Source: a bacterium GBS-1
GTDB lineage: Bacteria > Synergistota > GBS-1
DNA length: 64,000 nt
Assembly (NCBI GenBank): GCA_001443005.1
Contig: LEKQ01000001.1
Location: 594,542-658,541, forward strand
Direction: 5' to 3'
Shown here: piece by piece, positions 1 to 64,000 of the stretch
How positions within the stretch are numbered: the first letter of the stretch is position 1
How the letters are laid out: each line of letters opens with the position of its first letter
The notes under the pieces: generated by a model
Databases searched by the model: none
What the model saw: only the letters and a program-made list of their open reading frames with translations
Told to the model about the DNA's origin: nothing
Made by a program: the position numbers and the translations under genes

Positions 1-344
1 CAGCATCTGATAGCTTCTTAATCAAGCGAGTTCCGTTAGTTGTAGTTAAAACAGCGCGCTTTCCCTTTATCATATGAGCGTTCTCCATAACATCGGTAGG
101 AGAGTTATCGAAGTCGAACCCAGGTATCTTAGCCCCTCCCCTCTCCCCCATTAGAAGGATATCGGGGTTTTCCCTCTTTAAGGACTTAGCTTCCCTTATA
201 GAAGATGTGATAAAGAGCGAGTCCCCACCATAAGCGAAGAAAGTAACTATAGTGGATGTGGCTCTTATTACATCCAGAGCTATCCATAGAAAATCCTCCT
301 TAGGCAAGGGCTCTGAGAGAGAAGACAAAAGGTAAACCTTCATA
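1..344 (-). CDS. 2-phosphosulfolactate phosphatase (ComB) family protein, N-terminal part only; C-terminus lies beyond the window start
   Basis: Not in the ORF track because it runs off the window. My own minus-strand translation from the ATG at 344 gives MKVYLLSSLSEPLPKEDFLWIALDVIRATSTIVTFFAYGGDSLFITSS..., with the ComB-type LDVIRATSTI motif. Confidence 0.55.
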
Positions 345-348
345 AAAC

Positions 349-2094
349 TCAACCCCGCTTAAGGATGGCTCCCTGATCAGCCGAAGTGACTGCTTCAGCG
401 TACCGCGCTAAATATCCCCGGGTTACCCTCGGAGCGGGAGGCTTCCAGTTGGCTAGCCTCCTCTTTATCTCCTCTTCGCTCAGATGCAAATCAAGTTTCC
501 TCTCATCGATATTTATAGTTATGAGGTCCCCATCTTGAACGATAGCGATCGGCCCACCTGAAGCTGCCTCAGGAGAGACATGCCCCACACAGGGACCCCT
601 CGTGGATCCAGAAAACCTCCCATCGGTGACTAAAGCCGTGCTATCCCCTAAGCCCATACCGACGAGAACAGACGTAGCGGCAAGCATCTCTCGCATACCC
701 GGTCCCCCCTTAGGTCCCTCATAGCGTATAACGACTACATCTCCCCTCTGAACCTTGCCATCAAGAATGGCTTGAACTGCATTTTCACAGGACTCGAAAA
801 CCTTAGCTGGACCAGTGTGAACCCTCATGGAGGGCGAAACCGCAGTCTGCTTCACAACTGCACCATTGGGAGCCAGACTTCCCCTTAAAATTGCCAAGCT
901 ACCTTCCTCATGAACAGGGTTATCAAGAGAACGAATTACCTCTCTATTACGGTTTTTGGCTTTCTTCAATATATCCCTAAGAGTGCAAAGCATAACGCTC
1001 CTCTCATCTAAATGAAGTAGGGGAGAAAGCTCCTTCATAACAGCAGGAATCCCACCGGCATCATCCAGATCCTTAAGGGTATATGGACCAGAAGGCTTCA
1101 AATCAACCAAGTGCGGCGTAGTCCTACTTACCCTATCGAAGTCATCCAGTGTTATCCTTATGCCTATCTCATGGGCTATAGCGGGGATGTGAAGCAAAGC
1201 GTTGCTTGAACCTCCCACAGCCACAACCACTCGCATGGCATTCTCAAAGGATCTGTCTGTTATTATATCGGAAGGTTTAACACCTCTCTCTATGAGCCTC
1301 ATAACCTGAATCCCCGAAAGCTTGGCTTCCCTAAGCTTTTTAGAATATACAGCGTGAGTTGTCGCACAGCCCGGCAAAGTCAAGCCCAGGCTTTCAGCCA
1401 CACATGACATGGTGTTCGCAGTCCCCATCATGGAACATGAGCCTACAACAGGGCATATGCAATCCTCCATTTCCCTAAACTCCTCTTCTGTCAACAATCC
1501 ACGCCTATAAAGTCCCACAGCCTCCCTTATCTCATAGACAGCTAAGCTTCTACCCTTAAAAACCCCCGGGAGCATCGGTCCACCAGTAACCATGATAGAT
1601 GGAACGTTTATCCTTAACATCGCCATAAGCATACCAGGAACTATCTTATCACAGGCGGCTAAGAAGACCAAGCCATCTAACTGCTCCGCCTGAGCCACGA
1701 GCTCTATGGAATCAGCTATCACCTCTCTACTGGGTAGAACATAACACATTCCCTGATGCCCCTGGGCTATACCATCGCATATGGCGATGGTGTTAAACTC
1801 AAAGGGCACGCCCCCAGCCAACCTTATGCCCTCCTTAACCGCCTCAGCGATCTGGCGAAAATGCTTATGCCCGGGGTGCATCTCATTCCAAGAGTTCACA
1901 ACACCAACGAAAGGACGGTTGAATTCCTCATCGATCAACCCACAAGCTTTAAGAAGGGCACGCATACCAGCCCTATCTATACCCTCCACAACAACTCGAC
2001 TGCGCAATCCCACGGCTTCATTCACCCTCCCTAAAAACAAAGGAATCAGGGCTCCAAGACCGGAATGGTAATCAAGGCATTGGGTACAACCCAA
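349..2094 (-). CDS. IlvD/EDD-family dehydratase (dihydroxy-acid or sugar-acid dehydratase), paralog 1
   Basis: [37 protein letters not shown] and [11 protein letters not shown] motifs. True start is probably near 2025 (GTG), which would remove the overlap with the upstream gene. Confidence 0.85.
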
Positions 2095-3329
2095 ACTTTA
2101 GCATCCTTGCCGAGCTCAAAGAACGCTCGCTCCAGCGCCTCTTCAACAGTAGGCTCGTACTCTAGAAATAGCTCCCTTAAGATAGGCTCTGGAACAGCTG
2201 TCCCAACCATAAAGATCTTAGCCCAGTTTAAGGCCTTAGCCAGAACGAAGGCCTTGTGCTCCCCCGGTTCAAATCCCTCGCGATAAGCCCTCTCTAAAGC
2301 TTCCACAGGTGACCTTACGCTTTTCATCCAGTTATAGTACCCCTCATGCCCTATACCATCCTCACACGCCGCAGGGATTATTATTATCCCCCCCTTTCTG
2401 ACCAAAGGACGAGGTGCAAATATCAGGTTATTAACCGCCCTGGTCGCCTGATATAGGTCCCTGTCCTTAGGATATCTGGGTATCGCTATGATAATATCCC
2501 CCTGCTGACTAGCTTTAACCTCATAAATCTCTTTCGCAAACCTCACGCCCGCATCGTGAGCTTTCACCGGATCACCAGCGAACACCCCAAGAAGGCGCTT
2601 ATCGTCATCGAGCACCACGTTAACTATGAAGTCAAGGCCAAGAAAGCCAGCCGCTTCCTCAAGAAAACGTCTAAAGAGGTTATCCTCGATCACACCCAAT
2701 CTGGTCTTAGGATGATCCAGCATGGCGATATTGTGCGTAGCAGAAATCGTGCGAACGCTTGCAACACCAACTGCAACGCTTTTAACCCCACCGCTGTACC
2801 CCGCAAAGAGGTGAGGTTCAATAACACCTGTCGCGATCCTTAAATCAGCCTCTGCTACGCTTTTATTTATCTCCACAGGTATGCCCTGAGATAGGGTGTT
2901 CCCCAAAAACTTAAGCCCCTCAGGGTTAAAGGCATTATGGTTCTCAACCTTGACTCTCCTTACCACCTCTTCACTATACATCTCCTTGAACTCCTCAATA
3001 GAATTGGGCCTGTGAGTACCAGTAGCAACAACTACACTGATATTCTCATCGGGTATCCCAGCTTCGTTAAGCTCCTTCAACAAAAGGGGAATGACTACCT
3101 CCTCACAAGCATATCTGGTTATATCGGTAGCTATGATGACCACCCTCTGCCCAGGCTTGGCTAAATCTCTTAGGGCTTTGCTCCCGATGGGATTTCTTAA
3201 GGCATCCTCAAAGGCAGAAACCACATCCTTAACCGGTGGGTACCTCTTCGGGTCAAGAACCCCCAAAAAATTCCTCTCAGGGATATTAAGCCTAAGAACA
3301 CTCCCCCTTAGGGGAATCTCGACTATCAA
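2046..3329 (-). CDS. LarA-like (DUF2088) nickel-pincer-dependent 2-hydroxyacid racemase/epimerase family protein
   Basis: 427 aa; overall resemblance to the LarA/DUF2088 family ([18 protein letters not shown] segments). Family assignment from memory of family features. Confidence 0.65.
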
Positions 3330-3358
3330 ATTAGATCAACCTGCCTTTCAGAGTACAA

Positions 3359-4417
3359 TCACATCCCCACAAGCTTTTTTGCCTCCTCTAAGGCCCTTAA
3401 GGCTCCTTCACCTAATGGTACGCCCTCCTTAAGCCTCTTGCACATGGTCCGATAGCTTCTCTCCCCCGGCAGAAGGATCTCATCCACGCCCTTAGCTCTC
3501 TTAGATCCCTTTATCATCTTTATGTATCCATCCACCTTTTCCTTGAACTCGTCAACCGGCATGAAGCTTTCGACTTTAATAGCCACCATAAAATTACCGA
3601 CGCCCATCGGCTTAGTAAAGTCCAAGAACATGGATTTTATATCTTTACCGTAAGAGGAACCAGTTAAGAGGCCACTTATTATGTCTATCACAATTGACAT
3701 CCCATATCCCTTGGCTCCCCCTAAGGGCAAAAGGGCTCCTTCTAGAGCCTTCTCCGGATCATCCGTGTGGTTTCCTTCATTATCCACAGCCCAACCGAAG
3801 GGGATTTTTTCACCCTTTCTTAAGCTCTCCTCTATCTTCCCTCTGGAAACAACGCTCGTTGACATATCCAAAACGATCGGTATCTCCCTACCTGCTGGTA
3901 TAGCAACTGCAAAGGGGTTCGTCCCTAGTACAGGCTCACAACCACCATGGGGAGCCATTAAAGCAGCTGTGTTAGTTAGAACGATGCCTATCATGTTTTC
4001 TCTCAGGGGCATCATCGCATAGTGACCCGCAATACCGATGTGATTCGTATTTCTAACGCCAGCGATAGCAACATCATTCTCCTTAGCCTTTTCTATACAC
4101 ATGGACATGGCCAGCTTTCCCGCAACCTGGCCAAGGCCATTATCTGCATCGATCAAGATAACGTTTCTTGATTCCCTTATAACCTTTATATTGGGTTTTG
4201 GATTTATAATCCCAAGCCTTATCCTCTTTACATAGGTGGGAAACCTAACTACACCGTGCGATTCTATTCCTCTTAAATCCGCTGCGACTATAGCCTCAGC
4301 TGTGTCAAGCGCATCCTGCTCTGGCACGCTCAAGCGCATCAGTACAGAGGAAAGGATCCCAATTAAATCCTCGTAAGGAACCAAAACCAAGGGAGCGAAA
4401 CCCTCCTTTAGGTTCAC
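3359..4417 (-). CDS. Ldh_2-family (malate/L-lactate dehydrogenase family 2; ComC/AllD-like) 2-hydroxyacid dehydrogenase
   Basis: N-terminal ADLRGIESHGVVRFPTYVKR motif typical of Ldh_2; 352 aa. Confidence 0.75.
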   Translation of the reverse strand: MNLKEGFAPLVLVPYEDLIGILSSVLMRLSVPEQDALDTAEAIVAADLRGIESHGVVRFPTYVKRIRLGIINPKPNIKVIRESRNVILIDADNGLGQVAGKLAMSMCIEKAKENDVAIAGVRNTNHIGIAGHYAMMPLRENMIGIVLTNTAALMAPHGGCEPVLGTNPFAVAIPAGREIPIVLDMSTSVVSRGKIEESLRKGEKIPFGWAVDNEGNHTDDPEKALEGALLPLGGAKGYGMSIVIDIISGLLTGSSYGKDIKSMFLDFTKPMGVGNFMVAIKVESFMPVDEFKEKVDGYIKMIKGSKRAKGVDEILLPGERSYRTMCKRLKEGVPLGEGALRALEEAKKLVGM

Positions 4418-5571
4418 ATCGTCGGACCTATTCTGGTTATCGCGAACTCACCATGACCAAGCTGCTCTGACTTAGTCATCTTTCCATTTATCACAGAAAG
4501 CATTTCCTTTATGATTCTGCGCCCAACCTCTTCAACCGTTTCGATCCCCAGTATTATAGTTCCTGCATTGATATCTATGTTATCGGACATCCTCTCCCAA
4601 GTCTTGGGATTACCAGTAATCTTTATAACCGGAGCAATGGGGCAACCAACGGGTGTTCCCCTTCCCGTGGAAAAGAGAACCAATTGAGCTCCACCTGCCA
4701 CCATGCCGCTCACCGACTGAACATCATGCCCTGGCGTATCCATTATCCACAGCCCTTTGCCCTTAGGCTGCTCCGCATATTCAACCACGCCTTGAATTGG
4801 AGACCTCCCAGCCTTAAGGATGCAACCAAGGGATTTTTCCTCTATCGTCGTTATACCACCTTCAATGTTGCCTCTCGTCGGCTGAGTCCCTCTTAAATCG
4901 ACGCCCATCTTCAAAGCGTCCTCTTCAGCTCTCTTTACGATCTCGTATATACGCTTAGCTACATCTTCGTTAACCGCTCGCTTGGCCAATATGTGCTCCG
5001 CCCCTATAAACTCGGGGGTCTCCGATAATATCGACGTTCCACCCGAGCTAACCACGAAGTCCGAAGCAACTCCCATGGCAGGGTTCGCCGCTATCCCAGA
5101 GGTGGCATCCGAACCACCGCACTCAAGAGCAATCACGATATGGGATAGATCTATGACCTCCCTCACCATCCCAGACAGATCCGAAAGCATGCTCTCAGCT
5201 ATGGCTATCCCCTTATCTATAGCCCTTAAGGTTCCACCTTCTTCCTGAATCACCAGGACCTCGACCTTCTTCCCCGACTCCGATATCCTCTCAGCCAACA
5301 TATAGGGATCGAGCTTCTCGCATCCGAGCCCAACCACCAGAACCGAAGCCACGTTGGGATTCTTACCAACCCCAACAAGGGTCCTCAGGGTTTGCTCATA
5401 GTCAACGCCAAGCTGTCCACATCCCTCATTATGAGTTATAGACACGCTTCCAGGAACACTCTTCGATATGGCTAAGACCACCTCATTGCTACAGACAACG
5501 CTCGAAAGTACAAGAAGGTGGTTTCTAATCCCAACTGAACCATCGGGCCTTATATAACCCCATAGTTTCAT
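4414..5571 (-). CDS. UxaA-family dehydratase large subunit (altronate/galactarate dehydratase C-terminal domain; SuyB-like)
   Basis: 385 aa matching the UxaA/GarD C-terminal region; 4-nt overlap with the upstream small subunit gene. Confidence 0.8.
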   Translation of the reverse strand: MKLWGYIRPDGSVGIRNHLLVLSSVVCSNEVVLAISKSVPGSVSITHNEGCGQLGVDYEQTLRTLVGVGKNPNVASVLVVGLGCEKLDPYMLAERISESGKKVEVLVIQEEGGTLRAIDKGIAIAESMLSDLSGMVREVIDLSHIVIALECGGSDATSGIAANPAMGVASDFVVSSGGTSILSETPEFIGAEHILAKRAVNEDVAKRIYEIVKRAEEDALKMGVDLRGTQPTRGNIEGGITTIEEKSLGCILKAGRSPIQGVVEYAEQPKGKGLWIMDTPGHDVQSVSGMVAGGAQLVLFSTGRGTPVGCPIAPVIKITGNPKTWERMSDNIDINAGTIILGIETVEEVGRRIIKEMLSVINGKMTKSEQLGHGEFAITRIGPTM

Positions 5572-5876
5572 CTCCCACCACCCTCTCCCTTAAGCAAGTC
5601 GCCTCTTCCCCTATTACTCACAACGTTATGAACATGCACCCAATCCCCAACCTCGATATCTCGCGTAGCCCTACCTATAACCTCACCGTACTTTATGACA
5701 TCGCCATCCTTTGGAATCCTCCTAACGGCAAACTTATGGCCAAAGGGTATGTCCGCGATCACCCTTACCTCCCTAGACTGGTTAGAGATTCTCACTAACG
5801 CTATCTCACCAGCTTGAATGTCTTCAAGAGCTGTAGCCACGTTATCTGCCCCATCAAGTAAAAGAGCCCTTTTCAT
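5568..5876 (-). CDS. UxaA-family dehydratase small subunit (SAF domain; SuyA-like)
   Basis: 102 aa; SAF-type segment IPFGHKFAVRRIPKDGDVIKYGEVIGRATRDIEVGDWVHVHN; overlaps the large subunit start. Confidence 0.7.
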   Translation of the reverse strand: MKRALLLDGADNVATALEDIQAGEIALVRISNQSREVRVIADIPFGHKFAVRRIPKDGDVIKYGEVIGRATRDIEVGDWVHVHNVVSNRGRGDLLKGEGGGR

Positions 5877-5891
5877 AAATCAATCACCTTC

Positions 5892-7775
5892 CTATAAAAG
5901 CCAGTCTAACCCTAGCTCGATAAGCTTCCAAGGTTGGGGAACGCCCTCTTCATCCCAACCAGACATAAGGTAATAAATCCTCTTGGCCTCCTCGAACTCC
6001 TCCCTAGTAACGAATCTACCCTCATGGATACCCCCTCGGAGAGGCATGTACATCTTTTCTGCCAATCTATCCTCCTTCGAATCCACTCCACTTCTAACGT
6101 TAAACACCCTCATCATGTTCAGTCTTCTTTCCCCAACCTTCATGAGCTCCCATAGGCTCACTTCCCAACCGGTCACCGCGCTAACGGCTTCGACCACCTC
6201 ACTGTAGTTTAAACCCCTTGTAGGAGCCATGCAAAACATGCATATATCGAGGGAGTTCAACATGCTATAAGCTATCATAGTGTAATAGGCGAACCTAACT
6301 TTTCTACCATCAAGATCGAACCAAGGTAATCTCTCATTGATACCCAAGATAGCTATTCTTTCAAGGTTAACGTCTGGAGCGTCAGGACCTATGCTTGGAT
6401 CATGTTCACTCGCCATGTGATCCGCTCCTATAGGACAAACAGAATAGACCAAAGCAAGGGACCTTTTAACCCTCGGCTCATGAGCGGGATACTCAACCCC
6501 TTTGCATTCAACGGCATACCTCTCCGCGTTTCTCCCTATAGCTTGAGCAGCCCTCCTCGACCCTTCAGCCAGAAGTCTCCCTATACCCTCTTTCTTAACT
6601 ATCTTCTCAATAAGGGGTATTACCACATCCTTGTTACCAAACCTCAACTCAAGCCCATCGGTCTCTTCCTCAGTTAATATTCCGTTCTCATAGCAATCCA
6701 TTGCAAAAGCTATAGTTCCTCCCAGGGATATAGTGTCTATGGTGTACTTATTGCAGAGCTCTATAGCCTTAGAGACGATATAGGGGTCATCCACCCCTAT
6801 GTAGGAACCTAAAGCAGCCATAGATTCATACTCCAGGCTGGTGTACTCTTGATCTATCTCAAATGGTTCTCTCGCTCCAACCAACCTCTTACATCTTACA
6901 GGACAAGCATAACACCCGGTCTTTTTCACATCCATTATGGTCTCTATGAAGTCACCTGCAATCTTATCCACACCATCAAATACCCCGCTTCTCCAGTTAA
7001 AGGTGGGTAGCTGCCCACCTGTGCTGAAGAGCTTGGTGGTTATGGTTGTCCCCCACTGGTGCAATCTAAGCTGACCTGGGTAGCTCTTAAACCTGGAAGC
7101 AAAATCCTTGGCTATCTTTACCAACTTACCTTCATCCTTAAACTGGGGTTTTCTCGTCCCCTTAACCACAATAGCCTTCAGCTTTTTAGAACCCATAACT
7201 GCTCCAAGTCCGCATCTACCATGCATATCATGAATATCACAAGCTATGCTTGCAAACCTAACGAGGTTCTCCCCACCTGGGCCTATTCCAAGAATCCTCA
7301 AGCCCCTTTCTCCTAACTCTTTCTCAACCTCTCTAAGAACATCTGCGTTGTGCTTCCCCCAAAGATGCGAAGCATCTTTGATCTCCACATTTCCATCCTT
7401 AACCCAAAGATAAACGGGTTTTGAAGCCCTTCCTTTAACCACTATCGCGTCCAATCCCGCAGACTTTAAGGCCACACCCCAAAATCCACCGGCCTCGCTA
7501 TCAGCTATACCACCGGTCAACGGAGAGACTGAAACAGCCGAATGCCTTGCGAACCCCGGTAAGGGAGCACCCGTCACCACGCTGGGAGCGAAAACTATCA
7601 CGTTCTCAGGAGAATAGGCATCCGTTCCAGGTTTAACGTACTTCAATACATAATAACTTCCAAGACATCCCCCACCTATATATTTCCTGAAAAAGGCCTC
7701 TCCCGGACTCTCATATTCAACCGCCATATTAGAGAGATCCACATGGGCTATCCTATCCCAAAAGCCATATCCCAC
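5892..7775 (-). CDS. aor: Aldehyde:ferredoxin oxidoreductase (tungsten-containing AOR family)
   Basis: 627 aa; AOR N-domain plus Fe-S/pterin-binding region (KPVYLWVKDG..., GPGGENLVRFASIACD, CYACPVRC). Confidence 0.9.
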   Translation of the reverse strand: MGYGFWDRIAHVDLSNMAVEYESPGEAFFRKYIGGGCLGSYYVLKYVKPGTDAYSPENVIVFAPSVVTGAPLPGFARHSAVSVSPLTGGIADSEAGGFWGVALKSAGLDAIVVKGRASKPVYLWVKDGNVEIKDASHLWGKHNADVLREVEKELGERGLRILGIGPGGENLVRFASIACDIHDMHGRCGLGAVMGSKKLKAIVVKGTRKPQFKDEGKLVKIAKDFASRFKSYPGQLRLHQWGTTITTKLFSTGGQLPTFNWRSGVFDGVDKIAGDFIETIMDVKKTGCYACPVRCKRLVGAREPFEIDQEYTSLEYESMAALGSYIGVDDPYIVSKAIELCNKYTIDTISLGGTIAFAMDCYENGILTEEETDGLELRFGNKDVVIPLIEKIVKKEGIGRLLAEGSRRAAQAIGRNAERYAVECKGVEYPAHEPRVKRSLALVYSVCPIGADHMASEHDPSIGPDAPDVNLERIAILGINERLPWFDLDGRKVRFAYYTMIAYSMLNSLDICMFCMAPTRGLNYSEVVEAVSAVTGWEVSLWELMKVGERRLNMMRVFNVRSGVDSKEDRLAEKMYMPLRGGIHEGRFVTREEFEEAKRIYYLMSGWDEEGVPQPWKLIELGLDWLL

Positions 7776-7810
7776 AATTTATCACCCCTTTTAATGGCTT
7801 TAATATCAAA

Positions 7811-8827
7811 CTACTGAGGCAACCTTCTAATATCCCATATTTCCGGGTTAGCGATATTATCGGGCCTCTCTCCCCTTAATACAGATATGACGTTTTTACA
7901 AACCATTTTCGCCATATTAGAGAGCGTTTCTTCAGTATGGGCTGCCATATGAGGCGTAGCAACAACATTATCTAAAGTTAAAATGGGCTCATCAACGGAT
8001 GGGGGCTCTGGATCGAAAACATCCATACCAGCACCTGCTATGACCCCATCCCTAAGAGCCCTATAAAGTGCCCTTTGATCTATCACCGAACCCCTTGCAG
8101 TGTTAACAATTATAGCGTTTCTCTTCATCATGGAGAGCTCCCTTTCGCCTATGAACTTCTCGTTCTCCTTAGTAGCAGGTATGTGTATCGTTATAAAATC
8201 CGCATTTCTAAGAAGATACTCCAGATCTCCAACAAGCTCAGTATCCTCTAACCCCTCTTGCCTAAGAAGCTCTTCGTTAATATATGGATCATAGCCTATA
8301 ACTTTCATAGAAAAACCATACTTGCATATCCTGGCAACCTTTCTTCCGATGTTGCCTAAACCTATAACTCCAAGGGTCTTTCCTGAAAGCTCAAAGCTCT
8401 TAACCTGAAGCCTATAGTTGTAGTTTCCATAAACCCTAAGCTGAACACCCGCATCCCATATGTGCTTCGCAACCGCCATCATCAGACATACGGTATGCTC
8501 AGCAACCGCATTAGCATTCGAGCCCGGTGCATAAACCACTGGAATGCGGTAGGCATTGGCTGCTTCTAAATCCACGTTATCAACCAAAGCCCCATGTTTA
8601 CCTATGACAACGCATCTTTTAGCGGCTTCGATTATACTTCTACCTATGTAGGGATGAACCCTCACGATTATGCCATCATAATCCATAACCTTTTTCAAGA
8701 GATATTCCTCGTCAAGGCTTTCCGCAACATCAACCTTTATCTCCGCTTCTTCCAACATCTTAACCCCATCTGGGTGAATTTCCTGCATCAAAAGGACCCT
8801 TCTTTCAGCCATGATACCCCACCTCAC
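7811..8827 (-). CDS. D-isomer-specific 2-hydroxyacid dehydrogenase (NAD-binding, PGDH/GyaR-like)
   Basis: GKTLGVIGLGNIGRKVA Rossmann motif and catalytic-domain layout of D-2-HADH. Confidence 0.8.
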   Translation of the reverse strand: MRWGIMAERRVLLMQEIHPDGVKMLEEAEIKVDVAESLDEEYLLKKVMDYDGIIVRVHPYIGRSIIEAAKRCVVIGKHGALVDNVDLEAANAYRIPVVYAPGSNANAVAEHTVCLMMAVAKHIWDAGVQLRVYGNYNYRLQVKSFELSGKTLGVIGLGNIGRKVARICKYGFSMKVIGYDPYINEELLRQEGLEDTELVGDLEYLLRNADFITIHIPATKENEKFIGERELSMMKRNAIIVNTARGSVIDQRALYRALRDGVIAGAGMDVFDPEPPSVDEPILTLDNVVATPHMAAHTEETLSNMAKMVCKNVISVLRGERPDNIANPEIWDIRRLPQ

Positions 8828-8839
8828 GTAAAGGCAGTC

Positions 8840-9703
8840 TTAAAGTACCTTCCTTAAGATCTTCGGAATCTCCGATAGCTTAAAGGCTATCTTAGCTCCA
8901 GCATCCTCTAAAACCCTTAGCTTGCTATCCGCACTTCCCGTTTCCCCTTGTATAATGGCCCCAGCATGCCCCATTCTCTTACCCGGCGGAGCCAGTCTAC
9001 CCGCAATGAAGGCTATGACTGGTTTCCTCATGCGCCTTATAACAGCGCTCGCATCCTCCTCACGGCTTCCTCCTATCTCTCCCACGATAACTACAGCCTC
9101 AGTATCGTTATCCCTATCAAACATTTCCAAGATATCAGCTATGTCTACCCCGGTAACTGGATCAGCTCCAATACCCACAACGCTGCTTTCACCGAAACCC
9201 TCATCGTTAAGATATCCAGAGACCTCATAAGAAAGCGTCCCGCTCCTTGAGATGACCCCTACCTTCCCCGGTTTAAACATATTGCCAGGCATTATCCCAA
9301 GCTTACCTACACCGGGAGAGATTACGCCAGGGGTTGTGGGACCAAGCATTACGACGCCCCTCTTCCTCGCAACCTCCCTCATCTCCATGGCATCAGCTAT
9401 GGGAACATGCTCGGGAATAACTACAACAAGCTTTATACCAGCATCTATAGCTTCAAACACAGCATCCTTCGCAGCAAAGGGTGGAGCAAATATAACCGTA
9501 GCATTAACGCCAAACCTCTCTACCGTCTCCTTAACATCATCAAACACTGGAACACCATATACCGTCTCTCCCTTTCTCCCAGGCGTTACTCCTGCCAAGA
9601 TCTTCGTACCATACTCCAACATCCACCTCGTCTGTATGCTTCCCACCCTACCAGTTATACCCTGGACGATAGCCCTGGTCTCATAAGTTAAAAGTATTGC
9701 CAT
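8840..9703 (-). CDS. sucD: Succinyl-CoA synthetase alpha subunit-like (CoA-binding)
   Basis: 287 aa; SucD-type segments IVQGITGRVGS and GPTTPGVISPG; the HAGA motif contains the phosphohistidine. Confidence 0.85.
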   Translation of the reverse strand: MAILLTYETRAIVQGITGRVGSIQTRWMLEYGTKILAGVTPGRKGETVYGVPVFDDVKETVERFGVNATVIFAPPFAAKDAVFEAIDAGIKLVVVIPEHVPIADAMEMREVARKRGVVMLGPTTPGVISPGVGKLGIMPGNMFKPGKVGVISRSGTLSYEVSGYLNDEGFGESSVVGIGADPVTGVDIADILEMFDRDNDTEAVVIVGEIGGSREEDASAVIRRMRKPVIAFIAGRLAPPGKRMGHAGAIIQGETGSADSKLRVLEDAGAKIAFKLSEIPKILRKVL

Positions 9704-9708
9704 AACCT

Positions 9709-10860
9709 TTATCCCCTCTCCTTCTGAGATAAAATCTCCTTAAGCAGATCGATCGCTTTCTCCGTATGGAAAGTTTTTATCAAGTGCACTCCAGCGCTAC
9801 TTAATATCTCCCAGGCCTCTTCCTGTTGATTCCCAACCGCCTTAACCACGATGGGGACATCTTTCGCAAAGCTCTCCCTAGCCTGTTTAACTCCATTAGC
9901 TGCTTCTATAAGGGAGTTCACCCCACCATAAAGATTAATGAGAATTGCCTTTATATTGCCTCTCCTTAAAACGAGCCTTATTGAATCGTTTATGAGCTTA
10001 GCTGTTATTCCACCGCCAGTCTCAAGAAAGTTGGCCGGCCTTAAGCCCTCATCAGCCATCAAATCTACAGTATACATACCCAAGCCCGCACCGCTCGATA
10101 TGAGCCCTATATCTCCATCAAGCACAACATAGGACACACCTATCTCTTTCGCTTCTCTTTCCATATAATCCTCCACGTCGACCTTTTCCAGCTTAGAGAA
10201 ATACTCCTGCCTAAATAAAGCATTATCATCTACTTCTACCTTAGCATCAGCCGCAACGATTCTTCCATCCTTTAAAAGGCATAAAGGATTTATTTCCAAG
10301 ATCGTTAAATCATAGCGAACGAAGGCATCGAACATAGAAGCAGCTATGTGAGAAAGCTTTACCAAAAGCTCCCTCTCAAAGCCCTTTCCCCTCAAAGCTG
10401 ACCTTATCTCATACTCCCTTAAAGCTTCGCTCGGATATTTATCTATTCTCACGAGCCTCTCGGGAAAGAGCTTAACTATCTCCTCTATATCCATGCCACC
10501 GGCATCGCAGAACATGAAGGTACGCTTACCAGATCGCGTATCTATGGTTATCCCCATATATATCTCCCTAGCTATGTCTAAAGCCTCCTCTACAAGGAGC
10601 TTCTTAACTTTAAAACCCCTTATCTCCTTACCAAAAAGCTCAGAAGCAACCTCTTGAGCGGTTTTAGGATCATCCGCAGGCTTAATACCACCCGCCTTAC
10701 CCCTACCACCTATGGGGACCTGTGCCTTAAGCACAACCTTCTTCCCTATCCTCTCGAAAGCGCCGGAAGCTTCCGACGGAGCGCTAATTACTACACCCTC
10801 GGGAACATCTATGCCGATCAGCTTTAAAAAATCCTTCCCCTGATATTCTAAAAGCCTCAT
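9709..10860 (-). CDS. sucC: Succinyl-CoA synthetase beta subunit-like (ATP-grasp)
   Basis: SucC-type N-terminus MRLLEYQGKDFL; track ORF starts 11 codons upstream at 10893, so I trimmed to the internal ATG. Confidence 0.85.
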   Translation of the reverse strand: MRLLEYQGKDFLKLIGIDVPEGVVISAPSEASGAFERIGKKVVLKAQVPIGGRGKAGGIKPADDPKTAQEVASELFGKEIRGFKVKKLLVEEALDIAREIYMGITIDTRSGKRTFMFCDAGGMDIEEIVKLFPERLVRIDKYPSEALREYEIRSALRGKGFERELLVKLSHIAASMFDAFVRYDLTILEINPLCLLKDGRIVAADAKVEVDDNALFRQEYFSKLEKVDVEDYMEREAKEIGVSYVVLDGDIGLISSGAGLGMYTVDLMADEGLRPANFLETGGGITAKLINDSIRLVLRRGNIKAILINLYGGVNSLIEAANGVKQARESFAKDVPIVVKAVGNQQEEAWEILSSAGVHLIKTFHTEKAIDLLKEILSQKERG

Positions 10861-10870
10861 CTCTCTTCCC

Positions 10871-11410
10871 TCACCCTTTCTTGAATATATCAAAGGCAGC
10901 CCTTAAGGCTTTTAAGTTTAAATCCCTAGTAGCAGGAGGTACCCTATTAAGCATGGCAGCCTCGAGCGATTCCCTTTTTACTATTCCTGTTAATGAGACC
11001 AAAACCCCCAAAGCCACTATGTTCGCAGATAAAGGCTTACCTGTCTCCCTTATGGATATCTCTGTTATAGGAAGCTCGTATATCTCAACGTCAGAGCGAG
11101 GTTTGACCTCCTTGATATAAAGTGTATCAATGATGATTAATCCTCCCTCTTTGACGCTCTCACCGTATTTATCCAGCGCATCTTGAGTCATAGCAAGTAA
11201 TATATCTGGTCTTTCGATCTCTGGGTAGTTTATCTCCTCATCGCTTATGATGATCTCGGACCTACTTGCACCACCTCTTGCCTCGGGACCATAGGACTGA
11301 TTATGCGTAGCGTTCTTTCCCTCATAAATCACCGCAGCCTCCGCAAGGATAATCCCTGCGAGAACCAGACCTTGACCACCGTAACCGCTTAACACTATCT
11401 CCTTCCTCAT
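10871..11410 (-). CDS. 2-oxoacid:ferredoxin oxidoreductase gamma subunit
   Basis: 179 aa; POR/KOR/VOR gamma-type GYGGQG motif. Confidence 0.8.
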   Translation of the reverse strand: MRKEIVLSGYGGQGLVLAGIILAEAAVIYEGKNATHNQSYGPEARGGASRSEIIISDEEINYPEIERPDILLAMTQDALDKYGESVKEGGLIIIDTLYIKEVKPRSDVEIYELPITEISIRETGKPLSANIVALGVLVSLTGIVKRESLEAAMLNRVPPATRDLNLKALRAAFDIFKKG

Positions 11411-12235
11411 TTAACCTTCCCCACCTTCAGCTAATTTTCGCCTTAACTCCTCATAAAGCTCCGTATACTCTCTCTTCTCCTTATTAACGAAGAGCTCGCC
11501 TATCAAAAACTTATCCTTCATCTCCTCGAGACTATACCTTTGAGCCTGTTGAACTAAAACAGCATGTTCCTTCTGCCACATCAGCATCTCATAAGGAGTT
11601 CTCATCCTATTTCTTCTCCCATAACCTACAGGACATTGAGAGACAACCTCAATGAAGCTAAAGCCCTTATGAGCGATGGCCTTAGCTATAAGATCAGCCG
11701 TTAACTGAATATGATAAACGGTGCTTCTTGCGATGAAGGTCGCTCCTGCCGCCTCAACAAGCTTGCATATGTCGAAGGATGGTTCAATGTTGCCGTAGGG
11801 AGCTGTTGTAGCATAGGTACCTTGAGGGCTTAAAGGGGAATACTGCCCACCTGTCATACCATATATACTGTTGTTTATAAGTATTGTAGTTATGTCTATG
11901 TTCCTTCTAGCAGCGTGGATCAGATGATTTCCCCCTATCGCCGCACCATCGCCGTCTCCCGTAATAACTATCACCTTCATATCGGGACGCATCAACTTAA
12001 AGCCTGTAGCGAAAGCTAAAGTCCTACCGTGAGTCGTTTGAATGGTGTTAAAGTCCACTATCACGTTGGTCCTTGCCGAACAGCCGATCCCGGTGAAAAG
12101 GACGATTTCATCCTTGCTCAACCCAAGCTTATCAACCGCCATGATCAAAGCCCTCACCACTGAACCGTTACCACAGCCCGGACACCATATATGAGGAAGC
12201 TTGCTTAACCTTAGATACTTCTTTATATCAAGCAT
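11411..12235 (-). CDS. korB: 2-oxoacid:ferredoxin oxidoreductase beta subunit (TPP-binding)
   Basis: CPGCGNG and TGDGD TPP-binding motifs; start trimmed to the internal ATG. Substrate (2-oxoglutarate vs pyruvate vs branched-chain) is not determinable from sequence. Confidence 0.8.
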   Translation of the reverse strand: MLDIKKYLRLSKLPHIWCPGCGNGSVVRALIMAVDKLGLSKDEIVLFTGIGCSARTNVIVDFNTIQTTHGRTLAFATGFKLMRPDMKVIVITGDGDGAAIGGNHLIHAARRNIDITTILINNSIYGMTGGQYSPLSPQGTYATTAPYGNIEPSFDICKLVEAAGATFIARSTVYHIQLTADLIAKAIAHKGFSFIEVVSQCPVGYGRRNRMRTPYEMLMWQKEHAVLVQQAQRYSLEEMKDKFLIGELFVNKEKREYTELYEELRRKLAEGGEG

Positions 12236-13373
12236 GGCTAAACACCTCTTTAATCGCATCAACTATCTCCCAAGGAGATATCATCTTGCCATCAACCCTA
12301 TTAATTCTAACAGCTTTCCTACAAATGCATCTTTCCACCTCTCCTACAAGCTGCCCCATGTTCATCTCAGGCACGACAACAACCTTAGCTCTTTTCGCAT
12401 ACCCCTCTACAACTTCGCCAGGGAAAGGCCAAAGGGTTTGTAACTGCAAAAGCCCAGCTCTTATCCCGCCCTCCCTCAGCATGTTAACTGCATCCTTGGC
12501 AGACCTCGCTGTACACCCATAGGCTACGATAAGCACGTCAGAATCCTCAACCCTATAGGTCTTATAATAAGTTATCTCCTTCCTATAAAACTCTATCTTC
12601 TTGTGAAGTCTCCTTATAAGCTCATTCGCCACCTTATGGTTATATGTTGCTGGGAAGCCCTCCTCATCATGTACATTACTAGTTACGTGATATCTGTACC
12701 CCTTACCGCGATAGGCGAAATCAGGAACACCGTCAGGCCCAGCGGCAAAAGGCTTATATTGCTCAGGCGGCAAGTTAGTAACTCTCCTATTAACTATCCT
12801 TATCCTGCTCGGATCTGGCAAAGTTACCTTCTCCCTTACGTGACCAACCACCGCATCGGAAAGAAGGATCACCGGATTTCTAATGAGCTCAGATATATTA
12901 AAGGCCTCTATAGTTAACTCAAAGGCCTCTTGAACCGTAGCAGGGCATAAGACAACTATAGGATGGTCTCCATGCGTTCCCCACCTCGCCTGCATGACAT
13001 CTCCCTGCGCAGGAAGGGTCGGTAAACCCGTGCTCGGCCCACCCCTTTGCACATCCACTATGACGCAAGGAATGTCAACTATTGTGGCATATCCCAAGTT
13101 CTCCTGCATTAAGGTAAATCCAGGACCACTCGTTGCAGTCATGGCCTTAAAACCAGCCATAGATGCTCCTATAACCGCAGCGATGCTAGCTATCTCATCC
13201 TCCATCTGAATGAATACCCCACCTACCTGAGGCATCCTAAGAGCCATCATCTCGGCTATCTCTGTAGCTGGAGTTATCGGATAACCCGCGAAGAACCTCA
13301 CTCCAGCTAAGATGGCTGCCTCAGCTATAGCCTCATTACCTTGCATGAATCGCACATCCTCCTTAAGGCTCAT
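12228..13373 (-). CDS. korA: 2-oxoacid:ferredoxin oxidoreductase alpha subunit
   Basis: 381 aa; GNEAIAEAAILAGVRFFAGYPITP alpha-subunit N-terminus. Confidence 0.85.
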   Translation of the reverse strand: MSLKEDVRFMQGNEAIAEAAILAGVRFFAGYPITPATEIAEMMALRMPQVGGVFIQMEDEIASIAAVIGASMAGFKAMTATSGPGFTLMQENLGYATIVDIPCVIVDVQRGGPSTGLPTLPAQGDVMQARWGTHGDHPIVVLCPATVQEAFELTIEAFNISELIRNPVILLSDAVVGHVREKVTLPDPSRIRIVNRRVTNLPPEQYKPFAAGPDGVPDFAYRGKGYRYHVTSNVHDEEGFPATYNHKVANELIRRLHKKIEFYRKEITYYKTYRVEDSDVLIVAYGCTARSAKDAVNMLREGGIRAGLLQLQTLWPFPGEVVEGYAKRAKVVVVPEMNMGQLVGEVERCICRKAVRINRVDGKMISPWEIVDAIKEVFSHA

Positions 13374-13597
13374 TCCTCTTCCCCCTCCCGCACCTCAACA
13401 GCATAATCAGGACACCTGAGCTCACAGCTTCTACAACCTACACACATCTCCTCGCGCATAACCCTAACCTTACCATCGCTTGTAAACTCAAAAACCTTCT
13501 TAGGGCAAAACTCTACACATATACCACAAGACTTACACCACTTAGTATTCAGAACAACCTTAAACCTCTTAGTCAAGGCAATCACCCCTTCTTTCAA
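13370..13597 (-). CDS. 2-oxoacid:ferredoxin oxidoreductase delta subunit (2x[4Fe-4S] ferredoxin)
   Basis: 75 aa with two cysteine clusters, CKSCGICVEFCP and CVGCRSCELRCP. Confidence 0.8.
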   Translation of the reverse strand: MKEGVIALTKRFKVVLNTKWCKSCGICVEFCPKKVFEFTSDGKVRVMREEMCVGCRSCELRCPDYAVEVREGEEE

Positions 13598-13602
13598 AGC
13601 GC

Positions 13603-13821
13603 TTAGCCGCCCGACATGATATATGTAACTACTATCTCGTCACCATCCCTAACTATCCTCGAGCTATACTCCCTCCTGGGCAAGACATCCCTATTCAAGA
13701 ACACAGTCATATAAGAGATATCATAACCAAGCTTCTCTAAAAGCTCCCCCACGGTCATCTCACCTTCCAAATTAACTTCCCTATTATTCACCTTAACAAG
13801 CATCTCCTCCATTTCCTCCAA
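13603..13821 (-). CDS. ThiS/MoaD-family small sulfur-carrier-like protein
   Basis: About 66-72 aa ending in GG (…DGDEIVVTYIMSGG); true start probably the ATG giving MLVKVNN... Confidence 0.55.
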   Translation of the reverse strand: MEEMEEMLVKVNNREVNLEGEMTVGELLEKLGYDISYMTVFLNRDVLPRREYSSRIVRDGDEIVVTYIMSGG

Positions 13822-13896
13822 ATAAATTATACTCAGTATACTGTCTACTTCCTAAATCATCAAGGCCACCCTTAAAAGGTATCTTTGGGTTTTTCT

Positions 13897-15552
13897 TCAC
13901 TCCAGGGATCTTCTAACCGCTCCCTTTGACGCGCTCTCAACGAAAAGCCTATAATATCTCAGGTAGCTGTTTTCAGGTATAAAGGAGCGATTGACCTCCT
14001 GTACCTCTCCTTTTCTCCTTTTATATTCTTCCTCTGATATCAATAGGTCTACCCTCTTCCTCCCGAGGTCTATCCTTATAACATCACCATCCCTAACTAT
14101 GGAGAGCGGTCCTCCTGCCGCCGCCTCAGGGGAAACATAAGCTATAGAGATGCCGTAAGAAGCCCCGCTAAGCCTGCCATCGGTTATGAGTGCAACGTTC
14201 TTATATCTATTTATTATCTCAACACACCTATGAAGCTCCCTCATGCCCGGACCTCCACAAGGCCCCTCGTATCTTATGATGATAACCTCCCCATCCTTAA
14301 GGTCATTGCTTGATGCATACTCCATAAACTCATCCTCCGAGTTAAATACCCTAGCTACCCCTTCAAAGGGATCCTTCAAAACGTCCACCAGCGCAGACAC
14401 CTTAAGCAGGGCTCCATCAGGAGCAAGGTTTCCTCTCAAGACTTTTATAGCTCCACCCTTAGCTATGGGGTCGGAAACCGATCTTATGATTGACTTCAAA
14501 GGCCTGAATCCCTCACTCTTCCCAATGATATCCCTCCAGGTATCGTTAAGGACCGTCTTTCTATCAAGGTTAAGATAATCCTTTAGTTCTCTTATCAATG
14601 CAACCACTCCGCCAGAAAAATACAGATCTATAACGGTATTCTCGTCGCTATTGGGAGTAACTTGAGCAATCAGGGGAACACTCTCGCTTATCCTCTCAAA
14701 ATCCTCCATGCTTATCTCTATCCTTAGCTCATGAGCTATGGCAGGAATGTGAAGAACAGCGTTTAGAGAACCACCTATAGCCATAACTACAGCTATTGCA
14801 TCCTCAAAAGCTTCCCTCGTCATTATCGCCGAAGGTTTCAAGCCCATCTCTATTAAGCGAACAGCTTGCTCTCCGGTTAATCTAGCTAAGTTATATCTCT
14901 GACTTGTTCCCGCTGGAGTTAAAGCTGACCCTGGCAATCCCACACCCAAAACCTCAGCTACTATACACATGGTATTTGCCGTTCCCAAAAATGGGCAAAC
15001 ACCTGGACCAGGATAATACCTCTCCGTGATGTCAAGCAGCTCATCCTCGGAGACCTTACCCTCAAGAAAGCTCCTTCTCGCCATCTTGGACTCCTTAGGC
15101 TTGATATAGTTGCACATCGGTCCTGCTCCCAACCAAATAGAGGGAAGGTCTATCCTAGCCATAGCCATAAGCATACCAGGGACGATCTTGTCGCAGGAGG
15201 AGAGAAAAACCAAACCATCGAATATATCGTGTCCCTTCACCATAGATTCTATCGAATCAGCGATCAACTCCCTGCTTGGGAGGCTATATTTCATGCCCTT
15301 ATGCCCCTGAGCTATACCATCGCATATAGCTATCGTGTTGAACTCGATTGGAACTCCACCAGCCTTGTAAACCCCTTCTTTTACCTTCTCGGCCAGGTCT
15401 CTTAAAGGGACATGCCCAGGGACTATTTCGTTCCAAGAGTTGACTATACCTACTATGGGCTTGTTAAGATCCGCTCGGGAAAAACCACAAGAAATTAGAT
15501 GCCCCTTTATAAGCTGTCTAACGTAGTTCGGAAAAGCACTCAATCGGTTCAT
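13897..15552 (-). CDS. IlvD/EDD-family dehydratase, paralog 2
   Basis: [30 protein letters not shown] and [11 protein letters not shown] motifs; 551 aa. Confidence 0.85.
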   Translation of the reverse strand: MNRLSAFPNYVRQLIKGHLISCGFSRADLNKPIVGIVNSWNEIVPGHVPLRDLAEKVKEGVYKAGGVPIEFNTIAICDGIAQGHKGMKYSLPSRELIADSIESMVKGHDIFDGLVFLSSCDKIVPGMLMAMARIDLPSIWLGAGPMCNYIKPKESKMARRSFLEGKVSEDELLDITERYYPGPGVCPFLGTANTMCIVAEVLGVGLPGSALTPAGTSQRYNLARLTGEQAVRLIEMGLKPSAIMTREAFEDAIAVVMAIGGSLNAVLHIPAIAHELRIEISMEDFERISESVPLIAQVTPNSDENTVIDLYFSGGVVALIRELKDYLNLDRKTVLNDTWRDIIGKSEGFRPLKSIIRSVSDPIAKGGAIKVLRGNLAPDGALLKVSALVDVLKDPFEGVARVFNSEDEFMEYASSNDLKDGEVIIIRYEGPCGGPGMRELHRCVEIINRYKNVALITDGRLSGASYGISIAYVSPEAAAGGPLSIVRDGDVIRIDLGRKRVDLLISEEEYKRRKGEVQEVNRSFIPENSYLRYYRLFVESASKGAVRRSLE

Positions 15553-15588
15553 TCAAGATCAACTCCCTCCATGAAGCGAAAATGGCTT

Positions 15589-16479
15589 TCATAGCAAACC
15601 AAGCCTCCTTAAGCCCTCTTTTATCTTTTCCCTTACCTCTTCGCTCGCTGGTCTGAAGGGTTCTCTCGGATACATCTTTATCCCGCGTAGGTTAACCATG
15701 GTATAAGCTCCTACGGTAGTGGTATTAGCGAGCCTCATAAGGTCTCTAACGGCCATCACCCTATTGTGAACCTCTATCACCTTATCCTTAGGGGCACCGC
15801 TCATCACCACATCATAAAGCTCCTTACAAAGCTCTGGAAAAGCGTTACCCAACCCTGGAATAAAGGCTTTGATGCCCAAAGAGGACGCAGGAACAAACAG
15901 AGCCTCGGTTCCTAAAACCACATCGAAGCCTTCTTTTTCTACCTTTCTCTTGAAATCCGATAGGACCATCAAATCGAAGCTACTATCCTTAACACCATGC
16001 ACACCTATATCCGCCAACCTCTTAAGCAAGCCCACGCTAACGGCATACCCGACAGTTTTGGGATTGTTATAAACATAAACAGGCACATTAACTGCATCAA
16101 CGATTCTTTTGAAATAAAATAAGACATCCTCCTCGGCATGATGATAGTAGAAAGGAGGAACCGCTGAAACAGCATCAGCACCTATCTCCTCAGCGTGTTT
16201 AGCGAGCTCAACAGCATCCCTCGTGCTTATGCTTCCCACATGAACAATAACCGGGACCCTCCCCCCGACCTCCTTCACAATTATCTCCGCAACCCTCTTT
16301 CTCTCCTCGAGGCTAAGCAAAGGTCCGCAGCCATAGGTCCCAAGGATGAAAAGGCCATCCACCGTCCCTAAAAGGAAGCTCGTAAAATCCCTCAAAGCTC
16401 CCTCATCTATATCGCCGTTTGCATCGAAGGGAACGATCATCGGCGGAATTACCCCTCTCAACTGGGTGATACCCATCAA
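15589..16479 (-). CDS. DapA/NAL-family class I aldolase or dehydratase (dihydrodipicolinate synthase family; 2-keto-3-deoxy-acid aldolase-like)
   Basis: 296 aa; GVIPPMIVPF..DGLFILGTYGCGPLLSLEER layout typical of DHDPS/KDG-aldolase family. Confidence 0.8.
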   Translation of the reverse strand: MMGITQLRGVIPPMIVPFDANGDIDEGALRDFTSFLLGTVDGLFILGTYGCGPLLSLEERKRVAEIIVKEVGGRVPVIVHVGSISTRDAVELAKHAEEIGADAVSAVPPFYYHHAEEDVLFYFKRIVDAVNVPVYVYNNPKTVGYAVSVGLLKRLADIGVHGVKDSSFDLMVLSDFKRKVEKEGFDVVLGTEALFVPASSLGIKAFIPGLGNAFPELCKELYDVVMSGAPKDKVIEVHNRVMAVRDLMRLANTTTVGAYTMVNLRGIKMYPREPFRPASEEVREKIKEGLRRLGLL

Positions 16480-16498
16480 AACACCCCCTTAAGGATCT

Positions 16499-18028
16499 TC
16501 ATCCCATTGTCTCTTGCAACTCGCTAATCTCCCTAAACTCATCCTGCAGCTTATGATAAATCTTCCAATATATCCTATATAACCTCTCGTATAAAACCCT
16601 TAGCCGCTCATCAGGCTCGATGCAATCGACTAACTGGACGGCCTTGGGAAGGATATCCTCATAGCTTTTTATATACCCAACGCCCCTCATGGCCATAACC
16701 GCTGCACCGAAAGAGGAAGCCTCCTCCATATTAACCCTAACTATTGATCTCCCAAGAACGCTTGATAGAACACCCGCCCAAACTTTAGACCTCATCAAAC
16801 CACCGGTTCCCCTAAGCTCTGTAGGGACGCTAACGACCTCTGAGACCGCCTCATATATACTCCTCATTCGAAAGGCTACACCCTCGATTATCGCCCTCGC
16901 TATATGTCTTCTATCATGGTGAAGCGCAAGACCGAACAAAATTCCTCTAACGTCAGCGTTCCAATAGGGGCCTCTCTCGCCGGTTAAAAAGGGCAAAAGC
17001 AAAAGCCCTCCTGCTCCTGGTTTGACCTCCTGAACCCATCTTTCGGCCTCCCTATAGAGGTCTAGGCCCATTTCTTTCAAATCCTCGTAAAAGCCATCGA
17101 TATACCAAGCCATCACAAGCCCAGCGTTGTTTATGGCGCACCCCACAAGCCAGGTATCCTCATCTAATATGTAACACCACGTTCTTCTTTTCTTATCAGT
17201 CATGGGACCCTTAACGGCCATTCTAACCGCACCGCTCGTTCCGATCATTATAGCCATCTTCCCTTCCCCGATTGAGTTGGAACCTAAAGACGATAAAGCA
17301 CCATCTCCAGCACCTATAACGATGGGAGTTCCCTCCCTTAAACTGGTTATGAGGCTAACTTCCTTAGAGACTTTTCCAACAACGGTTGAGGGGTAAACGG
17401 TCTCGCTCATTTTACCAATACTTATATCGAGGCTATCAAATATGGATTCCTCCCATTTTCTCTTATATATGTTAAGTAAACCGCTACCAGAGGCCACAGA
17501 GATATCGATGGCGAAGACCTTCGCTAAATTCCAAAGAACATACTCCTTTATGGTCATTATCCTATAAGCTTCATCAAGAGCTTGAGGGGTTTCATGCTTA
17601 AACCATATGAGCTTGGCGAGAGGATAGTTCACATGGAGGGGGCAACCTGTAATATCGTAAAGGTAATCAAACCTCTCTCGATAGCTCTTAAGCAGATCGT
17701 TAGACCTATTATCCCCCCAGATAATGAGATTGGTCTTTTTCCTCACATCAGAATCCACTAACATTATGCTGTGAAAAACGCTACTTAAACCTATGGCACC
17801 TATCTCATACTCACCGTTGGCAAGCTCCAAGGATTCCTTTATCGAGCTATATACAGCGGAGACAACCTCGTCAGGATCCTGCTCCACCCAACCAGGCTTA
17901 GGTTGAATAATCCTATAGTTTCTCTTAGCCATCGATATTAATCTTCCATCGCCATCGAAGATACAACATCTCGCCCCGGTTGTTCCTATATCAATACCTA
18001 TGAAAGCCGTCTTAGCCATCATAAACAC
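16499..18028 (-). CDS. FGGY-family carbohydrate kinase
   Basis: N-terminal FIGIDIGTTGARCC and two-domain FGGY layout; about 505 aa. Confidence 0.8.
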   Translation of the reverse strand: MFMMAKTAFIGIDIGTTGARCCIFDGDGRLISMAKRNYRIIQPKPGWVEQDPDEVVSAVYSSIKESLELANGEYEIGAIGLSSVFHSIMLVDSDVRKKTNLIIWGDNRSNDLLKSYRERFDYLYDITGCPLHVNYPLAKLIWFKHETPQALDEAYRIMTIKEYVLWNLAKVFAIDISVASGSGLLNIYKRKWEESIFDSLDISIGKMSETVYPSTVVGKVSKEVSLITSLREGTPIVIGAGDGALSSLGSNSIGEGKMAIMIGTSGAVRMAVKGPMTDKKRRTWCYILDEDTWLVGCAINNAGLVMAWYIDGFYEDLKEMGLDLYREAERWVQEVKPGAGGLLLLPFLTGERGPYWNADVRGILFGLALHHDRRHIARAIIEGVAFRMRSIYEAVSEVVSVPTELRGTGGLMRSKVWAGVLSSVLGRSIVRVNMEEASSFGAAVMAMRGVGYIKSYEDILPKAVQLVDCIEPDERLRVLYERLYRIYWKIYHKLQDEFREISELQETMG

Positions 18029-18043
18029 CTCAAGCTTTAAGAA

Positions 18044-18802
18044 TCAAACTGCCGTCCAGCCTCCGTCCACGAAGATTATCTGACCTGTGATATAAGAAGC
18101 CTCCTTAGAGGCCAAAAAAACCGCAACCCCTTTAAGGTCCTCCAAAGATCCAAACCTACCCAAGGGTATCCTTTTTATCATGCTTTCAAGCCTTTCTCTA
18201 TCGCTGAAGACCGCCTCGGTCATCCTGGTCTTGTACCATCCTGGCGCAATAGCGTTCACCCTTATGCCATACGCCCCCCACTCCTTAGCGAGCGCCTTAG
18301 TTAATGAGCCAACACCGCCCTTTGAAGCAGCATAGGCACATATGTTAGGAACGGTCACCTCAACCACGGTCAAGGAGCAAACGTTGATTATTGAGGGGGA
18401 ATCTGACCTCCTCAGTAATCTAAAAGCCTCCCTACACACGTAAAAGGTCCCAAAGAGATTAACCTCGATTATCTCCCTAAAATCATCGATTGGAAACTCC
18501 TCAGCGGGATACCTCCTATTGATGCCTGCAGCGTTCACAACGACATCAAGCCTACCATAGTTTCTCTCAATATTATCCATTATATTCTTCACTTCATCGT
18601 ATTTCGAGACATCGCATCTTAAGCCCGAAGCTTTAACACCATAGCCTTGACTTATCCTTAGGGCAGTCTCCTTTGCCTCCTCTATGGTCCTGCTAACTAT
18701 CAATACATCGCTTCCCGCCTCGGCGAGCCCCTCAGCGAGAGCCATACCTAATCCCCTTGACCCGCCAGTTACAAGAGAGAGCCTTCCTCTAAGGTTAAAC
18801 AT
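18044..18802 (-). CDS. SDR-family oxidoreductase (KduD/gluconate 5-dehydrogenase-like)
   Basis: TGGSRGLG cofactor motif and YAASKGG catalytic motif. Confidence 0.85.
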   Translation of the reverse strand: MFNLRGRLSLVTGGSRGLGMALAEGLAEAGSDVLIVSRTIEEAKETALRISQGYGVKASGLRCDVSKYDEVKNIMDNIERNYGRLDVVVNAAGINRRYPAEEFPIDDFREIIEVNLFGTFYVCREAFRLLRRSDSPSIINVCSLTVVEVTVPNICAYAASKGGVGSLTKALAKEWGAYGIRVNAIAPGWYKTRMTEAVFSDRERLESMIKRIPLGRFGSLEDLKGVAVFLASKEASYITGQIIFVDGGWTAV

Positions 18803-20276
18803 TTGCCCCCGTTATCCTCCTTCTCCCAAGAATCATTAGCACTATCAATACCCAAAGAATTATACAAATAGGCCTAGTAAAGAAAGGAGTTATGCTTTCA
18901 TTTAACGTCAAAGCCCTTCTTAGGTTCTCATCAGCCATCCTACCCAAAATCAACCCCAGGGTAAATGGAGCGAGAGGATAGCCGTGATTTCTCAGTACGT
19001 AACCTACTAAACCGAAAAGCAAGGTTACGTAGACGTCAAAAATGGAGTGATTCACAGCGTAGGCACCTATAACGCAGAGAGTTATTACTATAGGCATTAA
19101 GATGTCCTTCTTCACCAGCAACACCTTTATAAGTACGTTGCTTATAAGAAGCCCAAAGATAAGAAGCATAAAGTTAGCCAAAACCTGCATAGCAACGTAA
19201 TCATAGAAAAATTGCGGGGACTCAATGAAGATAAGCGGACCTGGCCTTATCCCGTGCAACAATATGCCTCCCAATAAAACGGCAGCAGCTCCGCTACCAG
19301 GTATGCCAAGAGCTATCATCGGAATCGAAGCTCCACCTATGCATGCGTTATTCGCTACCTCACAAGCGATAACCCCTTCCTTGCTCCCCTTACCTATCAT
19401 CTCCCTTTCCACACCGAGATTTTTGACAGCACCATAGCTTACCCAAGCGGCCACATCTTCACCAACGCCAGGAATAACACCGATCAGAATACCTATTATC
19501 GCAGACCTTATGGTCGTCTTCCAGTATCTAAAAACCTCTACTAAGGGAATACTAACCCTGAGCTTCTTAGGATCAACCACTAACTCCCCCTGTTTCGGCT
19601 CCCTCATCACGCAAAAAACCTCGGTTAAACCGAAAAGGCCTATCAAGGCAGGTATCAGAGATATGCCACTCATCAAATTTAGGCTGCCGAAGGTGAACCT
19701 TGGATAGGTGGTCATGTTATCCATACCTATCATAGCGGTCATAAGACCGAGAAAGCCCGTTATCCACCCCTTTAATTGCAACTCACCCATAGACAAGCTT
19801 CCACATATCATCACTCCCATTATGGTCAAAACGAAGAACTCCCAGGAACCAAACTTCAGGGCTATCTTAGCAAGCAAAGGGGTAGAAACAGCCAAGGCTA
19901 AGACGCCTATTAAACCACCCCAGAAGGAAGCTAAACGAGCAAGCCCTAAAGCTTCCCCAGCCATCCCATTCTTAGCTAATTCGTATCCATCTATAGCGGT
20001 AGCTGCAGCTGAAGGGGTACCAGGGATGTTAAGCAAAATGGCACTATTGGATCCTCCATATATACCACCGCAATAGAGAGCTACGAGCATCGGTATGGCA
20101 TATCGAGGGTCCAGACCATAGGTTATACCACTTAAGAGGGCTATACCCATCGTAGCTGTAAGACCAGGTAAAGCCCCGATTATTACCCCAAGGACAGAAG
20201 ATAGTGACATCAAAGATAGCAGCTTTAAGTCAAGAAGACCAACGAAACCATCAAAAAGCCTTAATAAGCTTTCCAC
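18795..20276 (-). CDS. tctA: Tripartite tricarboxylate transporter large permease TctA (copy 1)
   Basis: 493 aa polytopic membrane protein with the GALPGLTATMGIALL motif. Confidence 0.85.
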   Translation of the reverse strand: MESLLRLFDGFVGLLDLKLLSLMSLSSVLGVIIGALPGLTATMGIALLSGITYGLDPRYAIPMLVALYCGGIYGGSNSAILLNIPGTPSAAATAIDGYELAKNGMAGEALGLARLASFWGGLIGVLALAVSTPLLAKIALKFGSWEFFVLTIMGVMICGSLSMGELQLKGWITGFLGLMTAMIGMDNMTTYPRFTFGSLNLMSGISLIPALIGLFGLTEVFCVMREPKQGELVVDPKKLRVSIPLVEVFRYWKTTIRSAIIGILIGVIPGVGEDVAAWVSYGAVKNLGVEREMIGKGSKEGVIACEVANNACIGGASIPMIALGIPGSGAAAVLLGGILLHGIRPGPLIFIESPQFFYDYVAMQVLANFMLLIFGLLISNVLIKVLLVKKDILMPIVITLCVIGAYAVNHSIFDVYVTLLFGLVGYVLRNHGYPLAPFTLGLILGRMADENLRRALTLNESITPFFTRPICIILWVLIVLMILGRRRITGANV

Positions 20277-20300
20277 CTCGATCCCTCCTCAAAGCAGAAC

Positions 20301-20783
20301 TTAGGGCAACCTCACTCCAAGTAAATGTCCAAATGAGTACATCAAGCTCAAACTCACCAAAAGAGCGATCCCGATCGCGACGTGTAGCTTGACACTTTTA
20401 AAGTAAAGATAGGACCCAACTAGATAGAGAAAAGTCGCCAAAGTATAGGGTATCTTCCCCAAAAGAGCAACATAGGCGACCGTTAAAGCTATAAAGACGA
20501 CGAGCCTTTGTGTCTTGAGTCTCTCCTCCCTGCTTCCCTCATTTCTCCCCTTTGACTCCGAGAGGCTCCAACCTTTAAGGTTTCTTTTAAAGATAAACAA
20601 GAGGTAAAACATAAGCGCAGCTGAAAGAACCATAAGAATTGCCGATAAAACTGCGGGGGTAAGACCTGGGGAGTCATGAGGGTCTCCAGTAGGCATCTTT
20701 AGGGATTCAAACAAGCCATAAGCACCGATCAGGAAAACGAAAAGGGCAATCGCAAACTCCCACCACCATCTCTTCCTATCCAT
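20301..20783 (-). CDS. tctB: Tripartite tricarboxylate transporter small subunit TctB (copy 1)
   Basis: 160 aa, four hydrophobic segments, sits between tctC and tctA. Confidence 0.6.
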   Translation of the reverse strand: MDRKRWWWEFAIALFVFLIGAYGLFESLKMPTGDPHDSPGLTPAVLSAILMVLSAALMFYLLFIFKRNLKGWSLSESKGRNEGSREERLKTQRLVVFIALTVAYVALLGKIPYTLATFLYLVGSYLYFKSVKLHVAIGIALLVSLSLMYSFGHLLGVRLP

Positions 20784-20813
20784 CCTGAACTAAATCGCCT
20801 CCCCCTTAAAACA

Positions 20814-20845
20814 GTGCATGGCAGGAGGAAGAACCTGCCATGCAC
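20814..20845 (-). promoter_or_regulatory. Intercistronic stem-loop between tctC and tctB (copy 1): perfect 12-bp inverted repeat, 8-nt loop
   Basis: GTGCATGGCAGG-aggaagaa-CCTGCCATGCAC read directly from the sequence; no downstream U-tract. Confidence 0.5.
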
Positions 20846-20869
20846 CCATCTCTATCTAAGGGTCCAAAC

Positions 20870-21877
20870 TTACTCCGGCTTAGGAATCTTGAAATCCTCA
20901 GGAGATTTCTTCGCAAGCTTCAACTCATGTAAGAGCCAGCTAACCAAAGATGTCTCTCTCTTAGCGTACTCCTCAGACTTCTGCCTATCATAGCCAAGAT
21001 AAACCATGGCCTGCTTCTGTACGAACTCCTTGAACTTAGGAGACTGAACGGCCTTAGCGTATGCCTTATCTATCGCATCTACAACCTCTTGAGGAACATC
21101 CCTAGGAACTGCTATGCCCCACCAACCACCGAAAGGTAGATATTTCTTAATATCAGGAGCCCACTTCGCCACAGTGGGAACCTTACCTACGCCCTCTATC
21201 TCAATATCCTCGTCATTGAACGTCGCAAGGATCCTAAGCTGGCCACCCTTTATCAAATCTATGGCCTCCATTAAGCCTGGAATTCCCGCTTTCGTCTCCC
21301 CTGCCACAGCCGCGGCAGCAGCCGCACGACCGCTGGGATAAACCACTATCTTAAAGTCCCCTCCAACAGATTTCTTAAGCATCTCCAAAGCTATATGCCA
21401 CCCGTTGGCTATACCAGAGTTAGCAAGGGTTAAGTCCTTCCCCATCTCCTTCATAGCCTTAATGAAATCATCCATGGTCTTTATGGGAGAATCGGGCTTA
21501 ACGCATATGGTCGCTACACCAGCAGCAGCGATCCACATATGAAAGTCCTTATAAGAGAAGGGACCAAGGTCCATCACCTGATACATCCTTATGTTATCTG
21601 AGAGTCCTAACCAAATATAACCATCATGAGGCTGACCCATGACGTAAGCTGTCGCAACAGCTCCAGTGGCCCCAGGCATATTTATGACATTAATAGGAAC
21701 CCCTAGGATCTGCTGCATCTCTGCCGCCAATGCTCTATTGACCTGGTCTGTTGCTCCACCCGCACCGAACTGAACTATAACGGTTATAGGTCTCGTTGGA
21801 TAGGCAGCCCATCCCATACCTGCGAAGACACCCACGAACAAGCCCAACACCGCCAACATAACAAGAGCCTTCTTCAT
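20870..21877 (-). CDS. tctC: Tripartite tricarboxylate transporter substrate-binding protein TctC (Bug family; copy 1)
   Basis: Signal peptide followed by AAYPTRPITVIVQFGAGGATD Bug-family motif. Confidence 0.85.
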   Translation of the reverse strand: MKKALVMLAVLGLFVGVFAGMGWAAYPTRPITVIVQFGAGGATDQVNRALAAEMQQILGVPINVINMPGATGAVATAYVMGQPHDGYIWLGLSDNIRMYQVMDLGPFSYKDFHMWIAAAGVATICVKPDSPIKTMDDFIKAMKEMGKDLTLANSGIANGWHIALEMLKKSVGGDFKIVVYPSGRAAAAAAVAGETKAGIPGLMEAIDLIKGGQLRILATFNDEDIEIEGVGKVPTVAKWAPDIKKYLPFGGWWGIAVPRDVPQEVVDAIDKAYAKAVQSPKFKEFVQKQAMVYLGYDRQKSEEYAKRETSLVSWLLHELKLAKKSPEDFKIPKPE

Positions 21878-21901
21878 CTTTCTTCCCCCCTTTAGATTAA
21901 T

Positions 21902-21919
21902 TTCTTAAAGCTTTAAGAA
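21902..21919. promoter_or_regulatory. Perfect 18-bp palindrome TTCTTAAAGCTTTAAGAA just upstream of the tctC (copy 1) Shine-Dalgarno; candidate operator
   Basis: Read directly; near-identical palindrome lies in the same position upstream of tctC copy 2. Confidence 0.4.
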
Positions 21920-21954
21920 CCTCTTCCTTTTCACATCACCTCCCTCTACGGCTT

Positions 21955-23109
21955 TTACATGGCAGATCTGCATATCTGGATCAGATCTTCCAAGGTAGGA
22001 GTTCTCGGATTAATGGGTATCCCAACGTTACTCATCGCCTCACGACATATATCTTCAATGGCATCCTCTTTGACGCCTACCTCTCTTAGCCCTGCCGGTA
22101 TACCCACATCTCTACACAAAGCCTTTACCGCCTCAACCGCCCTACGTGCAGCCTGAAGCTCCGTAAGACCGGAAACGCTCTCTCCCAACGCTTCAGCTAT
22201 CTTAGCAAACTTAGAAAGGTTGCCAATGAGATTAAACTCCATACCATAGGGTAATAGGATAGCGTTTATCACACCATGAGGCACGTCGAAGTACCCACCC
22301 ATAACAGCTGTGATAGCGTGAATAACGCCCAAGCGCGTATTTGCGAAAGCCAAGGCTGCCATCGTGCTTCCTAAGAGCATGTTATAGCGAGCTTCAATAT
22401 TATCCCCCTTAGCATAGGCAGCCCTCAGATACTTTCCAATAAGATAGATAGCGTGATAGGCAAGCGACTCCGATATAGGCTCAGTTACAACGTTCGTGAA
22501 GGACTCTATAGCGTGAGTTAGAGCATCTAAACCAGTAGCAGCGGTCACGCTTGGCGGCATACTCAAGGTTAGAAGGGGGTCGCAAACCGCAATGTGAGGA
22601 GCGATCTTAGGATTACCTATGCCCATCTTAACTTTCTTCTTGGTATCCTTTATCACCGTCACCCAAGTTATCTCGCTACCTGTGCCAGCCGTAGTAGGAA
22701 CGGCAATGAGAGGAAGTATCCTGTTCTTCGGAGGGTTCTTCCAAAAGTAGGCTATCTCCCCCTCGTTAGTTAAAAGTAGACCGATCGCCTTAGCGGTGTC
22801 TATCGAGCTTCCTCCCCCAATCGCCAATAGGAGATCACACCCAAACTCCCGAGCAACTTTAACTCCCTCCTCGACTATCTCAACCGTCGGATTAGGCTCA
22901 ACTTTAGAGAAAACCTCAGTTCTAAAGCCAGCAATATCCAACTTGGCCTTTATGCCATTTACGATGTTCGTGCACATCAATCCCGGATCCGTAACTATTA
23001 AGACGCTCTTTCCGCCCAGTTCGTTAACCCTGTCTACTATTTTTTCGGCCTCTCCTATCCCAAAATACAACTTAGTCGGAATCTGCCAAACGAAGGGCTT
23101 AACAAACAT
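21955..23109 (-). CDS. Iron-containing alcohol dehydrogenase (Fe-ADH family)
   Basis: 384 aa; GGGSSIDTAKAIG motif and Fe-ADH layout. Confidence 0.85.
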   Translation of the reverse strand: MFVKPFVWQIPTKLYFGIGEAEKIVDRVNELGGKSVLIVTDPGLMCTNIVNGIKAKLDIAGFRTEVFSKVEPNPTVEIVEEGVKVAREFGCDLLLAIGGGSSIDTAKAIGLLLTNEGEIAYFWKNPPKNRILPLIAVPTTAGTGSEITWVTVIKDTKKKVKMGIGNPKIAPHIAVCDPLLTLSMPPSVTAATGLDALTHAIESFTNVVTEPISESLAYHAIYLIGKYLRAAYAKGDNIEARYNMLLGSTMAALAFANTRLGVIHAITAVMGGYFDVPHGVINAILLPYGMEFNLIGNLSKFAKIAEALGESVSGLTELQAARRAVEAVKALCRDVGIPAGLREVGVKEDAIEDICREAMSNVGIPINPRTPTLEDLIQICRSAM

Positions 23110-23325
23110 GCTATCCCCCCTCTATACTTTATTATTGTGATAATATCATCCATCCAAACAAATCTATCCTTATCCGCCAACGGAACAACATTCGCTATTT
23201 CTAAATGATATCTTAACATAAGCACCCGACAGCGTCAAGCCATGTTCGTATACCCAGTATGCTTGGATTAATGGTAATACCTCAACTATTTCGCATATAG
23301 GAGAATCTTTTAGATTCTCTCTATC

Positions 23326-24795
23326 TTAGTCCTTTAATTTACGCACCACCTTCCAAATAGATGGTCCTAAAAGGGTTAAAACTATAAGAGAAAACAAGAT
23401 TAAAGATATGGGACGGGTTAGGAAAGGGATAATGCTACCACCTGACTTTATAAGCCCTATACGGAGATTGTCCTCGATCATCCTACCAAGGATTAGAGCT
23501 AAAACCATTGGAGCAAGAGGCATGTTTATTTTCTCCATAACGTAGCCGAGTAAGCCAAACAGCGCCATTAGCCATATATCGAAGACGCTGTTTCTTATGG
23601 CGTAGGAGCCTACCATGGAAAACAGAACCACAGCACTCATAACTACACCTGCTCTAAGGCTAACCAAGCGAGAAAAGGCCTTTATCCCCAGCCACCCAAC
23701 CGGTAAAAGCATTATCTGCACCAGCAGGGCTACAGCGAAAATCTGATATACCAAATCCTTAGATTGAGCGAAGATGAGCGGTCCAGGCTTCAAGCCATAC
23801 ATCAGCATAGCGCCTAGGACTATCGCAGTTATAGAATCGCCAGGTATCCCCAGTGCCAGTGCAGGGATCCAAGTTCCACCTATAGCAGCATTATTCGCAC
23901 TGGTTGGAGCTATAACGCCACGGGGGCTACCGGAACCTATCTCATTACCACTAAGGCTTTTTTCCGCTCCATAGGCAACCCATGCAGCGATGTCCGCCCC
24001 CGCTCCAGGAAGAGCACCTATGAAAGTCCCTATCAAAGAGCTCCTTATTATAATGAACTTATTGCGATACATAAGCTTTAAAGCCTCAAGCACATCCAAC
24101 TTCCCATTGATTTTAACGCTTGGTAAGTCCAAGCTCTCCCTAAAGGACAATCTCTTCAATACCTCGGAAATTCCAAAAAGTCCTATCATAGCTGGGATAA
24201 AGCTAACACCATCCATCAGCTCCGTGATCCCAAAGGTAAACCTGGGATATCCCGTGGTGACATCTATACCTATGGTAGATATGAGAAGCCCAAACAAGGC
24301 TGAAAGAAGCCCCTTGATGGTATTACCTCTACTTAAAACGGCAGCCATGCTTAAACCAAAGACCCCCAACCAGAAATACTCGAAGTGCGTGAACTTCAAG
24401 GCTACCTCAGCTAACGGGGGAGCAGTGAAGATCAATATCAAAACCCCTATCAATCCTCCAAGAGCAGAACAGAAGAGATCCAAAGTTAAGGCTAAAGCTC
24501 CTTTACCCTTCTTATTCATCTCAAAGCCATCTAAAACCGCTGCCCCAGAGGCTGGCGTACCCGGAATCCTTAAGAAGGTCGCGGGAATATCGCCTGCAAA
24601 TATGGCGGTGAAGGAAACACCTATAACCATAGCCAAACCCGTTAGGGGCTCCATGTAATAGGTCAATGGTATTATGAGAGCTACGGCCATCGTAGCCGTA
24701 AGGCCAGGCATAGCGCCCACGAAAACGCCAAAGGCCATTGAAAGCAAAAGCGGAAAAAGAACCTTTAAGGAAAGGATGGATAAAAGATAAGACAT
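23326..24795 (-). CDS. tctA: Tripartite tricarboxylate transporter large permease TctA (copy 2)
   Basis: 489 aa; GAMPGLTATMAVALI motif; paralog of copy 1. Confidence 0.85.
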   Translation of the reverse strand: MSYLLSILSLKVLFPLLLSMAFGVFVGAMPGLTATMAVALIIPLTYYMEPLTGLAMVIGVSFTAIFAGDIPATFLRIPGTPASGAAVLDGFEMNKKGKGALALTLDLFCSALGGLIGVLILIFTAPPLAEVALKFTHFEYFWLGVFGLSMAAVLSRGNTIKGLLSALFGLLISTIGIDVTTGYPRFTFGITELMDGVSFIPAMIGLFGISEVLKRLSFRESLDLPSVKINGKLDVLEALKLMYRNKFIIIRSSLIGTFIGALPGAGADIAAWVAYGAEKSLSGNEIGSGSPRGVIAPTSANNAAIGGTWIPALALGIPGDSITAIVLGAMLMYGLKPGPLIFAQSKDLVYQIFAVALLVQIMLLPVGWLGIKAFSRLVSLRAGVVMSAVVLFSMVGSYAIRNSVFDIWLMALFGLLGYVMEKINMPLAPMVLALILGRMIEDNLRIGLIKSGGSIIPFLTRPISLILFSLIVLTLLGPSIWKVVRKLKD

Positions 24796-24802
24796 CTACA
24801 CT

Positions 24803-25294
24803 CTACCCCCTTAAGAGTGAAAATATAACTCCCTCAGGTAAGGGTAGCTTAAATATAACCTTGAAAATCCAATGGATTAACAAAGCCAAGACTACAGAAT
24901 AAACTAGAGATGAAAACCACCTAACTCTCATAAATCGCATTAGGAAAACTCCCAAGAGCGTTATACCAATCACGCTTCCGAAAATCTTCAGAACCGGGTA
25001 AAAGAGAAACCCCACACCTATGATAATTACGAAGCTCAAGCTTTTATATAAGCTGACGCCTTTAAATAGCGATGATCTCAATTCCTCCCTCGCTTTAAAT
25101 AGAGAGGTCAAACCAGATACAAAAAAGTAAAAACCAAAGATCAAGATCAAAAAAGCTAAGAGATCCGGGAAAAAGCTCGGTCCAGGCAACTTTTCCCCTC
25201 TTACCGTAAACTTCGGGAAAAACCTGGAATGGTAAAAAACGAAGCCTGATAAAGCGAAACAGCTCAAACTCAATATAAGGTCACTCCACCCCAT
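24803..25294 (-). CDS. tctB: Tripartite tricarboxylate transporter small subunit TctB (copy 2)
   Basis: 163 aa hydrophobic protein in the tctCBA position. Confidence 0.6.
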   Translation of the reverse strand: MGWSDLILSLSCFALSGFVFYHSRFFPKFTVRGEKLPGPSFFPDLLAFLILIFGFYFFVSGLTSLFKAREELRSSLFKGVSLYKSLSFVIIIGVGFLFYPVLKIFGSVIGITLLGVFLMRFMRVRWFSSLVYSVVLALLIHWIFKVIFKLPLPEGVIFSLLRG

Positions 25295-25320
25295 TTAGCC
25301 ACAATCCCCCTTTAAAGGCG

Positions 25321-25350
25321 GGGCAAGCTCGTGGGAACGAGCTTGCCCCA
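25321..25350 (-). promoter_or_regulatory. Intercistronic stem-loop between tctC and tctB (copy 2): perfect 12-bp inverted repeat, 6-nt loop
   Basis: GGGGCAAGCTCG-tgggaa-CGAGCTTGCCCC; same position and architecture as copy 1. Confidence 0.5.
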
Positions 25351-25362
25351 AAGAGAATACCT

Positions 25363-26337
25363 TTACTTCTTAAGATATCCGCCTAGCTCGAGAACCGTCT
25401 TCCAAGCTTTATCCTGCTCCTCAACGAATTTCCTGAACTCCTCTCCCCTTCTTACCTTTATACCAAAGCCATTGGTTTCCATGAACTTCTTGAAAGCTTC
25501 AGAGTTAGCTATCTCAATAATGGCATCCTCGAGCTTCTTCTTTATCTCAGCAGGGGTTCCTTTAGGAACACCCACACCCCTCCACGTACCAGCGCTCCAG
25601 TTAATACCGAGCTCCTTTAAGGTCGGTACATCTGGGAATGCAGGAAGCCTCTCATCGGCCATAACAGCGAGAGCTCGAGCCTGACCGCTCTTTATATAAG
25701 GAGCGGCTTCCGCCAACGAACAGGTAACCACGTGGACATGCCCACCTAAAAGCTCGGTCAAAGCTTGAGCAGCGCCCGTGGTAGACGGAATCCACTTAAC
25801 GGAATCCACAGGCAAACCAGCAGCGTGAAGCATACCTATCCTAGCTAAATCCCATATCCCACCCGCTGCGACGCCGGAGAAAAGAAGCTTACCTGGATTA
25901 GCCTTTATATCGTCCAGTAGCTCCTTGAGATTCTTCCATGGGGCATCGGCCTTGACCGTTACTCCTGCAGCATCCTCGTTAACCTGAGCTATATAGTCGA
26001 AAGCCTCATAGGTTAGGTCCGTGAGGCCCATCCAGTGCATTGTGGCTAACTCCAATGTCACGATGGTTATGGTGTATCCGTCTGGGGGTGCATAAGCACC
26101 AGCGGCGTGCCCCACCGCTCCACCGCCACCCGTTTTGTTAACCACAGTGAAGGGCTGACCAAACTTCTTAGAAAGCTCATCTGCCAAAAATCGAGCAAGC
26201 CTGTCGGTGCCCCCACCAGCACCCCAAGGACAGATAACCGTAACCGCCTTCTCTGGATAGGCCGCCCACGCGCTTAAGGTAAAGACCCACGTAAACCCCA
26301 TAACCGCCAAAACTACCACCCATAAAAGCTTCTTCAT
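25363..26337 (-). CDS. tctC: Tripartite tricarboxylate transporter substrate-binding protein TctC (Bug family; copy 2)
   Basis: Signal peptide followed by AAYPEKAVTVICPWGAGGGTD Bug-family motif. Confidence 0.85.
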   Translation of the reverse strand: MKKLLWVVVLAVMGFTWVFTLSAWAAYPEKAVTVICPWGAGGGTDRLARFLADELSKKFGQPFTVVNKTGGGGAVGHAAGAYAPPDGYTITIVTLELATMHWMGLTDLTYEAFDYIAQVNEDAAGVTVKADAPWKNLKELLDDIKANPGKLLFSGVAAGGIWDLARIGMLHAAGLPVDSVKWIPSTTGAAQALTELLGGHVHVVTCSLAEAAPYIKSGQARALAVMADERLPAFPDVPTLKELGINWSAGTWRGVGVPKGTPAEIKKKLEDAIIEIANSEAFKKFMETNGFGIKVRRGEEFRKFVEEQDKAWKTVLELGGYLKK

Positions 26338-26350
26338 TTTGAAACCCCCT

Positions 26351-26366
26351 TTCTTAAATTTAAGAA
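26351..26366. promoter_or_regulatory. Perfect 16-bp palindrome TTCTTAAATTTAAGAA abutting the tctC (copy 2) Shine-Dalgarno; candidate operator
   Basis: Read directly; shares the TTCTTAAA / TTTAAGAA half-sites with 21902-21919. Confidence 0.4.
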
Positions 26367-26523
26367 GCTTTGCTTAAAAAGCAAATATTACCAGTTTCAC
26401 CTCCTTCCTTATGTTAAACTCTCTGTTTAAAGTATAGCAAAAGAAGAACCATCTTTCGAGATCTCCAAAACCTTTTCGGGAAAAGATGTGCTGAAAAAAT
26501 CTCTTAAATTTTTTAGTCTATTC

Positions 26524-26997
26524 TTAAAAGCACCTTTTTCTGAGATTAAACCTTCTTAAAATGGGCAGAAACATGCCTCCAACGAGAGCTAACGCCCCAA
26601 GAGCGCCGGGCCTGGAGGAGATTTCACAACCGCCGCACCACCAGTCAAAGTCAACCCTTATGCTACGAGGCCCCCACCATGTAGAATGACCGTATTCATC
26701 CTCAACCTTAACGCATACATCGTACCACCCCTCGTACCACACCCTATACCATAGAGTGTCGCTCCACTCCACCTCAACGCCATTCACATACCATGTATAG
26801 TAAATGTAATCACCATCAGGATCATAGGCTTCAACGCGCCCCTTTATGATCGCATATTCATCACACCAATCGTATTCGTAATAATCCACATCCAACCAAA
26901 CGTTCGTTATTATAGGAGGCGAGTTCTGCCCCAAAGCATATCCAGATATACATAAGAGCAAGACAAGGGAAACAAGCGATATCTTAAGCCCCTTCAA
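26524..26997 (-). CDS. Small secreted W/Y-rich PKD-like domain protein with a C-terminal hydrophobic/basic tail
   Basis: N-terminal signal peptide (MKGLKISLVSLVLLLCISGYALG); DPDGDYIYYTWYVNG PKD-like core; tail CGGCEISSRPGALGALALVGGMFLPILRRFNLRKRCF; 4-nt overlap with upstream gene. Confidence 0.5.
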   Translation of the reverse strand: MKGLKISLVSLVLLLCISGYALGQNSPPIITNVWLDVDYYEYDWCDEYAIIKGRVEAYDPDGDYIYYTWYVNGVEVEWSDTLWYRVWYEGWYDVCVKVEDEYGHSTWWGPRSIRVDFDWWCGGCEISSRPGALGALALVGGMFLPILRRFNLRKRCF

Positions 26998-28232
26998 ATG
27001 AAACTTCCTCCCTTAGCGCGTTCCATCAAATCAAGGAGAACTTCAACCACCTTTTGAGCAAACTCAGGATCATTTATGTTGTTATCGAGCTCGTAAACTG
27101 GTATCCCAGGTCTAAGATTAGCCTTTATCGAATCGAAGCAAGCCCTATCAGCCTCAGGATCCCAGAAGGCTTGACCAGGACTGTCAAGCATGGAAACACC
27201 CTTTAGCGGTATAAGCACGGCCACCGGCCCCTTGCTTTCGTTCGCCGCCCTAGCTATCCACTCCCCTATGGCTTTGTTTTCTTCAACGTTCGTCCTAACC
27301 AAGGTGACATTAGGATTCCACTCGTATATCTTTCTGCCCCTATACTTCTCCGGAACCGTATCTTTCGCCCAGAAATTGATCATATCGACACAACCCGGAA
27401 CTAAAACGGCAGGGATACCTCTTCTTGCAGCAGCAAAGAGCCTATCCTTCCCCGCCGATAGAACCCCTCCACCTATCTCATCAGCTAACTCCGTAGTCGT
27501 TATATCAGCCACAGCTGAAACCAAGCCCTGATCAATGAGCATCTCCATGGTTCTCCCACCGGTCCCAGTAGCGTGAAACACCAGTATCTCAAAGCGATCG
27601 CCCAAAAGCTCTTTAACCTTCTCGACGCACGGTGTCGTGTTCCCAAACATGCTTATAACTATAACTGGCTTCTCAGGCTCCTTAAGCATCTCCTCATAGG
27701 CACCATGCTCAAGCATCCCCGCGAGCGCCCCCACGGCGTTCTTATAAATCGCCCTGCTAATCCTATTTAAGCCAGCCACATCAACTATTGAGGGAAACAT
27801 CACTATATCCTTAATCCCAACATATCGAGATACATCTCCACCAGCAACCGTAGACACCATCACCTTAGGAATACCTATGGGCAAAGCTTGCATGGCCGTT
27901 GTGGCTATTATGGTCCCAGCGCTTCCTCCCATACCAAGTATGCCATGAAGATTCCCTTCATCATATAACCTCCTAACTACCTCCTTAAGCCCCTTGGTCA
28001 TCGTATCCATCGCTAAGCTCTTATCCTTTTTCGCCTGGAGCTCCTCTATGCTCACTCCCCCCGCCTTTGCCACCTCTGCCCTCGTTATATCTGGTTCGAA
28101 GAAGGGCTTCCCCATCACACCAAAATCAACCACAATAACCTCAAAACCAGAGCTCTTGAGCAGATCCCTAACGTAGGCAAAATCCTGCCCTTTGGTATCT
28201 AAGGCACCGACTAAAACAACCTTCTTAGTCAT
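26994..28232 (-). CDS. Tm-1-like / UPF0261-family protein
   Basis: 412 aa; N-terminal MTKKVVLVGALDTKG and overall resemblance to UPF0261; recognised from memory of the family. Confidence 0.6.
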   Translation of the reverse strand: MTKKVVLVGALDTKGQDFAYVRDLLKSSGFEVIVVDFGVMGKPFFEPDITRAEVAKAGGVSIEELQAKKDKSLAMDTMTKGLKEVVRRLYDEGNLHGILGMGGSAGTIIATTAMQALPIGIPKVMVSTVAGGDVSRYVGIKDIVMFPSIVDVAGLNRISRAIYKNAVGALAGMLEHGAYEEMLKEPEKPVIVISMFGNTTPCVEKVKELLGDRFEILVFHATGTGGRTMEMLIDQGLVSAVADITTTELADEIGGGVLSAGKDRLFAAARRGIPAVLVPGCVDMINFWAKDTVPEKYRGRKIYEWNPNVTLVRTNVEENKAIGEWIARAANESKGPVAVLIPLKGVSMLDSPGQAFWDPEADRACFDSIKANLRPGIPVYELDNNINDPEFAQKVVEVLLDLMERAKGGSFI

Positions 28233-28247
28233 ACTATCCTCCCTCCC

Positions 28248-29087
28248 CTAACGAGCAAGCCTCAGCGACTTAAAGGCCTCAACCTGCGCTTTTATCGCCC
28301 TCTCTGTAGGCAGGCGCTCGATGCTTGAAGCGCCAAAGAACCCCACGACACCAGGCATCATCGCAAGAGCCTTACCCACATTCTCAGGCTCATCGAAAGG
28401 CCCTCCATGGCATATCACCAGTATATCCTTTCTAACTCTCTTAGCAGCTTCAGCGATAGACATCACCTTCTCAACGGCTTGCTCCAAGGTCATGGCCACA
28501 CCAGCTCCTATCGTACCACCGGTAGTTAAACCAACATGAGCAACGATAACATCAGCACCAGCCTTAACCATCTCAACGGCCTGGTCCTCATCAAACACAT
28601 AGGGTGTGGTAAACATATCAAGCTCATGAGCTATCCTTATCATCTCGATCTCCTTATCATACCCCATACCTGTGGCCTCAAGGTTAGCCCTGAAGTTACC
28701 GTCAATTAGACCAACAGTTGGGAAGTTCTGAACGCCGGAGAAACCCATTTCCTTAAGCTCCCTTAAGAAAACGGGCATAAGCCTAAAGGGATCTGTGCCG
28801 CAAACGCCAGCCAAAACAGGGGTGTTTTTCACAACCGGCAAGACCTCCCTCGCCATCTCAACAACTATAGCGTTAGCATCACCATAGGGCATAAGACCCG
28901 CTAGGGAACCTCTCCCACCCATCCTGAATCGACCAGAATTATAGATAACTATCAGATCTATTCCACCAGCCTCAGCCATCTTCGCGGATATCCCTGTTCC
29001 AGCTCCACCACCCACTATGGGCCTTCCAGCCTCGATCTGAGCGTGAAGGCGAGCTAATATTTCTTCCCTCGTAAAACCGATCTTCAT
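28248..29087 (-). CDS. PEP hydrolase-like TIM-barrel protein (usual partner of UPF0261)
   Basis: About 280 aa; start set to the ATG (MKIGF...) preceded by GGAGGTG; track ORF extends to a GTG at 29096. Confidence 0.6.
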
Positions 29088-29124
29088 TAGCAACACCTCC
29101 CTTAAAAAAATCTTTTCTGACTAT

Positions 29125-29154
29125 ATTATAAAGCTTAGACAATCTTTATATCAA
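29125..29154 (-). promoter_or_regulatory. Candidate promoter for the long minus-strand array (upstream of the PEP hydrolase-like gene)
   Basis: Minus strand reads TTGATA (29154-29149), 18-bp spacer, TATAAT (29130-29125); lies in the divergent gap shared with the eamA-like gene. Confidence 0.35.
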
Positions 29155-29162
29155 CTTAAAAG

Positions 29163-30035
29163 ATGACAGGATCAAGGAAAGCTGATAAAATATTTAAAGG
29201 AATGAAAAGGCTATTACTCTTCCTAGGGGTCTTTATAGTTTCCTTCTCTGGAATAATGATAAGATTAAGTTCCGCTAACCCCTCTTCTATCGCCTTTTAC
29301 AGATGTCTAATAGCTTCCCTATGCTATGCATTAGCTTTGAGAGGAAGCTTTAAAAGGTTCGACCTTAAGAAGGAATTGCTCCTTTTGGTCGCCGGAGCCT
29401 TCCTTTCCATGCACTTTTTCTTCTGGATAAGCTCCTTCGAACATACTACGGTGGCAGGTGCTGTCATTCCCTTGATGCTTCAGCCCTTCCTAACATCGAT
29501 AATTTCCTTCCTACTTTACAGGGAAAGGGTATCCCCCACTCAAATCCTAGCGACCTTAATAGTCCTTTCAGGAATAACGCTGATGATGTTCTGGGATGCA
29601 AAGGCTTCCATTAGGCTATCCTTTGGAGACTTACTCTCCCTTATAGGAACCGTTTTTTTATGCGGGTTCATCCTAACCGGGAAATACCTAATCCCTAAGA
29701 TTGGAACCCTTAACTTTAACCTGAGAAGCTATGTAATTGCAAGTTTAATTCTCTTTCTAGCAAGTTATGAGAGATCCATGCAGGTCTTTCCGCTAAGAGA
29801 GTGGCTTATATTCTCAGGCCTTGGGGTAGGGTGTTCCTTCTTAGGCTACACGCTAATTAATAATTCCTTAAAGTTCTTCGGCGCAGGCACGATAGCGATG
29901 GCCTTGGTTGGCGAACCCGTGCTTAGCATATTATGGTCCTGGGTCCTTTTGGGCGAGAAAGCAACCTTTCCTCAGTTTTTCGGCCTTCTAACATCTATCG
30001 TCGGAATGATCATCTTCTTTAGAGCGAAGCTTTAA
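29163..30035 (+). CDS. EamA/DMT-family transporter
   Basis: About 10 predicted hydrophobic helices in a two-repeat arrangement; real start may be the ATG at about 29202. Confidence 0.7.
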   Translation: MTGSRKADKIFKGMKRLLLFLGVFIVSFSGIMIRLSSANPSSIAFYRCLIASLCYALALRGSFKRFDLKKELLLLVAGAFLSMHFFFWISSFEHTTVAGAVIPLMLQPFLTSIISFLLYRERVSPTQILATLIVLSGITLMMFWDAKASIRLSFGDLLSLIGTVFLCGFILTGKYLIPKIGTLNFNLRSYVIASLILFLASYERSMQVFPLREWLIFSGLGVGCSFLGYTLINNSLKFFGAGTIAMALVGEPVLSILWSWVLLGEKATFPQFFGLLTSIVGMIIFFRAKL

Positions 30036-30608
30036 CTTGCTTAATAGAAGGTCAACCTTTCTCTCTAACTCCTTAAGATCACCATCGTTATAGATAACGT
30101 AGTCTGCCAAGCGTTCTTTCTCCTCCAAAGGAAGCTGCTTAGACATCCTATCCCTTATCTCCTCTTCACTCCAACCACGAGATTTCCTTAATCTCTCTAC
30201 AACCACATCGAGGGAAGCAGTAACAACGACTACGAGGTCAACATCATAGGCTCCACCAGCTTCGAAGAGAAGGGGAATTTCAACAACAAGGTCATCGTTC
30301 GCTTTGCGAGCTCTCTCTATCTCTACCTTAATCCTCTCCCTAACTAGGGGGTGAAGCAGGGAGTTCAAAGATGATAGTTTAGAATCATCCTTAAAAACTA
30401 TACCTGCAAGGCTCTTTCTATTCACCTCCCCTCTATCGTCAAATATACAATCGCCGAAAAGCTCCCTAAGCTTGGCTTTAACCCAAGCTTCCCTTAAAAG
30501 CTCATGAACGATATCATCAGCGCTTATGACCTTCAAACCCCTTTCTCTTAATATTCTCGCGACCTCGCTCTTCCCGCAACCTATGCCCCCGGTTAAGCCT
30601 ATTATCAT
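29988..30608 (-). CDS. coaE: Dephospho-CoA kinase
   Basis: N-terminal IIGLTGGIGCGKSEVA P-loop and CoaE length. Confidence 0.85.
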   Translation of the reverse strand: MIIGLTGGIGCGKSEVARILRERGLKVISADDIVHELLREAWVKAKLRELFGDCIFDDRGEVNRKSLAGIVFKDDSKLSSLNSLLHPLVRERIKVEIERARKANDDLVVEIPLLFEAGGAYDVDLVVVVTASLDVVVERLRKSRGWSEEEIRDRMSKQLPLEEKERLADYVIYNDGDLKELERKVDLLLSKLKLRSKEDDHSDDRC

Positions 30609-30609
30609 A

Positions 30610-32493
30610 TTAATCCTCTATAACCATCTTGTGTATAGACCTTATCTCATCGATGAACATAGAAAGAGAGTAAGACATGGTCCTTCCATAGATCCTGCGC
30701 ATCCTACAAGCGGTCATGTATAGTCTATCCATGGCCCTCGTCATTCCAACGTAGCAGAGACGCCTCTCCTCCTCAAGCTCATCACGATTATTGAAGCTCC
30801 TATAAAGCGGGAAAAGCCCCTGCTCCATGCCAACCATAAATACCACTGGGAACTCAAGCCCCTTAGAGGCATGCAACGTCATCATGTTTATCGCATCCTC
30901 AGTGCCCCTCTTAAGGTCCTGATCTGTATATAGAGAGATCTTGTCTAAGAAGGCGGTGAGGGTTAGATGAGGTTCTTCCTCCTCCATACGACTTATAACC
31001 GTTAAAAGCTCCTCAAGGTTCCTTATCCTATCCTCACCCTCATCACCAAGAGAGCGAAGCATATCTATGTAGCCACTTTTTTCAAGAAGCTCTATGAAAA
31101 GCTCCCTCAAGGGAACCTTATCCACCTTCTCCCTGAAACTATCTATCAAGTCAGAGAAAGAGAGCAAGGACTTCTTCACCTTAGACGGTGCTGGAAAGCT
31201 CCTTATACCCTCCCATATGGTTAAATTATTCTCTAACAGATACTCCCTCAGGGAAAGCAACGTTTTCTTCCCTACACCTCTCGAGGGAGTAGAGATGGCT
31301 CTTTCAAGACCTAGAATATCATAGGGCATAACGAGTATTCTCAGATAAGCTAAGGCATCCTTAATCTCCTTCCTCTCATAGAAGCGAACGCCACGGACTA
31401 TCCTATAGGGAAAGCCACTCCTTAAAAAGAGCTCTTCATAAAACCGAGATTGGGCATTGGTTCTATAAAAAAGAGCTATATCCTTGAAGGAATACCCCTC
31501 TTTAGTTAGGGATGATATCTCATCCACGATGAACCTTCCCTCTTCTATATCGCTATCCCCCACGTAGACTACAACCGGTCTACCTCTACCCCTTTCGGTC
31601 CACAGCTTCTTAGGAAATCTACTTTCATTGTTAGCTATAACGCTATTTGCCGCTTCAAGAATCGACTGGGTTGACCGATAGTTTCTTTCAAGGTAAATTA
31701 TCTTAGCATCTGGGAAATCTTCCCTAAAATTAAGTATTATCTTTGGGTCTGCTCCTCTCCAACTATATATAGATTGATCCGGATCACCTACCGCAGTTAG
31801 GTTTCTGCTCCCTGACGATATTATCTTGGTCAAAAGAAACTGAGGCCTATTTATATCCTGATACTCATCGACAAGCACATATTTAAACCTTTTTGTATAC
31901 TTCTCTCTTACGCTGTCCACCCTAAGGAGTTTAAGTGGTTCAAGGAGAAGGTCATCAAAATCAACGAGATAAAGATCTTTTTTCCTTTTCTCATACTCAA
32001 AATATATATCTCCCAAAACCTTATCCTTAGCGGTGTAGGCGATAAACTCCTCTGGAGAAACCATAGAGTTCTTAAGTAAGCTTATTCTGGAAGCACAAAA
32101 CTGAGGAGTTATACCATCCAGCTTGGGGGAAATCTCCCCTATTATCTCCTTTAAAAGCTCCTCTCTGTCATCCTCGTCCAACACTGACACCTTGTGCCCT
32201 TCTGATCTAAGAACCCTAAGCCCGAAGGAGTGAAATGTAGATATAATCATATCCTTTGCCCTTTCACCGACGAGCCTAATGACCCTATCCCTCATCTCAT
32301 CGGCCGCCTTATTAGTGAAGGTAACCGCTAATATCTCCTCTGGAAAGGCAAGCCCCTCAGCCAAGATATAGGCTATCTTATATGTTACTACCCTGGTCTT
32401 ACCGCTACCCGCACCCGCAAGGACTAAAAGGGGCCCCTTCGTATAAGTGACGGCTTCCCTTTGCTCCTCGTTCAACTCCTTAAGAAAGTCCAT
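30610..32493 (-). CDS. UvrD/PcrA/Rep-family ATP-dependent DNA helicase (short form, 627 aa)
   Basis: Walker A GAGSGKTRV, motif Ia TFHSFG, motif II VLVDEYQD. Confidence 0.8.
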   Translation of the reverse strand: MDFLKELNEEQREAVTYTKGPLLVLAGAGSGKTRVVTYKIAYILAEGLAFPEEILAVTFTNKAADEMRDRVIRLVGERAKDMIISTFHSFGLRVLRSEGHKVSVLDEDDREELLKEIIGEISPKLDGITPQFCASRISLLKNSMVSPEEFIAYTAKDKVLGDIYFEYEKRKKDLYLVDFDDLLLEPLKLLRVDSVREKYTKRFKYVLVDEYQDINRPQFLLTKIISSGSRNLTAVGDPDQSIYSWRGADPKIILNFREDFPDAKIIYLERNYRSTQSILEAANSVIANNESRFPKKLWTERGRGRPVVVYVGDSDIEEGRFIVDEISSLTKEGYSFKDIALFYRTNAQSRFYEELFLRSGFPYRIVRGVRFYERKEIKDALAYLRILVMPYDILGLERAISTPSRGVGKKTLLSLREYLLENNLTIWEGIRSFPAPSKVKKSLLSFSDLIDSFREKVDKVPLRELFIELLEKSGYIDMLRSLGDEGEDRIRNLEELLTVISRMEEEEPHLTLTAFLDKISLYTDQDLKRGTEDAINMMTLHASKGLEFPVVFMVGMEQGLFPLYRSFNNRDELEEERRLCYVGMTRAMDRLYMTACRMRRIYGRTMSYSLSMFIDEIRSIHKMVIED

Positions 32494-33268
32494 AAACCTC
32501 TGGTGCCCTGTCCTTAAAGACAGGGATCATCTCCCTGACCTCCTTAACCTTATCTACATTTATCTCTGCAAATATGACCGTTTCAATATCGCTCCCACCT
32601 GCTATAATATCGCCCCATGGGTCGATCACCAGAGAGCTTCCACCAAACACCAGGTCACCCTCCTGACCGCACCTATTAACCCCTATAACATAGCATTGAT
32701 TCTCTATAGCTCTTGCCTGAAGCAGTATCTTCCAGTGGTTTATGCGCGCTAACGGCCACTGGGCGGGAACGAAGATAACCTCCGCTCCCTTCAAGGCGAG
32801 CGATCGAAAAAGCTCGGGAAAACGAAGATCATAGCAAATAGTTAAACCGCATTTCACCCCTTCTAGCTCAAAGAGACAAAGATCACTTCCTCGCTCAAAG
32901 ACTCGATCCTCACCCATAAGCCCAAAGAGGTGTATCTTCCTATAAACCCCAAGGAGCTTCCCCATCCTATTAAATACAAAGGAAGTATTATATATTTTAC
33001 CCTTATCAATAAAGGGGATACTGCCTCCAACTACGTTAACGTTATAGTGGCTAGCAATATCCATTAAAAACTTTAAGGTTTTAGGGTTTTCATTTGACGC
33101 AATTTCTCTTAAGTTCTTAATATCGTAGCTCGTGTCCCACATCTCCGGAAGAATCACGATATCGGGGTTCTTCCCTTTCGTCCTCTCAAGTAAAGCTTTT
33201 ACCCTCTGCCTATTGGCCTCTGGATCACCGAGCTTTACATCAAACTGAAACAAAGCCACTTTAAGCAA
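32480..33268 (-). CDS. Carbon-nitrogen hydrolase (nitrilase superfamily)
   Basis: Catalytic E/K/C context (ILPEMW, KIHLF, ICYDLRFPE). Confidence 0.8.
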   Translation of the reverse strand: MLKVALFQFDVKLGDPEANRQRVKALLERTKGKNPDIVILPEMWDTSYDIKNLREIASNENPKTLKFLMDIASHYNVNVVGGSIPFIDKGKIYNTSFVFNRMGKLLGVYRKIHLFGLMGEDRVFERGSDLCLFELEGVKCGLTICYDLRFPELFRSLALKGAEVIFVPAQWPLARINHWKILLQARAIENQCYVIGVNRCGQEGDLVFGGSSLVIDPWGDIIAGGSDIETVIFAEINVDKVKEVREMIPVFKDRAPEVYGLS

Positions 33269-33332
33269 TTTAATTCCCCCCTCTTAGTATTCGAACTCAT
33301 GAAATATTATATCACCTTTTCGCAAGCCCCCG

Positions 33333-33378
33333 TTGACTTTTAGAGCGCTTTAGATTATATTGATTTTAAAAGCGCTTT
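33333..33378 (+). promoter_or_regulatory. Candidate sigma-70-type promoter of the TAXI-TRAP operon with two AAAGCGCTTT-type palindromic boxes
   Basis: -35 TTGACT (33333-33338), 17-bp spacer, -10 TATATT (33356-33361); box AGAGCGCTTT at 33342-33351 and perfect palindrome AAAGCGCTTT at 33369-33378. Confidence 0.4.
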
Positions 33379-33392
33379 AAGGGGGGATAAGC

Positions 33393-34394
33393 ATGAAAAG
33401 GTTAGCCTTAGCAATTTTGATCGTTGCTTTAGGGTTCTCGCTGTTTGCAGGTACAAGTTTAGCCCAACTTAAGTTTATAGTCATAGGAACAGGTTCAACA
33501 GGAGGAACCTTCTATCCAGCTGGAACCGTCTTAGCGAACACTTTCAACACTTATCTCAAGGATCTGGGAATCAAGTGGTCAGCGCAGGCATCTGGTGGAA
33601 GCATAGAGAACCTATCGATGCTTTCAAGGAAAGAGATACAAATGGGGATAGCAGGAAGCGCACCAGCCTCTTGGGCATACGAAGGCAAGGAAATGTTCGA
33701 GGGAAAGCCAATTAAAAACATCAGAGCTATAACGACCTTGTGGCCGGAGATGACTCAAGTGATATACAGAAAGGACTCTGGGATAAAGCACTGGAAGGAC
33801 CTCAAAGGAAGAAAAGTAGCTGTTGGTCCTGCGGGAAATCCACACTTCTACATGGCATCGCTCCTTAAGGCAACCGCTGATTTGACCTTTAACGACATAA
33901 TTCCAGAATATATGGGATACGGCGATTCGGTAGAAGCCCTCCAAAGCAGACTTATAGATGCAGCTTACCTTTCCGCTGGAATCCCAACACCTGCCGTAGC
34001 CCAAGCCTACGCAGGTAGAGTTCCAGTAGATATGCTTGAGATATCCGATGAAGAGCTCGATAGACTCCAGAAGATAGCGCCTTTCTATGTTAGAGGCATT
34101 ATACCCAAGGGAACTTATCCAGGACAAGACAGAGACCTTAAGGTGGCCGCTAACCCCACGGTCTTGCTTGTGGAAAAGGACCTACCAGAAGATATAGTCT
34201 ACAAGATGGTCGAGGTTATCTACGCAAAGGCACTAGATGAGATAAGAAAACAGCATAAGGCCTTATCTTACCTGAGCTTAGAAAGCGCAACACAGGTGGG
34301 AGGAATTCCTTTCCATCCTGGCGCCATAAAATTCTACAAGGAAAAGGGAATAAAGGTAAGCGAGGATATAATACCTCCAGAGATGAAGAAGTAA
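33393..34394 (+). CDS. TAXI-family TRAP transporter solute-binding protein
   Basis: Signal peptide followed by IGTGSTGGTFYPAG TAXI motif. Confidence 0.8.
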   Translation: MKRLALAILIVALGFSLFAGTSLAQLKFIVIGTGSTGGTFYPAGTVLANTFNTYLKDLGIKWSAQASGGSIENLSMLSRKEIQMGIAGSAPASWAYEGKEMFEGKPIKNIRAITTLWPEMTQVIYRKDSGIKHWKDLKGRKVAVGPAGNPHFYMASLLKATADLTFNDIIPEYMGYGDSVEALQSRLIDAAYLSAGIPTPAVAQAYAGRVPVDMLEISDEELDRLQKIAPFYVRGIIPKGTYPGQDRDLKVAANPTVLLVEKDLPEDIVYKMVEVIYAKALDEIRKQHKALSYLSLESATQVGGIPFHPGAIKFYKEKGIKVSEDIIPPEMKK

Positions 34395-34422
34395 ATTAAG
34401 GTAAGTAAAGCGCTTTCTCTCC

Positions 34423-34462
34423 AAAAGGTGGTGTCGCTAGCTTGAACGACACCACCTTTTTA
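34423..34462 (+). terminator. Rho-independent terminator or attenuator after the TAXI binding-protein gene
   Basis: AAGGTGGTGTCG-ctagcttgaa-CGACACCACCTT followed by TTTTTA; a third AAAGCGCTTT box lies at 34407-34416 just upstream. Confidence 0.6.
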
Positions 34463-34492
34463 TAATTTTACAGATGAGGGGGAATTAAGGGT

Positions 34493-36370
34493 ATGCGCAA
34501 GCTTAGTGGAAAGACAGCAACGTGGGCTTTAATATTTGCCGTTTTCGTTTCCCTATTTCACGTATGGATGAATAGCATAGGCCTAACGGAGATAATAAAG
34601 AAAAACATAGCACATGTATGCTTACTTATGTCTCTTGCATTCCTATACTATCCTGCAACATCTAAATCTCCAAAGGATAGACCCTCCTTATTAGACTGGG
34701 TTTTTTCCTTTATATCTATAGCCATTACTATTTACTTCTTCCTAAGCTATGAGAAGATCATAAAGAGCGTGTTTAACCCAACGACGCTAGACTTCGTCTA
34801 TGGAATAAGTCTTATGATACTGCTTACCGAAGCCTCAAGGAGAGTGGTAGGGGTTCCCCTAACTCTTCTATCTGTTATGTTTCTAGTTTACGCTTACTTC
34901 GGTCCCTACTTTCCCGAGCCCTTCACTCATCAAGGCTATAACTTAAGAAGGATAATCATAAGGATGACCATGACTGACGAAGGTATACCTGGAATAGCGT
35001 TAATGGTATCATCCTCCTACGTGTTCATGTTCGTGCTCTTCTCAAGCTTCCTAAGGGCCAGTGGAACATCGAAGTTCTTCAATGACTTCGCCTCAGCATT
35101 AGCTGGGAAGAGAAGAGGAGGGCCAGCTAAGATAGCTATAGTGGCAAGCGCTTTAACGGGAACCATAAGCGGCAGCGCTCAAGCAAATGTGGTTACGACA
35201 GGCAGCTTCACCATCCCTCTAATGATTCAAATAGGATATAAGCCTTACTTCGCAGCAGCGGTAGAAGCTATAGCCTCCACGGGAGGCATCATCATGCCCC
35301 CCATAATGGGAGCAGCTGCCTTCATAATGAGCTCCTTCTTAGGCGTTCCCTATCTTAAAATAATGTACGCGGGTTTTATCCCTGCCTTACTCTATTACTT
35401 CAGCTTATATCACATGGTTGACTTGGGCGCTGTAAAGTGGGGGCTTGAAGGACTACCACCGGAAAAGCTCCCCAATGTCAAGGATGTGTTCAAGGAAAGA
35501 GGACATATGGTTGTTCCTCTAGTAGCTCTAATAGTCGCACTTATAATGGGCTTCAGCCCTATCATAAGCGCGCTCTTCGGGCTCGCTCTTATACTGATAT
35601 TGGGAAACTTGAGAAAATCAACCAGGATGTCATTAAAAGACATAATAAAGGCGCTTTATGAGAGCGCAATAGATTCTATATCAATCGCGGTAGTATGCGG
35701 TATAGTAGGGTATATCATAGGTGTGGTAGGGATGACCGGCTTGGGTCAGGAAATAGGATACACGATACTCCGTTTTTCTCAGGGAAACTTAACGTTAACC
35801 TTAATCACCTGCATGATAACAGCCATAATCCTCGGTATGGCACTACCTGCAGCTGCCTGTTACATAATAACAGTCACCGTAGCCGCCCCAGCGCTCATGA
35901 TGATAGGGGTTGAGCCATTAGTCGCCCACTTTTTCGCTTTCTACTTCGGAACCATGTCCGCCGTCATCCCACCCGTAGCGCTCACATCCTATACAGCAGC
36001 TGCTATAGCTAAGGCTCCACCAACCAAAGTAGCAATAACGGGACTTGGCTTAGGGATAGCTGGATTAATAATACCTTATCTATATGCTTATAATCCTGTC
36101 TTGCTATTGATAGACTTCTCTTGGGGGAAATTTATTTGGGCTATAGCCTTTAGCTTCGTAGCGCTATACTCTATGGCCATAACTGTGATAGGCGTTATCC
36201 CTTCATCGAAGGAGCTCTCGATCTACGAAAGGGGGATTTTTGGGCTCTCTTCAATATTGATGATGCCTAATTCAAACAACCTTAAGATCCTTGGTCTTCT
36301 CCTTTTCCTAGCAGCCTACATTACTCACAAAAGGCTAAAAAAAACTGATCCTCGAAAACAATTAATGTAA
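34493..36370 (+). CDS. TRAP transporter fused permease (DctQM-like, TAXI-associated)
   Basis: 625 aa polytopic membrane protein immediately downstream of the TAXI binding protein. Confidence 0.8.
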   Translation: MRKLSGKTATWALIFAVFVSLFHVWMNSIGLTEIIKKNIAHVCLLMSLAFLYYPATSKSPKDRPSLLDWVFSFISIAITIYFFLSYEKIIKSVFNPTTLDFVYGISLMILLTEASRRVVGVPLTLLSVMFLVYAYFGPYFPEPFTHQGYNLRRIIIRMTMTDEGIPGIALMVSSSYVFMFVLFSSFLRASGTSKFFNDFASALAGKRRGGPAKIAIVASALTGTISGSAQANVVTTGSFTIPLMIQIGYKPYFAAAVEAIASTGGIIMPPIMGAAAFIMSSFLGVPYLKIMYAGFIPALLYYFSLYHMVDLGAVKWGLEGLPPEKLPNVKDVFKERGHMVVPLVALIVALIMGFSPIISALFGLALILILGNLRKSTRMSLKDIIKALYESAIDSISIAVVCGIVGYIIGVVGMTGLGQEIGYTILRFSQGNLTLTLITCMITAIILGMALPAAACYIITVTVAAPALMMIGVEPLVAHFFAFYFGTMSAVIPPVALTSYTAAAIAKAPPTKVAITGLGLGIAGLIIPYLYAYNPVLLLIDFSWGKFIWAIAFSFVALYSMAITVIGVIPSSKELSIYERGIFGLSSILMMPNSNNLKILGLLLFLAAYITHKRLKKTDPRKQLM

Positions 36371-36399
36371 CGGGAGGATGGGGATACGCTCCTCCCGTT
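36369..36399. terminator. Stem-loop between convergent TRAP permease and glnA (possible bidirectional terminator)
   Basis: AACGGGAGG-atggggatacgct-CCTCCCGTT, 9-bp stem, in the 32-bp gap between convergent stop codons. Confidence 0.45.
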
Positions 36400-36402
36400 A
36401 AT

Positions 36403-37743
36403 TTATAAGATGGGAAGATATCTCTTTACCTCAAACTCGGTCACCTGAGCACGATATATATCCCACTCCTTCTTCTTATTACGGATAAAGCTCTCGAACA
36501 CATGGTCTCCCAAACACTCCCTCACGAGCTCGCTTTTCTCCATCACAGATATGGCTTCCCCTAAGCTTCCAGGGAGTGTCTCTATTCCAAGTCTTCTTCT
36601 CTCCTCATCGGTAAGCTCGTAAACGTCCACCTCCACAGGTGGTGGAGGCTCAAGCCCCTCTTCAACCCCCTTAAGTCCTGCAGCCAACATAACGGAAAAA
36701 GCAAGATAAGGATTACACGCTGGGTCAGGAGCGCGATACTCCACTCGCGCTGCCCTTTCCGTGCCTATTCCAAAGGCGGGAACCCTAACTAAAGCTGAGC
36801 GATTCTTTCTCCCCCAGCATATGTAAGCAGGAGCCTCATAACCGGGTATCAGGCGCTTATAAGAGTTAACCCACTGGCAAGTGATCGCCGTGATCTCACG
36901 AGAGTACTTCAAGAGACCGGCTACAAAGCTAAGCCCTATTCCAGAAAGTCCATAATATCCATTAGGATCATAAAAGGCGTTCCTATCACCCTTAAACAGC
37001 GACTGGTGAACATGCATACCACTACCATTAATTCCATAAACAGGCTTAGGCATAAAGGTCGCATAGACGTTATTCTCTAAAGCCACCTGCTTAACTACCA
37101 CCTTATACGTCATAACGTTATCAGCCATCGTTAGAGCATCTGTATACTTTATATCAACTTCATGCTGGCTATAGGCTACCTCGTGATGACTAAACTCCAC
37201 GCTTATACCCATCTCATTCAACATGAGGACAGTCTGACGTCTGAGATCTATCGCCATATCGAGAGGCGTCGCATCGAAATACCCACCGTAGTCAAGAAAA
37301 TCAGTTCCATCCGAAGATTTAAAGTAAAAATACTCGAGTTCAGGCCCTACATAGTAGGTAAACCCCTTCTCTGCCGCTTTCTTCAGGTTACGCTTAAGAA
37401 CATAGCGTGGGTCTCCCTCAAAGGCTTTACCATCAGATGTTAAGATATCACAAAACATCCTTGCTACCCCGTACTCTTTAGGACGCCACGGAAGGATGCA
37501 AAATGTGGTAGGATCAGGCATAGCGATCATATCGCTCTCCTCAATGCGAACAAAACCCTCAATAGACGATCCATCGAAGCCCACACCCTGTTCTAAGGCT
37601 CCCGGGAGCTCATCCGCCGTTATCGTGAAGCTCTTAAGGAATCCCAAAATATCGGTAAACCAAAGTTTGATGAACTTAATGTTTCGCTCCTTAACAAGTC
37701 TCATCACATACTCCTTAGGATCACCAACCATTTTCATCTTCAT
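36403..37743 (-). CDS. glnA: Glutamine synthetase (short type I, about 446 aa)
   Basis: GS N- and C-domain layout (IKFIKLWFTDILG; GPELEYFYF). Confidence 0.85.
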   Translation of the reverse strand: MKMKMVGDPKEYVMRLVKERNIKFIKLWFTDILGFLKSFTITADELPGALEQGVGFDGSSIEGFVRIEESDMIAMPDPTTFCILPWRPKEYGVARMFCDILTSDGKAFEGDPRYVLKRNLKKAAEKGFTYYVGPELEYFYFKSSDGTDFLDYGGYFDATPLDMAIDLRRQTVLMLNEMGISVEFSHHEVAYSQHEVDIKYTDALTMADNVMTYKVVVKQVALENNVYATFMPKPVYGINGSGMHVHQSLFKGDRNAFYDPNGYYGLSGIGLSFVAGLLKYSREITAITCQWVNSYKRLIPGYEAPAYICWGRKNRSALVRVPAFGIGTERAARVEYRAPDPACNPYLAFSVMLAAGLKGVEEGLEPPPPVEVDVYELTDEERRRLGIETLPGSLGEAISVMEKSELVRECLGDHVFESFIRNKKKEWDIYRAQVTEFEVKRYLPIL

Positions 37744-37858
37744 GACCTCCTTAGCCTAAAGCTGCATTTTGTCAAATTATACCCAGCCAAGTTCACAGAA
37801 GTTTTTCAGGATTGTTACAAATTTGTTTCCTAATAGCGATCAGCAATTAAACTTAAAA

Positions 37859-38566
37859 TCATTCTTCCTCATCACTGAACTTATATCCTATGTTCCTTAC
37901 CGTCTGAATATATTTATGATCATAATCCCCAAGTTTATTTCTAAGCCTACTTATATGAGTATCAACCGTTCTACTACCACCATAATAGTCATAGCCCCAA
38001 ACTTTGTTAAGAAGCTCTTCTCTCGTGAAAACTCTACCCCTATTGGTGATAAGGAGCTTCAAAAGCTCGTACTCCTTAAAGGTTAAGGGGATAAACCTAC
38101 CCCTTAAAATCACCTTATACCTTTCCATGTCTATCATAAGGTCACCGCATCTTATCACCCTTTCATCCTTAAAAGATGAGGATCCCTTCCTCAACAACCT
38201 TCTCACCCTAAGAAATAACTCCTCAGACGATATCGGCTTAACAAGGAAATCCTTAAAAAGATTATCCTCCGCAAGAAAGGCAAAACTCCATTCCTTCTCA
38301 GAAACAAGGGCAACTATAGGAATATCTTTTGATGAAAGAAAGTTTAAGACATCACTCAAAGTGTACTCCATATCGGACAGGGATTCAAAGAGGTCTAAAT
38401 CAACGAGGAATAGGTCAAAAAAGTGTCCTTCCCTCTCAAGCTCATCAAGAAACTCGTCCGGATCCTCAAAAATCATGAGGGCAATACCCTTCCTTGAAAA
38501 CTCCTTTAAAGCATTCCTAAGATCCTCCTTCTTCGCTAAAAGAGCCAGTCTCACAAAAACTACCAC
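37859..38566 (-). CDS. OmpR-family winged-helix response regulator with an atypical receiver domain
   Basis: C-terminal OmpR/PhoB-type DNA-binding domain (TREELLNKVWGYDYYGGSRTVDTHISRLRNKL); receiver retains LVDLDL and KP but lacks the usual N-terminal acidic pair. Confidence 0.7.
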   Translation of the reverse strand: MVVFVRLALLAKKEDLRNALKEFSRKGIALMIFEDPDEFLDELEREGHFFDLFLVDLDLFESLSDMEYTLSDVLNFLSSKDIPIVALVSEKEWSFAFLAEDNLFKDFLVKPISSEELFLRVRRLLRKGSSSFKDERVIRCGDLMIDMERYKVILRGRFIPLTFKEYELLKLLITNRGRVFTREELLNKVWGYDYYGGSRTVDTHISRLRNKLGDYDHKYIQTVRNIGYKFSDEEE

Positions 38567-38596
38567 CTTCCAGGAAAGAAAGCGATATTTTTAAAA

Positions 38597-39913
38597 TCAC
38601 GCCTCCAAACTCTCTTCCGCAATACCCAAGAGCTTGGCCACATCCTCATAGTTAGGACCGTAAATGCCTTCAAGTATATTCATAGAAGAGGCCATATAAT
38701 CTAATAGGTCCCTATCGCAGAGCTCCTTTAGCTTTAAATAAACTCTACCATCTAACTTCCCACCTTTTACATCCCTCTCTATTACGCTTAAAGCCTCTAG
38801 GGGGCTCATCTTCGGTCTATAGGGCCTTTCCTCAACTAAGGCGGAAAAAACATCACAAACCTGAAGGATTCTCTGCGATAAACTCAACCTATCACCGGTT
38901 AAGCCCAAGGGATAACCCGTTCCATCGAGCCTCTCGTGGTGAGCAGCGGAGATAATCCCTAGATGCTCTAGACCCGCCCTCTTAAGCATCTCATAGGTAT
39001 CCACCACATGCATACGCATTATTAGAGCTTCAGTATCATCAAGTGGACCCTTCTTATGCAACACCTCAAGAGGTGTTTTGATCTTCCCAACATCATGAAA
39101 CAAAGCAGATATATTTATAAGTTTAGCATCTTCCTCACTTAGTAGCTCCTGAGCTATAATCTCGGAAAACTTGAAAGTTAAAAAGGTATGATTCCTCGTA
39201 TAGGGGCTACGCAAATCGATAAGCGCTGCTATAACCTCAGCGAATCCCTCTATCTCATCCAGTGAAAGCGTTTTAGAGGAGGTAAAGCCCTCGTCATCAT
39301 CAAGAAGAGCATTTAAAACCCTGTAGTCCTTTAAGATATCCATGGTAACTCCATTAACTTCCTCCAATGTTCCGGCCTCATTATCCACAAAATGAAAAAT
39401 AGATTTAAACAAATCCGGCTTAAGCTCAGCGTCTTCAGACTTAATATGAGCTATAGAGATCATGTCGGCGATTCTAATGGAGTTTGCAAGTATCCTTATA
39501 AGATCGTCACTCTCATCTATCATCTGATAGGGTGTATGGTGATAGAGGATCGCCTTAGCACACCTCGGACAGAGAGGTTTGACGCGCATAGCGATTAGAT
39601 AGGACAGCATAGGATGGTCGTTAGATTTATCAAAAGTTAAAACTAACTTTTCCAGATCTGAAAAGTTTCTAAACATATCCTTAAAGAGTTCGTAATTCAT
39701 CAGCGAAGCTTTAACAGCAAGGCCGATATCGTGAAACAACCCCGCAAGATACGCGCAATCAAGATCAACGGATAAAGCTAACCTTTTTAAGATCTCTCTC
39801 GTTATCTTAGCCACCTGAAAGCCATGCCTGATGAAGTTCTTATACTCCAATACACCAAACTCGCGAAAGAGCCTCACCATGGACGCCAAAGGAAACTTAA
39901 GGACGAGCTCCAA
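38597..39913 (-). CDS. Tandem HD-domain protein with C-terminal HD-GYP (putative c-di-GMP phosphodiesterase)
   Basis: First HD (LFHDIGLAV, HHTPYQ), second HD-GYP (LFHDVGKIKTP, HHERLDGTGYPLGL). Confidence 0.75.
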   Translation of the reverse strand: MELVLKFPLASMVRLFREFGVLEYKNFIRHGFQVAKITREILKRLALSVDLDCAYLAGLFHDIGLAVKASLMNYELFKDMFRNFSDLEKLVLTFDKSNDHPMLSYLIAMRVKPLCPRCAKAILYHHTPYQMIDESDDLIRILANSIRIADMISIAHIKSEDAELKPDLFKSIFHFVDNEAGTLEEVNGVTMDILKDYRVLNALLDDDEGFTSSKTLSLDEIEGFAEVIAALIDLRSPYTRNHTFLTFKFSEIIAQELLSEEDAKLINISALFHDVGKIKTPLEVLHKKGPLDDTEALIMRMHVVDTYEMLKRAGLEHLGIISAAHHERLDGTGYPLGLTGDRLSLSQRILQVCDVFSALVEERPYRPKMSPLEALSVIERDVKGGKLDGRVYLKLKELCDRDLLDYMASSMNILEGIYGPNYEDVAKLLGIAEESLEA

Positions 39914-40060
39914 ACAAAATCACCTCCTCAACATCGTGATTATAGTATAACATAAGAGAAAGCCGTTTCAAATACGTTTAAAGATGTTAAGCATAAAGCT
40001 ATTAATACATTAAATAAATTAATACAAAATGCCACTTTTTATGTGTTTAATGACATAGTA

Positions 40061-40089
40061 TAGACACATCTTTAGGTCTATGATATAAT
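40061..40089 (+). promoter_or_regulatory. Candidate near-consensus promoter directly upstream of the histidine kinase gene
   Basis: -35 TAGACA (40061-40066), 17-bp spacer, extended -10 TGaTATAAT (40081-40089); predicted start site within a few nt of the GTG at 40098. Confidence 0.4.
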
Positions 40090-40097
40090 TTAAAACC

Positions 40098-41570
40098 GTG
40101 TGGATTAGGCTTAGAACTGGAATCAGAACAAGGATCATTCTCTTAACCCTCTTTATGGTTTGCGTTCTCCTTGTTTCGGGGTGGCTAAATGTGAAGCTAT
40201 TTAGCAGGGCAACGGAGACGATGATGTCCCTTTCCGAAGAGAGGAGTACACTAGACTACATTAGAACTCTAGAGGAAATTTTAGAAAGACTAAGGGTAGA
40301 TTTCGAGATATTAGCTTTAATTAGGGATGGTTGGCTACCCCCCACACTTAAAACGCTCCAGGAAGTCGAAGCTTATGTAAGAATTATCGAAGAGAAGGAA
40401 GCCATTGAAGAAAGCTTAAGGGAGGCTTTCCATGAGCTTAAAGGCCACATAACGGGTTTAACCCCTCCCTTTGATGATAAAAAGTTCAGGGAAGCTAACA
40501 AGCTACTAAAACAATTAAGAGAATCCGTAGAGGAATTATCACACAAAGTAGAAGCCAAGATTATAAAGATAGAAGCGAACTTTAGAACATTCCTTGAGAG
40601 CTCAAGAAGACTATCTTGGAACATTCTAATAGTAGCTATGATATTTACTACCATTTTAGCTTACCTTATAGTAAGGGAACATATGAAAACTAGCCTCGCT
40701 ATAGTTAACCATCTTAAGAACATAACCAGTCAGATAAAGAGTAACTCCTTCCCTGTGATTCCCCCTCCGTTGAAGGCAATGCTACCCGAAGGGGAAAAGA
40801 TAGCCGAATACATAAATGAGCTTGTTAACCAACACAATATAAGCCTTAAAAGGATTAGGGAACTAAGCGAAGCCAAAACCGCCTTCCTGGCGATAGCGTC
40901 TCACGAAACTAAAACACCCTTAACCTCGATAATCGGCTACTCGGAGATACTCCTAGAGGAAGATATCCCTCCTAAGCTTAAGGAGAAACTCACCATCATA
41001 AGATCTCAAGCTCAGACTCTACTTAAAACGATGGAAAGGATGCTATCCTATTCAAGGCTCGGCTCCGACATCAACCTATCTAAAGTAAATTTAAGGGAAC
41101 TCCTAGAAAAGGTTGGAATGGAATTTGTGGAAAAAGCGAGAGAAAAAGGAATAGATTTCAAGATTAATATACTAAGTAATAATACGACCATAGAAACTGA
41201 CCCCTATAGGCTCGAGATAGCCTTAAGGGAGATCTTAGATAATGCCTTTAAGTTTGCCCAAAATGGTTACATAGAATTAACGTTGAAAATTATCAAAGAT
41301 CGTGCTATCATAGCTGTAAAAGATAGCGGTCCCGGAATAGAAGAAGACAAAAAAGATATGATATTTGAACTCTTCTACCAAGGAGAGGGCTTCTTAACTA
41401 GAAAGCACAGCGGCTTAGGTTTGGGTTTACCCTTAGCTTTAAGAGCTATTAACGGTATAGGAAAGATCACCTTTAAAAGCCAAAAAGGGAAGGGTAATAC
41501 CTTCTATATAATCCTCTACGGAGGGGGGATCTTAAGTTGGTCAAGCTCACGAGAAAACTCGAAACCATAG
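40098..41570 (+). CDS. Sensor histidine kinase (two TM segments flanking an extracytoplasmic region; HisKA + HATPase_c)
   Basis: H-box ASHETKTPLTSIIGYSEIL; C-terminal G-box GLGLGLPLA; hydrophobic segments at aa about 10-30 and about 160-185. Confidence 0.8.
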   Translation: MWIRLRTGIRTRIILLTLFMVCVLLVSGWLNVKLFSRATETMMSLSEERSTLDYIRTLEEILERLRVDFEILALIRDGWLPPTLKTLQEVEAYVRIIEEKEAIEESLREAFHELKGHITGLTPPFDDKKFREANKLLKQLRESVEELSHKVEAKIIKIEANFRTFLESSRRLSWNILIVAMIFTTILAYLIVREHMKTSLAIVNHLKNITSQIKSNSFPVIPPPLKAMLPEGEKIAEYINELVNQHNISLKRIRELSEAKTAFLAIASHETKTPLTSIIGYSEILLEEDIPPKLKEKLTIIRSQAQTLLKTMERMLSYSRLGSDINLSKVNLRELLEKVGMEFVEKAREKGIDFKINILSNNTTIETDPYRLEIALREILDNAFKFAQNGYIELTLKIIKDRAIIAVKDSGPGIEEDKKDMIFELFYQGEGFLTRKHSGLGLGLPLALRAINGIGKITFKSQKGKGNTFYIILYGGGILSWSSSRENSKP

Positions 41571-42730
41571 AGCCTTCAGCAACCTTGGCAATCACAGCTT
41601 TAGCTATCAAGATGAAGAGGGAAGGAAAGGATGTTATAAGCTTGTCAGCAGGAGAGCCCGACTTTCCAACCCCAAGAAACATCAAGGATGAAGCAATTAA
41701 GGCTATAGAAAACGATTTCACTCACTATACCCCAGAATCTGGGATAACCGAACTAAAGGAAGCGATCGCGGAGAAGTTTGAAAAAGAGTGGGGAATAAAG
41801 TACAACGTTAATGAAGTGATCATCTCCAATGGAGCAAAGCATGTTATATTCAATGCCCTGTTTGCCCTATGCGATGAGGGAGACGAAGTTTTGGTTATAA
41901 CGCCGGCCTGGGTGAGCTACATAGAGCAGATAAAGCTCGCTGGAGGTAAACCGGTAATAGTCGAGACCAAGGAGGATAACGATTTTATCCCAGACCCAAA
42001 GGAAGTAGAGAGAAAAATATCGCCTAAAACGAAAGCCATAATTTTAAACAGCCCTCATAACCCAACAGGTGCAGTATACCCAAAGGATGTTCTTATAAAG
42101 ATAGCTGAAACAGCGACATCAAAGGGCGTCTTCATAATTAGCGATGAGATCTACGACAAGTTATCCTATGATGAGGAATGCGTTCCACTGGTCCATCTTA
42201 TCCCTGAGGCGAAAGAAAATATATTAATAGTGAACGGAGCCTCCAAAGCCTACGCTATGACTGGCTGGAGAATGGGATGGGGCTTAGGTCCAGCTAACCT
42301 AATCAAGGCCATGGGTATAATACAGGGGCATATGACATCGAACCCCTGCTCCATATCCCAGAAAGCAGCATTAGAGGCAGTGAGGGGTCCTCAAGACGAG
42401 GTAACGGAGATGGCAAGGGAGTTCAAAGAAAGAAGAGAGCTCATATGCTCGCTACTTGAGAAAGCCCCATATATGACCTTTAGGAAGCCGAAGGGAGCCT
42501 TTTATCTCTTTCCAAACATTACTAAAGCCTTGGGAAAGAGCTTTAAAGGAGAGGTAATAGAAGACGATATAACCTTAGCAAGAAAGTTACTCGAAGAAAA
42601 GCTCGTCGCTATAGTCCCAGGAAAGGCGTTCCTTGCTCCAGGATATATAAGGATATCTTATGCTGCTTCCAGAAAAGATATAGAGGAGGCTTCAAAAAGA
42701 ATAATAGAATTTTTAGAGGAATTAGTCTAA
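41537..42730 (+). CDS. Aspartate/aromatic aminotransferase (PLP-dependent, class I)
   Basis: [21 protein letters not shown] (PLP-lysine region); TTG start preceded by GGAGGGGGG. Confidence 0.85.
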
Positions 42731-43822
42731 GAAATCTTTAAGCTTTTTACTTCTTGTAGGATGTCTCAACTTACGCAGGGCTTTACTTTCAATCTGCCTT
42801 ATTCTTTCCCTTGTAACGCCGAAGCGCTTACCAACCTCCTCAAGGGTAGAAGGTCTTCCATCCTCAAGTCCAAAGCGAAGCTTTAATACCTCTCTCTCTC
42901 TCTTTGAAAGGGTGTTTAAGACCGCCTCAAGTTGCTCCTTAAGAAGCTGCTTTGCCGCAGCTTCAGAGGGAGAAGGGATAATTTTATCCTCGATGAAATC
43001 TCCAAGATGACTATCCTCCTCTTCCCCTATTGGCGTCTCGAGGGAAACCGGATCCTGAGCCACTTTCATTATCTCCTCAACCTTCTCAGGAGGCATCTCC
43101 ATAGCTTCGGCTATCTCCTCTATGGTTGGTTCCCTTCCAAGCTCCTGAACGAGCTGCCTTGAAACCCTCTGAAGCTTATTTATGGTCTCTACCATATGAA
43201 CTGGTATCCTTATGGTTCTCGCTTGATCGGCGATAGCTCTTGTTATGGCTTGCCTTATCCACCAAGTTGCATAGGTGCTGAACTTATAACCCTTCCTGTA
43301 GTCAAACTTCTCAACGGCTCTTATAAGCCCAAGATTACCTTCCTGAATAAGATCCAGGAAAAGCATCCCTCTACCTATATACTTCTTAGCTATACTGACA
43401 ACGAGCCTGAGGTTAGACTCTATGAGCTTCCTCTTCGCCTCCATATCGCCTTGTTCCATCCTCTTAGCAAGCTCTACCTCTTCCTCCGCGCTTAAAAGAG
43501 GGATCTTACCTATCTCCTTAAGATACATCCTAACAGGATCATCAATCGCTATCTCATCCCCCAGCTCCAAATCCAGATCCTCAAGCTCTAACTCTTCCTC
43601 CTTCTCCCTACTAACGACCCTATCATAAGTCTCTGGAGAGTCTACCACATCTACGCCCATTTCCATAAGGTTAATATAAAGCTCGTCCAATTCATTAGGA
43701 GATATGACATCCTTCCCCAAAACCTCCTCTATCTCATCATAGGTTACATAACCTTTGCCCTTCCCCTCCTCTAAAAGGGTTTTAATCATCTCAACCTTCT
43801 TATTTGTTGCCTCCGTCATCAA
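42722..43822 (-). CDS. rpoD: RNA polymerase primary sigma factor (sigma-70 family, short form)
   Basis: Region 2 [37 protein letters not shown] and region 4 ending; lies downstream of dnaG. Confidence 0.9.
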
Positions 43823-45560
43823 TCAAACACCCCCTCTTGTGAAACTTCTTCAAAAGCTCCAAATATTCCCGATATTGAGATGGGGAAAGCGACCCCTCTC
43901 TCCTTAAAGTCCCTTCAAGCTCGTCGAGCCTTTTCTTAAGCTTCCTTAAAAGCAAAGATTCCAACAAACCATCGAAATAAACCTCTATTCTCTCCTCCTC
44001 ACAGGGAAGTTCTCTTAAGAGAAGAGAGGAAAGCAAACCAACAATCTTCTCCTCTCCTTGAGCTTCCTCCATTATTTTATATTCGCTAAAACCCCTTAAA
44101 ATCCTCTCTAAAATCCACCTTAATTTTTCATCCTCAAAGAGATCCAAACCACCAAACTTAATTAGCTTCTCCAGAAAAGCGGGTCTTTTAAGAACAAGCA
44201 AAAGGACCTCCTCCTCAGCCCTTTGAAAACCGTTCTTCTTAGATATAGGTGGAAGCGAAACCCTTACCTTTTCGCCCCTCCCTCGAGAGCTAAGAACCCT
44301 CCGAAGCGTCCTCTCTGAGAGTCCTAACCTTTCAGAAAGCTTCTGGAGAATGATATCCCTATCAACTTCAGAAAGCTCCAACAGGAAGTCTATCCCTTTC
44401 TTTAACGCTTCCCTCTTGCTCTCGATGCTCGCAGGATTGAAATCTTTAAATATCAGATCAAGCCTAAAGTCCCAAAAGCTGCGAGAACTCCTAAGAAGGA
44501 GCTTGAAAGCTTCACCACCATTCTCCGAAACGAAGTCGTCGGGATCCATCCCCACAGGCAGATCAACGACACTAACCTTTAACCCCCTGTTGACGAGAAT
44601 TGATATCCCCCTTAATGTAGCAGACTCCCCCGCAGCATCAGCATCGTAGGCTATGAAAACCTTGGATGCATAACGCGCTATCAAGTTCGCTTGCGCCTCG
44701 GTTAAAGAGGTCCCTAAGGAAGCAACGACAAATCGCACCCCCGCCTGGAATAGCTTTATCATATCCATATACCCTTCGACTAGAACGATACTATCCTCGG
44801 CCTTTATATAGTTTAATGACTTATCTATCCCAAATAGGACCTTTCTTTTGCTGAAAACGGCTGTCTCTGGAGAGTTTAGATACTTGGGCTCTTCTCCTTC
44901 AAGGCTTCTCCCACCAAAGCCAAGGATTCTTCCCCTCTCATCAGCTATGGGGAAGATAATTCTACCCCTGAACTTATCATAATAGCGGCCATCTAAGGAA
45001 AGGGAAGCAAGCCCAGCCCTTAAGAGGTCCTCAGGGTAGAAACCTTTATTAAACATAAAGTTCATCAACGCATCCTTAGAGGATGGAGCATATCCTATCC
45101 TGAAGAGCCTTACTGTAGAAAGATCCAAACCCCTCCTCTTCAAGTAGGATAGCGCTTCACTCCCTTCCTCATCCCAAAGCTTCGTCTCAAAGAAAGCCAA
45201 AGCGAGTTCATTAAGCTTATAAATTTTCTCCCTCTCACGAGCCTCCCTCGTTAAGCTCGTGGGGTCAAGCTCACTTAAGGATATACCAGCCCTTTCAGCG
45301 AGCTTCAAAACCGCATCATGAAAAGAGATCTTCTCCATCCTCATCACAAAACCGACGACATCCCCTCCTGCACCGCAGCCGAAGCAGTGGAATATCTGCT
45401 TCTCCGGACTAACGATGAAAGATGGTGTCTTCTCGCTATGGAAGGGGCAGAGGGCCTTATAGTTCTTACCAGCTCGCTTAAGGGTCACATACTCCGAGAT
45501 GACATCCACTATATCGTTTCTCCTTCTAACTTCCTCAATGAAATCAGGCGTAAGTCGCAA
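43800..45560 (-). CDS. dnaG: DNA primase
   Basis: CHC2 zinc finger ([20 protein letters not shown]) and TOPRIM region; start placed at the TTG giving [10 protein letters not shown] (track start 45599). Confidence 0.9.
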
Positions 45561-45587
45561 GCTCCTTAAACCTCCCAAGACAATTAT

Positions 45588-45618
45588 AGGGGACTTCAAC
45601 CCGGGGTTGAAGTCCCCT
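45588..45618 (-). terminator. 31-bp near-perfect palindrome / hairpin downstream of hppA and upstream of dnaG
   Basis: AGGGGACTTCAACC-cgg-GGTTGAAGTCCCCT, 14-bp stem; no clear U-tract, so terminator function is uncertain. Confidence 0.4.
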
Positions 45619-45652
45619 ATGGGTTTAAGCTAAAGTTAGATGATCTTCAAAA

Positions 45653-47605
45653 TTAAAAGAGAGAAGCGAAAACCAAAGCTATTATAGACATAAGCTTGAT
45701 TAGAATGTTAAGGGAAGGTCCAGCCGTATCCTTAAAAGGATCACCCACGGTATCTCCAACAACTGCAGCAGCATGGGTAGGAGTCCCCTTGCCACCAAAG
45801 TGTCCCTCTTCTATGTATTTCTTAGCGTTATCCCAAGCGCCACCAGCGTTGGCCATGAAAACGGCAAGAAGAACTCCCGTTATTATGGAACCAGCCAAAA
45901 GCCCTCCTAACGCTTCCTTGCCCAGAATGAAACCAACGAGGAGCGGAGAGACTATAGCCAACATTCCAGGAAGCACCATCTGCTTTAAAGCTCCAGCCGT
46001 GCTTATATCTATACATCTATTATAGTCAGGTTTTGCCTTACCCTCAAGTAAACCTGGTATCTCCCTAAACTGACGACGAACCTCCTCAACCATAAAGTAA
46101 GCAGCTCTACCAACAGCCTCTAAAGCGAAGGAGCAAAAGAGGAATGGAAGCATACCACCTATGAAAGCACCTGCTATAACCTTAGGAGATATCAAGGATA
46201 TGACCTTAAGGTCAACGGCAGTACTATAAGCTGAGAACAGAGCTAGAGCTGTAAGGGCAGCAGAACCTATCGCAAGCCCCTTACCTATAGCAGCTGTCGT
46301 ATTTCCAACAGCATCTAACCTATCGGTTATCTTCCTAACCTCCGGTGGAAGCCCAGCCATCTCAGCTATACCCCCAGCGTTATCAGCTATAGGCCCATAG
46401 GCATCGATGGAAAGATTCATACCCGTTAAAGCGAGCATCCCAACCGCTGCCACGGCTATCCCATAAAGACCACCAAAGTGATAAGAAACGAGTACGGAAC
46501 CTACGAGAACCAAAACGGGTAAGGCGGTACTTTTCATACCTACGGCTATGCCCATAAGTATATCGGTAGCCGCTCCCGTCTGAGCGGACTCAGCTATTCT
46601 CTTAACCGGGTTATACAGAGAAGAGGTATAATATTCCGTTAAAAGCCCTATGGCGATTCCAGCGATATCTCCTGCAACCACAGCCCAGAATAGATTCAAA
46701 CTATCAAATAGAAATCTCGTTATAAAGAAGCTAGAAACTATTATGAGGATCCCTGTTATATAAGTTCCCCTTCTTAAGGCAAGCTGAGGATCTTCATCCT
46801 TTCTGATACGTACGAAATAGGTCCCTACTATGGCAGAAAGGATACCCATGCTTGAGAGGATAAGGGGATAAGCCACACCCTTAACCCCGTAAACGACAGC
46901 CCCGATGATCATAGCAGCTATTATAGAGTTCACGTAGGACTCGAAGAGATCAGCGCCCATACCGGCTATATCCCCAACGTTATCTCCCACGTTATCGGCT
47001 ATAACTGCAGGGTTCCTTGGGTCATCCTCAGGAATACCAGCTTCTACCTTTCCTACAAGATCCGCTCCAACGTCAGCAGCTTTAGTGTAAATTCCACCAC
47101 CAACACGAGCAAACAAAGCTATAGAGCTTGCCCCAAAACCAAAACCATTTATTATATTGGGATCACCAAAAATAGAGTAAAGAACCGCAACCCCCAATAT
47201 CCCGAGACCCACAACCGACATACCCATAACCGTCCCGCCCATGAAAGCGATTCTCAGAGCAGGAGCAACGCCTTGCGTAGCCGCATAAGCAGTTTTACCG
47301 TTGGTCTTCGTAGCTATGTTCATGCCCACATATCCCGCAAGAGCTGAGCAGAAAGCCCCTGACACGAAAGCGATAGCCGTGGAGAGGCTCACCTTCCAGA
47401 CCAATACCAGAGCAACTATTATTACAAAGGGAACAAGAACCTTGTACTCCCTGAAGAGGAAGGTCATAGCGCCACCGTGAATTATGTTCGATAGCTCCCT
47501 AATCCTCTCGGGACCAGGATCAGCCTTCCCCACCCTATTAGCGGCGTAAGCCGCAAAAATAAGCGCCAGTATCCCAACCATAATTGAGAACATTATAACA
47601 CCCAT
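45653..47605 (-). CDS. hppA: Membrane-bound ion-translocating pyrophosphatase (H+/Na+-PPase)
   Basis: 650 aa polytopic protein with [14 protein letters not shown] and DNAGGIAEM motifs. Confidence 0.9.
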
Positions 47606-47621
47606 TTAAAGCACCTCCCCT

Positions 47622-48683
47622 TTAGATGTTATACCAGGCTTCGCTCCTCCAAGGATGGGGGAGAAGAAGCTCATCGAATACCTGTAAAGCATATCTATCG
47701 GTCATACCAGCTATGTAATCGATTATCACCCTCTCACGCCCGTCAGAGAGGCTCCTCTCCCTAAAGCCATAAGGCAAGTGCTCCGGATGCTCCATAAAGA
47801 ACTCGAAGAGCTTCTTAAGCATGAAACGAACGCGCGGTTTCTCCCGCTGAGCGATATCACCCATATAAACTCTATCGTAAAGAAACTTCCTGAGTTCTTC
47901 CATCGCATCAAGAAGCTCTTGGCTCAAAACTATCTCACCTTTATTCATACTCATCCTAACGCAGTCCTTAACCATCTTGTCTATTCTCTCACCATGAGTC
48001 TTACCCAGGAAAGCTACAGCCTCCCTTGGAAGATCCTCGACGGAAACAAGATTGGCCCTTAAAGCATCATCCAAATCATGATTCAAATAAGCTATACAGT
48101 CTGAAATTCTAACTACCATTCCCTCAAGAGTCAAGGGGGGATCCGATGAAAACCCAAGGCTAAAATCCACTTGCCCCTTGGAGTGCTTCAATATACCATC
48201 TCTAACCTCCAAAGTAAGATTGAGCCCCTTTCCGTCTCGTTCAAGCCTATCCACGATCCTCAGGCTCTGCTCAGCGTGCTTGAAGCCACCCAAGCCTATC
48301 TCCCTCGATATCTCATCCAGAACCTCCTCCCCCATATGCCCAAACGGAGTGTGTCCAAGATCATGGCCTAAAGCTATGGCTTCAGTTAGATCCTCATTAA
48401 GACGCAAGGCCCTCGCTATCGTCCTCGCTATCTGAGCGACCTCAAGAGTATGAGTCAACCTCGTCCTATAGTGGTCTCCCTGAGGAGATAGAAGGACCTG
48501 CGTCTTATATTTCAGACGCCTAAAGGACTTAGAATGAATTATTCTATCCCTATCCCTCTGATAGCAGGTCCTTAAATCGCACTCCTTCTCAGGCTTTAAT
48601 CTTCCTCTGCTACGCTTCGCCAAAGATGCGTAGGGGGATAGAGTACTCTCCTCTATGCTTTCAGTTATTTCTCTGATGACCAT
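47622..48683 (-). CDS. dgt: dGTP triphosphohydrolase-like HD-domain protein
   Basis: [29 protein letters not shown] motif. Confidence 0.8.
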
Positions 48684-51334
48684 CCCTTCCCATCTTCGCT
48701 CAGCTTAGCGTGAGCAGCAGCAAGGCGTGCAACAGGAACTCTAAAGGGAGAACAGCTCACGTAGTTTAAGCCTATCTGATGGCAGAACTCTATAGAAGAT
48801 GGCTCTCCACCATGCTCTCCACATATTCCTATCTTAAGGTTAGGTCTGGTCTTCCTACCCTTTTCAACAGCTATTTTCATCAAAGCGCCAACACCATCTC
48901 TATCAAGCACCTCAAATGGGTTATGCTTAAGGATACCCTTCTCTATATACTGTGGCAAGAACTTACCCTCTACATCATCTCTCGAGAAACCAAAAACAGT
49001 CTGAGTCAGGTCGTTCGTACCAAAGGAGAAGAACTCAGCATACTTAGCTATCTCATCGGCGGTTAGAGCTGCTCTGGGTAACTCAATCATAGTTCCGACA
49101 TGGTACTCAACCCTGACGCCCGCTTTGCTCATCTCCTCTTCAGCAACCCTAACCACCATCTCCCTTAAAATCTCCATCTCCTTCCAATGCCCAACTATAG
49201 GAAGCATCACATCTGGAAGCGCCTTACAACCCTCCTTAACAAGCCTAGTAGCCGCCCTAAATATCGCCCTAACCTGCATCTCGTATATCTCCGGGTAGAC
49301 TATACCAAGGCGACAACCTCTAAAGCCAAGCATGGGGTTAGCCTCCTGAAGAGCCCTAACCTTCTTTAAAAGTTCCCTCTTTTCCTCAATAAGCAAAGCG
49401 TTCTTCTCAGGCTCCTTCTCGAGCTCCATGAGCTCCTCAAGTATCTCCCTCTCCTTGGGCAGGAATTCATGAAGAGGCGGATCAAGAAGCCTTATGGTCA
49501 CAGGATAACCTTCCATAGCCTTGAGTATCTCGTAGAAATCTCCTTCTTGCATAGGCAAAATCTCATCCAAAGCGCTTTCCCTTTCCTCCCTCGTCATAGC
49601 CATTATCATTCTCTTAACTGCGGGAAGCCTATCCTCAGCCATAAACATATGCTCAGTACGACAGAGACCTATACCCTTAGCTCCAAACTCCCTTGCCCTC
49701 CTCGCATCTTCAGGCGTATCAGCGTTAGCCCAAACCTGAAGGCGCGCGATCTCGTCAGCCCAAGAAAGAAGCTCCCTAAACTCGGGGCTCATCGATGGCT
49801 CAACCATTGGGACCTCTCCAAGTATAACTATCCCCCTGCTCCCATCTATGGTTATTACGTCCCCCTTCTTAACCACTACATTCCCTACAGTGAAAACCTC
49901 CTTCTCAAGGTCTATGCTTATAGCCTCACATCCAACAACACAAGGCTTACCCATACCTCTTGCCACAACCGCAGCGTGACTCGTCATGCCACCCCTACTA
50001 GTCAATATCCCTTGTGCCGCATAAAGACCATGAATATCATCGGGAGTCGTCTCAGGTCTGACCAAGATCACCTTCTCACCCCTGCTTCCTAACTCGCTAG
50101 CCTCATCGGCAGTGAAAACCACCTTACCACAGGCAGCACCAGGTGAAGCCGGAAGCCCCTTGGCCAAAACATCATATTTGGCGCTCGGGTCTACCTGCCT
50201 ATGAAGGAGGGTCTCAACCTGCTTCGGCGAAACCATCCTTACAGCCGTAGCCTTATCTATTATCCCCTCTTTAACCATATCCACAGCGATCTTCACCGCT
50301 GCCTGAGCGGTTCTCTTTCCAGACCTCGTCTGAAGAAGATAAAGCTTCCCCTTTTCAACGGTGAACTCTATATCCTGAACGTCCTTGTAATACCTCTCAA
50401 GCTGATCGCAAACCCTCTTTAACTCCTCATAAATCTCAGGCAAAGCCTCGGCCATCTTCTCTATAGGAAGGGGCGTCCTTATACCTGCAACCACATCTTC
50501 ACCTTGGGCATTAAGCAAAAACTCACCATATATCTTCTTCTCGCCGGTCGATGGATTTCTAGTAAATGCCACACCTGTTCCAGAGTCATTGCCCCTGTTA
50601 CCGAAAACCATGGTCTGTACGTTAACCGCGGTTCCCATCTCTTCCGATATACCATGTATCTTTCTATAAACCTTAGCTCTCTCGTTGTTCCACGATTCAA
50701 AAACGGCAGCTATAGCCATAAAAAGCTGCTCCCAGACATCCTGTGGAAACTCTTTGCCGGTCTTCTTCTTGACCAACTCCTTATAATCCTCGATGACCTT
50801 CTTCCAAGTTACAGCATCTACCTCAGTATCATACTTAACACCCTTCTCCCTCTTCCATTTCTCTATAATATGCTCGAACTCCTCGTGAGGAATTCCCATA
50901 ACGACGTTCCCAAACATCTGTATGAACCTACGGTAGCTATCATAAGCGAACCTTTCATCACCCGTTTGAGCTATAAGCCCCTTAACCGTCTCATCGTTGA
51001 GACCAAGGTTAAGAATGGTATCCATCATCCCAGGCATCGATACAGGAGCACCAGACCTAACGGAAACCAAAAGAGGATTATTCACATCACCAAACCTTTT
51101 ACCAGTCTTCTCCTCAAGGATCTCCATTTTCTTCCTGACCTCAGGTTCTATCTCTTTTAGAACCTCTTTGCCAAGCTTCAAGTACTTTCTACAAACCTCG
51201 GTTGTAATGGTAAAACCGGGAGGAACAGGTAAGCCAGCTTTTGTCATCTCCGCAAGCCCAGCACCCTTTCCACCAAGCAGAGCCCTTAAACTCTCACTCC
51301 CCTCCTCAAACAGATATATCAGCTTTTCTGCCAT
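48665..51334 (-). CDS. ppdK: Pyruvate, phosphate dikinase
   Basis: N-terminus [12 protein letters not shown], phosphohistidine region [20 protein letters not shown]-terminal PEP-utilising domain; track start at 51373 trimmed. Confidence 0.9.
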
Positions 51335-52154
51335 CGAGGAGCCCCCTCCTCTCCAAGTGATATATAATCTCATGAGCGGTTTCCTCTATCGCCTTATTTG
51401 TAACATCTATCACAGGCACACCAAGCCTCCTCATCACCCCCTCCGCATACTCAAGCTCCTGAAGAACCCTCTCCAGCTTAACGTAATTGACCTCTGGTCC
51501 AAGGCCCATCAGCTTCAACCTCTCCTGTCTTATTTGAACAAGCTTCTCAGGGTGAATCGTTAGGCCGAAGATTCTCCTCCTGTCTATCTCCAACAACTCC
51601 TTAGGAACCTCCACCTCCGGGATAAGAGGAACGTTAGCAGCGAAAATGCCCCTATAAGCGAGATACATGGACACGGGCGTCTTTGAAGATCTGGAAACCC
51701 CTATTAAAACCACATCCGCGCCCTTAATTCCAGGAAGATATCTACCGTCATCACACTTTACTGCAAATTCTATAGCCCTTATCCTTCTAAAGTAGGCCTC
51801 ATCCATCCTCCTTAAAAGACCAGGACGCTCCTTAGCCCTCATCCCAGAGACTCTCTCAATCGAGGATATAACAGGGCCTAAAACGTCAACGCTAAATATC
51901 TCTGCCTCTTTGGCCTTCCTCATCATGTATTCTCTTAGGGCTGAAGAGGCTAGGGTATAAATTACCAAGGATGCACCTTCTTTCAAGGCCAGATTCATAA
52001 TCTCATCTATATTGGCCTTACTCGTAATAGAGGGGAATTTATCCAAAGTATAATTAAGGCCCTCAAATTGAGACAACGCAGCTTTACAAACCAACTCAGC
52101 TGTCTCACCTGTAGAATCGGAAACCACGAAAATTCGAAAGATCCCCCCAGGCAT
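51306..52154 (-). CDS. Pyruvate phosphate dikinase regulatory protein (bifunctional kinase/pyrophosphorylase, DUF299)
   Basis: IFVVSDSTGETAE N-terminus and GVSRSSKTP P-loop; directly upstream of ppdK. Confidence 0.8.
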   Translation of the reverse strand: MPGGIFRIFVVSDSTGETAELVCKAALSQFEGLNYTLDKFPSITSKANIDEIMNLALKEGASLVIYTLASSALREYMMRKAKEAEIFSVDVLGPVISSIERVSGMRAKERPGLLRRMDEAYFRRIRAIEFAVKCDDGRYLPGIKGADVVLIGVSRSSKTPVSMYLAYRGIFAANVPLIPEVEVPKELLEIDRRRIFGLTIHPEKLVQIRQERLKLMGLGPEVNYVKLERVLQELEYAEGVMRRLGVPVIDVTNKAIEETAHEIIYHLERRGLLDGRKADISV

Positions 52155-52156
52155 TA

Positions 52157-54232
52157 CTAAACCCCCAGCATCCAGATAGCACCTATCCTTTCAACACATT
52201 CCTTTATGGACTTAAGGAGCCTTAGCCTGTTTAATTTAAGCTCCTCCTGAGGAGCCATGACTAAAACCTTGTCGAAAAAGCGATTTATAAGATCAGTAAG
52301 AGAGAAAAGCTCCAGCAAAAACTCAGGGTAATCTCCACTAAGGAAGCTCTTTTCCGCCCTAGGTTTGACTTGAGAAAAGGCCTCGTAAAGCTCTCTCTCT
52401 GCCTCCTCGACTAAAAGCTCCTCCTTAACCTCTCCATCCACGCTTAACCCCTTCAATATGTTAACCACCCTTACGAAGGCTGAAACGAACCTCCTGAAAT
52501 CCTCCCTGTTAATGAACTCACTTAATACGGAAGCCCTCCTTAAAAGCTCATATGGCTTAAACCAATCTGAAGCTATAACGCATTCAGAAAGCGCGTGCTC
52601 AAAACCCTTCTCCTTCAGCTGGTTAAATATTCTATTTTTAAGAAATTCAAATACCTCCTCCTTCACACCATTGGGAGCCTTAAGAAGCTCAACACTCCTT
52701 AAAACCAAGTAATCCAAGGACAGGGTTAATCCCCTCTGCCATATTATCTCATTTATGGCACGAGCCTGCCTTCTTAAAGCGTACGGATCCTGAGAACCGG
52801 TTGGTGCCAAACCAGCCATGAAACAAGCTACTATCGTATCCATCTTATCAGCCAAGCTCACAATTGTGCCCGTCCACGTCTTGGGCAGTTCATCTCCAGC
52901 AAAGCGCGGAAGATAATGCTCATATATACCCCAAGCTACTTCCTCACTCTCACCGAACTTTAAAGCATATTCTCTTCCCATTATCCCTTGAAGCTCTGGA
53001 AACTCGCTAACCATATCTGTAACGAGGTCAGCTTTGGCGAGATAAGCGGTTCTAGAAACCACTTCTGAAGAGACAGGAAAACCAAGAATGGCATTAATAT
53101 CAAGCGATAAGGCCCTTATCCTTTCCATCTTATCATACATCGTCCCCACTTTCTCAAGAAATACAACGCCCTTAAGAAGGGGAACTCTATCCTCAAGGGG
53201 AACCTCAAGATCCTTTTTATAATAAAAGTCTGCGTCCTCAAAGCGAGCCTCTAAAACTCTTTCATACCCCTCGATTATGGGATCCATAACTGATGCCCTA
53301 TTATTGCTGACAGCTATAAAATGGGGCAAAAGTTTACCATCCCCAGAGTAAACCGGGAAGTACCTCTGATTAACCTTCATAACCATAACGAGAACTTCGC
53401 TCGGAAGCTTGAGAAATTCCTCCCTAAAATCCCCCTTAACTACAACTGGGTATTCCGTTAAAAAGACGTTTTCCTCAAGCAGATCCTCATCTACCAACTC
53501 CTTTCCCCCGACGCTTCTCTGAAGCTTCTTAACCCCCTCTTCTATTATGGTCCTCCTCTTCGCTGGGTCAAATATGACAAACTCCCTCTCTAAACTAAAG
53601 AAGAAGTCCTTCACATCTTTCACCTCAAACTCAGCCCGTCCCATAAACCTATGCCCCCGCGTCCTTCTACCGCTTTTAATTCCGTCAAGCTCAAACTCTA
53701 TTACCTCATCTCCATAGAGAGCCAAAAACCAGCGTATGGGTCTTAGAAACTTCAGGCTCCCCTTCCATCTCATAGACTTAGGAAGGGGTAAAGATGTAAC
53801 AAGTCGAGGCAAAAGATAAGCCAAAACTTCCGCTGTCTTCCTTCCTTTATGCCTTTTGATGGCGAAAACATACTCCCCCTGATCCGTATCCTTCACAACA
53901 AGATCCTCTACCCTAACCCCTCTTGATCTGGCAAAGCCAATTGCGGCTTGTGTAGGCAAGCCATTAGCATCGAAAGCAACTCTTCTTGCAGGTCCCTTAA
54001 TCTCTTCGATCAGATCCTCTTGATCCTCGGAAAGCCCCTTTACGAACAGAATGAGCCTCCTTGGCGTACCAAAGGTCTCCACCTCATCAAACTTCAAGCG
54101 CTCACTGTTAAATATTGAAAGGGATAACTCCTTAAGTAAATGAAGGAGCTCAGGGATGCTTCTTGCTGGTAGTTCTTCAGTCCCTATCTCAAAAACTAAG
54201 TCCCTCACCATTTTCAAAACAACCCCCTTCAA
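52157..54232 (-). CDS. glyS: Glycine--tRNA ligase beta subunit
   Basis: N-terminus [12 protein letters not shown]; 691 aa; follows glyQ. Confidence 0.9.
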
Positions 54233-55110
54233 AACTTGTTAAGCAATGGAAAGCCCATCTCTTCCCTTTGCTTTATATAAGCTAAGGCGCACTTCCTAGC
54301 AAGATTTCTAACCCTTGAGATATAGTGAGTCCTTTCGGCAACGCTTATAGCCCCTCTCGCATCAAGGAGATTAAAGGTATGAGAGCATTTAAGAACGTAA
54401 TCATAAGAAGGAAGAACCAGCCCTTTCTCAACAAGTCTTGCAGCCTCCCTTTCATACATCTCAAAGAGCTTTTGAAGCATATCCACATCAGCCTCATCAA
54501 AGTTATATATTGAGTACTCAACCTCTCCCTTGTGATGTATGTCTCCATAGGTAACCGACCCAACCCACTTAAGCTCGAAGACGGATTTAACCTTCTGAAT
54601 GAACATGGCTATCCTCTCAATCCCATAGGTCAGCTCAACGGGTATGGGATCAAGGTCAACTCCCCCAACCTGCTGAAAGTAGGTGAATTGGGTTATCTCC
54701 ATACCATCGAGCCATACCTCCCATCCCATACCCCATGCGCCCAAAGTAGGGGCCTCCCAATCATCCTCCACAAACCTAATATCATGCTCTTTTGGATCTA
54801 TACCAAGGGCTTCCAAGCTCTTGAGATAAAGTTCCTGAACGTCATCAGGAGCTGGCTTCAATATCACCTGATATTGGTAGTAATGCTGAAGCCTATTGGG
54901 ATTCTCGCCATATCTCCCATCGGTAGGACGACGAGAGGGCTCCACATAGGCCACACGCCAGGGTTCCGGTCCTAAAGACCTCAAAGTGGTGGCAGGATTC
55001 ATGGTCCCCGCCCCAACCTCGATATCATATGGCTGTTGGATAACACATCCCTGTTCAGCCCAAAACCTTTCAAGCCTAAATATCACTTCCTGAAAGTTCA
55101 AACTTAACAC
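54229..55110 (-). CDS. glyQ: Glycine--tRNA ligase alpha subunit
   Basis: Strongly conserved [29 protein letters not shown] and [19 protein letters not shown] blocks. Confidence 0.9.
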
Positions 55111-55813
55111 CCCCCAATATCTTATCAGATACCAATTTCAAATATAAAGAAATTTCTTTCAAATATTTTAAATCAAAAGCTCTACTTTTAAAAGTGGCAA
55201 AGGAACCTTTTTGAGCATCTCGCATTATAGTTATAGCCTCGTCATCAAGCTTGATAACCTCTCCTGAAGAGCAATCCTCACAAAGAGGAAAAAGCGAATC
55301 CCCACTTACATAGGCCACTCCCCTAAGATCTTGACCGCAGGAATAGCAGACATCAAATCTAGGAAGATAGCCAAGGATGTTAAGAACCTTAACGGAAGCA
55401 ACAAGCTCACCAAGGGTAGGGTCGCCATCCTCCTCAAGAAATTTCAAAAAGGCAAGGGAAGAATCAAACAGCTTCGGCTCAGGAAGCTCATAGGGAAGAA
55501 GTTCCTCAATAAGACGAAGATAAGATAGGCTCGCCCTCAACCTATCTAAAGAGGACCTTACCTTCCAGAAACTCCTTCCCAAATCAAACTCTTTAAGATA
55601 AAGGTTCCCACGCGTAGAGCGATAAACGCTCATCACCCCATAATTCAATGGCTCTAGGAGACCCCCAAACCTATTTGGAATCTTAGCGGCACCAGGTGCG
55701 ATAACCAAAAGCTTCCCCTTCTCTCTCGTAAAGATGGAGAGAAGCTTATCTGATCTCACAACTTTCCTGCCAAGGATTAAAGCATGAAGGTGGATAAACC
55801 TATCGAAAACCAT
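55076..55813 (-). CDS. recO: DNA repair protein RecO
   Basis: 245 aa with C-terminal Cys cluster (CYSCG...CEDCS); sits in era-recO-glyQS order. Confidence 0.8.
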
Positions 55814-55819
55814 TTCCCC

Positions 55820-56743
55820 TCAATACTCCGAAAAACCTAACCTCCTAACATCGCTCTCCGACATTCTCCAGTCCTCTCTAACCTTAACCCAAAGCTCAAG
55901 GAAAACCTTCGACCCTAAGATATGTTCTATCTCTTCCCGAGCCATCCTCCCTATCTTCTTGAGCATGCTTCCCCCTTTACCTATGACTATCTTCCTATGA
56001 GAATCTCTCTCCACATATATAGTAGCCCTTATGTAAACCAGATTCTTGTTCTCTCTCCTTTCCATCTCTTCCAGAACAACCGCAACCGAGTAAGGTATCT
56101 CCTGATGAAGCTCATTAAACAGCTTCTCCCTTATTATCTCCGATATCAAAAACTTAAGCGACTGATCAGTAACCATGTTATCTGGGTAAAGGGGTTCACC
56201 ATAAGGTAAGTGCTCAAATATCTTCTCGATAAGTACATCCAAGTTGGTTCCCTTAAAGGCAGAGATGGGTATAACCTCCCTGAAGTAAAGCTTATCCTGA
56301 TAAAGCTCAATAGCTCTCCAAAAGGCCTCCTTATATTCAAGCAGATCTATCTTATTAACCAAGAGAAACTTGGGAGTATCTACCTTACTCAAAAGGGATA
56401 TTATGATCTCATCCTCGGGTGATATCTCCTGATCGCTTGCCTCAACCAAGTAAAGTATAAGGTCAACCCCTTCAAGCGACTCCATGGCTATCTTAACCAT
56501 CTCTTCCCCCAAAAGATGCCTTGGCTTATGAATTCCAGGCGTATCAATGAAAACTATCTGTCCCTCCGGCCGAGTGAGAATCCCTCTAACTTGGGTCCTC
56601 GTGGTCTGAGGCTTGGGAGAAACTATAGCGACCTTCCTCCCCAAAAGAGCATTCATTAGGGTTGACTTTCCCACATTTGGTCTTCCGACCAAAGCAACGA
56701 AGCCCATCTTTTTCTTGCTCACCTTATCAGTTTGAACCCCCAT
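55820..56743 (-). CDS. era: GTPase Era
   Basis: G1 GRPNVGKST, G3 DTPG, C-terminal KH domain. Confidence 0.9.
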   Translation of the reverse strand: MGVQTDKVSKKKMGFVALVGRPNVGKSTLMNALLGRKVAIVSPKPQTTRTQVRGILTRPEGQIVFIDTPGIHKPRHLLGEEMVKIAMESLEGVDLILYLVEASDQEISPEDEIIISLLSKVDTPKFLLVNKIDLLEYKEAFWRAIELYQDKLYFREVIPISAFKGTNLDVLIEKIFEHLPYGEPLYPDNMVTDQSLKFLISEIIREKLFNELHQEIPYSVAVVLEEMERRENKNLVYIRATIYVERDSHRKIVIGKGGSMLKKIGRMAREEIEHILGSKVFLELWVKVREDWRMSESDVRRLGFSEY

Positions 56744-57117
56744 GGAAGTAAATCCTTTAGCCTCCTCTCAATGAAACTTCCATCTGGCTTCGCCATAATA
56801 ACTAAGAGATCTTCAGAAAACTCATAAAGCGTCTGCCTACAGGCACCGCAAGGGTAAATGAAATCTGAAGAATCACCAACTACAGCTATGACTTCAAACT
56901 CCCTACACCCATTCGCAACGGCACTAAAGAGAGCGACACGCTCAGCGCAGATAGTCAAACCATAGGAAGAGTTTTCAACATTGCATCCCCAAAATATCTT
57001 ACCATCCTTAGATAGTATAGCCGAACCGACCCTAAAGCCAGAATAAGGAGCGTAAGCCCGCTCCATCGCTTTAAGCGCCGCTTTAATCAGTTTGACTTTC
57101 TCAATCTCTGTAACCAA
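56719..57117 (-). CDS. cdd: Cytidine deaminase
   Basis: Zinc-binding CAER...PCGACRQ motifs; 132 aa. Confidence 0.85.
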   Translation of the reverse strand: MVTEIEKVKLIKAALKAMERAYAPYSGFRVGSAILSKDGKIFWGCNVENSSYGLTICAERVALFSAVANGCREFEVIAVVGDSSDFIYPCGACRQTLYEFSEDLLVIMAKPDGSFIERRLKDLLPWGFKLIR

Positions 57118-58135
57118 CGAGACTCACCTTCTCACTCTTTTCCACCTCTATCCTTATTCCAAAGAACTCTAGGCTCTTCTCTATGAGCCTTAAGGCAGAG
57201 CTCAAAACCTCAGGATTTCCAACAGCCTTTATGATAACCGGATCAACCGGAATCGGTCTATGATTAACCAAGATCACGGGACCAACGCACCTTATGGATG
57301 ACTGAACCACTAACCTTTCCCCTCCTACCTGAATGCCAAGAGCTCCAGCGGCGAAGAGCTCATTAACTATATCCCTGAGGTCGCTATCGTGTATTATATG
57401 GGCTTCGCCCTCTTTTTTCTTAGCATCATAAACCTTAAGGATAATTCCCTCCCCCTCTAGGGGAGCAAAGCCTGCCAAGCTGGCTAAAGTGTCAAGACGG
57501 CTTTTCAAGCTCATGATCTCCCCCTTAAGGCTATCCAATCTGCTTTTAAGCATGTCCTCAGTTAAAACTACCACCTTTCCCTGTGATACCTCAAACCTAA
57601 AGGTAGAGGAAATTTGACGGAATAGAGGAATCTCCTCTATCTTGGAGATGGTTTCACCAGAAAGCAACCCCCGAGGAGCCTCCACTTCAACCCTACTCCC
57701 ATCTTCAGCCCTTCTTATGACTATCTCAGCAACTCCATCGAACACTCTAACCTTGCTATCGGAAGCGATAAGATTAACAACCTCCCTTAAGTGATGATTC
57801 TTAGCCTCATTTAAGATAGCATCATAAACGAGACTACCATGATGAAGCAAAGCGCCTATAGTCTCCTCCGCGGTTGAAGAAGATTCGGTCTCAAACCGAA
57901 GTCTGGCAAGAGCGCTCCTAACGGAAGGGTAGTTTGAAACTCCAAGCTGATTCGCTAAAAGCTGATAGTATTGAAGAAGGATAACAGCCATACCTTTAGC
58001 CTTTTTGAGCTCTGCAGCTCTACCACCTAAACCACCAATATCTATTAATTTAACTAGGAAAACGGTGTTAACGGCCAAAAGTATTAGAAGTATCCACAGA
58101 ATCCAATTTTCTCTTTTCTTCGTATTCCAAAGCAT
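57101..58135 (-). CDS. DUF881-family membrane-anchored protein
   Basis: N-terminal TM segment; C-terminal DSDLRDIVNELFAAGALGIQVGGERL resembles DUF881. Assignment from memory, moderate. Confidence 0.5.
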   Translation of the reverse strand: MLWNTKKRENWILWILLILLAVNTVFLVKLIDIGGLGGRAAELKKAKGMAVILLQYYQLLANQLGVSNYPSVRSALARLRFETESSSTAEETIGALLHHGSLVYDAILNEAKNHHLREVVNLIASDSKVRVFDGVAEIVIRRAEDGSRVEVEAPRGLLSGETISKIEEIPLFRQISSTFRFEVSQGKVVVLTEDMLKSRLDSLKGEIMSLKSRLDTLASLAGFAPLEGEGIILKVYDAKKKEGEAHIIHDSDLRDIVNELFAAGALGIQVGGERLVVQSSIRCVGPVILVNHRPIPVDPVIIKAVGNPEVLSSALRLIEKSLEFFGIRIEVEKSEKVSLVGYRD

Positions 58136-58751
58136 TTTTCTTCTCCTCCAATAATTCGCTCGCTAAAACTCCTGCTGAAACCACAAACTTTAATGCCTGA
58201 TCCACCGTGATGGGAATGCGAATGACCTCACTTGCTGGGACGAGAAGCACGAAACCCGATGTAGGATTAGGAGCTGTGGGCACAAAAATCGTAAGGAACT
58301 CATCCTTATCGACACAAGAAACAAATTTTCCTCCTTTACTCGTAACGAGCCCCATCGAATAAATTCCCTTACGCGGGAACTCCACCAAAACGACCTCCCT
58401 AAAGGAGCTTTTCTCTTTAACCAGAAAAACTTCAAGTACCTGCTTTATGGTCATGTAAACCCCCCTGACGAAGGGGATCATCGAGACCAATCCCTCTAAT
58501 AGCGAAACCAATCTTCTCCCTATATAGTGGGCTGTCAACATACCTATCAGAATTGTCAGTAAAACGAAGACTCCAAGGAACAAAAAGCTTATACCAGGGA
58601 TCTTATAACTCGTGAGCTTGAAAACTATCCTTCCAAGATTAGCATCGACCCAAAGGAAGATCTGATAGAAAACGTATAAAGTTATCGTTAAGGGAATGAC
58701 AACTATAAGCCCAGCAAAGAAGTAATGTCTAATCCTCCTCAGCCCTTCCAC
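58068..58751 (-). CDS. DUF502-family membrane protein
   Basis: N-terminal FFAGLIVVIPLTITLYVF and second TM segment; about 227 aa. Confidence 0.55.
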   Translation of the reverse strand: MEGLRRIRHYFFAGLIVVIPLTITLYVFYQIFLWVDANLGRIVFKLTSYKIPGISFLFLGVFVLLTILIGMLTAHYIGRRLVSLLEGLVSMIPFVRGVYMTIKQVLEVFLVKEKSSFREVVLVEFPRKGIYSMGLVTSKGGKFVSCVDKDEFLTIFVPTAPNPTSGFVLLVPASEVIRIPITVDQALKFVVSAGVLASELLEEKKNALEYEEKRKLDSVDTSNTFGR

Positions 58752-60003
58752 CCTCTTCCTTCAAAACCATAACCCTCTTGATTCTATTCCTTTTGACCTC
58801 AAGGACCTTTAGCTTAAGATTTTTGAAGTTAACCTCTTCTCCTGTCCGAGGGATCCTCCCAAGCAATGAGAAGAGTAGACCTGCTACCGTATCATAGTCC
58901 CTTTCCTCAAGATCACTATCGCCCTCGATACCGAACAGCTCAAGAAGCTCGTCGAGGTTCATCTTTCCATCGACTACATAGACCTCCTCTCCAACCTTTT
59001 CCACAGGTGGGAGCTCCTTATCGTATTCATCCTCTATCTCCCCCACTATCTCCTCAAGAATATCCTCCATTGTAACCAAACCTGCGGTTCCACCATATTC
59101 ATCTATCACTATCGCTATATGAATCTTTCTCTGCCTTAACTCCTCGAAGAGCTCCTTAACAGGTTTGGTCTCGGGAACGAAGTAGGGAGAGCGAGCTAAT
59201 CTCCCAACCTTCTCATCCCACTTACCAGCGGCTATCACGGGAAGTAGATCCTTAGCGTAGAGTATGCCTATGATATTATCTATATCATTCTCAAAAATGG
59301 GTATTCGAGAATGACCATAATCCTCCACCACCCTTACTGCATCCCTAACATCGGAGGTAGATTCCAAGCAAACCATATCAGGTCTTGGAACCATGATCTC
59401 TCTGACTACCTTATCTCCAAGATCTATAACGCTCCTTATCATCTTCCTTTCCTCTTCCTCGAGATCCACCTCTTCACCTCTAGATAAGAGAATCTCAAGC
59501 TCCTCTCTCGTAATAAGAGGGTAAAGGAATTTTTTGCTTTCCCCTCCCAAGAGCTCAACGATCTTAGAAAATACGATCGCAACAGGGTAAAAGACCAGCG
59601 ATAACAAATACATAGTGTATATAACTCTTTTGGCTATATCCTCAGAATATCTTAGCGCCAACCCCTTTGGCGTTATCTCACCGAAAAAGAGTATCACTAA
59701 GGTCATTATACCTATGGCAAAACCAACACCAAGGTTAGGGAAGATCTTCAGGGATAAGGATGTAGCTAACGCAGATGCGGTTATATTAACTAAGTTGTTG
59801 CCTATGAGTATAGCCACAAGCACCCTCTGAGGATCATCTAAGAAAAACTCCCAAGCCTTTGCTTTAGATGGGGTAGTTTTCATCAAGCTAAGTATCTTAG
59901 TCTTGCTTAAAGATACAAGCGCAGTTTCCGAAGCCGAGAAAAGAGCTGATAGAGAAACGAACAAAGCTAAAAGAAACAAATCCGCTTTAGGAACTTCCAT
60001 CAC
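58729..60003 (-). CDS. HlyC/CorC-family transporter (DUF21 + CBS pair + CorC_HlyC)
   Basis: N-terminal DUF21 membrane domain (SASETALVSLSK), CBS region, C-terminal transporter-associated domain. Confidence 0.8.
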   Translation of the reverse strand: MMEVPKADLFLLALFVSLSALFSASETALVSLSKTKILSLMKTTPSKAKAWEFFLDDPQRVLVAILIGNNLVNITASALATSLSLKIFPNLGVGFAIGIMTLVILFFGEITPKGLALRYSEDIAKRVIYTMYLLSLVFYPVAIVFSKIVELLGGESKKFLYPLITREELEILLSRGEEVDLEEEERKMIRSVIDLGDKVVREIMVPRPDMVCLESTSDVRDAVRVVEDYGHSRIPIFENDIDNIIGILYAKDLLPVIAAGKWDEKVGRLARSPYFVPETKPVKELFEELRQRKIHIAIVIDEYGGTAGLVTMEDILEEIVGEIEDEYDKELPPVEKVGEEVYVVDGKMNLDELLELFGIEGDSDLEERDYDTVAGLLFSLLGRIPRTGEEVNFKNLKLKVLEVKRNRIKRVMVLKEEGGRAEED

Positions 60004-60469
60004 CTGACTCTTCCTTCTTAAAGCCTTCCAAATACTCCCTTTCCTTTAAACGCATCTTTGCAGCTTCCTCTTCAGAAGCATGATCATAACCAAGAAGATG
60101 AAGCAATCCGTGAATGACAAGAAGCTTCACCTCAGATGCAGGGTCCCAACCAGCTTCCTGAGCCTGAGAAATAGCCCTATCTATCGAGACCATCACCTCT
60201 CCTAAAAGGAAGAAGGGCGCACGCTCATCAATATCGTCATGCATTGGGAAAGATAAAACATCAGTTGAGCCCTTCCTCCCAGTGAAAGCCTCATTTACAG
60301 GTATCATCTCTCTATCGGTCACGAAGGTAAGGCTCACCTTCATTTTCGAAAGCTTAATCGAATCCCTATACTCCCTCCCTACCACCATGCGCGTTATCTC
60401 TCTTATCTCCTTCTGGGTTAATCCCACCCTCCTTAGAAGCTTCCCTTGATCGTTTATTAGAACTCTCAC
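59987..60469 (-). CDS. ybeY: rRNA maturation endoribonuclease YbeY
   Basis: HGLLHLLGYDH zinc-binding motif. Confidence 0.85.
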   Translation of the reverse strand: MRVLINDQGKLLRRVGLTQKEIREITRMVVGREYRDSIKLSKMKVSLTFVTDREMIPVNEAFTGRKGSTDVLSFPMHDDIDERAPFFLLGEVMVSIDRAISQAQEAGWDPASEVKLLVIHGLLHLLGYDHASEEEAAKMRLKEREYLEGFKKEESGDGSS

Positions 60470-62426
60470 CGTTCTTTCCCCCCTCTGGATACTCTATCCT
60501 CGAATGATACATCCCCCTAAGAACTTTAACGAAAGTATATACTATCCTCTCCAGATCCCTAAAGGATAACGGAGATTCGTTCAATTGCCCATCTTCTACT
60601 TTCATCTTTATCGCCTCTCTCACCAACCCCTCAAGCTTAGACGGCGTAAGTTCTGTTAACAATCTAGCTGAAGCTTCAACGCAATCCGCAAGCATAACTA
60701 TAGCGGCCTCCTTAGTCTGAGGCTTTGGACCAGGATACCTAAAATCGTCTGGGTTCACTGCATCGCCCATTTCCTCCTTAGCCTTATGATAGAAGTAGGA
60801 AACAACACTTGTTCCATGATGCTGAAGAATTATATCGACAACCGGTTGAGGAAGTTTATACTCCCTAGCCAACTCTAAGCCATCCTTAACGTGGGAGGTC
60901 ACAACAAGCAAACTAAGATGAGGCGTTATTTTCTCATGGTAGTTTTTCTCGTCAACCTGATTCTCTATGAAAAGGTGTGGTCTTTTAAGCTTGCCTATGT
61001 CATGGTAGTAGGAGCCAACCCTGGCAAGCAGAGCGTCAGCCCCTATCTCATCCGCTGCTGCCTCGGCCAGATTAGCTACCAAAAGGCTATGATGATAGGT
61101 TCCCGGAGCCTCAACCTGAAGCCTTCTTAATAGGGGATGAGATGGGTCAGCAAGCTCAAGGAGCCTAAGGGGAGAAAAGAGCCCGAAAAGGCTTTCCACA
61201 TAGGGAAGTCCACCTGCAACGACTATGCTTGAACCAACACCGTTAAGAAAGCCCAAGAAACCGTTTAAAAGCATCACCCTTGTGGGAATATTCAGGAACA
61301 GACCGATGGCAGTTAAAGCGATCCCGTTAACCACTCCCATTATTACTCCCGCTCTTATGAAGGAGCCCCTATGCCTTATCCCTCTCAGCTCCTTTATACC
61401 AGCAATACCACCGAATATGCCCAATACGAGGGGAGCAAAACCAGCGCCCTTAAAGAAGCTCAAGGCAAATGCCAGAATCCAAGTCATGAAAATAGCAAAC
61501 CTAGGACATATCAATACAGCGTAAGACAAAGGAACTATGCCTATGGGAACCAAGGTAGGAAAGACAGGGGTCAGGATCCTCCCCAAGAAGAAAAGTAGGG
61601 AAACGGAAAAGAATATAAAGAGAAGCAGACCTATATCCTCAAAGCCCTTACTATACCAGATGGCTAAGTAGATATAGATAATCCAAATCAAAAGAAGCGA
61701 AACGATAAGTATCCCGATCAACTTTAGGGTTATCTTGGATTTAGAGAAGCCCAAAGCCTCAAGGATTAAGATATGCTCCCTTTTAAGCGGCTCACCCTTA
61801 CGAACGACGGTCTCCCCTCTATGAACCCTCAGGGTAACGGGTCTTACCTCTCTTACAGCAAGGAGCCTCTGTTTTTCCGTTTCAGTCTCATCAAGCCTAA
61901 CGTTAGGCTTAAGCTCGGCCTCAAGAATATCCTTAAGCTTGGTTATAACATCCTCATGTAGGGTTATCTCTGAAGCACGTTTCAAAATTCCCTCCAGCAA
62001 AGCGGGCAAGGACTCCTGAGAGATGCCCTTAGAATACCCCTCTTCAAGCACCTTAAGGATATGATCTCTCTGCTCAGGAAGAAGCTCCTCCAAGCCTGAA
62101 AGCCTCTCTTTAACCTTCGCTAAGACCTCCTCAACAACCCTCTCATCGGCGATGAACACACCCCTTATTCTCGAAGCAACCCTCTCTTTAAGCTTTTGTG
62201 TCTCTTCTTCATCTATAATCTCCACATCCTTATGAGCCACTATATCGTAAGGAGCCTTCTCCCCAACCCCAACCGAAAAAGCTAAGATGGACAGCCAATC
62301 CCACGAAAGCATAAAGAAAGCACTTAACCCTATACCCATTAAGACCAGTATTAAACTAAGCTTAACCTTAATGCGCCTTAAAGTGTCTTTTAAACCACTA
62401 CTGCCGTTGCTTTTCCCGCGACTCAT
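60366..62426 (-). CDS. 7TM-receptor-linked HD-domain phosphohydrolase (PgpH/YqfF-like)
   Basis: Extracytoplasmic N-region, multi-TM block, C-terminal HD domain (YYHDIGKLKRPHLF); sits in the phoH-yqfF-ybeY order. Confidence 0.8.
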   Translation of the reverse strand: MSRGKSNGSSGLKDTLRRIKVKLSLILVLMGIGLSAFFMLSWDWLSILAFSVGVGEKAPYDIVAHKDVEIIDEEETQKLKERVASRIRGVFIADERVVEEVLAKVKERLSGLEELLPEQRDHILKVLEEGYSKGISQESLPALLEGILKRASEITLHEDVITKLKDILEAELKPNVRLDETETEKQRLLAVREVRPVTLRVHRGETVVRKGEPLKREHILILEALGFSKSKITLKLIGILIVSLLLIWIIYIYLAIWYSKGFEDIGLLLFIFFSVSLLFFLGRILTPVFPTLVPIGIVPLSYAVLICPRFAIFMTWILAFALSFFKGAGFAPLVLGIFGGIAGIKELRGIRHRGSFIRAGVIMGVVNGIALTAIGLFLNIPTRVMLLNGFLGFLNGVGSSIVVAGGLPYVESLFGLFSPLRLLELADPSHPLLRRLQVEAPGTYHHSLLVANLAEAAADEIGADALLARVGSYYHDIGKLKRPHLFIENQVDEKNYHEKITPHLSLLVVTSHVKDGLELAREYKLPQPVVDIILQHHGTSVVSYFYHKAKEEMGDAVNPDDFRYPGPKPQTKEAAIVMLADCVEASARLLTELTPSKLEGLVREAIKMKVEDGQLNESPLSFRDLERIVYTFVKVLRGMYHSRIEYPEGGKNGESSNKRSREASKEGGINPEGDKRDNAHGGREGV

Positions 62427-63396
62427 TCTCCCTCCTCATCTCATATTCCTCATAGGCTTTAACTATCCTCTGAACTAGCTCATGCCTCACAACATCCTGC
62501 TCCGTTAGGTAAACAAAGGCTATGCCTCCTATGCCAATTAATATATCTCTAACTTCAACAAGACCAGATCTCTTGCCCGGCAGATCTATCTGAGTTATAT
62601 CACCGGTTATAACCATTTTGGAACCAAACCCCAACCTTGTCAAGAACATCTTCATCTGCTCCGGGGTAGCGTTCTGAGCCTCATCAAGTATAACGAAGGC
62701 ATCGTTAAGCGTCCTTCCTCGCATATAGGCTAAGGGGGCTATCTCTATGGTTCCGCTCTCCAAAAGCTTATGGAACCTTTCAGCCTCAAGCATCTCATAA
62801 AGAGCGTCATAGAGGGGTCTGAGATAGGGCTCTATTTTCTCTCTTAAATCCCCAGGAAGAAAACCGAGCTTCTCCCCCGCTTCAACGGCTGGCCTGACAA
62901 GTATAATTCTTCCAACCTTCCTACTCTGAAGGTAAGAAACGGCTAAGGCAACAGCAAGGTAGGTTTTACCAGTACCAGCAGGCCCTATAGCAAAAGTTAT
63001 ATCGTTTTCCCTCACCGCCTCCACATACTTCTTCTGTCCTAAAGTCTTCGGTCTTATTATCTTACCCCTGACAGTAACGTGAATTACATCATCGTAAAGC
63101 TCACCTAGCTTTAAATCCCTACCCTGCTTTAACATCTTAACGCTATATTTAAGTTCCTTAAGACTTATTGGATGCCCTTTTCTAGCTATTTCCATCATCT
63201 CTTGAAACAGGATGCCTGCCTTTTTCAGAGACTCCTCATCATTACCTACCATAACAAGCTCATTTCCTCTAGGGAATATCCTAACGTTGAAGCTCTTTTC
63301 AACAAACCGTAGGTTCTCATCCTCTTTACCTGCAACGTTTATCATCACGAGGTGGTCATCTGCCAAAAACCTCAGTTCGGTCTTGACTTCACCCAC
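62398..63396 (-). CDS. phoH: PhoH-family ATPase
   Basis: Walker A AIGPAGTGKTYLAVA and PhoH layout. Confidence 0.9.
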   Translation of the reverse strand: MGEVKTELRFLADDHLVMINVAGKEDENLRFVEKSFNVRIFPRGNELVMVGNDEESLKKAGILFQEMMEIARKGHPISLKELKYSVKMLKQGRDLKLGELYDDVIHVTVRGKIIRPKTLGQKKYVEAVRENDITFAIGPAGTGKTYLAVALAVSYLQSRKVGRIILVRPAVEAGEKLGFLPGDLREKIEPYLRPLYDALYEMLEAERFHKLLESGTIEIAPLAYMRGRTLNDAFVILDEAQNATPEQMKMFLTRLGFGSKMVITGDITQIDLPGKRSGLVEVRDILIGIGGIAFVYLTEQDVVRHELVQRIVKAYEEYEMRRENESREKQRQ

Positions 63397-63416
63397 GATT
63401 TAAGCTTTCACCCCCT

Positions 63417-63647
63417 TCAAACGGACTCAACACTTTTTACCTCTGGCACATGCTTCTTTATCGTAGACTCCACCATAGCCTTCAAGGTGAACTGGGCGAA
63501 GGGGCACCCTCCACACTGTCCCGTAAGTCTAATCTTGACCTTCCCATCTTCATCCACGCTAACCAGCTCCGCCTTACCCCCCTCGATTGCCAAATAGGGG
63601 TTGACGAAATTATCTAAAACCTCTTTTACCTTCCCCTCAAGCTCCAT
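63417..63647 (-). CDS. NifU-like (Nfu-type) Fe-S cluster assembly domain protein
   Basis: 76 aa with GQCGGCPFA CxxC motif; good SD (AGGGGG) upstream. Confidence 0.7.
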   Translation of the reverse strand: MELEGKVKEVLDNFVNPYLAIEGGKAELVSVDEDGKVKIRLTGQCGGCPFAQFTLKAMVESTIKKHVPEVKSVESV

Positions 63648-63660
63648 AACTTATTCCCCC

Positions 63661-64000
63661 TTTCTAAACCGGATAGGCATACTCATCCCACGGCTTCTCA
63701 AACCCCATATCCAACTTGAACTTCCTTGCATACTTTCTCCTCAAGAAGTCGATAGCAACTTGAGGAAACAAAGCATAGGTCAAAACGTCCTCTGGCTCAA
63801 CCGCTAAAACTCCTAACTCTTTTCTACACTTTTCCAACATGGGTTCAAGAAGATCCGCAGGCCTACAGGTTATAGGCTCTTCATCCCCTATGGCCTTTCT
63901 CTTTACCTCCGGGTCTATAGGAGCGGGAGGCCTACCATAAAACCCCTTAATATAGTCCCTAACCTCCTTAGGAACTATCTTATACCTCTCACCTACAAGG
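63661..64000 (-). CDS. Oxaloacetate decarboxylase alpha / pyruvate carboxylase subunit B-like carboxyltransferase, C-terminal part only (N-terminus beyond the window end)
   Basis: My own minus-strand translation ends ...ITCRPADLLEPMLEKCRKELGVLAVEPEDVLTYALFPQVAIDFLRRKYARKFKLDMGFEKPWDEYAYPV*, matching the conserved carboxylase C-terminal region; no biotinyl domain follows. Confidence 0.6.

Follow-up and report, generated by a model that had tools for sequence, protein, structure and literature searches.

Four adjacent genes in a 64,000-nucleotide stretch of bacterial DNA (the window) raise the question of whether a sugar acid is broken down there in its free form or after phosphorylation. The host of this operon is a hot-spring anaerobe. 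The four open reading frames, which encode an SDR, an FGGY kinase, an aldolase and a dehydratase, are present where the initial annotation had placed them, all lie on the minus strand, and their Pfam domains agree with its assignments (Table 1). Also borne out is its reading of the genes as an Entner-Doudoroff (ED)-type unit for sugar-acid catabolism, with a dehydratase and a class I aldolase accompanied by an SDR and a kinase of sugar-acid type. The label "non-phosphorylative" that accompanied this reading does not hold. Non-phosphorylative ED pathways have no sugar-acid kinase, have an aldolase for free KDG, and oxidize glyceraldehyde before a glycerate kinase acts. Here, a kinase lies inside the unit, Eda takes the place of the aldolase in a relative (L092), homologues of the aldolase lie beside DGOK, and a sister subclade of the dehydratase occurs with a PTS and Eda. 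The genes probably form a kinase-dependent ED-type operon, assembled from non-orthologous enzymes, that handles a hexose-derived sugar acid taken up by the cell, and genomic context suggests that the route most likely passes through phosphorylated intermediates.

Table 1. Genes of the ED-type unit and associated genes in the window
Feature	Position	Strand	Domain or model support
IlvD/EDD-family dehydratase, distinct "ELHR" clade	13897..15552	-	Pfam ILVD_EDD_N 1.6e-116 + ILV_EDD_C 5.9e-59
Class I aldolase, DHDPS/NAL superfamily, uncharacterised clade	15589..16479	-	Pfam DHDPS 5.8e-55
FGGY-family kinase, gluconokinase-like	16499..18028	-	Pfam FGGY_N 9.6e-55 + FGGY_C 1.1e-29
SDR, predicted keto-hexonate reductase	18044..18802	-	Pfam adh_short_C2 3.5e-65
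TctA, large membrane subunit, tripartite tricarboxylate-type transporter	18795..20276	-	Pfam TctA 4.5e-142
TctB, small membrane subunit	20301..20783	-	Pfam TctB
TctC, substrate-binding protein	20870..21877	-	Pfam TctC 7.7e-26
Fe-ADH, iron-type alcohol dehydrogenase	21955..23109	-	Pfam Fe-ADH
D-2-hydroxyacid dehydrogenase (2HADH)	7811..8827	-	Pfam
Aldehyde:ferredoxin oxidoreductase (AFOR)	5892..7775	-	Pfam AFOR
Second IlvD/EDD paralog, DHAD-type, outside the ED-type unit	349..2094	-	TIGR00110 775 bits

The TctCBA and Fe-ADH genes are located upstream of the four-gene set. TctA and the SDR start overlap by 8 nt, and the intergenic distances, which range from this overlap to a 36-nt gap, fit one transcript continuing from TctCBA. 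A scan for consensus promoters and terminators returned sites no commoner than in shuffled sequence. In the proposed pathway, TctCBA would take up a keto-hexonate or a hexuronate-derived acid, such as fructuronate or 5-ketogluconate. The UxaD-type SDR would reduce it to D-mannonate or D-gluconate, and the gluconokinase-like FGGY enzyme would phosphorylate C6. The IlvD-like dehydratase would then remove water to yield KDPG, and the DHDPS-type class I aldolase would cleave KDPG to pyruvate and glyceraldehyde-3-phosphate.

Members of the IlvD/EDD superfamily combine ILVD_EDD_N and C-terminal domains with three cysteine cluster ligands, Mg ligands (Asp, carbamylated Lys and Glu) and a serine base. 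The dehydratase contains C77-D78-G, C120-D121-K122, C186, S462 within DGRLSG, and P475-E476-A. These motifs line up with those of E. coli IlvD, Edd and YagF, and the cluster ligands, the Mg ligands and the serine base are kept. It belongs to none of the named families whose models were compared: it scores 581.5 bits against biosynthetic IlvD (TIGR00110, cutoff 618.15), 312.9 against Edd (TIGR01196, cutoff 708.25), 233.7 against the YjhG/YagF pentonate dehydratases (cutoff 808) and 376.4 against L-arabinonate dehydratase (cutoff 882). At 21 positions that define the clade it differs from the DHAD consensus (80 sequences), no ilv genes lie near it within the window, and it falls outside the branch of Edd, with 34% identity to the E. 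coli protein. A scan of a genome collection with the clade alignment (universally conserved peptides) yielded no locus other than those of true IlvD proteins (39-47% identity), and these served as the DHAD outgroup. The clade is neither DHAD nor Edd. The dehydratase may work like Edd though it is no member of the Edd family, and we propose that it is a (6-phospho)gluconate or mannonate dehydratase making KDPG or KDG.

The initial annotation argued that, with two IlvD/EDD paralogs in the window, neither was likely to be the biosynthetic IlvD. The second paralog is real and is 46% identical to the dehydratase, but the argument is weak. Its conclusion stands for the dehydratase of the unit, given the score and the 21 positions above, but may fail for the paralog, whose 775 bits exceed the equivalog cutoff for ilvD (618 bits). 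The paralog groups with DHADs, E. coli IlvD among them (median 50% identity to 79 DHADs), and has the DHAD consensus residue at 10 of the 21 discriminating positions, compared with 2 of 21 for the ELHR clade. For these reasons it may be a genuine IlvD, that is, a true DHAD. Its neighbours are LarA-like, Ldh_2 and ComB-like genes; ilvBNC is not beside it, and translation probably starts downstream of the TTG listed for it.

Does the dehydratase itself tell the order of phosphorylation and dehydration? The clade residues are K16, H18, K156, R159, Y180, H441, R442 and Y472, and the clade-specific basic residues map to an N-terminal recognition helix and a helix-loop-helix lid. Only some of them (R159, Y180, H441 and K/R442) are common to the clade and E. 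coli Edd. Three of these, R159, H441 and K/R442, are absent from the 80 DHADs, which counts for phosphorylation first. However, as a discriminator of phosphorylated from free acids the basic residues had to be rejected. They occur in all three subclades, including one that pairs with DGOK, so they do not settle the order. The DGOK pairing implies dehydration before phosphorylation in that subclade and counts against a leading kinase step, as does the overall closeness of the dehydratase to DHADs (381 bits to the M. tuberculosis enzyme) rather than to Edd (248 bits). The dehydratase itself is placed in an FGGY-linked subclade that is sister to a PTS-linked one. In the sister subclade a Gat-family PTS is present in 42 of 62 loci and a PTS together with Eda in 23 of 62, while a recognisable kinase is absent from all 62. 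In such operons the PTS is the only possible source of the phosphate required by Eda, which suggests a phospho-aldonate substrate. Genes that co-occur within the subclade of the window's own dehydratase include Gnd and SIS-domain RpiR regulators. Both the sister-subclade operons and this co-occurrence favour phosphorylation first.

The reductase and the kinase point in the same direction. Over 251 residues, the SDR and T. maritima TM0441/UxaD (PDB 1vl8) share 71% identity (409 bits), an ortholog-level match that places the SDR in the UxaD type; it scores 250 bits against the NCBIfam gluconate 5-dehydrogenase subfamily (cutoff 279). We propose that it is a keto-hexonate reductase. TM0441/UxaD is described in two reports as a fructuronate reductase annotated as gluconate 5-dehydrogenase and acting in a uxaD-gntE-gntK route to 6-phosphogluconate (PMC3750489, PMC6978723). 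The best NCBIfam match of the FGGY kinase is gntK_FGGY (TIGR01314), at 388.8 bits and under the cutoff of 648.55. Its top PDB match is the gluconate kinase 3gbt, its named homologues are all called gluconokinase, and a Pseudothermotoga thermarum protein is 57% identical to it. It is proposed to be a gluconate or mannonate 6-kinase, or alternatively a KDG kinase. The likeness of the two enzymes to UxaD and to gluconokinases supports a kinase step before dehydration; the sub-cutoff equivalog score of the kinase and the absence of a uronate isomerase from the window count against it.

The aldolase is a class I enzyme of the DHDPS/NAL superfamily and retains the equivalents of DapA K161, Y133 and Y107, that is, the Schiff-base lysine and the catalytic tyrosine pair. 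DapA is recognized by its equivalog score, by Arg138, which binds aspartate semialdehyde, and by a GTTGE motif. The aldolase scores 150.7 bits against DapA (cutoff 206.15), has Thr at the Arg138 position and reads GTYGC at the motif, and thus is not a DapA. It is likewise outside the archaeal KD(P)G aldolases (NF040954, 149.8 bits, cutoff 390), NanA (156.2, cutoff 281) and KdgD (77.7, cutoff 374). It stays below all NCBIfam equivalog cutoffs and forms its own clade. Its homologues adjoin DGOK (KDGal) kinases. The retained Lys and Tyr, the missing Arg138 and the DGOK neighbours are consistent with a phosphorylated substrate, and we propose a 2-keto-3-deoxy-(6-phospho)gluconate aldolase standing in for Eda.

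Further context comes from relatives. Gene order is identical in L004, where the dehydratase is 72% identical and the shared block starts with Fe-ADH. In L092 (dehydratase 66% identical) the order is IclR-Eda-TctCBA-SDR-FGGY-dehydratase-2HADH-FeADH-AFOR. This locus has Eda and no DHDPS-type gene, so a KDPG aldolase fills the slot of the latter, which favours phosphorylation first. TctA is kept with the module in both. Combinations of the dehydratase, kinase and aldolase are also found in Firmicutes and metagenomes, and with this recurrence the juxtaposition is not due to chance. A Thermanaerosceptrum operon, RpiR-FGGY-dehydratase-2HADH-SDR-ZnADH-Eda, mirrors the E. coli idnD-idnO-idnK plus edd-eda gene set and supports the same order. 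So does Pseudothermotoga thermarum, which has a 2HADH-TRAP-SDR-FGGY module lacking dehydratase and aldolase; its kinase cannot use the product of a locally encoded dehydratase. A Paenibacillus locus with a PfkB kinase resembling KDG kinase is evidence against this order, and that kinase could not be placed as either a KDG kinase or a 2-ketogluconate kinase.

Further dehydrogenases recur with the module. Fe-ADH is a conserved partner that adjoins it in L092, and a Zn-ADH holds a comparable position in Thermanaerosceptrum; we infer that Fe-ADH is an aldonate/idonate-type dehydrogenase or an aldehyde reductase. 2HADH directly adjoins the dehydratase in L007, L009, L092, L095, L222 and many metagenome loci and is proposed to act as a 2-keto-aldonate reductase. 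AFOR adjoins the module in L092 and a DHDPS-DGOK cluster in L094. A role for it as GAPOR (glyceraldehyde-3-phosphate:ferredoxin oxidoreductase) was rejected at 44.7 bits (cutoff 1300).

The unit resembles several known systems in part. As in the classical ED pathway and the E. coli GntII/idn system (IdnD, IdnO, IdnK, Edd, Eda), an SDR would reduce a keto-aldonate, the aldonate would be phosphorylated, and dehydration by an [Fe-S] enzyme of the IlvD/EDD family would precede aldol cleavage to pyruvate and GAP. Unlike these, the dehydratase is not an Edd ortholog, the aldolase is of the DHDPS type and not Eda, the kinase is FGGY-type rather than a P-loop GntK/IdnK, and uptake is by a TTT system. 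The UxaR-regulon route of T. maritima (uxaE-uxaD-gntE-gntK-gnd) shares the UxaD-like SDR followed by a gluconokinase-like FGGY kinase, whereas the core unit lacks LarA-type GntE and Gnd, and its product would pass to the dehydratase and aldolase instead of 6-phosphogluconate dehydrogenase. The archaeal semi-phosphorylative or branched ED pathway (Sulfolobus, Thermoproteus) likewise uses a class I 2-keto-3-deoxy-(phospho)gluconate aldolase of the DHDPS/NAL superfamily (putative here); both lack the Glu of the GxxGE motif and have an AFOR-type enzyme nearby. The window aldolase is nonetheless no ortholog (150 bits, cutoff 390), and the unit differs in both other enzymes from the archaeal pathway, which relies on an enolase-superfamily gluconate dehydratase and a PfkB-type KDG kinase. 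An IlvD/EDD dehydratase and a DHDPS-family aldolase are also paired in the Dahms-type xylonate route of E. coli (YagE/YagF and YjhH/YjhG). That route has no kinase, however, the window dehydratase is 27-28% identical to YagF and YjhG (234 bits against their model, cutoff 808), and the window aldolase is outside the YagE/YjhH clade. The clostridial/Blautia "GAD operon" (gluconate dehydratase, KdgK, Eda) is similarly anaerobic with a non-Edd dehydratase, a likeness based on IlvD-type annotation, but it uses a PfkB KDG kinase and Eda.

This last comparison leads to the main competing explanation, a semi-phosphorylative route in which KDG would be formed from free gluconate or mannonate by the IlvD-like enzyme and phosphorylated by the FGGY enzyme, a new type of KDG kinase, after which the DHDPS-type aldolase would cleave KDPG. 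We regard it as less likely but as a serious alternative. DHADs and aldonate dehydratases are closer relatives of the dehydratase than Edd is, and DHADs are known to accept gluconate but not 6-phosphogluconate. Dehydratase-DHDPS-DGOK triads occur in one subclade, the Paenibacillus locus has its KDG-kinase-like PfkB enzyme, and a gluconate dehydratase, KdgK and Eda route has been reported or predicted in Clostridium and Blautia, which also weighs against phosphorylation first. Several observations favour phosphorylation first over this route: gluconokinases are the nearest relatives of the FGGY enzyme, which occurs with the SDR and no dehydratase in P. thermarum; loci of the sister subclade combine a PTS with Eda and have no kinase; and Gnd is co-located in the window's subclade. 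We know of no FGGY-family KDG kinase.

Three further explanations are less likely still. A fully non-phosphorylative route, which we judge improbable, would take KDG from the dehydratase to pyruvate and glyceraldehyde, with AFOR or Fe-ADH handling the aldehyde and the kinase acting on a C3 product or in a parallel gluconate branch. In its favour, non-phosphorylated KDG is among the substrates of archaeal DHDPS-family KD(P)G aldolases, the window's aldolase scores about equally against the archaeal KDG aldolase, NanA and DapA models, and AFOR, Fe-ADH and a 2-hydroxyacid dehydrogenase recur beside such clusters. Yet L092 has Eda in place of the aldolase and still retains AFOR and Fe-ADH, kinases are consistently linked to the aldolase clade, the cluster contains no glycerate kinase, and the FGGY enzyme scores 203 bits against glycerol kinase and 389 against gluconokinase. 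The block downstream, with 2-oxoacid:ferredoxin oxidoreductase, succinyl-CoA synthetase, AFOR and a split GarD/UxaA-like dehydratase, is kept in L004 and would suit an oxidative Weimberg/aldarate-type route, in which a DHDPS-family protein of the KdgD or L-KDA dehydratase type forms 2-oxoglutarate semialdehyde, AFOR oxidizes it to 2-oxoglutarate, and KorABG and SucCD yield ATP. This is very improbable: the KdgD model gives 78 bits (cutoff 374), Eda substitutes in L092, whose 14-kb contig contains no Kor or SucCD genes, and the aldolase clade pairs with kinases, for which such a route has no role. Hardly credible, finally, is a sulfo-ED-like pathway with 6-deoxy-6-sulfogluconate as the dehydratase substrate and the downstream genes handling sulfolactaldehyde and sulfolactate. 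The downstream split SAF and GD_AH pair presumably resembles SuyAB, the best match of Ldh_2 is L-sulfolactate dehydrogenase (329 bits, below the cutoff of 500), a ComB-like phosphatase comes next, and any distal anion could fit the basic lid residues. Against it, the context lacks sulfoquinovosidase and sulfoquinovose dehydrogenase/lactonase genes, the SDR is orthologous to UxaD, a sulfonated substrate needs no kinase, and relatives carry PTS, GntP, Gnd and Eda.

The chemistry of the preferred pathway, with phosphorylation before dehydration, is conventional. Its wider implication is a tentative one: the ELHR clade of DHAD-like proteins could be a second, independent lineage of 6-phospho-aldonate dehydratases doing the job of Edd, in a complete phosphorylative ED pathway with no textbook orthologs. 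If so, in thermophilic Synergistota-like bacteria an ELHR dehydratase, an FGGY kinase and a DHDPS-type KDPG aldolase would work together, and in gut Firmicutes a Gat-family PTS would feed an ELHR-clade dehydratase directly. Routine annotation would then be wrong in calling the members of a widespread dehydratase clade dihydroxy-acid dehydratases and those of the aldolase clade dihydrodipicolinate synthase family proteins. Such pathways would be invisible to annotation, which could explain genomes with a reported "incomplete" ED pathway. It is currently disputed whether 6-phosphogluconate can ever be a substrate of DHAD-like enzymes; the finding bears on this question and offers defined, thermostable candidate enzymes for addressing it. 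Whole sugar-acid pathways would have been missed in thermophilic anaerobes and gut bacteria, and a link has been drawn between gluconate utilization by gut commensals and the exclusion of Enterobacteriaceae.

The four genes that the initial annotation placed at 13897-18802, as a dehydratase, DapA-family aldolase, FGGY kinase and SDR sub-cluster, are all present with the families claimed, and its second IlvD/EDD paralog is real (see table). The four genes are tightly packed, with neighbours overlapping by 8 nt at one extreme and lying 36 nt apart at the other. Every long open reading frame in 349-29096 lies on the minus strand and no transcriptional regulator gene was seen in this interval, whereas relatives carry IclR or RpiR beside the module. 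Nearly all genes of 1-33300 are on one strand, and the plus-strand GC skew there is strongly negative (about -0.2 to -0.3). Metagenomes of Great Boiling Spring (77 °C) contain long contigs that encode proteins identical to those of the window.

Coordinates of the sugar-acid operon and neighbouring features
Feature	Position	Strand	Remark
IlvD/EDD dehydratase	13897-15552	minus	clear family assignment
DHDPS-family protein	15589-16479	minus	clear family assignment
FGGY kinase	16499-18028	minus	clear family assignment
SDR	18044-18802	minus	clear family assignment
TctA, TctB, TctC	18795-21877	minus	directly upstream of SDR
Iron-type alcohol dehydrogenase (Fe-ADH)	21955-23109	minus	upstream of the four-gene set, with TctCBA
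Second IlvD/EDD paralog	349-2094	minus	46% identical to dehydratase 13897-15552
Small 2x[4Fe-4S] ferredoxin	13370-13576	minus	precedes KorABG
SAF part, split dehydratase of SuyAB/GarD type	5568-5876	minus	
GD_AH part, split dehydratase of SuyAB/GarD type	4414-5571	minus	
UPF0261 protein	26994-28232	minus	
PEP-hydrolase-like protein	28248-29096	minus	

Functional statements on the operon rest on homology and gene context. The best-supported model, held with moderate confidence, is a kinase-dependent Entner-Doudoroff (ED)-type route in which the kinase precedes the dehydratase. After uptake by TctCBA, the SDR would reduce a keto-hexonate to mannonate or gluconate, the FGGY kinase would phosphorylate, dehydration would give KDPG (2-keto-3-deoxy-6-phosphogluconate), and the DHDPS-type aldolase would cleave this to pyruvate and GAP. 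Passage through a kinase and KDPG, in either order, is highly probable. Mannonate and gluconate, or both 6-phosphates, yield one same 2-keto-3-deoxy product on dehydration and hence the core unit would need no epimerase.

The SDR is 71% identical to Thermotoga maritima TM0441 across 251 residues, far above the cross-phylum identities of the neighbouring genes, which suggests lateral transfer of this gene among thermophiles. According to two papers, TM0441 is uxaD of the UxaR regulon, accompanied by gntE and gntK, and hexuronates are converted to mannonate and gluconate and then 6-phosphogluconate (PMC3750489, PMC6978723). The FGGY kinase is nearest to gluconokinases in NCBIfam and PDB, scoring under the equivalog cutoff, and its named homologues are all called gluconokinase. 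The nearest isolate homologue (Pseudothermotoga thermarum, 57% identity) lies in a module of 2-hydroxyacid dehydrogenase (2HADH), TRAP, SDR and FGGY genes without dehydratase or aldolase; thus the kinase there receives no 2-keto-3-deoxy acid from a locally encoded dehydratase. In Lactobacillus suebicus extracts, mannonate is phosphorylated first and epimerised after.

The closest named relatives are Synergistota MAGs (dehydratase 72%, kinase 66-69% identity). The relative with the 72% identical dehydratase (L004) retains the whole block in unchanged order: Fe-ADH, TctCBA, SDR, FGGY, DHDPS and dehydratase, then a ThiS-like gene, ferredoxin, KorABG, SucCD, 2HADH, AFOR, a split SAF/GD_AH dehydratase and Ldh_2. 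In the relative L092 (dehydratase 66% identical), the gene order is IclR, Eda, TctCBA, SDR, FGGY, dehydratase, 2HADH, Fe-ADH and AFOR. Its transporter-SDR-kinase-dehydratase module is the same as that of the window but the aldolase differs: a canonical KDPG aldolase (PF01081) stands where the window has the DHDPS-type gene, a non-orthologous replacement in one slot. This points to an aldolase function for the DHDPS-type protein, with a 2-keto-3-deoxy sugar acid phosphate as substrate. The reading is further supported by the alignment, in which the Schiff-base lysine and both tyrosines are retained, Thr replaces the aspartate-semialdehyde-binding Arg138 of DapA and the motif is GTYGC rather than GTTGE; by scores under all curated cutoffs (DapA, NanA, archaeal KD(P)G aldolase and KdgD); and by a large uncharacterised clade (50-56% identity) whose members directly adjoin DGOK-family 2-keto-3-deoxygalactonate kinases. 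Aldolases of this clade occur with a DGOK kinase and an IlvD/EDD dehydratase in the homologue loci L094 (8001-9919), L095 (8001-9916), L108, L154, L167, L168 and L190. These sets resemble a triad of the DeLey-Doudoroff type in which DgoA is replaced by a class I aldolase of DHDPS fold. L154 and L168 each hold two DHDPS-type aldolases and both FGGY and DGOK kinases.

The dehydratase has complete cluster ligands, metal ligands and serine base, and scores under the curated cutoffs for Edd, YjhG/YagF and L-arabinonate dehydratase. Firmicute homologues (53-56% identity) occur in four operon arrangements: RpiR, dehydratase, 2HADH, FGGY, TRAP, LarA and Eda in Calderihabitans; dehydratase, LarA, FGGY and Eda in Thermosinus; LacI, PfkB, MFS, dehydratase, 2HADH and Eda in Paenibacillus; and RpiR, FGGY, dehydratase, 2HADH, SDR, Zn-ADH and Eda in Thermanaerosceptrum, a gene set that parallels E. 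coli idnD-idnO-idnK together with edd-eda. An initial genome scan for loci of this clade returned only true IlvDs. Metagenomes were then scanned with a DNA pattern encoding GGPGM[RK]E[LM]HR, a peptide specific to the clade, and the 120 loci obtained were annotated by clustering and by BLAST comparison with reference proteins. A neighbour-joining tree of the clade has three subclades. The first is tied to DHDPS-type aldolases and DGOK kinases, and the second, which holds the window protein, to gluconokinase-like FGGY, GntP, LarA, 2HADH, RpiR and Gnd.

The third subclade is large and chiefly from gut samples. Its recurrent operon of IIA, Eda, IIA, IIB, IIC (EIIC-GAT), IlvD-like dehydratase and DUF5714 is found in L100, L113, L132, L142, L164, L204 and some 40 further loci from metagenomes; full-text literature searches returned no description of it. 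PTS genes are present in 42 of the subclade's 62 loci, 23 of which also have Eda, and none of the 62 has a recognisable kinase. Eda requires a phosphorylated substrate and the PTS is the sole possible source of the phosphate in these operons; most simply, the dehydratase there would act on a phospho-aldonate. The arrangement suggests PTS-coupled aldonate uptake directly feeding an ED-type dehydratase and aldolase.

The main rival, in which dehydration precedes phosphorylation, is possible but distinctly less probable. It draws on the DGOK-linked dehydratase subclade, the PfkB kinase in Paenibacillus, clostridial and Blautia gluconate dehydratase routes, and a literature statement that no dihydroxy-acid dehydratase (DHAD) is known to accept 6-phosphogluconate. 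Residues do not settle the order. Comparison of the clade with 80 DHADs gave 21 separating positions, including basic K16, H18, K156, R159, H441 and R442, which the alignment places on two elements known from family structures, the N-terminal helix that recognises the substrate and the helix-loop-helix lid. R159, Y180, H441 and K/R442 are common to the clade and E. coli Edd, and the DGOK-linked subclade has the same residues too. A truly non-phosphorylative route, as the sub-cluster had been labelled, is unlikely, given Eda in the aldolase slot of L092 and DGOK kinases beside the aldolase clade; the recurrent AFOR, Fe-ADH and 2HADH partners would allow a side branch. Weimberg/KdgD-type and sulfo-ED-type readings, raised by the downstream genes, are both improbable.

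The initial annotation had considered both paralogs unlikely to be biosynthetic IlvD. This stands for the operon dehydratase, which is under the IlvD cutoff, but is weak for the 349-2094 protein, which may be a genuine IlvD: it exceeds the NCBI IlvD equivalog cutoff, clusters with E. coli IlvD in the neighbour-joining tree, and, of the 21 discriminating positions, agrees with the DHAD consensus at 10 and with the clade at two. Its neighbours are LarA-like, Ldh_2 and ComB-like genes, and ilvBNC is not beside it. With the listed TTG start, this gene shares 48 nt with the end of the LarA-like gene (2046-2094, minus strand), and family models match only from about residue 30, so that translation probably begins at a site further downstream.

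A 66-residue ThiS/MoaD-like ORF with a Gly-Gly terminus (13603-13803, minus strand) lies between the dehydratase and ferredoxin genes and is also kept in L004, placing a sulfur-carrier-like protein within a sugar-acid/2-oxoacid cluster. The conserved block that follows the operon (349-13373, minus strand, continuing in the homologue locus L010) comprises KorA/B/G, SucC/D, 2HADH, AFOR and the split dehydratase. Next are Ldh_2 (best match L-sulfolactate dehydrogenase) and a LarA-like racemase (best match malate racemase), both under cutoff, then the DHAD-type IlvD and a ComB-like phosphatase. The block may serve an anaerobic route for hydroxy-dicarboxylates, aldarates or sulfolactate. AFOR was considered as GAPOR and rejected, as it is not a GAPOR ortholog. 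At 23326-29096 (minus strand), a second TctCBA set adjoins the UPF0261 and PEP-hydrolase-like genes. Thermanaerosceptrum fracticalcis has the same pair (L222, 14325-18385), with a sigma-54 regulator carrying a PEP-hydrolase domain, next to its homologous sugar-acid operon.

In its chemistry the operon follows ED variants already known. What is new is the enzyme set in one operon: distinct clades of DHAD-like dehydratase and DHDPS-type aldolase, an FGGY kinase and a tripartite tricarboxylate-type transporter. For one cultured thermophilic member of the Synergistota, a genome note describes ED, EMP and pentose phosphate pathways that appear incomplete, yet sugars are fermented, and a relative uses gluconate. 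An ED variant that escaped recognition could partly account for this picture.

Follow-up and report, generated by a model that had tools for sequence, protein, structure and literature searches.

A 64,000-nucleotide stretch of DNA from a thermophilic lineage of the Synergistota (GBS-1), here called the window, carries two tctCBA transport systems of the TTT type side by side. A sequence-only reading had taken them for one system duplicated head-to-tail, separated only by an alcohol dehydrogenase gene and serving two related carboxylates or two stereoisomers. The locus raises the questions of whether the two systems are copies of one another, whether they form one transcription unit, and what they import.

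Gene content of the locus

On the minus strand, from 26337 to 18795, lie a tctC-tctB-tctA set (TTT-1), the gene of an Fe-dependent alcohol dehydrogenase (Fe-ADH) and a second tctC-tctB-tctA set (TTT-2), and the open reading frames coincide exactly with these limits. All seven genes have strong, full-length Pfam matches, and since the scores all exceed the gathering cut-offs the assignment of two TTT systems is far beyond chance. In TTT-1, tctC-1 (25363-26337; 324 aa; PF03401, E=3e-53) encodes the periplasmic solute-binding protein, with a signal-peptide-like N-terminus, tctB-1 (24803-25294; 163 aa; PF07331, E=7e-13) the small membrane subunit, and tctA-1 (23326-24795; 489 aa; PF01970, E=6e-140, profile positions 2-423 of 423) the large one. 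Fe-ADH follows (21955-23109; 384 aa; PF00465 and PF25137, E~1e-53), and then the corresponding TTT-2 genes tctC-2 (20870-21877; 335 aa; PF03401, E=8e-26), tctB-2 (20301-20783; 160 aa; PF07331, E=1e-16) and tctA-2 (18795-20276; 493 aa; PF01970, E=5e-142). In both TctC proteins a hydrophobic, signal-like N-terminal segment ends in WAAYP. Further along the minus strand are genes for an SDR oxidoreductase of the hexonate 5-dehydrogenase or keto-uronate reductase type (18044-18802; 252 aa), a gluconokinase-like FGGY kinase (16499-18028; 509 aa), a class I aldolase of the DHDPS family that resembles KD(P)G aldolases (15589-16479; 296 aa; PF00701) and a paralogue of the IlvD/EDD family, a putative sugar-acid dehydratase (13897-15552; 551 aa; PF00920 and PF24877). 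The open reading frames and Pfam matches thus bear out the presence of two complete systems in tandem within a catabolic array. An assembly artefact at the junction of TTT-1 and Fe-ADH was considered and rejected, because the same TTT-1/Fe-ADH/TTT-2 arrangement recurs in at least six contigs that were assembled independently, from 77 C samples of Great Boiling Spring and from an ENA assembly. The Fe-ADH protein is present on 15 contigs in all.

Divergence and synteny of the two systems

TctC-1 and TctC-2 are 32% identical and TctA-1 and TctA-2 45%, while similarity between TctB-1 and TctB-2 was undetectable in a pairwise comparison. The TctC and TctA of each system are 54-94% identical to orthologues in other lineages or phyla. 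TctC-1 belongs to a highly conserved family that is widespread in Thermotogota and Synergistota; its identity is 88% to locus L023 (L numbers denote loci compared here), 82% to the Pseudothermotoga-like locus L020 and 63-65% to Petrotoga and Aminivibrio. TctA-1 is 80% identical to its counterpart in L023 and 72% to that in L020, and TctB-1 is 54% identical to the L023 protein. For the second system, TctA-2 reaches 86-88% with L018 and L022 and 74-76% with L007 and L009, and TctB-2 reaches 56-60% with L018 and L022 and 38-42% with L007, L009 and L014. The TctC-2 orthologous group is small and rare, with only 11 clusters at least 53% identical and the next at 39% or less. Both TctC types occur in two related MAGs, where the accession numbers of the two proteins differ by 519.

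Among the closest relatives, the systems occupy separate places. L018 and L022 have the order Fe-ADH-tctCBA2-SDR-FGGY-DHDPS-IlvD-ThiS-Fd-POR, preceded by SDF, aminotransferase and DJ-1 genes, and TTT-1 is absent upstream of the Fe-ADH operon in both. Fe-ADH is 87-88% identical and unchanged in position in these two loci, a 65% identical orthologue adjoins the TTT-2 orthologue in L009, and in L018 a strong terminator hairpin separates Fe-ADH from the SDF gene upstream. The first system, tctCBA1, stands alone in the nearest relatives near one and the same UvrD-CoaE-EamA anchor, as in L023, which reads CN_hydrolase-UvrD-CoaE-EamA ... tctCBA1 followed by molybdopterin oxidoreductase and csm genes; L104-106 share this downstream arrangement. 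Nucleotide colinearity with L022 stops at 23118 and that with L023 begins at 23351. Because the systems lie apart in relatives, the 216-bp gap in front of Fe-ADH is a synteny breakpoint, and Fe-ADH is the first gene of the second operon. It is a conserved member of that operon and not, as had been supposed, the only thing that separates two copies.

If a single tctCBA had been copied in place, with the copies diverging toward two close carboxylates or stereoisomers, one would expect what is seen in the adjacency of the systems on one strand, in their identical gene order and in the likeness of the TctC N-termini. However, the low identities of TctC (32%) and TctA (45%) and the lack of any in TctB, compared with 60-94% for orthologues elsewhere, the different loci that the two systems occupy in relatives, and the end of colinearity on both sides at the 216-bp intergenic gap make such a history extremely improbable. 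The description of the systems as duplicated head-to-tail must accordingly be given up: they are ancient paralogues. We consider that TTT-1 and TTT-2 belong to different, anciently diverged TTT subfamilies and were separately inherited and joined by a rearrangement specific to this thermophilic Synergistota lineage. To the explanation as a whole, in which two independent acid-sugar importers have been juxtaposed rather than duplicated and form two units, we assign a joint probability of about 0.62.

Transcription units

Upstream of tctC-1 is a gap of 186 bp (26338-26523, minus strand) with 31.7% G+C, which holds a candidate TG-extended promoter, TCGAAA-17-TATACT (26459-26431, minus strand), by consensus match only; its predicted RNA folding is no better than that of shuffled sequence (z=-0.05). 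The 216-bp gap upstream of Fe-ADH (23110-23325, minus strand) has 37.5% G+C, against 45.7% for the window, so that it is AT-rich as had been stated, though only moderately and less so than the 186-bp gap. It contains a promoter-like site, TTGACG-17-TAAGAT, again TG-extended (23238-23210, minus strand), and a good ribosome-binding site (GGGGGG) ahead of Fe-ADH. The gap is unique in sequence and is not a repeat, its predicted RNA fold has z=-2.56, and an Rfam search of it gave no match. Promoter-like sites as a class were not enriched over shuffled sequence (27 observed, 22.9 expected). TTT-1 is probably a stand-alone transporter operon driven by a promoter of its own within the 186-bp gap, and operon 2 probably starts at Fe-ADH from a separate promoter within the 216-bp gap. 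The earlier suggestion that Fe-ADH begins its own transcription unit is very probably right. Since there is no convincing terminator after tctA-1, transcripts from TTT-1 may continue into operon 2. The cluster has no gene for a transcriptional regulator.

Enzymes of the second operon

The 3' end of tctA-2 overlaps the start of the SDR gene by 8 bp, and this overlap is kept in L014, L018 and L022, four lineages with the present one. TTT-2 is thus translationally coupled to an SDR of the hexonate 5-dehydrogenase type, which probably begins the catabolism of what TTT-2 has imported. Over 251 aa this SDR shares 71% identity with TM0441 of Thermotoga maritima, which we take to be uxaD of that organism's gnd-uxaE-uxaD-gntE-gntK locus. 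The structure of TM0441 (PDB 1VL8) was deposited as 'gluconate 5-dehydrogenase', and the best NCBIfam match of the SDR is to the family of that name (250 bits, below the cut-off of 279). The FGGY kinase best matches gntK_FGGY (389 bits, below the cut-off of 649), its closest PDB entry is gluconate kinase 3GBT (253 bits, with xylulokinase at 167), and its named homologues are all called gluconokinase, the protein of Pseudothermotoga thermarum being 57% identical. The aldolase matches NanA, DapA and archaeal KDG aldolase, every one below its cut-off; its identity is 40-53% to the aldolases that accompany orthologues of TTT-1 and TTT-2 in other loci and only 25% to the DapA-like genes in L018 and L022. 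With 581 bits the IlvD/EDD paralogue misses the ilvD cut-off of 618, and a second copy at 349-2094, with 775 bits, exceeds it and is therefore the true IlvD; PDB entries rank for the paralogue as DHAD, then L-arabinonate dehydratase, then 6-phosphogluconate dehydratase. Fe-ADH does not reach the cut-off of any NCBIfam equivalog, although choline DH and lactaldehyde reductase score best, and among PDB entries it comes nearest to NAD-dependent methanol DH, 1,3-propanediol oxidoreductase and FucO. After the dehydratase come genes for ferredoxin-dependent oxidation of both 2-oxoacids and aldehydes and for an ADP-forming acyl-CoA synthetase. The window also encodes a LarA homologue, for which malate racemase rather than hexonate epimerase is the best match.

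In L007, L009 and L014 the TTT-2 orthologues lie amid SDR, IlvD/EDD, FGGY, DHDPS, AOR, LarA and Fe-ADH genes. The IlvD/EDD, FGGY and SDR proteins of L007 and L009 are only 38-48% identical to those described here, so these two loci may handle a different acid sugar. From the gene content we infer a route in which TctC-2 would bind a periplasmic 5-keto-hexonate or hexonate (of the fructuronate, 5-ketogluconate, gluconate and mannonate group) and an ion gradient would drive its import through TctA/B-2. The SDR would reduce an imported keto-acid to the hexonate, the gluconokinase-like kinase and the dehydratase would convert this to a 2-keto-3-deoxy(-6-phospho)hexonate, and the aldolase would cleave that to pyruvate and glyceraldehyde(-3-P). 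Fermentation of the pyruvate to acetate would then yield ATP.

Probable ligands

For TTT-1 the neighborhoods of orthologues are informative. Of 52 TctC-1-family loci from metagenomes, dereplicated and examined from 5 genes upstream to 8 downstream of tctC, 27 contain an aldolase of the DHDPS, Eda or HpcH type; 23 of them have a PfkB or DGOK kinase within that span. The usual layouts are RpiR-DHDPS-PfkB-PfkB-tctCBA or Eda-tctCBA, without a dehydratase; the kinases best match KDG/KDGal kinase, the Eda proteins exceed their curated cut-off, and the pattern recurs in Pseudothermotoga and Petrotoga genomes. Because the family usually adjoins kinases and aldolases of 2-keto-3-deoxy-hexonates, TTT-1 would import KDG/KDGal or a very close acid sugar, a link taken from orthologues that are 60-82% identical; no KDG kinase or aldolase adjoins TTT-1 here or in its nearest relatives. 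It may be that TTT-1 and TTT-2 feed one aldolase step from two entry levels.

The closest solved structure of both binding proteins is 25HK (39% identity to TctC-1, 31% to TctC-2), a Vibrio TTT-C protein that binds unsaturated alginate oligosaccharides and is thus a uronate-oligosaccharide binder, not a citrate binder (PMC13390454). BugD, BugE, Bug27 and other dicarboxylate binders are more distant from both. TctC-1 and 25HK have GTWRG where the TctC-2 group has an invariant GGWWG. In an alignment with the Vibrio sp. C42 protein, TctC-1 keeps the proposed site residues Gly20, Gly24, Thr25, Asp26, Thr225 and Arg227 and differs at Pro104, Ser164, Glu165 and Gly183, a comparison that is weak for either TctC, since the site was defined by docking and mutagenesis. 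Most likely, then, both systems import acid sugars rather than citrate, and the two sugar acids are probably different. These substrate assignments are all based on gene neighborhood and on family matches that mostly fall below curated equivalog cut-offs. Uptake of two different but related carboxylates, as first proposed, is in this form probable; the proposal of two stereoisomers finds no support, the binding proteins being 32% identical and their conserved gene partners different.

Alternative explanations

Acid sugars must be weighed against two other classes of ligand. The Pfam family names would suggest canonical uptake of citrate or isocitrate by one or both systems, as by Salmonella TctCBA or Bordetella BctCBA, and the downstream succinyl-CoA-synthetase-like ligase and 2-oxoacid:ferredoxin oxidoreductase could serve TCA-type acids. 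However, neither a TctDE-type two-component regulator nor a citrate lyase or an aconitase is encoded in the cluster, both orthologue groups keep sugar-acid enzymes as their conserved partners, and the dicarboxylate binders named above are farther in sequence than 25HK, all of which makes tricarboxylate import very improbable. We consider improbable also the import of an organosulfonate, either sulfolactate, as by SlcHFG, or a sulfo-sugar acid. Here the IlvD/EDD protein would be a sulfogluconate dehydratase, the aldolase would free sulfolactaldehyde, Fe-ADH or AOR would convert it, and the products of the Ldh_2, split GD_AH (SuyAB-like) and LarA genes at 2046-5876 would then carry out desulfonation. 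The Ldh_2 protein indeed best matches L-sulfolactate dehydrogenase (329 bits), the GD_AH dehydratase consists of a 102-aa SAF protein and a separate 385-aa protein, the architecture that SuyAB also has, Fe-ADH scores 303 bits against the sulfoacetaldehyde reductase SarD, and a gene of the 2-phosphosulfolactate-phosphatase family lies near TTT-1 in L023. Nevertheless, every sulfo-related family score is far below its curated cut-off (500 and 700 bits), and sulfolactate, one of the ligands first suggested, is therefore not favored. Further, a 6-sulfo acid would offer the gluconokinase-like kinase no C6 hydroxyl, the SDR closely resembles a Thermotoga uronate-pathway enzyme, the orthologue neighborhoods contain KDG kinases and Eda without sulfonate genes, and sulfite-handling genes were not seen in the window.

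A different possibility is that the adjacency carries no function: both systems would work, but TTT-1 would import a compound foreign to the pathway encoded downstream, the two would share neither regulation nor a catabolic trunk, and the rearrangement would have brought them together as a neutral side effect. This would agree with the isolation of TTT-1 among CRISPR-Cas, PEPCK and molybdopterin-oxidoreductase genes in the closest relatives, with a breakpoint that falls within an intergenic gap, and with the AT-rich upstream gap and promoter-like site that each unit possesses. We regard it as doubtful, although it deserves to be taken seriously, because the TctC-1 family is elsewhere consistently tied to KD-acid aldolases and kinases, because the aldolase of operon 2 is of the same type (40-46% identical to the TctC-1-family partners) and because a clear terminator after tctA-1 was not found. 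In addition, an independent lineage pairs TTT-2-like and TTT-1-like systems in one sugar-acid locus, the order in L073, L075 and L076 being IclR-tctCBA(TTT-2-like)-GFO-2HADH-HpcH-tctCBA(TTT-1-like)-Eda-PfkB-SDR.

Comparison with known systems

As a whole the locus is an ordinary if tidy catabolic one, and its importers belong to an already known kind. They share PF03401, PF07331 and PF01970, the tctC-B-A order and a secreted binding protein with the founders of the TTT family (TC 2.A.80), Salmonella TctCBA and Bordetella BctCBA, and differ from them in lacking a TctDE-like regulator, in a sugar-acid rather than tricarboxylate context, and in binding proteins that resemble the alginate-oligosaccharide binder more than they do the binders of citrate, aspartate and glutamate with solved structures. 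SlcHFG is the sulfolactate TTT of Roseovarius nubinhibens, and here too a TTT importer occurs near Ldh_2-family and SuyAB-like genes; these lie 13-20 kb from the transporters, however, with sulfonate matches below cut-off, and the orthologue contexts of TTT-1 and TTT-2 point to KDG and hexonates.

The Vibrio TTT, which belongs to an alginate utilization locus, provides an experimental case of transport of a uronate-type carbohydrate acid, with catabolism ending in KDG, KDPG and an aldolase (PMC13390454), but no alginate lyases are nearby here, and in TctC-2 the GTWRG of the Vibrio protein is replaced. The galacturonate module of Thermotoga maritima, gnd-uxaE-uxaD-gntE-gntK (PMC3750489; pathway discussed in PMC6978723), resembles the present array in its SDR, in the gluconokinase-like FGGY kinase that comes next and in the presence of a LarA-family gene, which here best matches malate racemase. 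In place of Gnd there is an IlvD/EDD dehydratase with a DHDPS-type aldolase, in the manner of an ED-like route, UxaE and UxaC are absent from the window, and uptake is by TTT rather than by the ABC system AguEFG. A further comparison is with predicted sugar-acid transporters, such as the galactarate/glucarate TctABC of Halomonas and the galactonate TTT that neighbors dgoK in Salinivirga (PMC5507952). As in those systems, a TTT operon lies within acid-sugar catabolic genes and its ligand is read from context, and DGOK and KD-acid aldolases accompany the TctC-1 orthologues. Those are loci of mesophilic Proteobacteria and Bacteroidota with GntR or IclR regulators, whereas here an anaerobe living at about 77 C has two different TTT systems in a row and encodes no regulator beside them.

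Two complete TTT systems and the genes around them

Every gene between 13.9 and 29.1 kb of the window lies on the minus strand, as judged from the ORF list and the Pfam scan. On this strand tctC-1 (25363-26337, 324 aa), tctB-1 (24803-25294, 163 aa) and tctA-1 (23326-24795, 489 aa) are followed by a non-coding gap of 216 bp (23110-23325), by the gene for an Fe-dependent alcohol dehydrogenase (Fe-ADH; 21955-23109, 384 aa), and then by tctC-2 (20870-21877, 335 aa), tctB-2 (20301-20783, 160 aa) and tctA-2 (18795-20276, 493 aa). The sequence-only reading had described two tctCBA sets with an Fe-ADH gene between them, and the two scans agree exactly with this description. The Pfam gathering scores are exceeded by all seven proteins. 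Against PF03401, TctC-1 and TctC-2 score 181.6 and 91.7 bits (cut-off 27), the TctB proteins score 49 and 61 bits against PF07331 (cut-off 29), and the TctA proteins score 467 and 474 bits against PF01970, with the whole profile covered in both systems. The N-termini of both TctC proteins are hydrophobic and the gene order is C-B-A in TTT-1 and TTT-2 alike. By all of the structural tests for membership, both systems belong to the TTT family (TC 2.A.80). No TctDE-type two-component regulator, as found at Salmonella-type loci, and no other regulator gene is present within 13.9-29.1 kb; such an adjacent regulator is not universal in the family. TTT transporters are abundant, but to our knowledge ligands have been identified for only a few of them, and hardly any has been studied in thermophilic anaerobes. 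The known ligands extend far beyond tricarboxylates (PMC5812351, PMC13390454).

Elsewhere in the window, at 33393-36370 on the plus strand, there is a TAXI-type TRAP transporter consisting of an NMT1_3 binding protein and a fused DctQM membrane protein. This is a third binding-protein-dependent secondary carboxylate importer in 64 kb.

The tandem arrangement is a juxtaposition

The sequence-only reading had also taken the two systems to be duplicated head-to-tail. A recent tandem duplication is rejected both by the identity of the copies to one another and by the arrangement in relatives. TTT-1 and TTT-2 share 32% identity in TctC, 45% in TctA and none that is detectable in TctB, whereas each system is 54-94% identical in TctC and TctA to its orthologues in other genomes, so that the two copies are not mutually closest. 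For system 1 the TctC and TctA identities are 88% and 80% with L023, a locus from a related Synergistota MAG, 82% and 72% with L020, which is Pseudothermotoga-like, and 63-65% and 60-65% with Petrotoga and Aminivibrio. For system 2 they are 87-94% and 86-88% with the loci L018 and L022, 63-64% and 74-76% with L007 and L009, and 54% and 59% with Synergistales 54_24.

The relatives lack the tandem arrangement. L018 and L022 are colinear with the window across 10 kb at about 72-73% nucleotide identity, and their order is that of the window: Fe-ADH, tctCBA-2, an SDR, an FGGY kinase, a DHDPS-type aldolase, an IlvD/EDD dehydratase, a ThiS-like protein and a ferredoxin, followed, again as in the window, by a 2-oxoacid:ferredoxin oxidoreductase and an acyl-CoA synthetase. 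On the 5' side of Fe-ADH these two loci have an SDF symporter, an aminotransferase or a DJ-1 gene, and TTT-1 is absent; in L018 a terminator with an 11-bp stem separates the SDF gene from Fe-ADH. The upstream anchor of the window (CN_hydrolase, UvrD/PcrA, CoaE, EamA and a 157-aa secreted protein) is kept in L023, where it is followed by cas6-cas1-cas2, tctCBA-1, a molybdopterin oxidoreductase and type III-A csm genes; the genes downstream of tctCBA-1 are the same in L024 and L104-L106. Thus only TTT-2 is found at the locus in L018 and L022, and only TTT-1 in L023, L024 and L104-L106. Colinearity with L022 stops at window position 23118, 9 bp upstream of the Fe-ADH ATG, and colinearity with L023 picks up at 23351, inside the 3' end of tctA-1, which places the breakpoint within the 216-bp gap. 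One ENA assembly and at least six contigs, each assembled independently from 77 C metagenomes of Great Boiling Spring, have this same junction, which is therefore real and not the product of a chimeric assembly. The names borne by near-identical proteins assign the organism to the Synergistota. Two related MAGs hold both TctC types, with protein accession numbers 519 apart.

From the separate loci of the relatives and the breaks in colinearity it follows that the two systems became neighbours secondarily and in this lineage specifically. The 216-bp gap marks where the rearrangement joined them, and the conserved gene at the head of the second operon is Fe-ADH. The earlier placement of Fe-ADH between the systems is therefore correct as to position, but the gene is not a mere separator, since it is the first gene of operon 2 in L018 and L022 as well. 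A general caution is that like-named operons in tandem need not represent a duplication.

In L023 (6757-20827) and L104-L106, tctCBA-1 lies between cas6-cas1-cas2 and the type III-A csm operon, an odd site for a transporter. Beside cas6-cas1-cas2 there is a non-coding stretch of about 1.1 kb that is probably a CRISPR array, the molybdopterin oxidoreductase gene is convergent with tctA, and L023 has a gene of the 2-phosphosulfolactate-phosphatase family near TTT-1.

Non-coding gaps and upstream genes

The G+C content of the 216-bp gap is 37.5%, compared with 45.7% for the window. Promoter-like sites were found upstream of Fe-ADH (23238-23210), upstream of tctC-1 (26459-26431) and, with 11 of 12 matches, upstream of a PEP-hydrolase-like gene (29154-29125). 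In the promoter and terminator scans the sites were sensibly placed and their counts were not above those in shuffled sequence, so that all of them are candidates only. There is no convincing terminator 3' of tctA-1. A scan of the whole window gave no Rfam match to a riboswitch or other RNA family. The predicted fold of the 216-nt gap/Fe-ADH leader RNA is somewhat better than that of shuffled sequence (-54 kcal/mol, z=-2.56, with 1 of 200 shuffles as good) and includes a 7-bp hairpin (GAGAATC-TAAAA-GATTCTC) right after the tctA-1 stop codon; that of the 186-nt gap upstream of tctC-1 is not better. The upstream regions of the relatives do not align past the RBS and include no alignable homologue of the 216-nt gap, and we make no claim for an RNA element. 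An origin of the two gaps in a repeat or mobile element was rejected: their sequences are unique in the window and among all of the loci, save for those of the same population.

The gene that borders the 186-bp gap on its upstream side codes for a protein that is secreted, PKD-like and anchored at its C-terminus. This protein is unrelated to metabolism, and for this reason tctCBA-1 is treated as its own unit. This 157-aa ORF (26524-26997, minus strand) has a TTG start, a signal peptide and no Pfam match. Its middle is rich in Trp, Tyr and Asp and is PKD-like (…DPDGD…), and its C-terminus, a hydrophobic segment and then a basic tail (…LPILRRFNLRKRCF), is suggestive of a signal for sorting or anchoring. 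The ORF is kept beside EamA in L023, and in the window it overlaps the stop codon of a UPF0261 gene by 4 bp. The latter (412 aa) forms a pair with the gene for the PEP-hydrolase-like TIM-barrel protein (PF09370, 282 aa) at 26994-29096 on the minus strand, and each of the two is the counterpart of one half of plant Tm-1. The pair looks like an insertion, because it is missing from L023, where EamA is followed directly by a 163-aa homologue of the 157-aa ORF. Recent work has established UPF0261 as an ATP-dependent kinase (MarK, PMC12624787).

Enzymes encoded with TTT-2

The TctC-2 family is small, with 11 clusters at least 53% identical before identity falls to 39% or less. A profile search of one genome per species (185,579 species) returned five loci, and the window's own species is not among them. 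The tctA-2 and SDR genes overlap by 8 bp; tctA and SDR genes overlap in L014, L018 and L022 too, which points to the imported compound as the substrate of the SDR. The SDR (18044-18802, minus strand) is 71% identical over 251 residues to TM0441 of Thermotoga maritima (PDB 1VL8), deposited as gluconate 5-dehydrogenase, and scores 250 bits with the NCBIfam model of that name, just below the cut-off of 279. It is predicted from this likeness to be of the hexonate 5-dehydrogenase/fructuronate-reductase type. Judging by gene order, TM0441 is probably uxaD. In T. maritima TM0441 resides in the gnd-uxaE-uxaD-gntE-gntK galacturonate locus (PMC3750489), for which the proposed route runs from fructuronate through mannonate (a reduction) and gluconate (an epimerisation) to a phosphorylation step (PMC6978723). 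A literature search for uxaXYZ yielded nothing directly relevant.

The next gene encodes an FGGY kinase whose best NCBIfam match is gntK_FGGY (389 bits, below the cut-off of 649). Its nearest PDB entry is a gluconate kinase and its homologues are uniformly named gluconokinase, and it appears gluconokinase-like. It is followed by a DHDPS-family aldolase, akin to aldolases that adjoin other TTT loci, and by an IlvD/EDD-family dehydratase (13897-15552, minus strand) that scores 581 bits, under the ilvD cut-off of 618. A second dehydratase of this family, within 15 kb of the first (349-2094, minus strand), passes the ilvD equivalog cut-off with 775 bits, and the window would therefore hold a housekeeping IlvD and a catabolic paralogue. 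At the level of family, operon 2 encodes a putative sugar-acid dehydratase and a putative 2-keto-3-deoxy-acid aldolase. The TTT-2 orthologues of L007, L009 and L014 are surrounded by SDR, IlvD/EDD, FGGY, DHDPS/DGOK, AOR, LarA-like, 2-hydroxyacid dehydrogenase and Fe-ADH genes, although these enzymes are only 38-53% identical to those of the window, except for Fe-ADH (65%).

From these assignments we infer a route in which TTT-2 would import a 5-keto-hexonate or hexonate, which would be reduced, and also phosphorylated and/or dehydrated, to give KD(P)G. Cleavage of KD(P)G would yield pyruvate and glyceraldehyde(-3-P), with the pyruvate oxidised by a ferredoxin-dependent oxidoreductase and ATP obtained through the acyl-CoA synthetase encoded just downstream. 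For Fe-ADH, possible roles are the reduction of an aldehyde product and the oxidation of a polyol-acid.

The TTT-2 operon is followed immediately by the block at 5892-13800 (minus strand), which makes up a fermentative "lower pathway" and encodes the ThiS-like small protein, a ferredoxin, a three-subunit 2-oxoacid:ferredoxin oxidoreductase, a two-subunit succinyl-CoA-synthetase-like (ADP-forming) ligase, a D-2-hydroxyacid dehydrogenase and a tungsten-type aldehyde:ferredoxin oxidoreductase. The start of the block, through the first ligase gene, is kept in L018 and L022, both of which end there.

Most TctC-2 orthologues have a lipobox (consensus …LAGCS) and a linker of 15-20 residues (alignment A1) and are predicted lipoproteins; the TctC-2 of the window (20870-21877, minus strand) lacks cysteine, and its signal peptide is a plain one. 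The TctC-2 group further shares a conserved C-terminal tail, …SPEDFxIPKP, which is absent from TctC-1.

Genes near TctC-1 orthologues

The large TctC-1 family has hundreds of members, 60-90% identical, in Thermotogota, Synergistota and metagenomes, and its strong conservation shows in a mean column identity of 72% among 29 diverse members. Metagenome contigs were scanned with a TctC-1 profile, the neighbouring ORFs were called and clustered, and representatives were annotated, giving 52 dereplicated loci. Within a span from 5 genes upstream to 8 downstream of tctC, a 2-keto-3-deoxy-acid aldolase (DHDPS-type, Eda or HpcH) is found in 27 of the 52 and a PfkB or DGOK kinase in 23. Kinase and aldolase genes co-localise in almost all loci that are at least 62% identical and have enough flank. 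The commonest layouts are RpiR-DHDPS-PfkB-PfkB-tctCBA, Eda-tctCBA and HpcH-IclR-DHDPS-DGOK-FAH-tctCBA-Eda-PfkB, and the patterns in Pseudothermotoga (Eda-tctCBA) and Petrotoga (UxaC, UxaE, DHDPS, two PfkB, tctCBA, IclR) agree with them. The best match of the PfkB proteins is KDG/KDGal kinase and the Eda proteins score above the curated cut-off. The conserved core of these loci includes no dehydratases, which suggests that import takes place at the 2-keto-3-deoxy level.

TTT-1 has no adjacent KDG kinase or aldolase genes here or in its nearest relatives, and the annotated part of the window (1-47.6 kb) contains no PfkB, DGOK or Eda gene, the only such aldolase being the DHDPS-type enzyme of operon 2. 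The ligand of TTT-1 is probably a KDG-type acid, an assignment borrowed from orthologues that are 60-82% identical. A literature search for TTT and KDG in Thermotogae found nothing directly relevant. TTT-1 is nearer to the Pseudothermotoga-like loci (72-82%) than to mesophilic Synergistota (60-63%), and the identities of TTT-1 and of the SDR suggest gene exchange between thermophilic Thermotogota and Synergistota.

Candidate ligands and the pairing of the two systems

Two related carboxylates or stereoisomers had been envisaged as ligands, with citrate and sulfolactate among the compounds to be considered. Citrate, the tricarboxylate expected from the family name, is not favoured for either system, since the gene context argues for acid sugars. 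Sulfolactate uptake of the SlcHFG type was rejected because there is no association with a bona fide sulfolactate dehydrogenase or sulfo-lyase and all scores are below their cut-offs: 329 bits against 500 for the L-sulfolactate dehydrogenase model, 303 against 700 for SarD, and, for the GD_AH protein, a match to galactarate dehydratase only, at 253 against 731.

Acid sugars are thus preferred, and a recurrent pairing bears on how the two systems may be related in function. In another metagenomic lineage (L073, L075 at 562-10345, and L076), a TTT-2-like and a TTT-1-like system occupy one sugar-acid locus in the order IclR, tctCBA (TTT-2-like), GFO/IDH/MocA oxidoreductase, 2-hydroxyacid dehydrogenase, HpcH aldolase, tctCBA (TTT-1-like), Eda, PfkB and SDR, with identities of 51% (TctA) and 31% (TctC) for the TTT-2-like system and 62% for the TTT-1-like system. 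This recurrence is a mild argument for a functional rationale. A tentative joint reading, to which we give a probability of roughly 0.3, is that TctC-1 serves a KDG/KDGal importer, that TctC-2, with its GGWWG motif, serves a 5-keto-hexonate/hexonate importer, and that their repeated co-localisation is a selected design. If it is true, there would be two previously uncharacterised TTT specificity classes, and the TctC-1 family, widespread in thermophiles and anaerobes, would be the first KDG-binding TTT. A single ED-like aldolase trunk would draw on both importers, at two levels of oxidation and dehydration, and a hot-spring fermenter would scavenge both intact acid sugars and breakdown products generated by heat or by its neighbours. 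A literature search on Synergistetes at Great Boiling Spring returned nothing directly relevant.

At 2046-5876 (minus strand) there is a further group of enzymes: a LarA-like nickel-pincer racemase (best match malate racemase), an Ldh_2 dehydrogenase (best match L-sulfolactate dehydrogenase, below cut-off) and an enzyme of the altronate/galactarate-dehydratase family split into a 102-aa SAF and a 385-aa catalytic protein, an architecture that resembles that of the sulfolactate sulfo-lyase SuyAB. The substrate could be malate or tartrate, sulfolactate or a different 2-hydroxy acid.

Comparison with known TTT systems

The locus has no new protein families, unusual architecture or unexplained sequence features; it is otherwise ordinary, and its main value is that it yields two ligand hypotheses open to test and corrects the way in which the arrangement had been read. 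If the assignments from context hold, they supply a concrete, testable ligand class for each family, KDG-type acids for TctC-1 and keto-hexonates and hexonates for TctC-2, and would allow better annotation of how communities of hot springs and digesters scavenge sugar acids. There are earlier predictions of TTT systems in acid-sugar loci (PMC5507952), and transport by a TTT has been demonstrated for alginate oligosaccharides (PMC13390454).

The nearest solved structure to both binding proteins is 25HK, a Vibrio TTT-C from an alginate utilisation locus that binds unsaturated alginate oligosaccharides (PMC13390454). It is 39% identical to TctC-1 and 31% to TctC-2, and for both it ranks ahead of citrate, amino-acid and dicarboxylate binders. 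Assignment of ligands from its binding residues was set aside, the comparison being too weak because the site was defined by docking. At the level of motifs, TctC-1 has GTWRG and the G-x3-GTD loop in common with 25HK, whereas the TctC-2 group differs from it in having an invariant GGWWG.

Follow-up and report, generated by a model that had tools for sequence, protein, structure and literature searches.

Stem-loops between the tctC and tctB genes of two TTT operons as probable determinants of binding-protein excess

Both TTT operons in the 64-kb stretch of bacterial DNA analyzed here (hereinafter, the window) carry a highly stable stem-loop in the spacer between the gene of the solute-binding protein, tctC, and that of the small membrane subunit, tctB (Table 1). 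These hairpins are likely, with a probability of about 0.7, to be sense-RNA stem-loops that maintain tctC mRNA at a higher level than tctBA mRNA by terminating transcription incompletely, by protecting the 3' end, or both. The first-pass annotation of this DNA had proposed an intercistronic stabilizer or partial terminator, and this proposal is supported by the conserved position of the hairpins, compensatory changes in the stems, the bias toward the sense strand, the presence of a third hairpin in the same window, and the required read-through into the permease genes, from which we infer the effect on the transcript ratios as well as the respective shares of termination and stabilization.

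Table 1. Features of the two TTT operons and the TAXI-TRAP operon (positions in the window)
Feature	Position	Strand	Description
tctA1	18795-20276	-	large permease subunit; PF01970, E 4.5e-142
tctB1	20301-20783	-	small membrane subunit; PF07331, E 1.3e-16
tctB1 Shine-Dalgarno sequence	20798-20805	-	GGGGGAGG, directly 3' of the hairpin 1 tail
U-rich short tail of hairpin 1	20806-20813	-	UGUUUUAA, read from the sequence
Hairpin 1	20814-20845	-	arms 20814-20825 and 20834-20845, 12 bp perfect, loop of 8
tctC1	20870-21877	-	solute-binding protein of TTT operon 1; PF03401, E 7.7e-26
tctA2	23326-24795	-	PF01970, E 5.6e-140
tctB2	24803-25294	-	PF07331, E 6.8e-13
Hairpin 2	25320-25349	-	13 perfect bp, loop of 4
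tctC2	25363-26337	-	solute-binding protein of TTT operon 2; PF03401, E 3e-53
TAXI-TRAP binding-protein gene	33393-34394	+	upstream of the third hairpin
Third, analogous hairpin	34423-34460	+	perfect 14 bp and U-tract (…CACCACCUUUUUAUAAUUUU)
Fused DctQM permease gene	34493-36370	+	downstream of the third hairpin

According to the Pfam matches, all genes of both TTT operons reside on the minus strand, and each operon encodes TctC, TctB and TctA without an ABC ATPase. The two operons are paralogous, with 32% identity between the TctC proteins and 44% identity between the TctA proteins; similarity between TctB2 and TctB1 was not detectable by sequence comparison. Each tctB is preceded by its own Shine-Dalgarno sequence. 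The 3' end of tctA1 overlaps the next gene along, an SDR gene. The window encodes a bacterial DnaG primase and a sigma-70 factor, and near-identical proteins carry the name Synergistota; a scan of the window found no tRNA genes. The host is probably a thermophile because the names of the metagenome records carry '77'.

On the mRNA strand, hairpin 1 reads GUGCAUGGCAGG-UUCUUCCU-CCUGCCAUGCAC, with 12 perfect base pairs (8 of these GC) and one closing G-U pair, and starts 24 nt past the tctC1 stop codon, leaving 30 nt between its end and the tctB1 ATG. The coordinates and the stem reported for it previously are exact. Hairpin 2 reads GGGGCAAGCUCGU-UCCC-ACGAGCUUGCCCC, with 13 perfect base pairs (9 GC) and a closing U-G pair, and lies 13 nt past the tctC2 stop codon and 25 nt before the tctB2 ATG; in this case, the perfect repeat was correctly recognized but placed at 25321-25350, one base off, with the stem given as 12 bp. 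The absence of a U-tract had been claimed for both hairpins, which does not hold for hairpin 1, where the tail, UGUUUUAA, contains five U in eight nucleotides, including a run of four (four U altogether if the closing G-U pair is assigned to the stem). The tail of hairpin 2 is GCCUUUAAAGGGGGA, and only three of the eight nucleotides that follow this stem (GCCUUUAA) are U. With canonical Rho-independent terminators, these structures have in common a GC-rich stem, a short loop and the location 3' of a stop codon, along with, for hairpin 1, the run of four U, and both fall within the canonical limits for stem and loop (at least about 5-7 bp and 3-8 nt, respectively). Unlike such terminators, they have stems of 12-13 bp instead of the usual 7-9 bp, lie within an operon in which the distal genes depend on read-through, and possess a U-tract, canonically about five or more U within the first 8 nt past the stem, that is short in hairpin 1 and nearly absent in hairpin 2.

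Both structures are real and far exceed chance. Local folding gives -25.7 kcal/mol at 37 °C and -9.2 kcal/mol at 77 °C for hairpin 1, and -27.0 and -12.6 kcal/mol, respectively, for hairpin 2. None of 200 dinucleotide shuffles folded as well as either hairpin (z of -6.5 and -6.8 for hairpins 1 and 2, respectively). Across the entire 64 kb, 44-nt segments fold with a mean of -6.3 kcal/mol (standard deviation 3.6), and the two hairpins rank within the four most stable single hairpins. At 77 °C, where the background mean is -0.4 kcal/mol and only 0.5% of the segments reach -5 kcal/mol, both stems remain folded in silico. The window has four sites with perfect stems of at least 12 bp and loops of 3-10 nt, compared with approximately 0.03 expected from first-order Markov simulations, and three of these four sites directly follow the three solute-binding-protein genes that were the only ones detected in a Pfam scan of all large ORFs of the window. 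The third of these genes encodes a TAXI-TRAP binding protein; its hairpin has a U-run, UUUUUAUAAUUUU, right after the stem, and orthologues of this gene also possess a hairpin at the same place.

No sequence relationship exists among hairpin 1, hairpin 2 and the TAXI hairpin; as maintained originally, the two TTT stems share no sequence. No copies of either arm beyond chance expectation were found elsewhere in the 64-kb window, and no Rfam family matched anywhere in the window at the gathering threshold. A terminator pattern scan listed neither hairpin 1 nor hairpin 2 but was uninformative, with 18 and 15 matches compared with 14.9 and 15.0 in shuffled sequences.

Despite the divergence in sequence, the structure is widely conserved at this position. 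A scan of genome contigs with TctC1 alone yielded no relatives, and related loci were gathered via alignments and exact-protein look-ups. Among the operon-2 relatives, 61 loci that span about eight phylum-level groups (Thermotogota, Synergistota, Atribacterota, Bacillota, Spirochaetota, Acetothermia, Desulfobacterota and others), a strong hairpin directly follows the tctC stop codon in 51, with a median start 8 nt past the stop and a median energy of -24.6 kcal/mol. In nine of the ten loci that lack a hairpin, tctC and tctB are adjacent or overlapping; the one remaining locus (L057) has a spacer but no hairpin. The relatives of operon 1 contain a strong hairpin after the tctC stop codon in seven of the eight lineages, at TctC identities of 93, 90, 87, 64, 63, 54 and 53%, and again a single lineage (L079) retains the spacer without the hairpin. 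Cultured relatives with the orthologous hairpin include Pseudothermotoga sp. (L015), Acetomicrobium hydrogeniformans (L041) and Aminivibrio. In the related loci, the best hairpin within 120 nt past tctC has a median energy of -22.4 kcal/mol, compared with -11.5 for the upstream control, -13.0 within tctC and -15.3 within tctA (Wilcoxon p ~1e-8 for the comparison with these controls). Across loci, the stems show no relationship in sequence and differ already at 90-93% TctC identity; in the operon-1 lineage, only a GGCAGG/CCUGCC core persists. Thus, the claim that the structure is conserved without conservation of the primary sequence stands. The shared upstream palindrome, when searched for in the orthologues, proved to be confined to this population.

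Conservation does not extend to the U-tail either. The 49 distinct orthologous hairpins have between 0 and 6 U among the 8 nt that follow the stem, with at most one U in 13 cases and at least five in nine. Nevertheless, U-runs follow the stem in some of the close orthologues of hairpin 1, namely L094 (UUUUAAAG) and L080/L007 (GUUUUUG).

Several observations indicate that these palindromes act as RNA on the sense strand. In one Synergistota subfamily with alignable stems, 4 of 11 pairs changed on both sides. A separate comparison, of L081 with L084, shows an A-U pair replaced by G-C. When hairpins were selected symmetrically for both strands, the structure was more stable on the sense strand in 33 loci compared with 16 loci on the antisense strand (p 3e-4), with 55 and 18 G-U pairs, respectively, although this asymmetry could arise in part from the coding strand being rich in G. 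The G-U pairs, together with the better stability on the sense strand, point to RNA, not a DNA element.

The closest known arrangement is found in the ABC importers of Ruminiclostridium cellulolyticum, in which the solute-binding-protein genes are followed by internal intrinsic terminators that have a long GC stem and a tail with few U and that set the ratio of the binding-protein mRNA to the translocator mRNA; in the same study, the stem SL-0885 without a U-rich tail failed to terminate transcription (Wu et al. 2022, PMC9045158). The similarities include a single stem-loop that immediately follows the promoter-proximal binding-protein gene and precedes the genes of the membrane components, GC-rich stems of about 11-13 bp that are longer than those of canonical terminators, variable, U-poor tails, and the absence of an antiterminator structure. 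The presumed outcome is also the same, an excess of the binding-protein mRNA over the translocator mRNA; both termination and the transcript ratio were measured in the Clostridium study and are predicted here. The differences are that the transporters here are secondary ones, TTT and, for the third hairpin, TAXI-TRAP, rather than ABC importers, and that the bacterium that hosts them is uncultured, with Synergistota MAGs as its closest named relatives.

The other precedent comes from the malEFG operon. The malE-malF element of Escherichia coli belongs to a family of dispersed repeats that share a conserved sequence, unlike the hairpins described here, which are unique sequences as tested within the window. 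The 3' hairpin between malE and malF stabilizes malE, and binding-protein cistrons are the stabilized ones in E. coli (Dar & Sorek 2018, PMC5927463). As in malEFG, where the stabilized segment is that of the binding protein, a stable 3' structure separates the binding-protein and permease cistrons in the TTT operons, and the stability of -26 to -27 kcal/mol is predicted to be compatible with an exonuclease block of this type. Many of the protective structures of E. coli lie inside coding regions, whereas the present hairpins are strictly intergenic.

Under the favored reading, the stem-loops in the minus-strand polycistronic mRNA would uncouple the amount of the tctC message from that of tctB-tctA, so that the extracytoplasmic binding protein would be made in excess over the membrane subunits. 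This could be achieved by leaky intrinsic termination, whereby some RNA polymerases would stop and yield a monocistronic tctC transcript while the rest continue into tctBA; this route appears more plausible at hairpin 1, with UGUUUU after the stem, than at hairpin 2, where GCCUUU would make it weak. Alternatively or additionally, tctC mRNA that ends in the stem, be it through termination or through cleavage in the tctBA part, would be shielded from 3'-to-5' exonucleases and outlive the distal part. Both steps probably contribute. A full stop is hardly conceivable: only 25-30 nt separate the hairpins from tctB and a promoter scan detected no sigma-70 promoter-like site in either spacer, so that tctBA needs read-through. 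Given that the U-tail is not conserved and that the SL-0885 stem did not terminate, termination is not a universal mechanism and is doubtful for hairpin 2.

Taken to the extreme, this argument leads to a barrier to decay only, with no termination at all: a single transcription unit would be cut by an endonuclease in tctBA, and the stem would block the 3'-to-5' exonucleases. The conservation of the stem across orthologues in which the tail varies down to one U or none, the poor tail of hairpin 2, the failure of SL-0885 to terminate (PMC9045158) and the malE-malF precedent (PMC5927463) all speak for this possibility. However, the U-runs at hairpin 1, in L094 and L080/L007, and at the TAXI hairpin make some termination likely at these sites and, moreover, protection from decay and termination are not mutually exclusive, so that an exclusive decay barrier seems rather unlikely.

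Two further possibilities are highly improbable. The hairpins might be full terminators that render tctC monocistronic, with tctBA transcribed from its own promoter, as the great stability of the stems and the AT-rich TTTTAA and TTTAAA motifs just 3' of them could suggest. Yet the 25-30 nt from stem to ATG consist mostly of the Shine-Dalgarno sequence and are too short for -35 and -10 boxes plus a leader, the promoter scan of the spacers came out negative, and TTTTAA is missing A2 and T6, the key positions of a -10 box. The interpretation of the same motifs as archaeal TATA boxes of leaderless tctB transcripts was rejected given the bacterial DnaG, the sigma-70 factor and the Synergistota names of the near-identical proteins. 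Equally hard to credit is a translational throttle, in which a pyrimidine-rich 5' segment (CCCUUAG or CUCUUU) would sequester the tctB Shine-Dalgarno sequence and lower the translation of the permease. The minimum-free-energy folds of both spacers indeed extend the stem into AAGGGGG, in operon 1 still at 77 °C, but the GGAGG core is unpaired in operon 1, the extension in operon 2 disappears at 77 °C, and the pairing probability of the Shine-Dalgarno sequence across 33 loci, 0.57, hardly differs from the 0.54 obtained with the 5' flank shuffled (Wilcoxon p 0.23, KS p 0.15).

The least credible explanation is an element acting at the DNA level, either an operator palindrome or a dispersed repeat of the REP/MITE type inserted into the spacers: the palindromes are perfect, and in enterobacteria the spacers of malE-malF and hisJ-hisQ contain REP elements, but the lack of recurrence of the arms in the window and of an Rfam match, the divergence of the two stems and all orthologous stems, which implies that there is no common protein site, and the RNA-like features of the stems are all at odds with it.

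The search of the literature identified no specific report of intercistronic hairpins in TTT or TRAP operons and no paper combining tctC, tctB and stem-loop, and the main review of the TTT and TRAP families is silent on hairpins or terminators. Binding proteins of transport systems are required in excess over their membrane partners, and a solution inside the operon is documented for ABC importers but was not found in the literature for TTT or TRAP systems. Most likely, the hairpins extend this known ABC-importer arrangement to TTT and TAXI-TRAP transporters. Judged by their distribution in the compared sequences, TTT and TAXI-TRAP operons of many phyla seem to have evolved, or else retained, this same solution. 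A bolder possibility, advanced here only tentatively, is that a stoichiometry element consisting of the hairpin alone, independent of the U-tract, is a general, undescribed feature of these transporters in many bacterial phyla, with near-perfect stems and very fast sequence turnover. If this is true, the structure would have to be under strong selection while some mutational process, for example, intrastrand template switching, regenerates palindromes; in an organism that probably grows at 77 °C, the hairpins would also belong to the very few RNA structures able to persist at the growth temperature. For annotators, the finding provides a simple signature and, for experimenters, a compact, temperature-resistant part for setting expression ratios. 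It leaves the understanding of such transport systems unchanged but is a useful extension of the existing knowledge.

The window encodes two paralogous operons of tripartite tricarboxylate transporters (TTT), each with the order tctC-tctB-tctA (binding protein, small membrane subunit and large permease), and all six proteins match Pfam TctC, TctB or TctA far above the threshold. These are old paralogs: the TctC proteins of operons 1 and 2 are 32% identical and the TctA proteins 44% identical, and similarity between TctB1 and TctB2 is not detectable. In each operon, a perfect inverted repeat separates tctC from tctB. On the mRNA, the tctC1 stop lies 24 nt before the start of hairpin 1, and 30 nt separate the end of this hairpin from the tctB1 ATG; for hairpin 2, the corresponding distances are 13 nt from the tctC2 stop and 25 nt to the tctB2 ATG. 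The first-pass annotation located hairpin 1 exactly and hairpin 2 one base off (the true span is 25320-25349).

The folding energy calculation proposed there as a check bears out both structures: the isolated hairpins fold at -25.7 (hairpin 1) and -27.0 kcal/mol (hairpin 2), and for neither was any of 200 dinucleotide shuffles as stable (z of -6.5 and -6.8, respectively). A census of perfect stems with loops of 3-10 nt over the 64 kb found stems of at least 9 bp at five sites and of at least 12 bp at four, compared with ∼0.03 of the latter expected from Markov simulations. When both strands were scanned in 44-nt windows (mean -6.3, sd 3.6), hairpins 1 and 2 were both in the top four single stem-loops by stability.

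According to a Pfam scan of the large ORFs, the window has genes for exactly three solute-binding proteins (TctC1, TctC2 and a TRAP binding protein of the TAXI type), and three of the four longest perfect hairpins lie after these genes. The TAXI hairpin, located between the binding-protein gene and the next gene, which encodes a fused DctQM permease, carries a full U-tract, CACCACCUUUUUAUAAUUUU. The fourth and longest (16-17 bp, -27.8 kcal/mol, tail AUAAUUGUCUUG) separates the gene for an H+-pyrophosphatase from dnaG-rpoD and may again mark the boundary between a gene of high expression and genes of low expression; the arrangement recalls the internal terminator of the Escherichia coli rpsU-dnaG-rpoD operon. 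The genes dctQM and glnA converge, and the imperfect hairpin between their ends (TAACGGGAGGA…TCCTCCCGTTA, about -22 kcal/mol) probably terminates transcription in both directions, with weak U-tails.

Coordinates of the genes, hairpins and other sites in the window
Feature	Position	Strand	Description
catabolic cluster	13897-29096	-	same-strand genes
tctA1	18795-20276	-	Pfam TctA
tctB1	20301-20783	-	Pfam TctB
tctB1 SD-ATG region	20784-20805	-	SD to ATG 13-14 nt
hairpin 1	20814-20825 + 20834-20845	-	perfect, 12 bp, loop 8
tctC1	20870-21877	-	Pfam TctC
AT-rich palindrome	21902-21919		upstream of tctC1
spacer past tctA2	23110-23325	-	216 nt
promoter-like site	23238-23210		TTGACG-17-TAAGAT
tctA2	23326-24795	-	Pfam TctA
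tctB2	24803-25294	-	Pfam TctB
tctB2 SD-ATG region	25295-25313	-	SD to ATG 13-14 nt
hairpin 2	25320-25332 + 25337-25349	-	perfect, 13 bp, loop 4
tctC2	25363-26337	-	Pfam TctC
AT-rich palindrome	26351-26366		upstream of tctC2
157-aa ORF	26524-26997		no Pfam match found
TAXI-type TRAP binding protein gene	33393-34394	+	PF16868
TAXI hairpin	34423-34460	+	perfect, 14 bp
fused dctQM	34493-36370	+	permease
imperfect hairpin	36363-36405		dctQM (+)/glnA (-)
rpoD	42722-43822		sigma-70 factor
dnaG	43800-45599		DnaG
fourth long hairpin	45586-45620	-	perfect
H+-pyrophosphatase gene	45653-47605		

The hairpin is a recurrent feature of the position. An alignment of TctC2 relatives, run against a single genome for each species, yielded 64 loci, 61 of them usable, from Pseudothermotoga, Kosmotogaceae, Petrotogaceae, Synergistaceae, Aminivibrio, Acetomicrobium, Atribacterota, Bacillota, Halanaerobiales, Spirochaetia, Acetothermia, Desulfobacterota, Rhodothermales, Trueperaceae and others. 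A hairpin with z of -2 or lower against shuffles, starting within 30 nt of the tctC stop, is present in 51 of the 61 (including L016, which was counted because it is identical to L015), with a median start 8 nt past the stop and a median energy of -24.6 kcal/mol. Nine of the ten loci without it belong to Rhodothermales, Trueperaceae or Saprospiraceae and have no spacer because tctC and tctB abut or overlap; L057 is the only one of the 61 with a spacer but no hairpin. In the 48 loci with sufficient flanks, the best 44-nt hairpin within 120 nt past tctC has a median of -22.4 kcal/mol, compared with -11.5 upstream of tctC, -13.0 within tctC and -15.3 within tctA (Wilcoxon p ∼1e-8 for each control).

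Among the relatives of operon 1, the hairpin is found in L094 (93% TctC identity; GGCAGGTGGTT-TTAAG-GCCACCTGCC, then UUUUAAAG), in L080 and L007 (90% and 87%; an 18-pair stem with the 3' arm ending in UUUU, then UG), and in L010 (64%), L013 (63%), L081/82/84 (54%) and L083/86 (53%); L079 (61%) alone lacks it. The explanation also predicts hairpins in other TAXI-TRAP operons, and all four orthologous loci with a downstream DctM-family permease gene (L095, L096, L098, L101) indeed have a strong spacer hairpin of unrelated sequence (-20.5 to -29.9 kcal/mol); in L100, the only locus without that gene, the hairpin is absent.

What is conserved is the structure. The stems of the operon-2 loci all differ, even among the closest relatives (L014, 90% identity, GGGGGGTAGG…CCTACCCCC; L087, 91%, ATAGAGGGGGTAGG…CCTACCCCCTCTAT; L091, 82%, AGCGATGGCCC…GGGCCATCGCT), and those of operon 1 keep a GGCAGG/CCTGCC core down to 63% identity, with the remainder replaced; stems in this lineage are extended at the base or at the top around the core. 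Stem sequences turn over very fast, differing already at 90-93% TctC identity, yet pairing remains perfect or almost perfect (L014, L087, L091, L094, L080, L010, L013), which suggests palindrome-preserving mutation, such as template switching, combined with selection. Nine Synergistota hairpins can be aligned, and 4 of their 11 pairs have changed on both sides with pairing kept; likewise, where one of L081 and L084 has an A-U pair, the other has G-C. With the best hairpin picked separately for the two strands of the same 90-nt segments, stability favored the sense strand in 33 loci and the antisense strand in 16 (p 3e-4), with 55 and 18 G-U pairs, respectively, although the G-rich coding strand may contribute to this asymmetry. 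Together, covariation, sense-strand stability and G-U pairs are evidence that the hairpin structure itself is under selection, as RNA. A role at the DNA level, as an operator or a REP-like repeat, is unlikely given that the stem sequences differ everywhere and those of hairpins 1 and 2 do not recur in the window.

The best-supported reading, which agrees with the stabilizer or partial terminator proposed in the first-pass annotation, is that hairpins 1 and 2 keep the tctBA message below that of tctC. From each hairpin to the tctB start, the 25-30 nt are taken up by the Shine-Dalgarno sequence (SD) and a spacer, and no promoter-like site was found there; therefore, tctBA has to rely on read-through and the hairpins cannot be complete terminators, so that a full terminator followed by a separate tctBA promoter is excluded. 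Minimum-free-energy folds suggest a translational throttle, with the tctB SD sequestered by the hairpin, but this is not supported across 33 loci. To return to reduced tctBA message, partial termination at the hairpin would yield less tctBA than tctC transcript, transcripts that terminate after tctC or are processed could have their 3' ends shielded from exonucleases by the hairpin, and the two could act together. Hairpin 1 is followed on the transcribed strand by UGUUUUAA and then the tctB1 SD, GGGGGAGG, and hairpin 2 by GCCUUUAAAGGGGGA, so that the earlier statement that neither has a U-tract holds only loosely; both fail a simple terminator pattern scan, the yield of which is no higher than in shuffled sequence. 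Judging by the U-runs, hairpin 1 and its close orthologs, like the TAXI hairpin, are plausible sites of partial termination; hairpin 2 is a doubtful one. Across 49 distinct hairpins, the 8 nt past the stem contain 0 to 6 U (mean 2.9), at most one in 13 and at least five in 9; therefore, the constant feature is the hairpin, not a complete terminator.

Some features of the surroundings are shared by both operons. The SD-to-ATG distance of 13-14 nt in both tctB genes compares with 8-9 nt in both tctC genes and is equally long in L007 and L080; this spacing appears unfavorable and might reduce permease translation further. An AT-rich palindrome, TTCTTAAA(N0-2)TTTAAGAA, occurs twice in the window (0 expected), each copy ending ∼12-25 nt before a tctC start codon, immediately 5' of the SD, which suggests a candidate common operator for a single regulator; outside the window, its occurrence is confined to contigs of the same population, and orthologous loci lack it. 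Both operons lie in one long catabolic cluster, with genes for a PEP-hydrolase-like protein, a UPF0261 protein and the 157-aa ORF upstream of operon 2, an Fe-ADH gene between the operons, and genes for an SDR, an FGGY kinase, a DHDPS-like aldolase and an ILVD/EDD dehydratase downstream of operon 1; these neighbors suggest uptake and breakdown of sugar acids, not citrate. The spacer past tctA2 contains a promoter-like site and no strong hairpin (nothing at or below -17 kcal/mol), and the strongest structures of the cluster lie within the operons, not at their ends.

Hairpins 1 and 2 are most likely the known binding-protein stoichiometry hairpin in another transporter superfamily. In Ruminiclostridium cellulolyticum ABC importers, stem-loops past binding-protein genes cause premature termination, although their GC stems are longer and their tails poorer in U than those of canonical terminators; the efficiency tracks poly(U) length, and folding energy also influences upstream transcript stability (Wu et al. 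2022, PMC9045158). The protective malE-malF hairpin was recapitulated by Dar & Sorek 2018 (PMC5927463), where the stabilized cistron in five E. coli ABC operons is the binding-protein one. Termination and 3'-end protection are both established for ABC importers and are proposed here for TTT and TAXI-TRAP systems. A literature search that did not reach older subscription papers (e.g. the Salmonella tctI studies of 1988-89) found no description of a hairpin at this position in TTT or TRAP systems, and neither terminators nor hairpins are mentioned in the main review of both families.

The window's genes for DnaG and a sigma-70 factor show that the host is a bacterium, and proteins more than 90% identical are labeled as Synergistota bacterium MAGs. 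Identical contigs occur in JGI metagenomes with names that start with GBS and bear '77', which, from the names, we take to be 77°C samples of Great Boiling Spring. With ViennaRNA parameters at 77°C, hairpin 1, hairpin 2 and the TAXI hairpin fold at -9.2, -12.6 and -7.5 kcal/mol, respectively, against a mean of -0.4 kcal/mol for 44-nt coding-strand windows, only 0.5% of which reach -5. If the host truly lives near 77°C, these long perfect GC stems would be among the few local structures that still form.

Follow-up and report, generated by a model that had tools for sequence, protein, structure and literature searches.

Palindromes with identical arms upstream of two tctC genes in an uncultured thermophile: operator-like sites specific to one lineage

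Why do two separate transporter operons carry the same palindrome just ahead of the ribosome-binding site of their binding-protein genes? We addressed this question in a window of 64,000 nucleotides (the whole stretch of DNA that was analyzed), which belongs to an uncultured thermophile from 77 °C spring samples with a growth temperature of ca. 86 °C predicted from its proteome. The initial annotation had taken this genome to be AT-rich, but the base composition of the window is 46% G+C. According to Pfam, the TctC/TctB/TctA set is present twice, and all genes of both tct operons are on the minus strand, which is the transcribed strand on which the palindromes are read here. Downstream of tctC1 come tctB1 and tctA1, followed by genes for an SDR, an FGGY kinase, a DHDPS-like aldolase, and an ILVD/EDD dehydratase, while tctC2 is followed by tctB2 and tctA2. 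Table 1 gives the positions of the relevant features.

Table 1. Positions of the two palindromes and of the neighboring genes, Shine-Dalgarno sequences, and promoters
Feature	Position in window	Strand	Description
Palindrome 1	21902-21919		TTCTTAAAGCTTTAAGAA; perfect, 18 bp (9+9), TTCTTAAAG / CTTTAAGAA
Palindrome 2	26351-26366		TTCTTAAATTTAAGAA; perfect, 16 bp (8+8), TTCTTAAA / TTTAAGAA
tctC1	20870..21877	-	Substrate-binding protein of TTT transporter 1 (Pfam); ATG at 21877
tctC2	25363..26337	-	Substrate-binding protein of TTT transporter 2 (Pfam); ATG at 26337
G-run Shine-Dalgarno of tctC1	21885..21890	-	TAAAGGGGGG, then 7 nt, then ATG at 21877; 11 nt past palindrome 1
G-run Shine-Dalgarno of tctC2	26345..26349	-	Followed by 7 nt, then ATG at 26337; 1 nt past palindrome 2
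tctCBA2 promoter	26431..26459	-	TCGAAA-17-TGcTATACT; same layout in 90-91% orthologues (CTYGAMRGAT-N14-TATWCT)
Promoter-like site before Fe-ADH gene	23210..23238	-	TTGACG-17-TAAGAT, with TG

Both palindromes are perfect and lie where the initial annotation had placed them, just upstream of the Shine-Dalgarno sequence (SD) of a tctC gene. On the minus strand, site 1 reads ...TTTAAGAA-ATTAATCTAAA-GGGGGG-AAGAAAG-ATG, with the end of the palindrome 24 nt before the tctC1 ATG and 11 nt before the SD, and site 2 reads ...TTTAAGAA-A-GGGGG-TTTCAAA-ATG, where the corresponding distances are 13 nt and 1 nt. The 8-nt arms of the two palindromes are identical, and their spacing is not: they adjoin each other directly at site 2 and have GC between them at site 1, a difference of 2 bp. 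Since the TctC1 and TctC2 proteins are only 32% identical, the shared sequence is no relic of a duplication, and given that the two leaders have nothing else in common beyond these 16 nt, the identity points to common recognition rather than common descent.

In order to assess the role of chance, we searched for the pattern TTCTTAAA-N0-2-TTTAAGAA, which has two copies in the 64 kb versus none in 100 dinucleotide shuffles; no further sites with up to 3 mismatches were found in the window. Under a Markov model of order 5 fitted to the window, ca. 2e-4 copies of each sequence would be expected. When the intergenic regions were shuffled, palindromes with arms of at least 8 nt appeared with a P of 3e-4 (IGR1) and 0.017 (IGR2), 40-nt local shuffles still gave a P of 0.002, and a common arm was seen in 0 of 1680 simulated palindrome pairs. 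The initial annotation had warned against a motif scattered at high frequency without regard to gene starts. Within the window the motif is found only at the two tctC leaders, but its generic form is frequent in AT-rich DNA at large (at least 120 matches in viral contigs), so that its specificity holds only within this genome. Some unrelated metagenome matches are terminators, owing to flanking CCCCC and GGGGG that are absent here. Genomes with REP or MITE-like repeats contain them in many copies, mostly downstream of genes or between convergent ones; a check for such dispersed repeats gave only the two copies in 64 kb and none in 1.27 Mb of related loci.

The palindromes might still have no dedicated function, an explanation that we consider unlikely although it deserves some weight. 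The region before the SD would then be just A/U-rich, unstructured, and prone to palindromes, template-switch replication errors would have perfected quasi-palindromes, and the identity of the sites would stem from a short templated copy between leaders 4.4 kb apart. Along these lines, an extended SD, TTAAGG(G/A)GG, is found in about a dozen of 54 genes, and the right arm of the palindrome overlaps its favored words. Moreover, TTCTTAAAGCTT is a common oligomer here, present also in coding sequence (Leu-Leu-Lys-Ala) and in the SDR/FGGY spacer. The perfect symmetry suggests a recent origin over long maintenance, and neither simple functional model accommodates both the 2-bp difference in spacing and the instability of the RNA hairpin described below. 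This explanation is at odds with the shuffles and simulated pairs above, and such copying would need to have carried over 16 nt alone, without any flanking identity. Also against it, both copies are unchanged in six population contigs that are 99.9% identical, a test with almost no power.

Comparison with relatives gave a clear-cut result, the palindrome being absent from all orthologous leaders fetched (87 to 93% protein identity). The tctC1 orthologues L079, L081, and L082 (93, 90, and 87% identity among them) have kept the ADH-tctC1 spacer, and the tctC2 orthologues L001 and L321-326 (90 to 91%) have kept the promoter and the leader scaffold, in both cases without the palindrome. Neither was it found in Pseudothermotoga and Synergistota loci, and scanning metagenomes for the palindrome with an SD after it detected no other site from this organism. 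Conservation upstream of orthologous operons, whose lack the initial annotation had named as a reason to abandon its proposal, is therefore absent for both genes at these identities. The 90% tctC1 orthologue (L082) carries a related imperfect inverted repeat, TTCTTGAAG-N6-CTTAAAGAA, abutting the SD, and in two other orthologues the place is taken by short AT palindromes of a different sequence (TTTAATTAAA; TTTAA-aggc-TTAAA). Small AT palindromes that differ from one relative to the next at this place are what would be expected if these sequences had no function. In a 91% tctC2 orthologue, a different perfect 16-bp palindrome, CTTTTTATATAAAAAG, comes directly after the -10 hexamer, which suggests that lineages exchange the regulators of this cassette. 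The palindrome of the organism studied here is real, operator-like, and specific to one lineage.

Both sites are transcribed and lie just 5' of the SD, as would be expected of a cis element acting at the RNA level. Such an element, either a leader hairpin or one clamped by a dimeric RNA-binding protein, would tune translation, mark endonuclease processing, or protect the 5' end, and the binding-protein mRNA would be expressed separately from its neighbors. Identical arms with a variable center are the expected pattern of a stem with a free loop, and the repeat of L082 and the AT palindromes of two other orthologues fit the same picture. In addition, clear RNA hairpins are found after tctC1 (20814-20845) and after tctC2 (25320-25349), as well as at 45586-45620, and both tctC leaders carry a conserved upstream pseudo-SD; the strong hairpins after the genes and the pseudo-SDs make the binding-protein messages look tuned at the RNA level. 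However, the free energy predicted for the palindromes as RNA was -2 to -3.7 kcal/mol at 37 °C, shrinking to only about -1 at 60 °C and to 0 at 77 °C. The three clear hairpins, with GC-rich stems of 12 to 17 bp, were predicted to retain -9 to -13 kcal/mol at 77 °C. The SD lies outside the palindrome hairpin at a variable distance, and the pair altered on both sides in L082 became a G-A mismatch, which is not compensatory. Folding revealed no larger structure common to both tctC leaders, and the Rfam 15 covariance models gave no match at the gathering score in the window; within 20500-27200, the only match up to an E value of 5 was rydB, at chance level (E = 2.2). We judge an RNA element to be unlikely. 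A DNA site for a dimeric regulator is favored, and is the best single reading, because the palindrome RNA has no predicted stability at the growth temperature while the hairpins after the tctC genes are stable.

Specific RNA devices were considered as well. Intrinsic terminators and attenuators have a G+C-rich stem ahead of a U tract; the scan reported none at the palindromes, whose stems are A-U with one G-C pair. We also rejected an SD-sequestering hairpin or RNA thermometer, given that the palindrome has no pairing partner but itself, leaves the SD outside, and has a predicted free energy of 0 at 77 °C. Among 5' stem-loop stabilizers and intercistronic processing hairpins, which are stable under growth conditions, are the ompA 5' hairpin and the hairpin of cggR-gapA processing. 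The likeness to these systems consists of a leader inverted repeat of a highly expressed gene in an operon and a strong 3' hairpin after the gene; the predicted instability of the palindrome at 77 °C sets it apart from them.

The arms could alternatively act as an A/U-rich translational enhancer, with a U-rich left arm and a UUUAAGAA right arm that attract ribosomal protein S1 or lengthen the pairing to the 16S rRNA tail, raising binding-protein synthesis and leaving the palindromy incidental. We regard this as improbable. As a rule, no part of such transporters is expressed more highly than the binding-protein gene, and AAGAAAGG is complementary to the 3' tail of a typical 16S rRNA, used here in place of the host's. 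Furthermore, the phage T7 gene 10/pET leader (CTTTAAGAAGGAGA) likewise has UUUAAGAA ahead of an SD; in that leader (TTAACTTTAAGAAGGAGA, from primers), TTTAAGAA is found directly before the SD, as at site 2. Unlike the palindromes, the T7 leader is not palindromic, and the likeness is limited to the right arm, which makes it a lead and not a test. An enhancer leaves the perfect symmetry and the 16-nt identity unexplained, there are 11 nt between the element and the real SD at site 1, and most other well-expressed genes in the window do not have the element.

Much the same region could be the target of a trans-acting small RNA that base-pairs with one of the arms, close to the ribosome-binding sites of the two tctC messages. 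The GcvB and AbcR RNAs control binding-protein genes by such pairing, the common 16-nt sequence adjoins the ribosome-binding sites of two binding-protein mRNAs, and the FGGY kinase gene, which shares its operon with tctC1, has a left-arm-only copy, TTCTTAAAGCTT, abutting its SD. Nevertheless, an AU-rich duplex of 8 to 16 bp at ca. 80 °C would be as unstable as the hairpin, pairing needs no palindrome, no candidate small RNA gene was seen, and the 12-mer also occurs in coding sequence, so that the third copy may be due to chance. We consider a small RNA target very improbable.

Returning to the DNA-binding regulator, operators of helix-turn-helix dimers usually have perfect dyad symmetry over 16 to 18 bp, identical arms, and AT richness. 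Both palindromes have dyad symmetry in the range of ca. 14 to 20 bp repeated at genes that would be co-regulated. The half-site spacing is not constant, the 2-bp difference amounting to a helical twist of about 70°, a change that most rigid dimers do not tolerate. Overlap with, or proximity to, a promoter was found at neither site, although a roadblock position is possible. Palindrome 1 is placed in a 77-nt spacer between the Fe-ADH gene (stop at 21955-21957) and tctC1, with no promoter-like site in this spacer, and is intra-operonic, because the sole candidate promoter found for the ADH-tctC1 operon lies ahead of the Fe-ADH gene. Palindrome 2 is in the tctC2 leader, where it covers about +59 to +74 relative to a promoter that is also present in relatives.

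On these grounds, the site for a common dimeric regulator proposed by the initial annotation is supported in part by its non-random occurrence at the two leaders only and by the instability of the RNA hairpin, and is weakened by the variable spacing, the lack of promoter overlap, and the lack of conservation. Our reading, tentative and held with somewhat less than even confidence, is that the palindromes are putative operator-like DNA sites for one sequence-specific and probably dimeric regulator encoded outside the 64-kb window. Three points of this reading are inferred: protein binding at the sites, DNA and not RNA as the bound molecule, and repression as the outcome. The regulator would bind the transcribed leader just ahead of each tctC and, downstream of the promoters, stop RNA polymerase that is elongating or has only just initiated (a roadblock or late-initiation block), so that both TTT uptake systems would be co-repressed. 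At site 1, the block would also repress the sugar-acid catabolic genes (tctB1A1, SDR, FGGY kinase, DHDPS-like aldolase, and ILVD/EDD dehydratase), while the upstream ADH gene would stay expressed. Under this roadblock model, the common SD-adjacent position of both sites would be a coincidence. Since the sites are unconserved, differ in spacing, and do not overlap promoters, co-regulation of the two transporters is a reasonable hypothesis for this one lineage only, neither demonstrated nor conserved.

Roadblock operators downstream of promoters include CcpA cre sites, the CodY and PurR roadblocks, and lac O2; they are bound by dimers, stop RNA polymerase without blocking promoter recognition, and allow one factor to control several operons. 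The putative sites resemble them as palindromes within the 14- to 21-bp range, located in a transcribed leader or between carbon-source uptake and catabolic genes. In contrast to these operators, they have no central CpG, no cre match, and a 2-bp variation in spacing, and they are only two and unconserved. A CcpA-type cre site (consensus WTGNAANCGNWNNCW, with a central CG) was rejected from the sequence, as the palindromes are centered on AAGCTT or AAATTT and lack TG...CA arms. No LacI-, CodY-, or PurR-type gene was seen in the window. As the initial annotation had remarked, there is no regulator gene in the tct array, and the only regulators in the window are an OmpR-type regulator and a histidine kinase, ca. 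11 kb away; members of the OmpR family normally bind direct repeats. The paradigm for regulation of tripartite tricarboxylate transporters by a specific DNA motif is TctD/TctE, which control tctCBA in Salmonella and Pseudomonas via a motif upstream of it; TctD, a response regulator of the OmpR type, has a bipartite motif within the promoter region and is encoded beside the transporter genes (PMC4513871). A TctD box was rejected here, there being no two-component system beside either tctCBA and the element, an inverted repeat, lying downstream of the promoter.

Should the palindromes prove to be operators, they would define a small regulon joining a sugar-acid catabolic operon to two uptake systems of the tricarboxylate type in an uncultured deep-branching thermophile for which, to our knowledge, no regulator-site pair is known. 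They would also exemplify how newly acquired transport modules come under host control, because the site is missing from orthologous modules elsewhere. A more specific and improbable version is that a factor of the hyperthermophilic host captured two horizontally acquired TTT modules via identical perfect leader palindromes. This factor would be either a flexible DNA regulator that tolerates the 2-bp spacing change and acts as an intra-operon roadblock at ca. 80 °C, or a dimeric protein clamping an A-U hairpin that cannot self-fold at that temperature and thereby controlling translation or processing of the binding-protein mRNA. In practical terms, the 16 to 18 bp are a ready bait for DNA-affinity capture from hot-spring enrichments. 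If they have no function, they would be a caution that perfect common palindromes can arise in A/U-rich ribosome-binding regions.

In favor of the operator reading, the TAXI-TRAP binding-protein gene elsewhere in the window (33393+) has two operators in a classic arrangement. They are copies of another near-palindrome (AGCGCTTTA core), one in the promoter spacer and the other abutting the SD, and thus SD-adjacent operators do occur in this genome.

Both palindromes are perfect, at 9+9 and 8+8 nt, and share the same 8-nt arms, as the initial annotation had described, with a 2-bp difference in half-site spacing. Their placement just 5' of the SD of both tctC genes was likewise borne out: palindrome 1 lies 11 nt from the G-run SD and 24 nt from the tctC1 ATG, and palindrome 2 lies 1 nt from the SD and 13 nt from the tctC2 ATG. 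The pattern TTCTTAAA-N0-2-TTTAAGAA matched twice in the 64-kb window, both times at tctC leaders, and never in 100 dinucleotide shuffles; relaxing it to three mismatches yielded no further relevant site in the window. An order-5 Markov model (window trained, sites masked) predicted ca. 2e-4 copies per palindrome sequence. In own-composition shuffles, palindromes with arms of at least 8 nt arose by chance with a P of 3e-4 in the ADH-tctC1 spacer and 0.017 in the tctC2 upstream region, and a common arm was found in 0 of 1,680 simulated palindrome pairs. Given that TctC1 and TctC2 are only 32% identical and that the palindrome is the sole sequence common to both leaders, its identity is no remnant of duplication. 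The genome had been called AT-rich, a description at odds with the G+C content of the window (46%); the coding strand is strongly purine loaded.

Coordinates of the features discussed (window positions)
Feature	Position	Strand	Context or form
PEP-hydrolase-like gene, UPF0261 gene		minus	start of the minus-strand order
157-aa secreted Trp/Tyr-rich ORF	26524-26997	minus	next in order
TTTAAGA(A/G), three direct copies	26560-26554, 26528-26522, 26508-26502	minus	5' of palindrome 2
Promoter-like site TCGAAA-17-TGcTATACT	26459-26431	minus	ahead of tctC2
Pseudo-SD	26397-26404		tctC2 leader
Palindrome 2	26351-26366		TTCTTAAATTTAAGAA; in 186-nt intergenic region
tctC2, tctB2, tctA2		minus	after the 186-nt intergenic region
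Inverted repeat	25320-25349		after tctC2, before tctB; GC-rich 13-bp arms; -13 kcal/mol at 77 °C
Hairpin	23301-23319		after tctA2
Promoter-like site TTGACG-17-TAAGAT	23238-23210	minus	ahead of Fe-ADH gene
Pseudo-SD	21933-21943		tctC1 leader
Palindrome 1	21902-21919		TTCTTAAAGCTTTAAGAA; in 77-nt spacer between Fe-ADH gene and tctC1
tctC1, tctB1, tctA1, SDR, FGGY kinase, DHDPS-like aldolase, ILVD/EDD dehydratase genes		minus	3' of the spacer
Inverted repeat	20814-20845		after tctC1, before tctB; GC-rich 12-bp arms; -9 kcal/mol at 77 °C
TTCTTAAAGCTT copy	18032-18043	minus	15-nt SDR/FGGY spacer, adjoining FGGY SD
TTCTTAAAGCTT copy	1944-1955	minus	Leu-Leu-Lys-Ala codons in ILVD/EDD-like gene
AGCGCTTTA, two copies	33339-33354, 33365-33382		upstream of TAXI-TRAP binding-protein gene, 33393(+)
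OmpR-type regulator (Trans_reg_C domain)	37859-38566	minus	between glnA and HD-GYP-like gene
Histidine kinase	40098-41570		
Perfect inverted repeat	45586-45620		GC-rich 17-bp arms; between H+-pyrophosphatase gene and dnaG

A neutral origin, in which an A/U-rich, palindrome-prone ribosome-binding region was perfected and then copied by template switching, is rather unlikely, although its chance is appreciable. The background is raised by the extended SD T(T/A)AAGG(G/A)GG, found at about a dozen of 54 genes, and by TTCTTAAAGCTT (the leftmost 12 nt of palindrome 1), a common oligomer also present in coding sequence, but according to the shuffle simulation this is insufficient to account for two identical perfect palindromes. 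The extended SD lies at ca. -25 to -5 (examples at 15589, 20301, 23326, 24803, 28248, and 33393), a consensus that implies pairing with more of the 16S rRNA tail than its usual CCUCC core. The TTCTTAAAGCTT copy at the FGGY ribosome-binding site was considered as a third site and found unconvincing, since a coding copy exists, with which it has 13 nt in common (TTCTTAAAGCTTG), and the order-5 model expects 0.17 copies per window. We also discarded the idea that the TTTAAGA cluster supplies auxiliary half-sites. Of the 15 copies that the window has on the minus strand, four fall within 203 nt, upstream of and including the site 2 stretch; two of them, however, lie in the Ile-Leu-Arg-Arg and Phe-stop codons that end the 157-aa ORF, and much of the clustering is therefore a matter of codon usage.

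The minus strand carries nearly all of the window's genes. The tctC2 promoter layout is kept in orthologous loci with 91% (L321 to L326; CTTGAAAGAT-N14-TATTCT) and 90% (L001; CTTGACGGAT-N14-TATTCT) identity, a correspondence read by eye, as a MAFFT alignment of the three upstream regions put the promoters out of register. From this promoter, palindrome 2 would occupy ca. +59 to +74 in the tctC2 transcript. A nearer candidate, TGgTAATAT (ca. 26393 to 26385), has no -35 hexamer, is not conserved, and was set aside as a weak possibility. A promoter scan of the 77-nt ADH-tctC1 spacer gave no promoter-like site, and the ADH-tctC1 arrangement is retained in three orthologous loci, which places palindrome 1 within an operon. 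Therefore, both palindromes are transcribed, and neither overlaps a promoter.

Contigs from related assemblies and from the 77 °C metagenomes of Great Boiling Spring encode the exact TctC2 protein; proteins of at least 90% identity are labeled Synergistota bacterium or “bacterium 42_11”, and the IVYWREL fraction of the window proteins (0.449) predicts optimal growth at ca. 86 °C. As RNA, the palindromes had predicted folding energies of -2 to -3.7 kcal/mol at 37 °C, ca. -1 at 60 °C, and 0 at 77 °C, while the three GC-rich hairpins (both post-tctC repeats and the repeat before dnaG) retained -9 to -13 kcal/mol at 77 °C. Where this organism needs RNA hairpins, they are built very differently. 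Each palindrome was predicted to pair only with itself, leaving the SD unsequestered; no larger fold common to both tctC leaders was predicted, and Rfam gave nothing for the palindromes or leaders. Together, these predictions make a self-folding RNA element unlikely. A protein-assisted RNA element, as an alternative for these transcribed sequences, is rather unlikely, although its chance too is appreciable. An A/U-rich translational enhancer, suggested by the likeness of the right arm and following SD to the T7 gene 10/pET leader, seems improbable, and a small-RNA target highly improbable. A literature search on the half-sites yielded nothing but pET primers and a XylR site of Caldicellulosiruptor, which is unrelated.

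The hairpins straight after both tctC genes have the classic layout for lifting the level of binding-protein mRNA above that of membrane-subunit mRNA. The repeat at the dnaG boundary, which overlaps the first in-frame dnaG start (TTG) of the mechanical ORF list, is probably the pyrophosphatase terminator.

Conservation in orthologous tctC leaders, set beforehand as the refuting test, did not hold. In the tctC1 orthologues L081 (93%), L082 (90%), and L079 (87%), the ADH-tctC1 spacer is retained at 73 to 80 nt, with a conserved 5' end (GGAGGTGAT, straight after the ADH stop) and 3' SD and a divergent center (TTTAATTAAA in L081 and TTTAA-aggc-TTAAA in L079). L082 carries a related imperfect inverted repeat adjoining the SD, TTCTTGAAG-N6-CTTAAAGAA, in which a single pair, altered on both sides, became G-A, so that the change is not compensatory. 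The tctC2 orthologues L001 and L321 to L326 lack such a palindrome, although their leaders retain the promoter and, near the 5' end, a G-rich pseudo-SD; in Pseudothermotoga, the tctC2 orthologue comes after an aldolase gene without a spacer. None of the 72 TctC2 orthologue loci from the genome collection had the palindrome, and 1.27 Mb of related loci contained no copy with up to two mismatches outside coding sequence. Although both palindromes are kept in six population contigs, these are 99.9% identical, and the comparison has no power. A metagenome scan for a palindrome followed by an SD (TTCTTAAA-N0-4-TTTAAGAA-N0-12-GGRGG) gave 113 loci, of which the organism's own were only L247 and L260, the same two tctC sites; the remainder were unrelated coding sequences or terminators. 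The generic motif is widespread in AT-rich DNA generally (at least 120 matches in viral contigs). The absence of the palindrome from orthologous leaders, related loci, and other SD-adjacent sites of the organism indicates an element specific to this lineage. The palindrome is real, nonrandom, and lineage specific and looks like an operator, with a putative function.

We tentatively favor operator-like DNA sites, still a doubtful assignment. A putative dimeric regulator, encoded elsewhere, would bind both palindromes as DNA and, acting 3' of the promoters as a roadblock, would co-repress both TTT systems along with the sugar-acid genes downstream of tctC1. For the common dimeric regulator site proposed initially, the palindrome anatomy, the chance statistics, and the thermodynamic contrast with the GC-rich hairpins, with RNA instability at 77 °C, all count in favor. 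So does the TAXI-TRAP gene, where one near-palindrome copy fills the spacer of a TTGACT-17-TATATT promoter and the other spans the start site to the SD, which it adjoins. This pair is likely an operator pair for another repressor in a textbook two-operator layout, and SD-adjoining operators would then occur in this genome. Against it stand the spacing difference, the presence of only two sites, nonconservation, and the distance from the promoters, which would make the common SD-proximal location a coincidence. The lack of a nearby regulator also counts against it; gene content confirmed that no regulator gene lies within the array of both tct loci. Regulatory genes in the window are limited to those for the OmpR-type regulator (no receiver-domain match in its N-terminal half at an E value of ≤0.001), the HD-GYP-like protein, and the histidine kinase, all >11 kb away, and no regulator gene was found in the 2 to 3 kb beyond the window ends. 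In L326 (ca. 840 to 855) and also L321 to L325, a different perfect 16-bp palindrome, CTTTTTATATAAAAAG, lies immediately 3' of the -10 hexamer, and part of it recurs 20 nt farther downstream. This different palindrome also counts in favor, as it suggests that regulators are swapped between lineages.

The element is a candidate member of the general palindromic-operator class and falls in no named regulon. The nearest functional analogue would be the cre-type roadblock operator, whose consensus it does not match. Classical control of tct operons is by TctD/TctE, a two-component system that is encoded adjacently and uses a bipartite promoter motif (PMC4513871); none of its defining features was found at the window tct loci. 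Every tctC1 and tctC2 leader examined (also L079, L081, L082, L001, and L321 to L326) contains a strong pseudo-SD without a usable start codon, 55 to 80 nt 5' of the real SD, either as GGAGGTGAT or as a G-run and then TGG, and in tctC1 leaders straight after the ADH stop codon. STAB-SD is an mRNA stabilizer of Bacillus, and the conserved pseudo-SD resembles it or a ribosome standby site. A leader peptide was rejected: each leader does have an ORF that starts at the GTG within its pseudo-SD, but these ORFs have only 2 to 9 codons and no common sequence.

The 157-aa ORF, which overlaps the UPF0261 gene by 4 nt, encodes a signal peptide, a Trp/Tyr/Asp-rich body, a C-terminal hydrophobic anchor, and a basic tail; it matched no Pfam family, and a set of 5.8 billion protein clusters contained just two clusters of distant homologues. 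Two relatives, L331 (8001-8828) and L332, share the flanking core genes with the window at ca. 72% nucleotide identity, and in them the 157-aa ORF is followed within 4 nt by a 2-phosphosulfolactate-phosphatase-like gene (window positions below 343). This junction marks window positions ca. 349 to 26523 (26 kb) as a lineage-specific block, inserted here or lost there, that contains the two tct loci together with sugar-acid and oxidoreductase genes and the POR, ACS, and AFOR genes.
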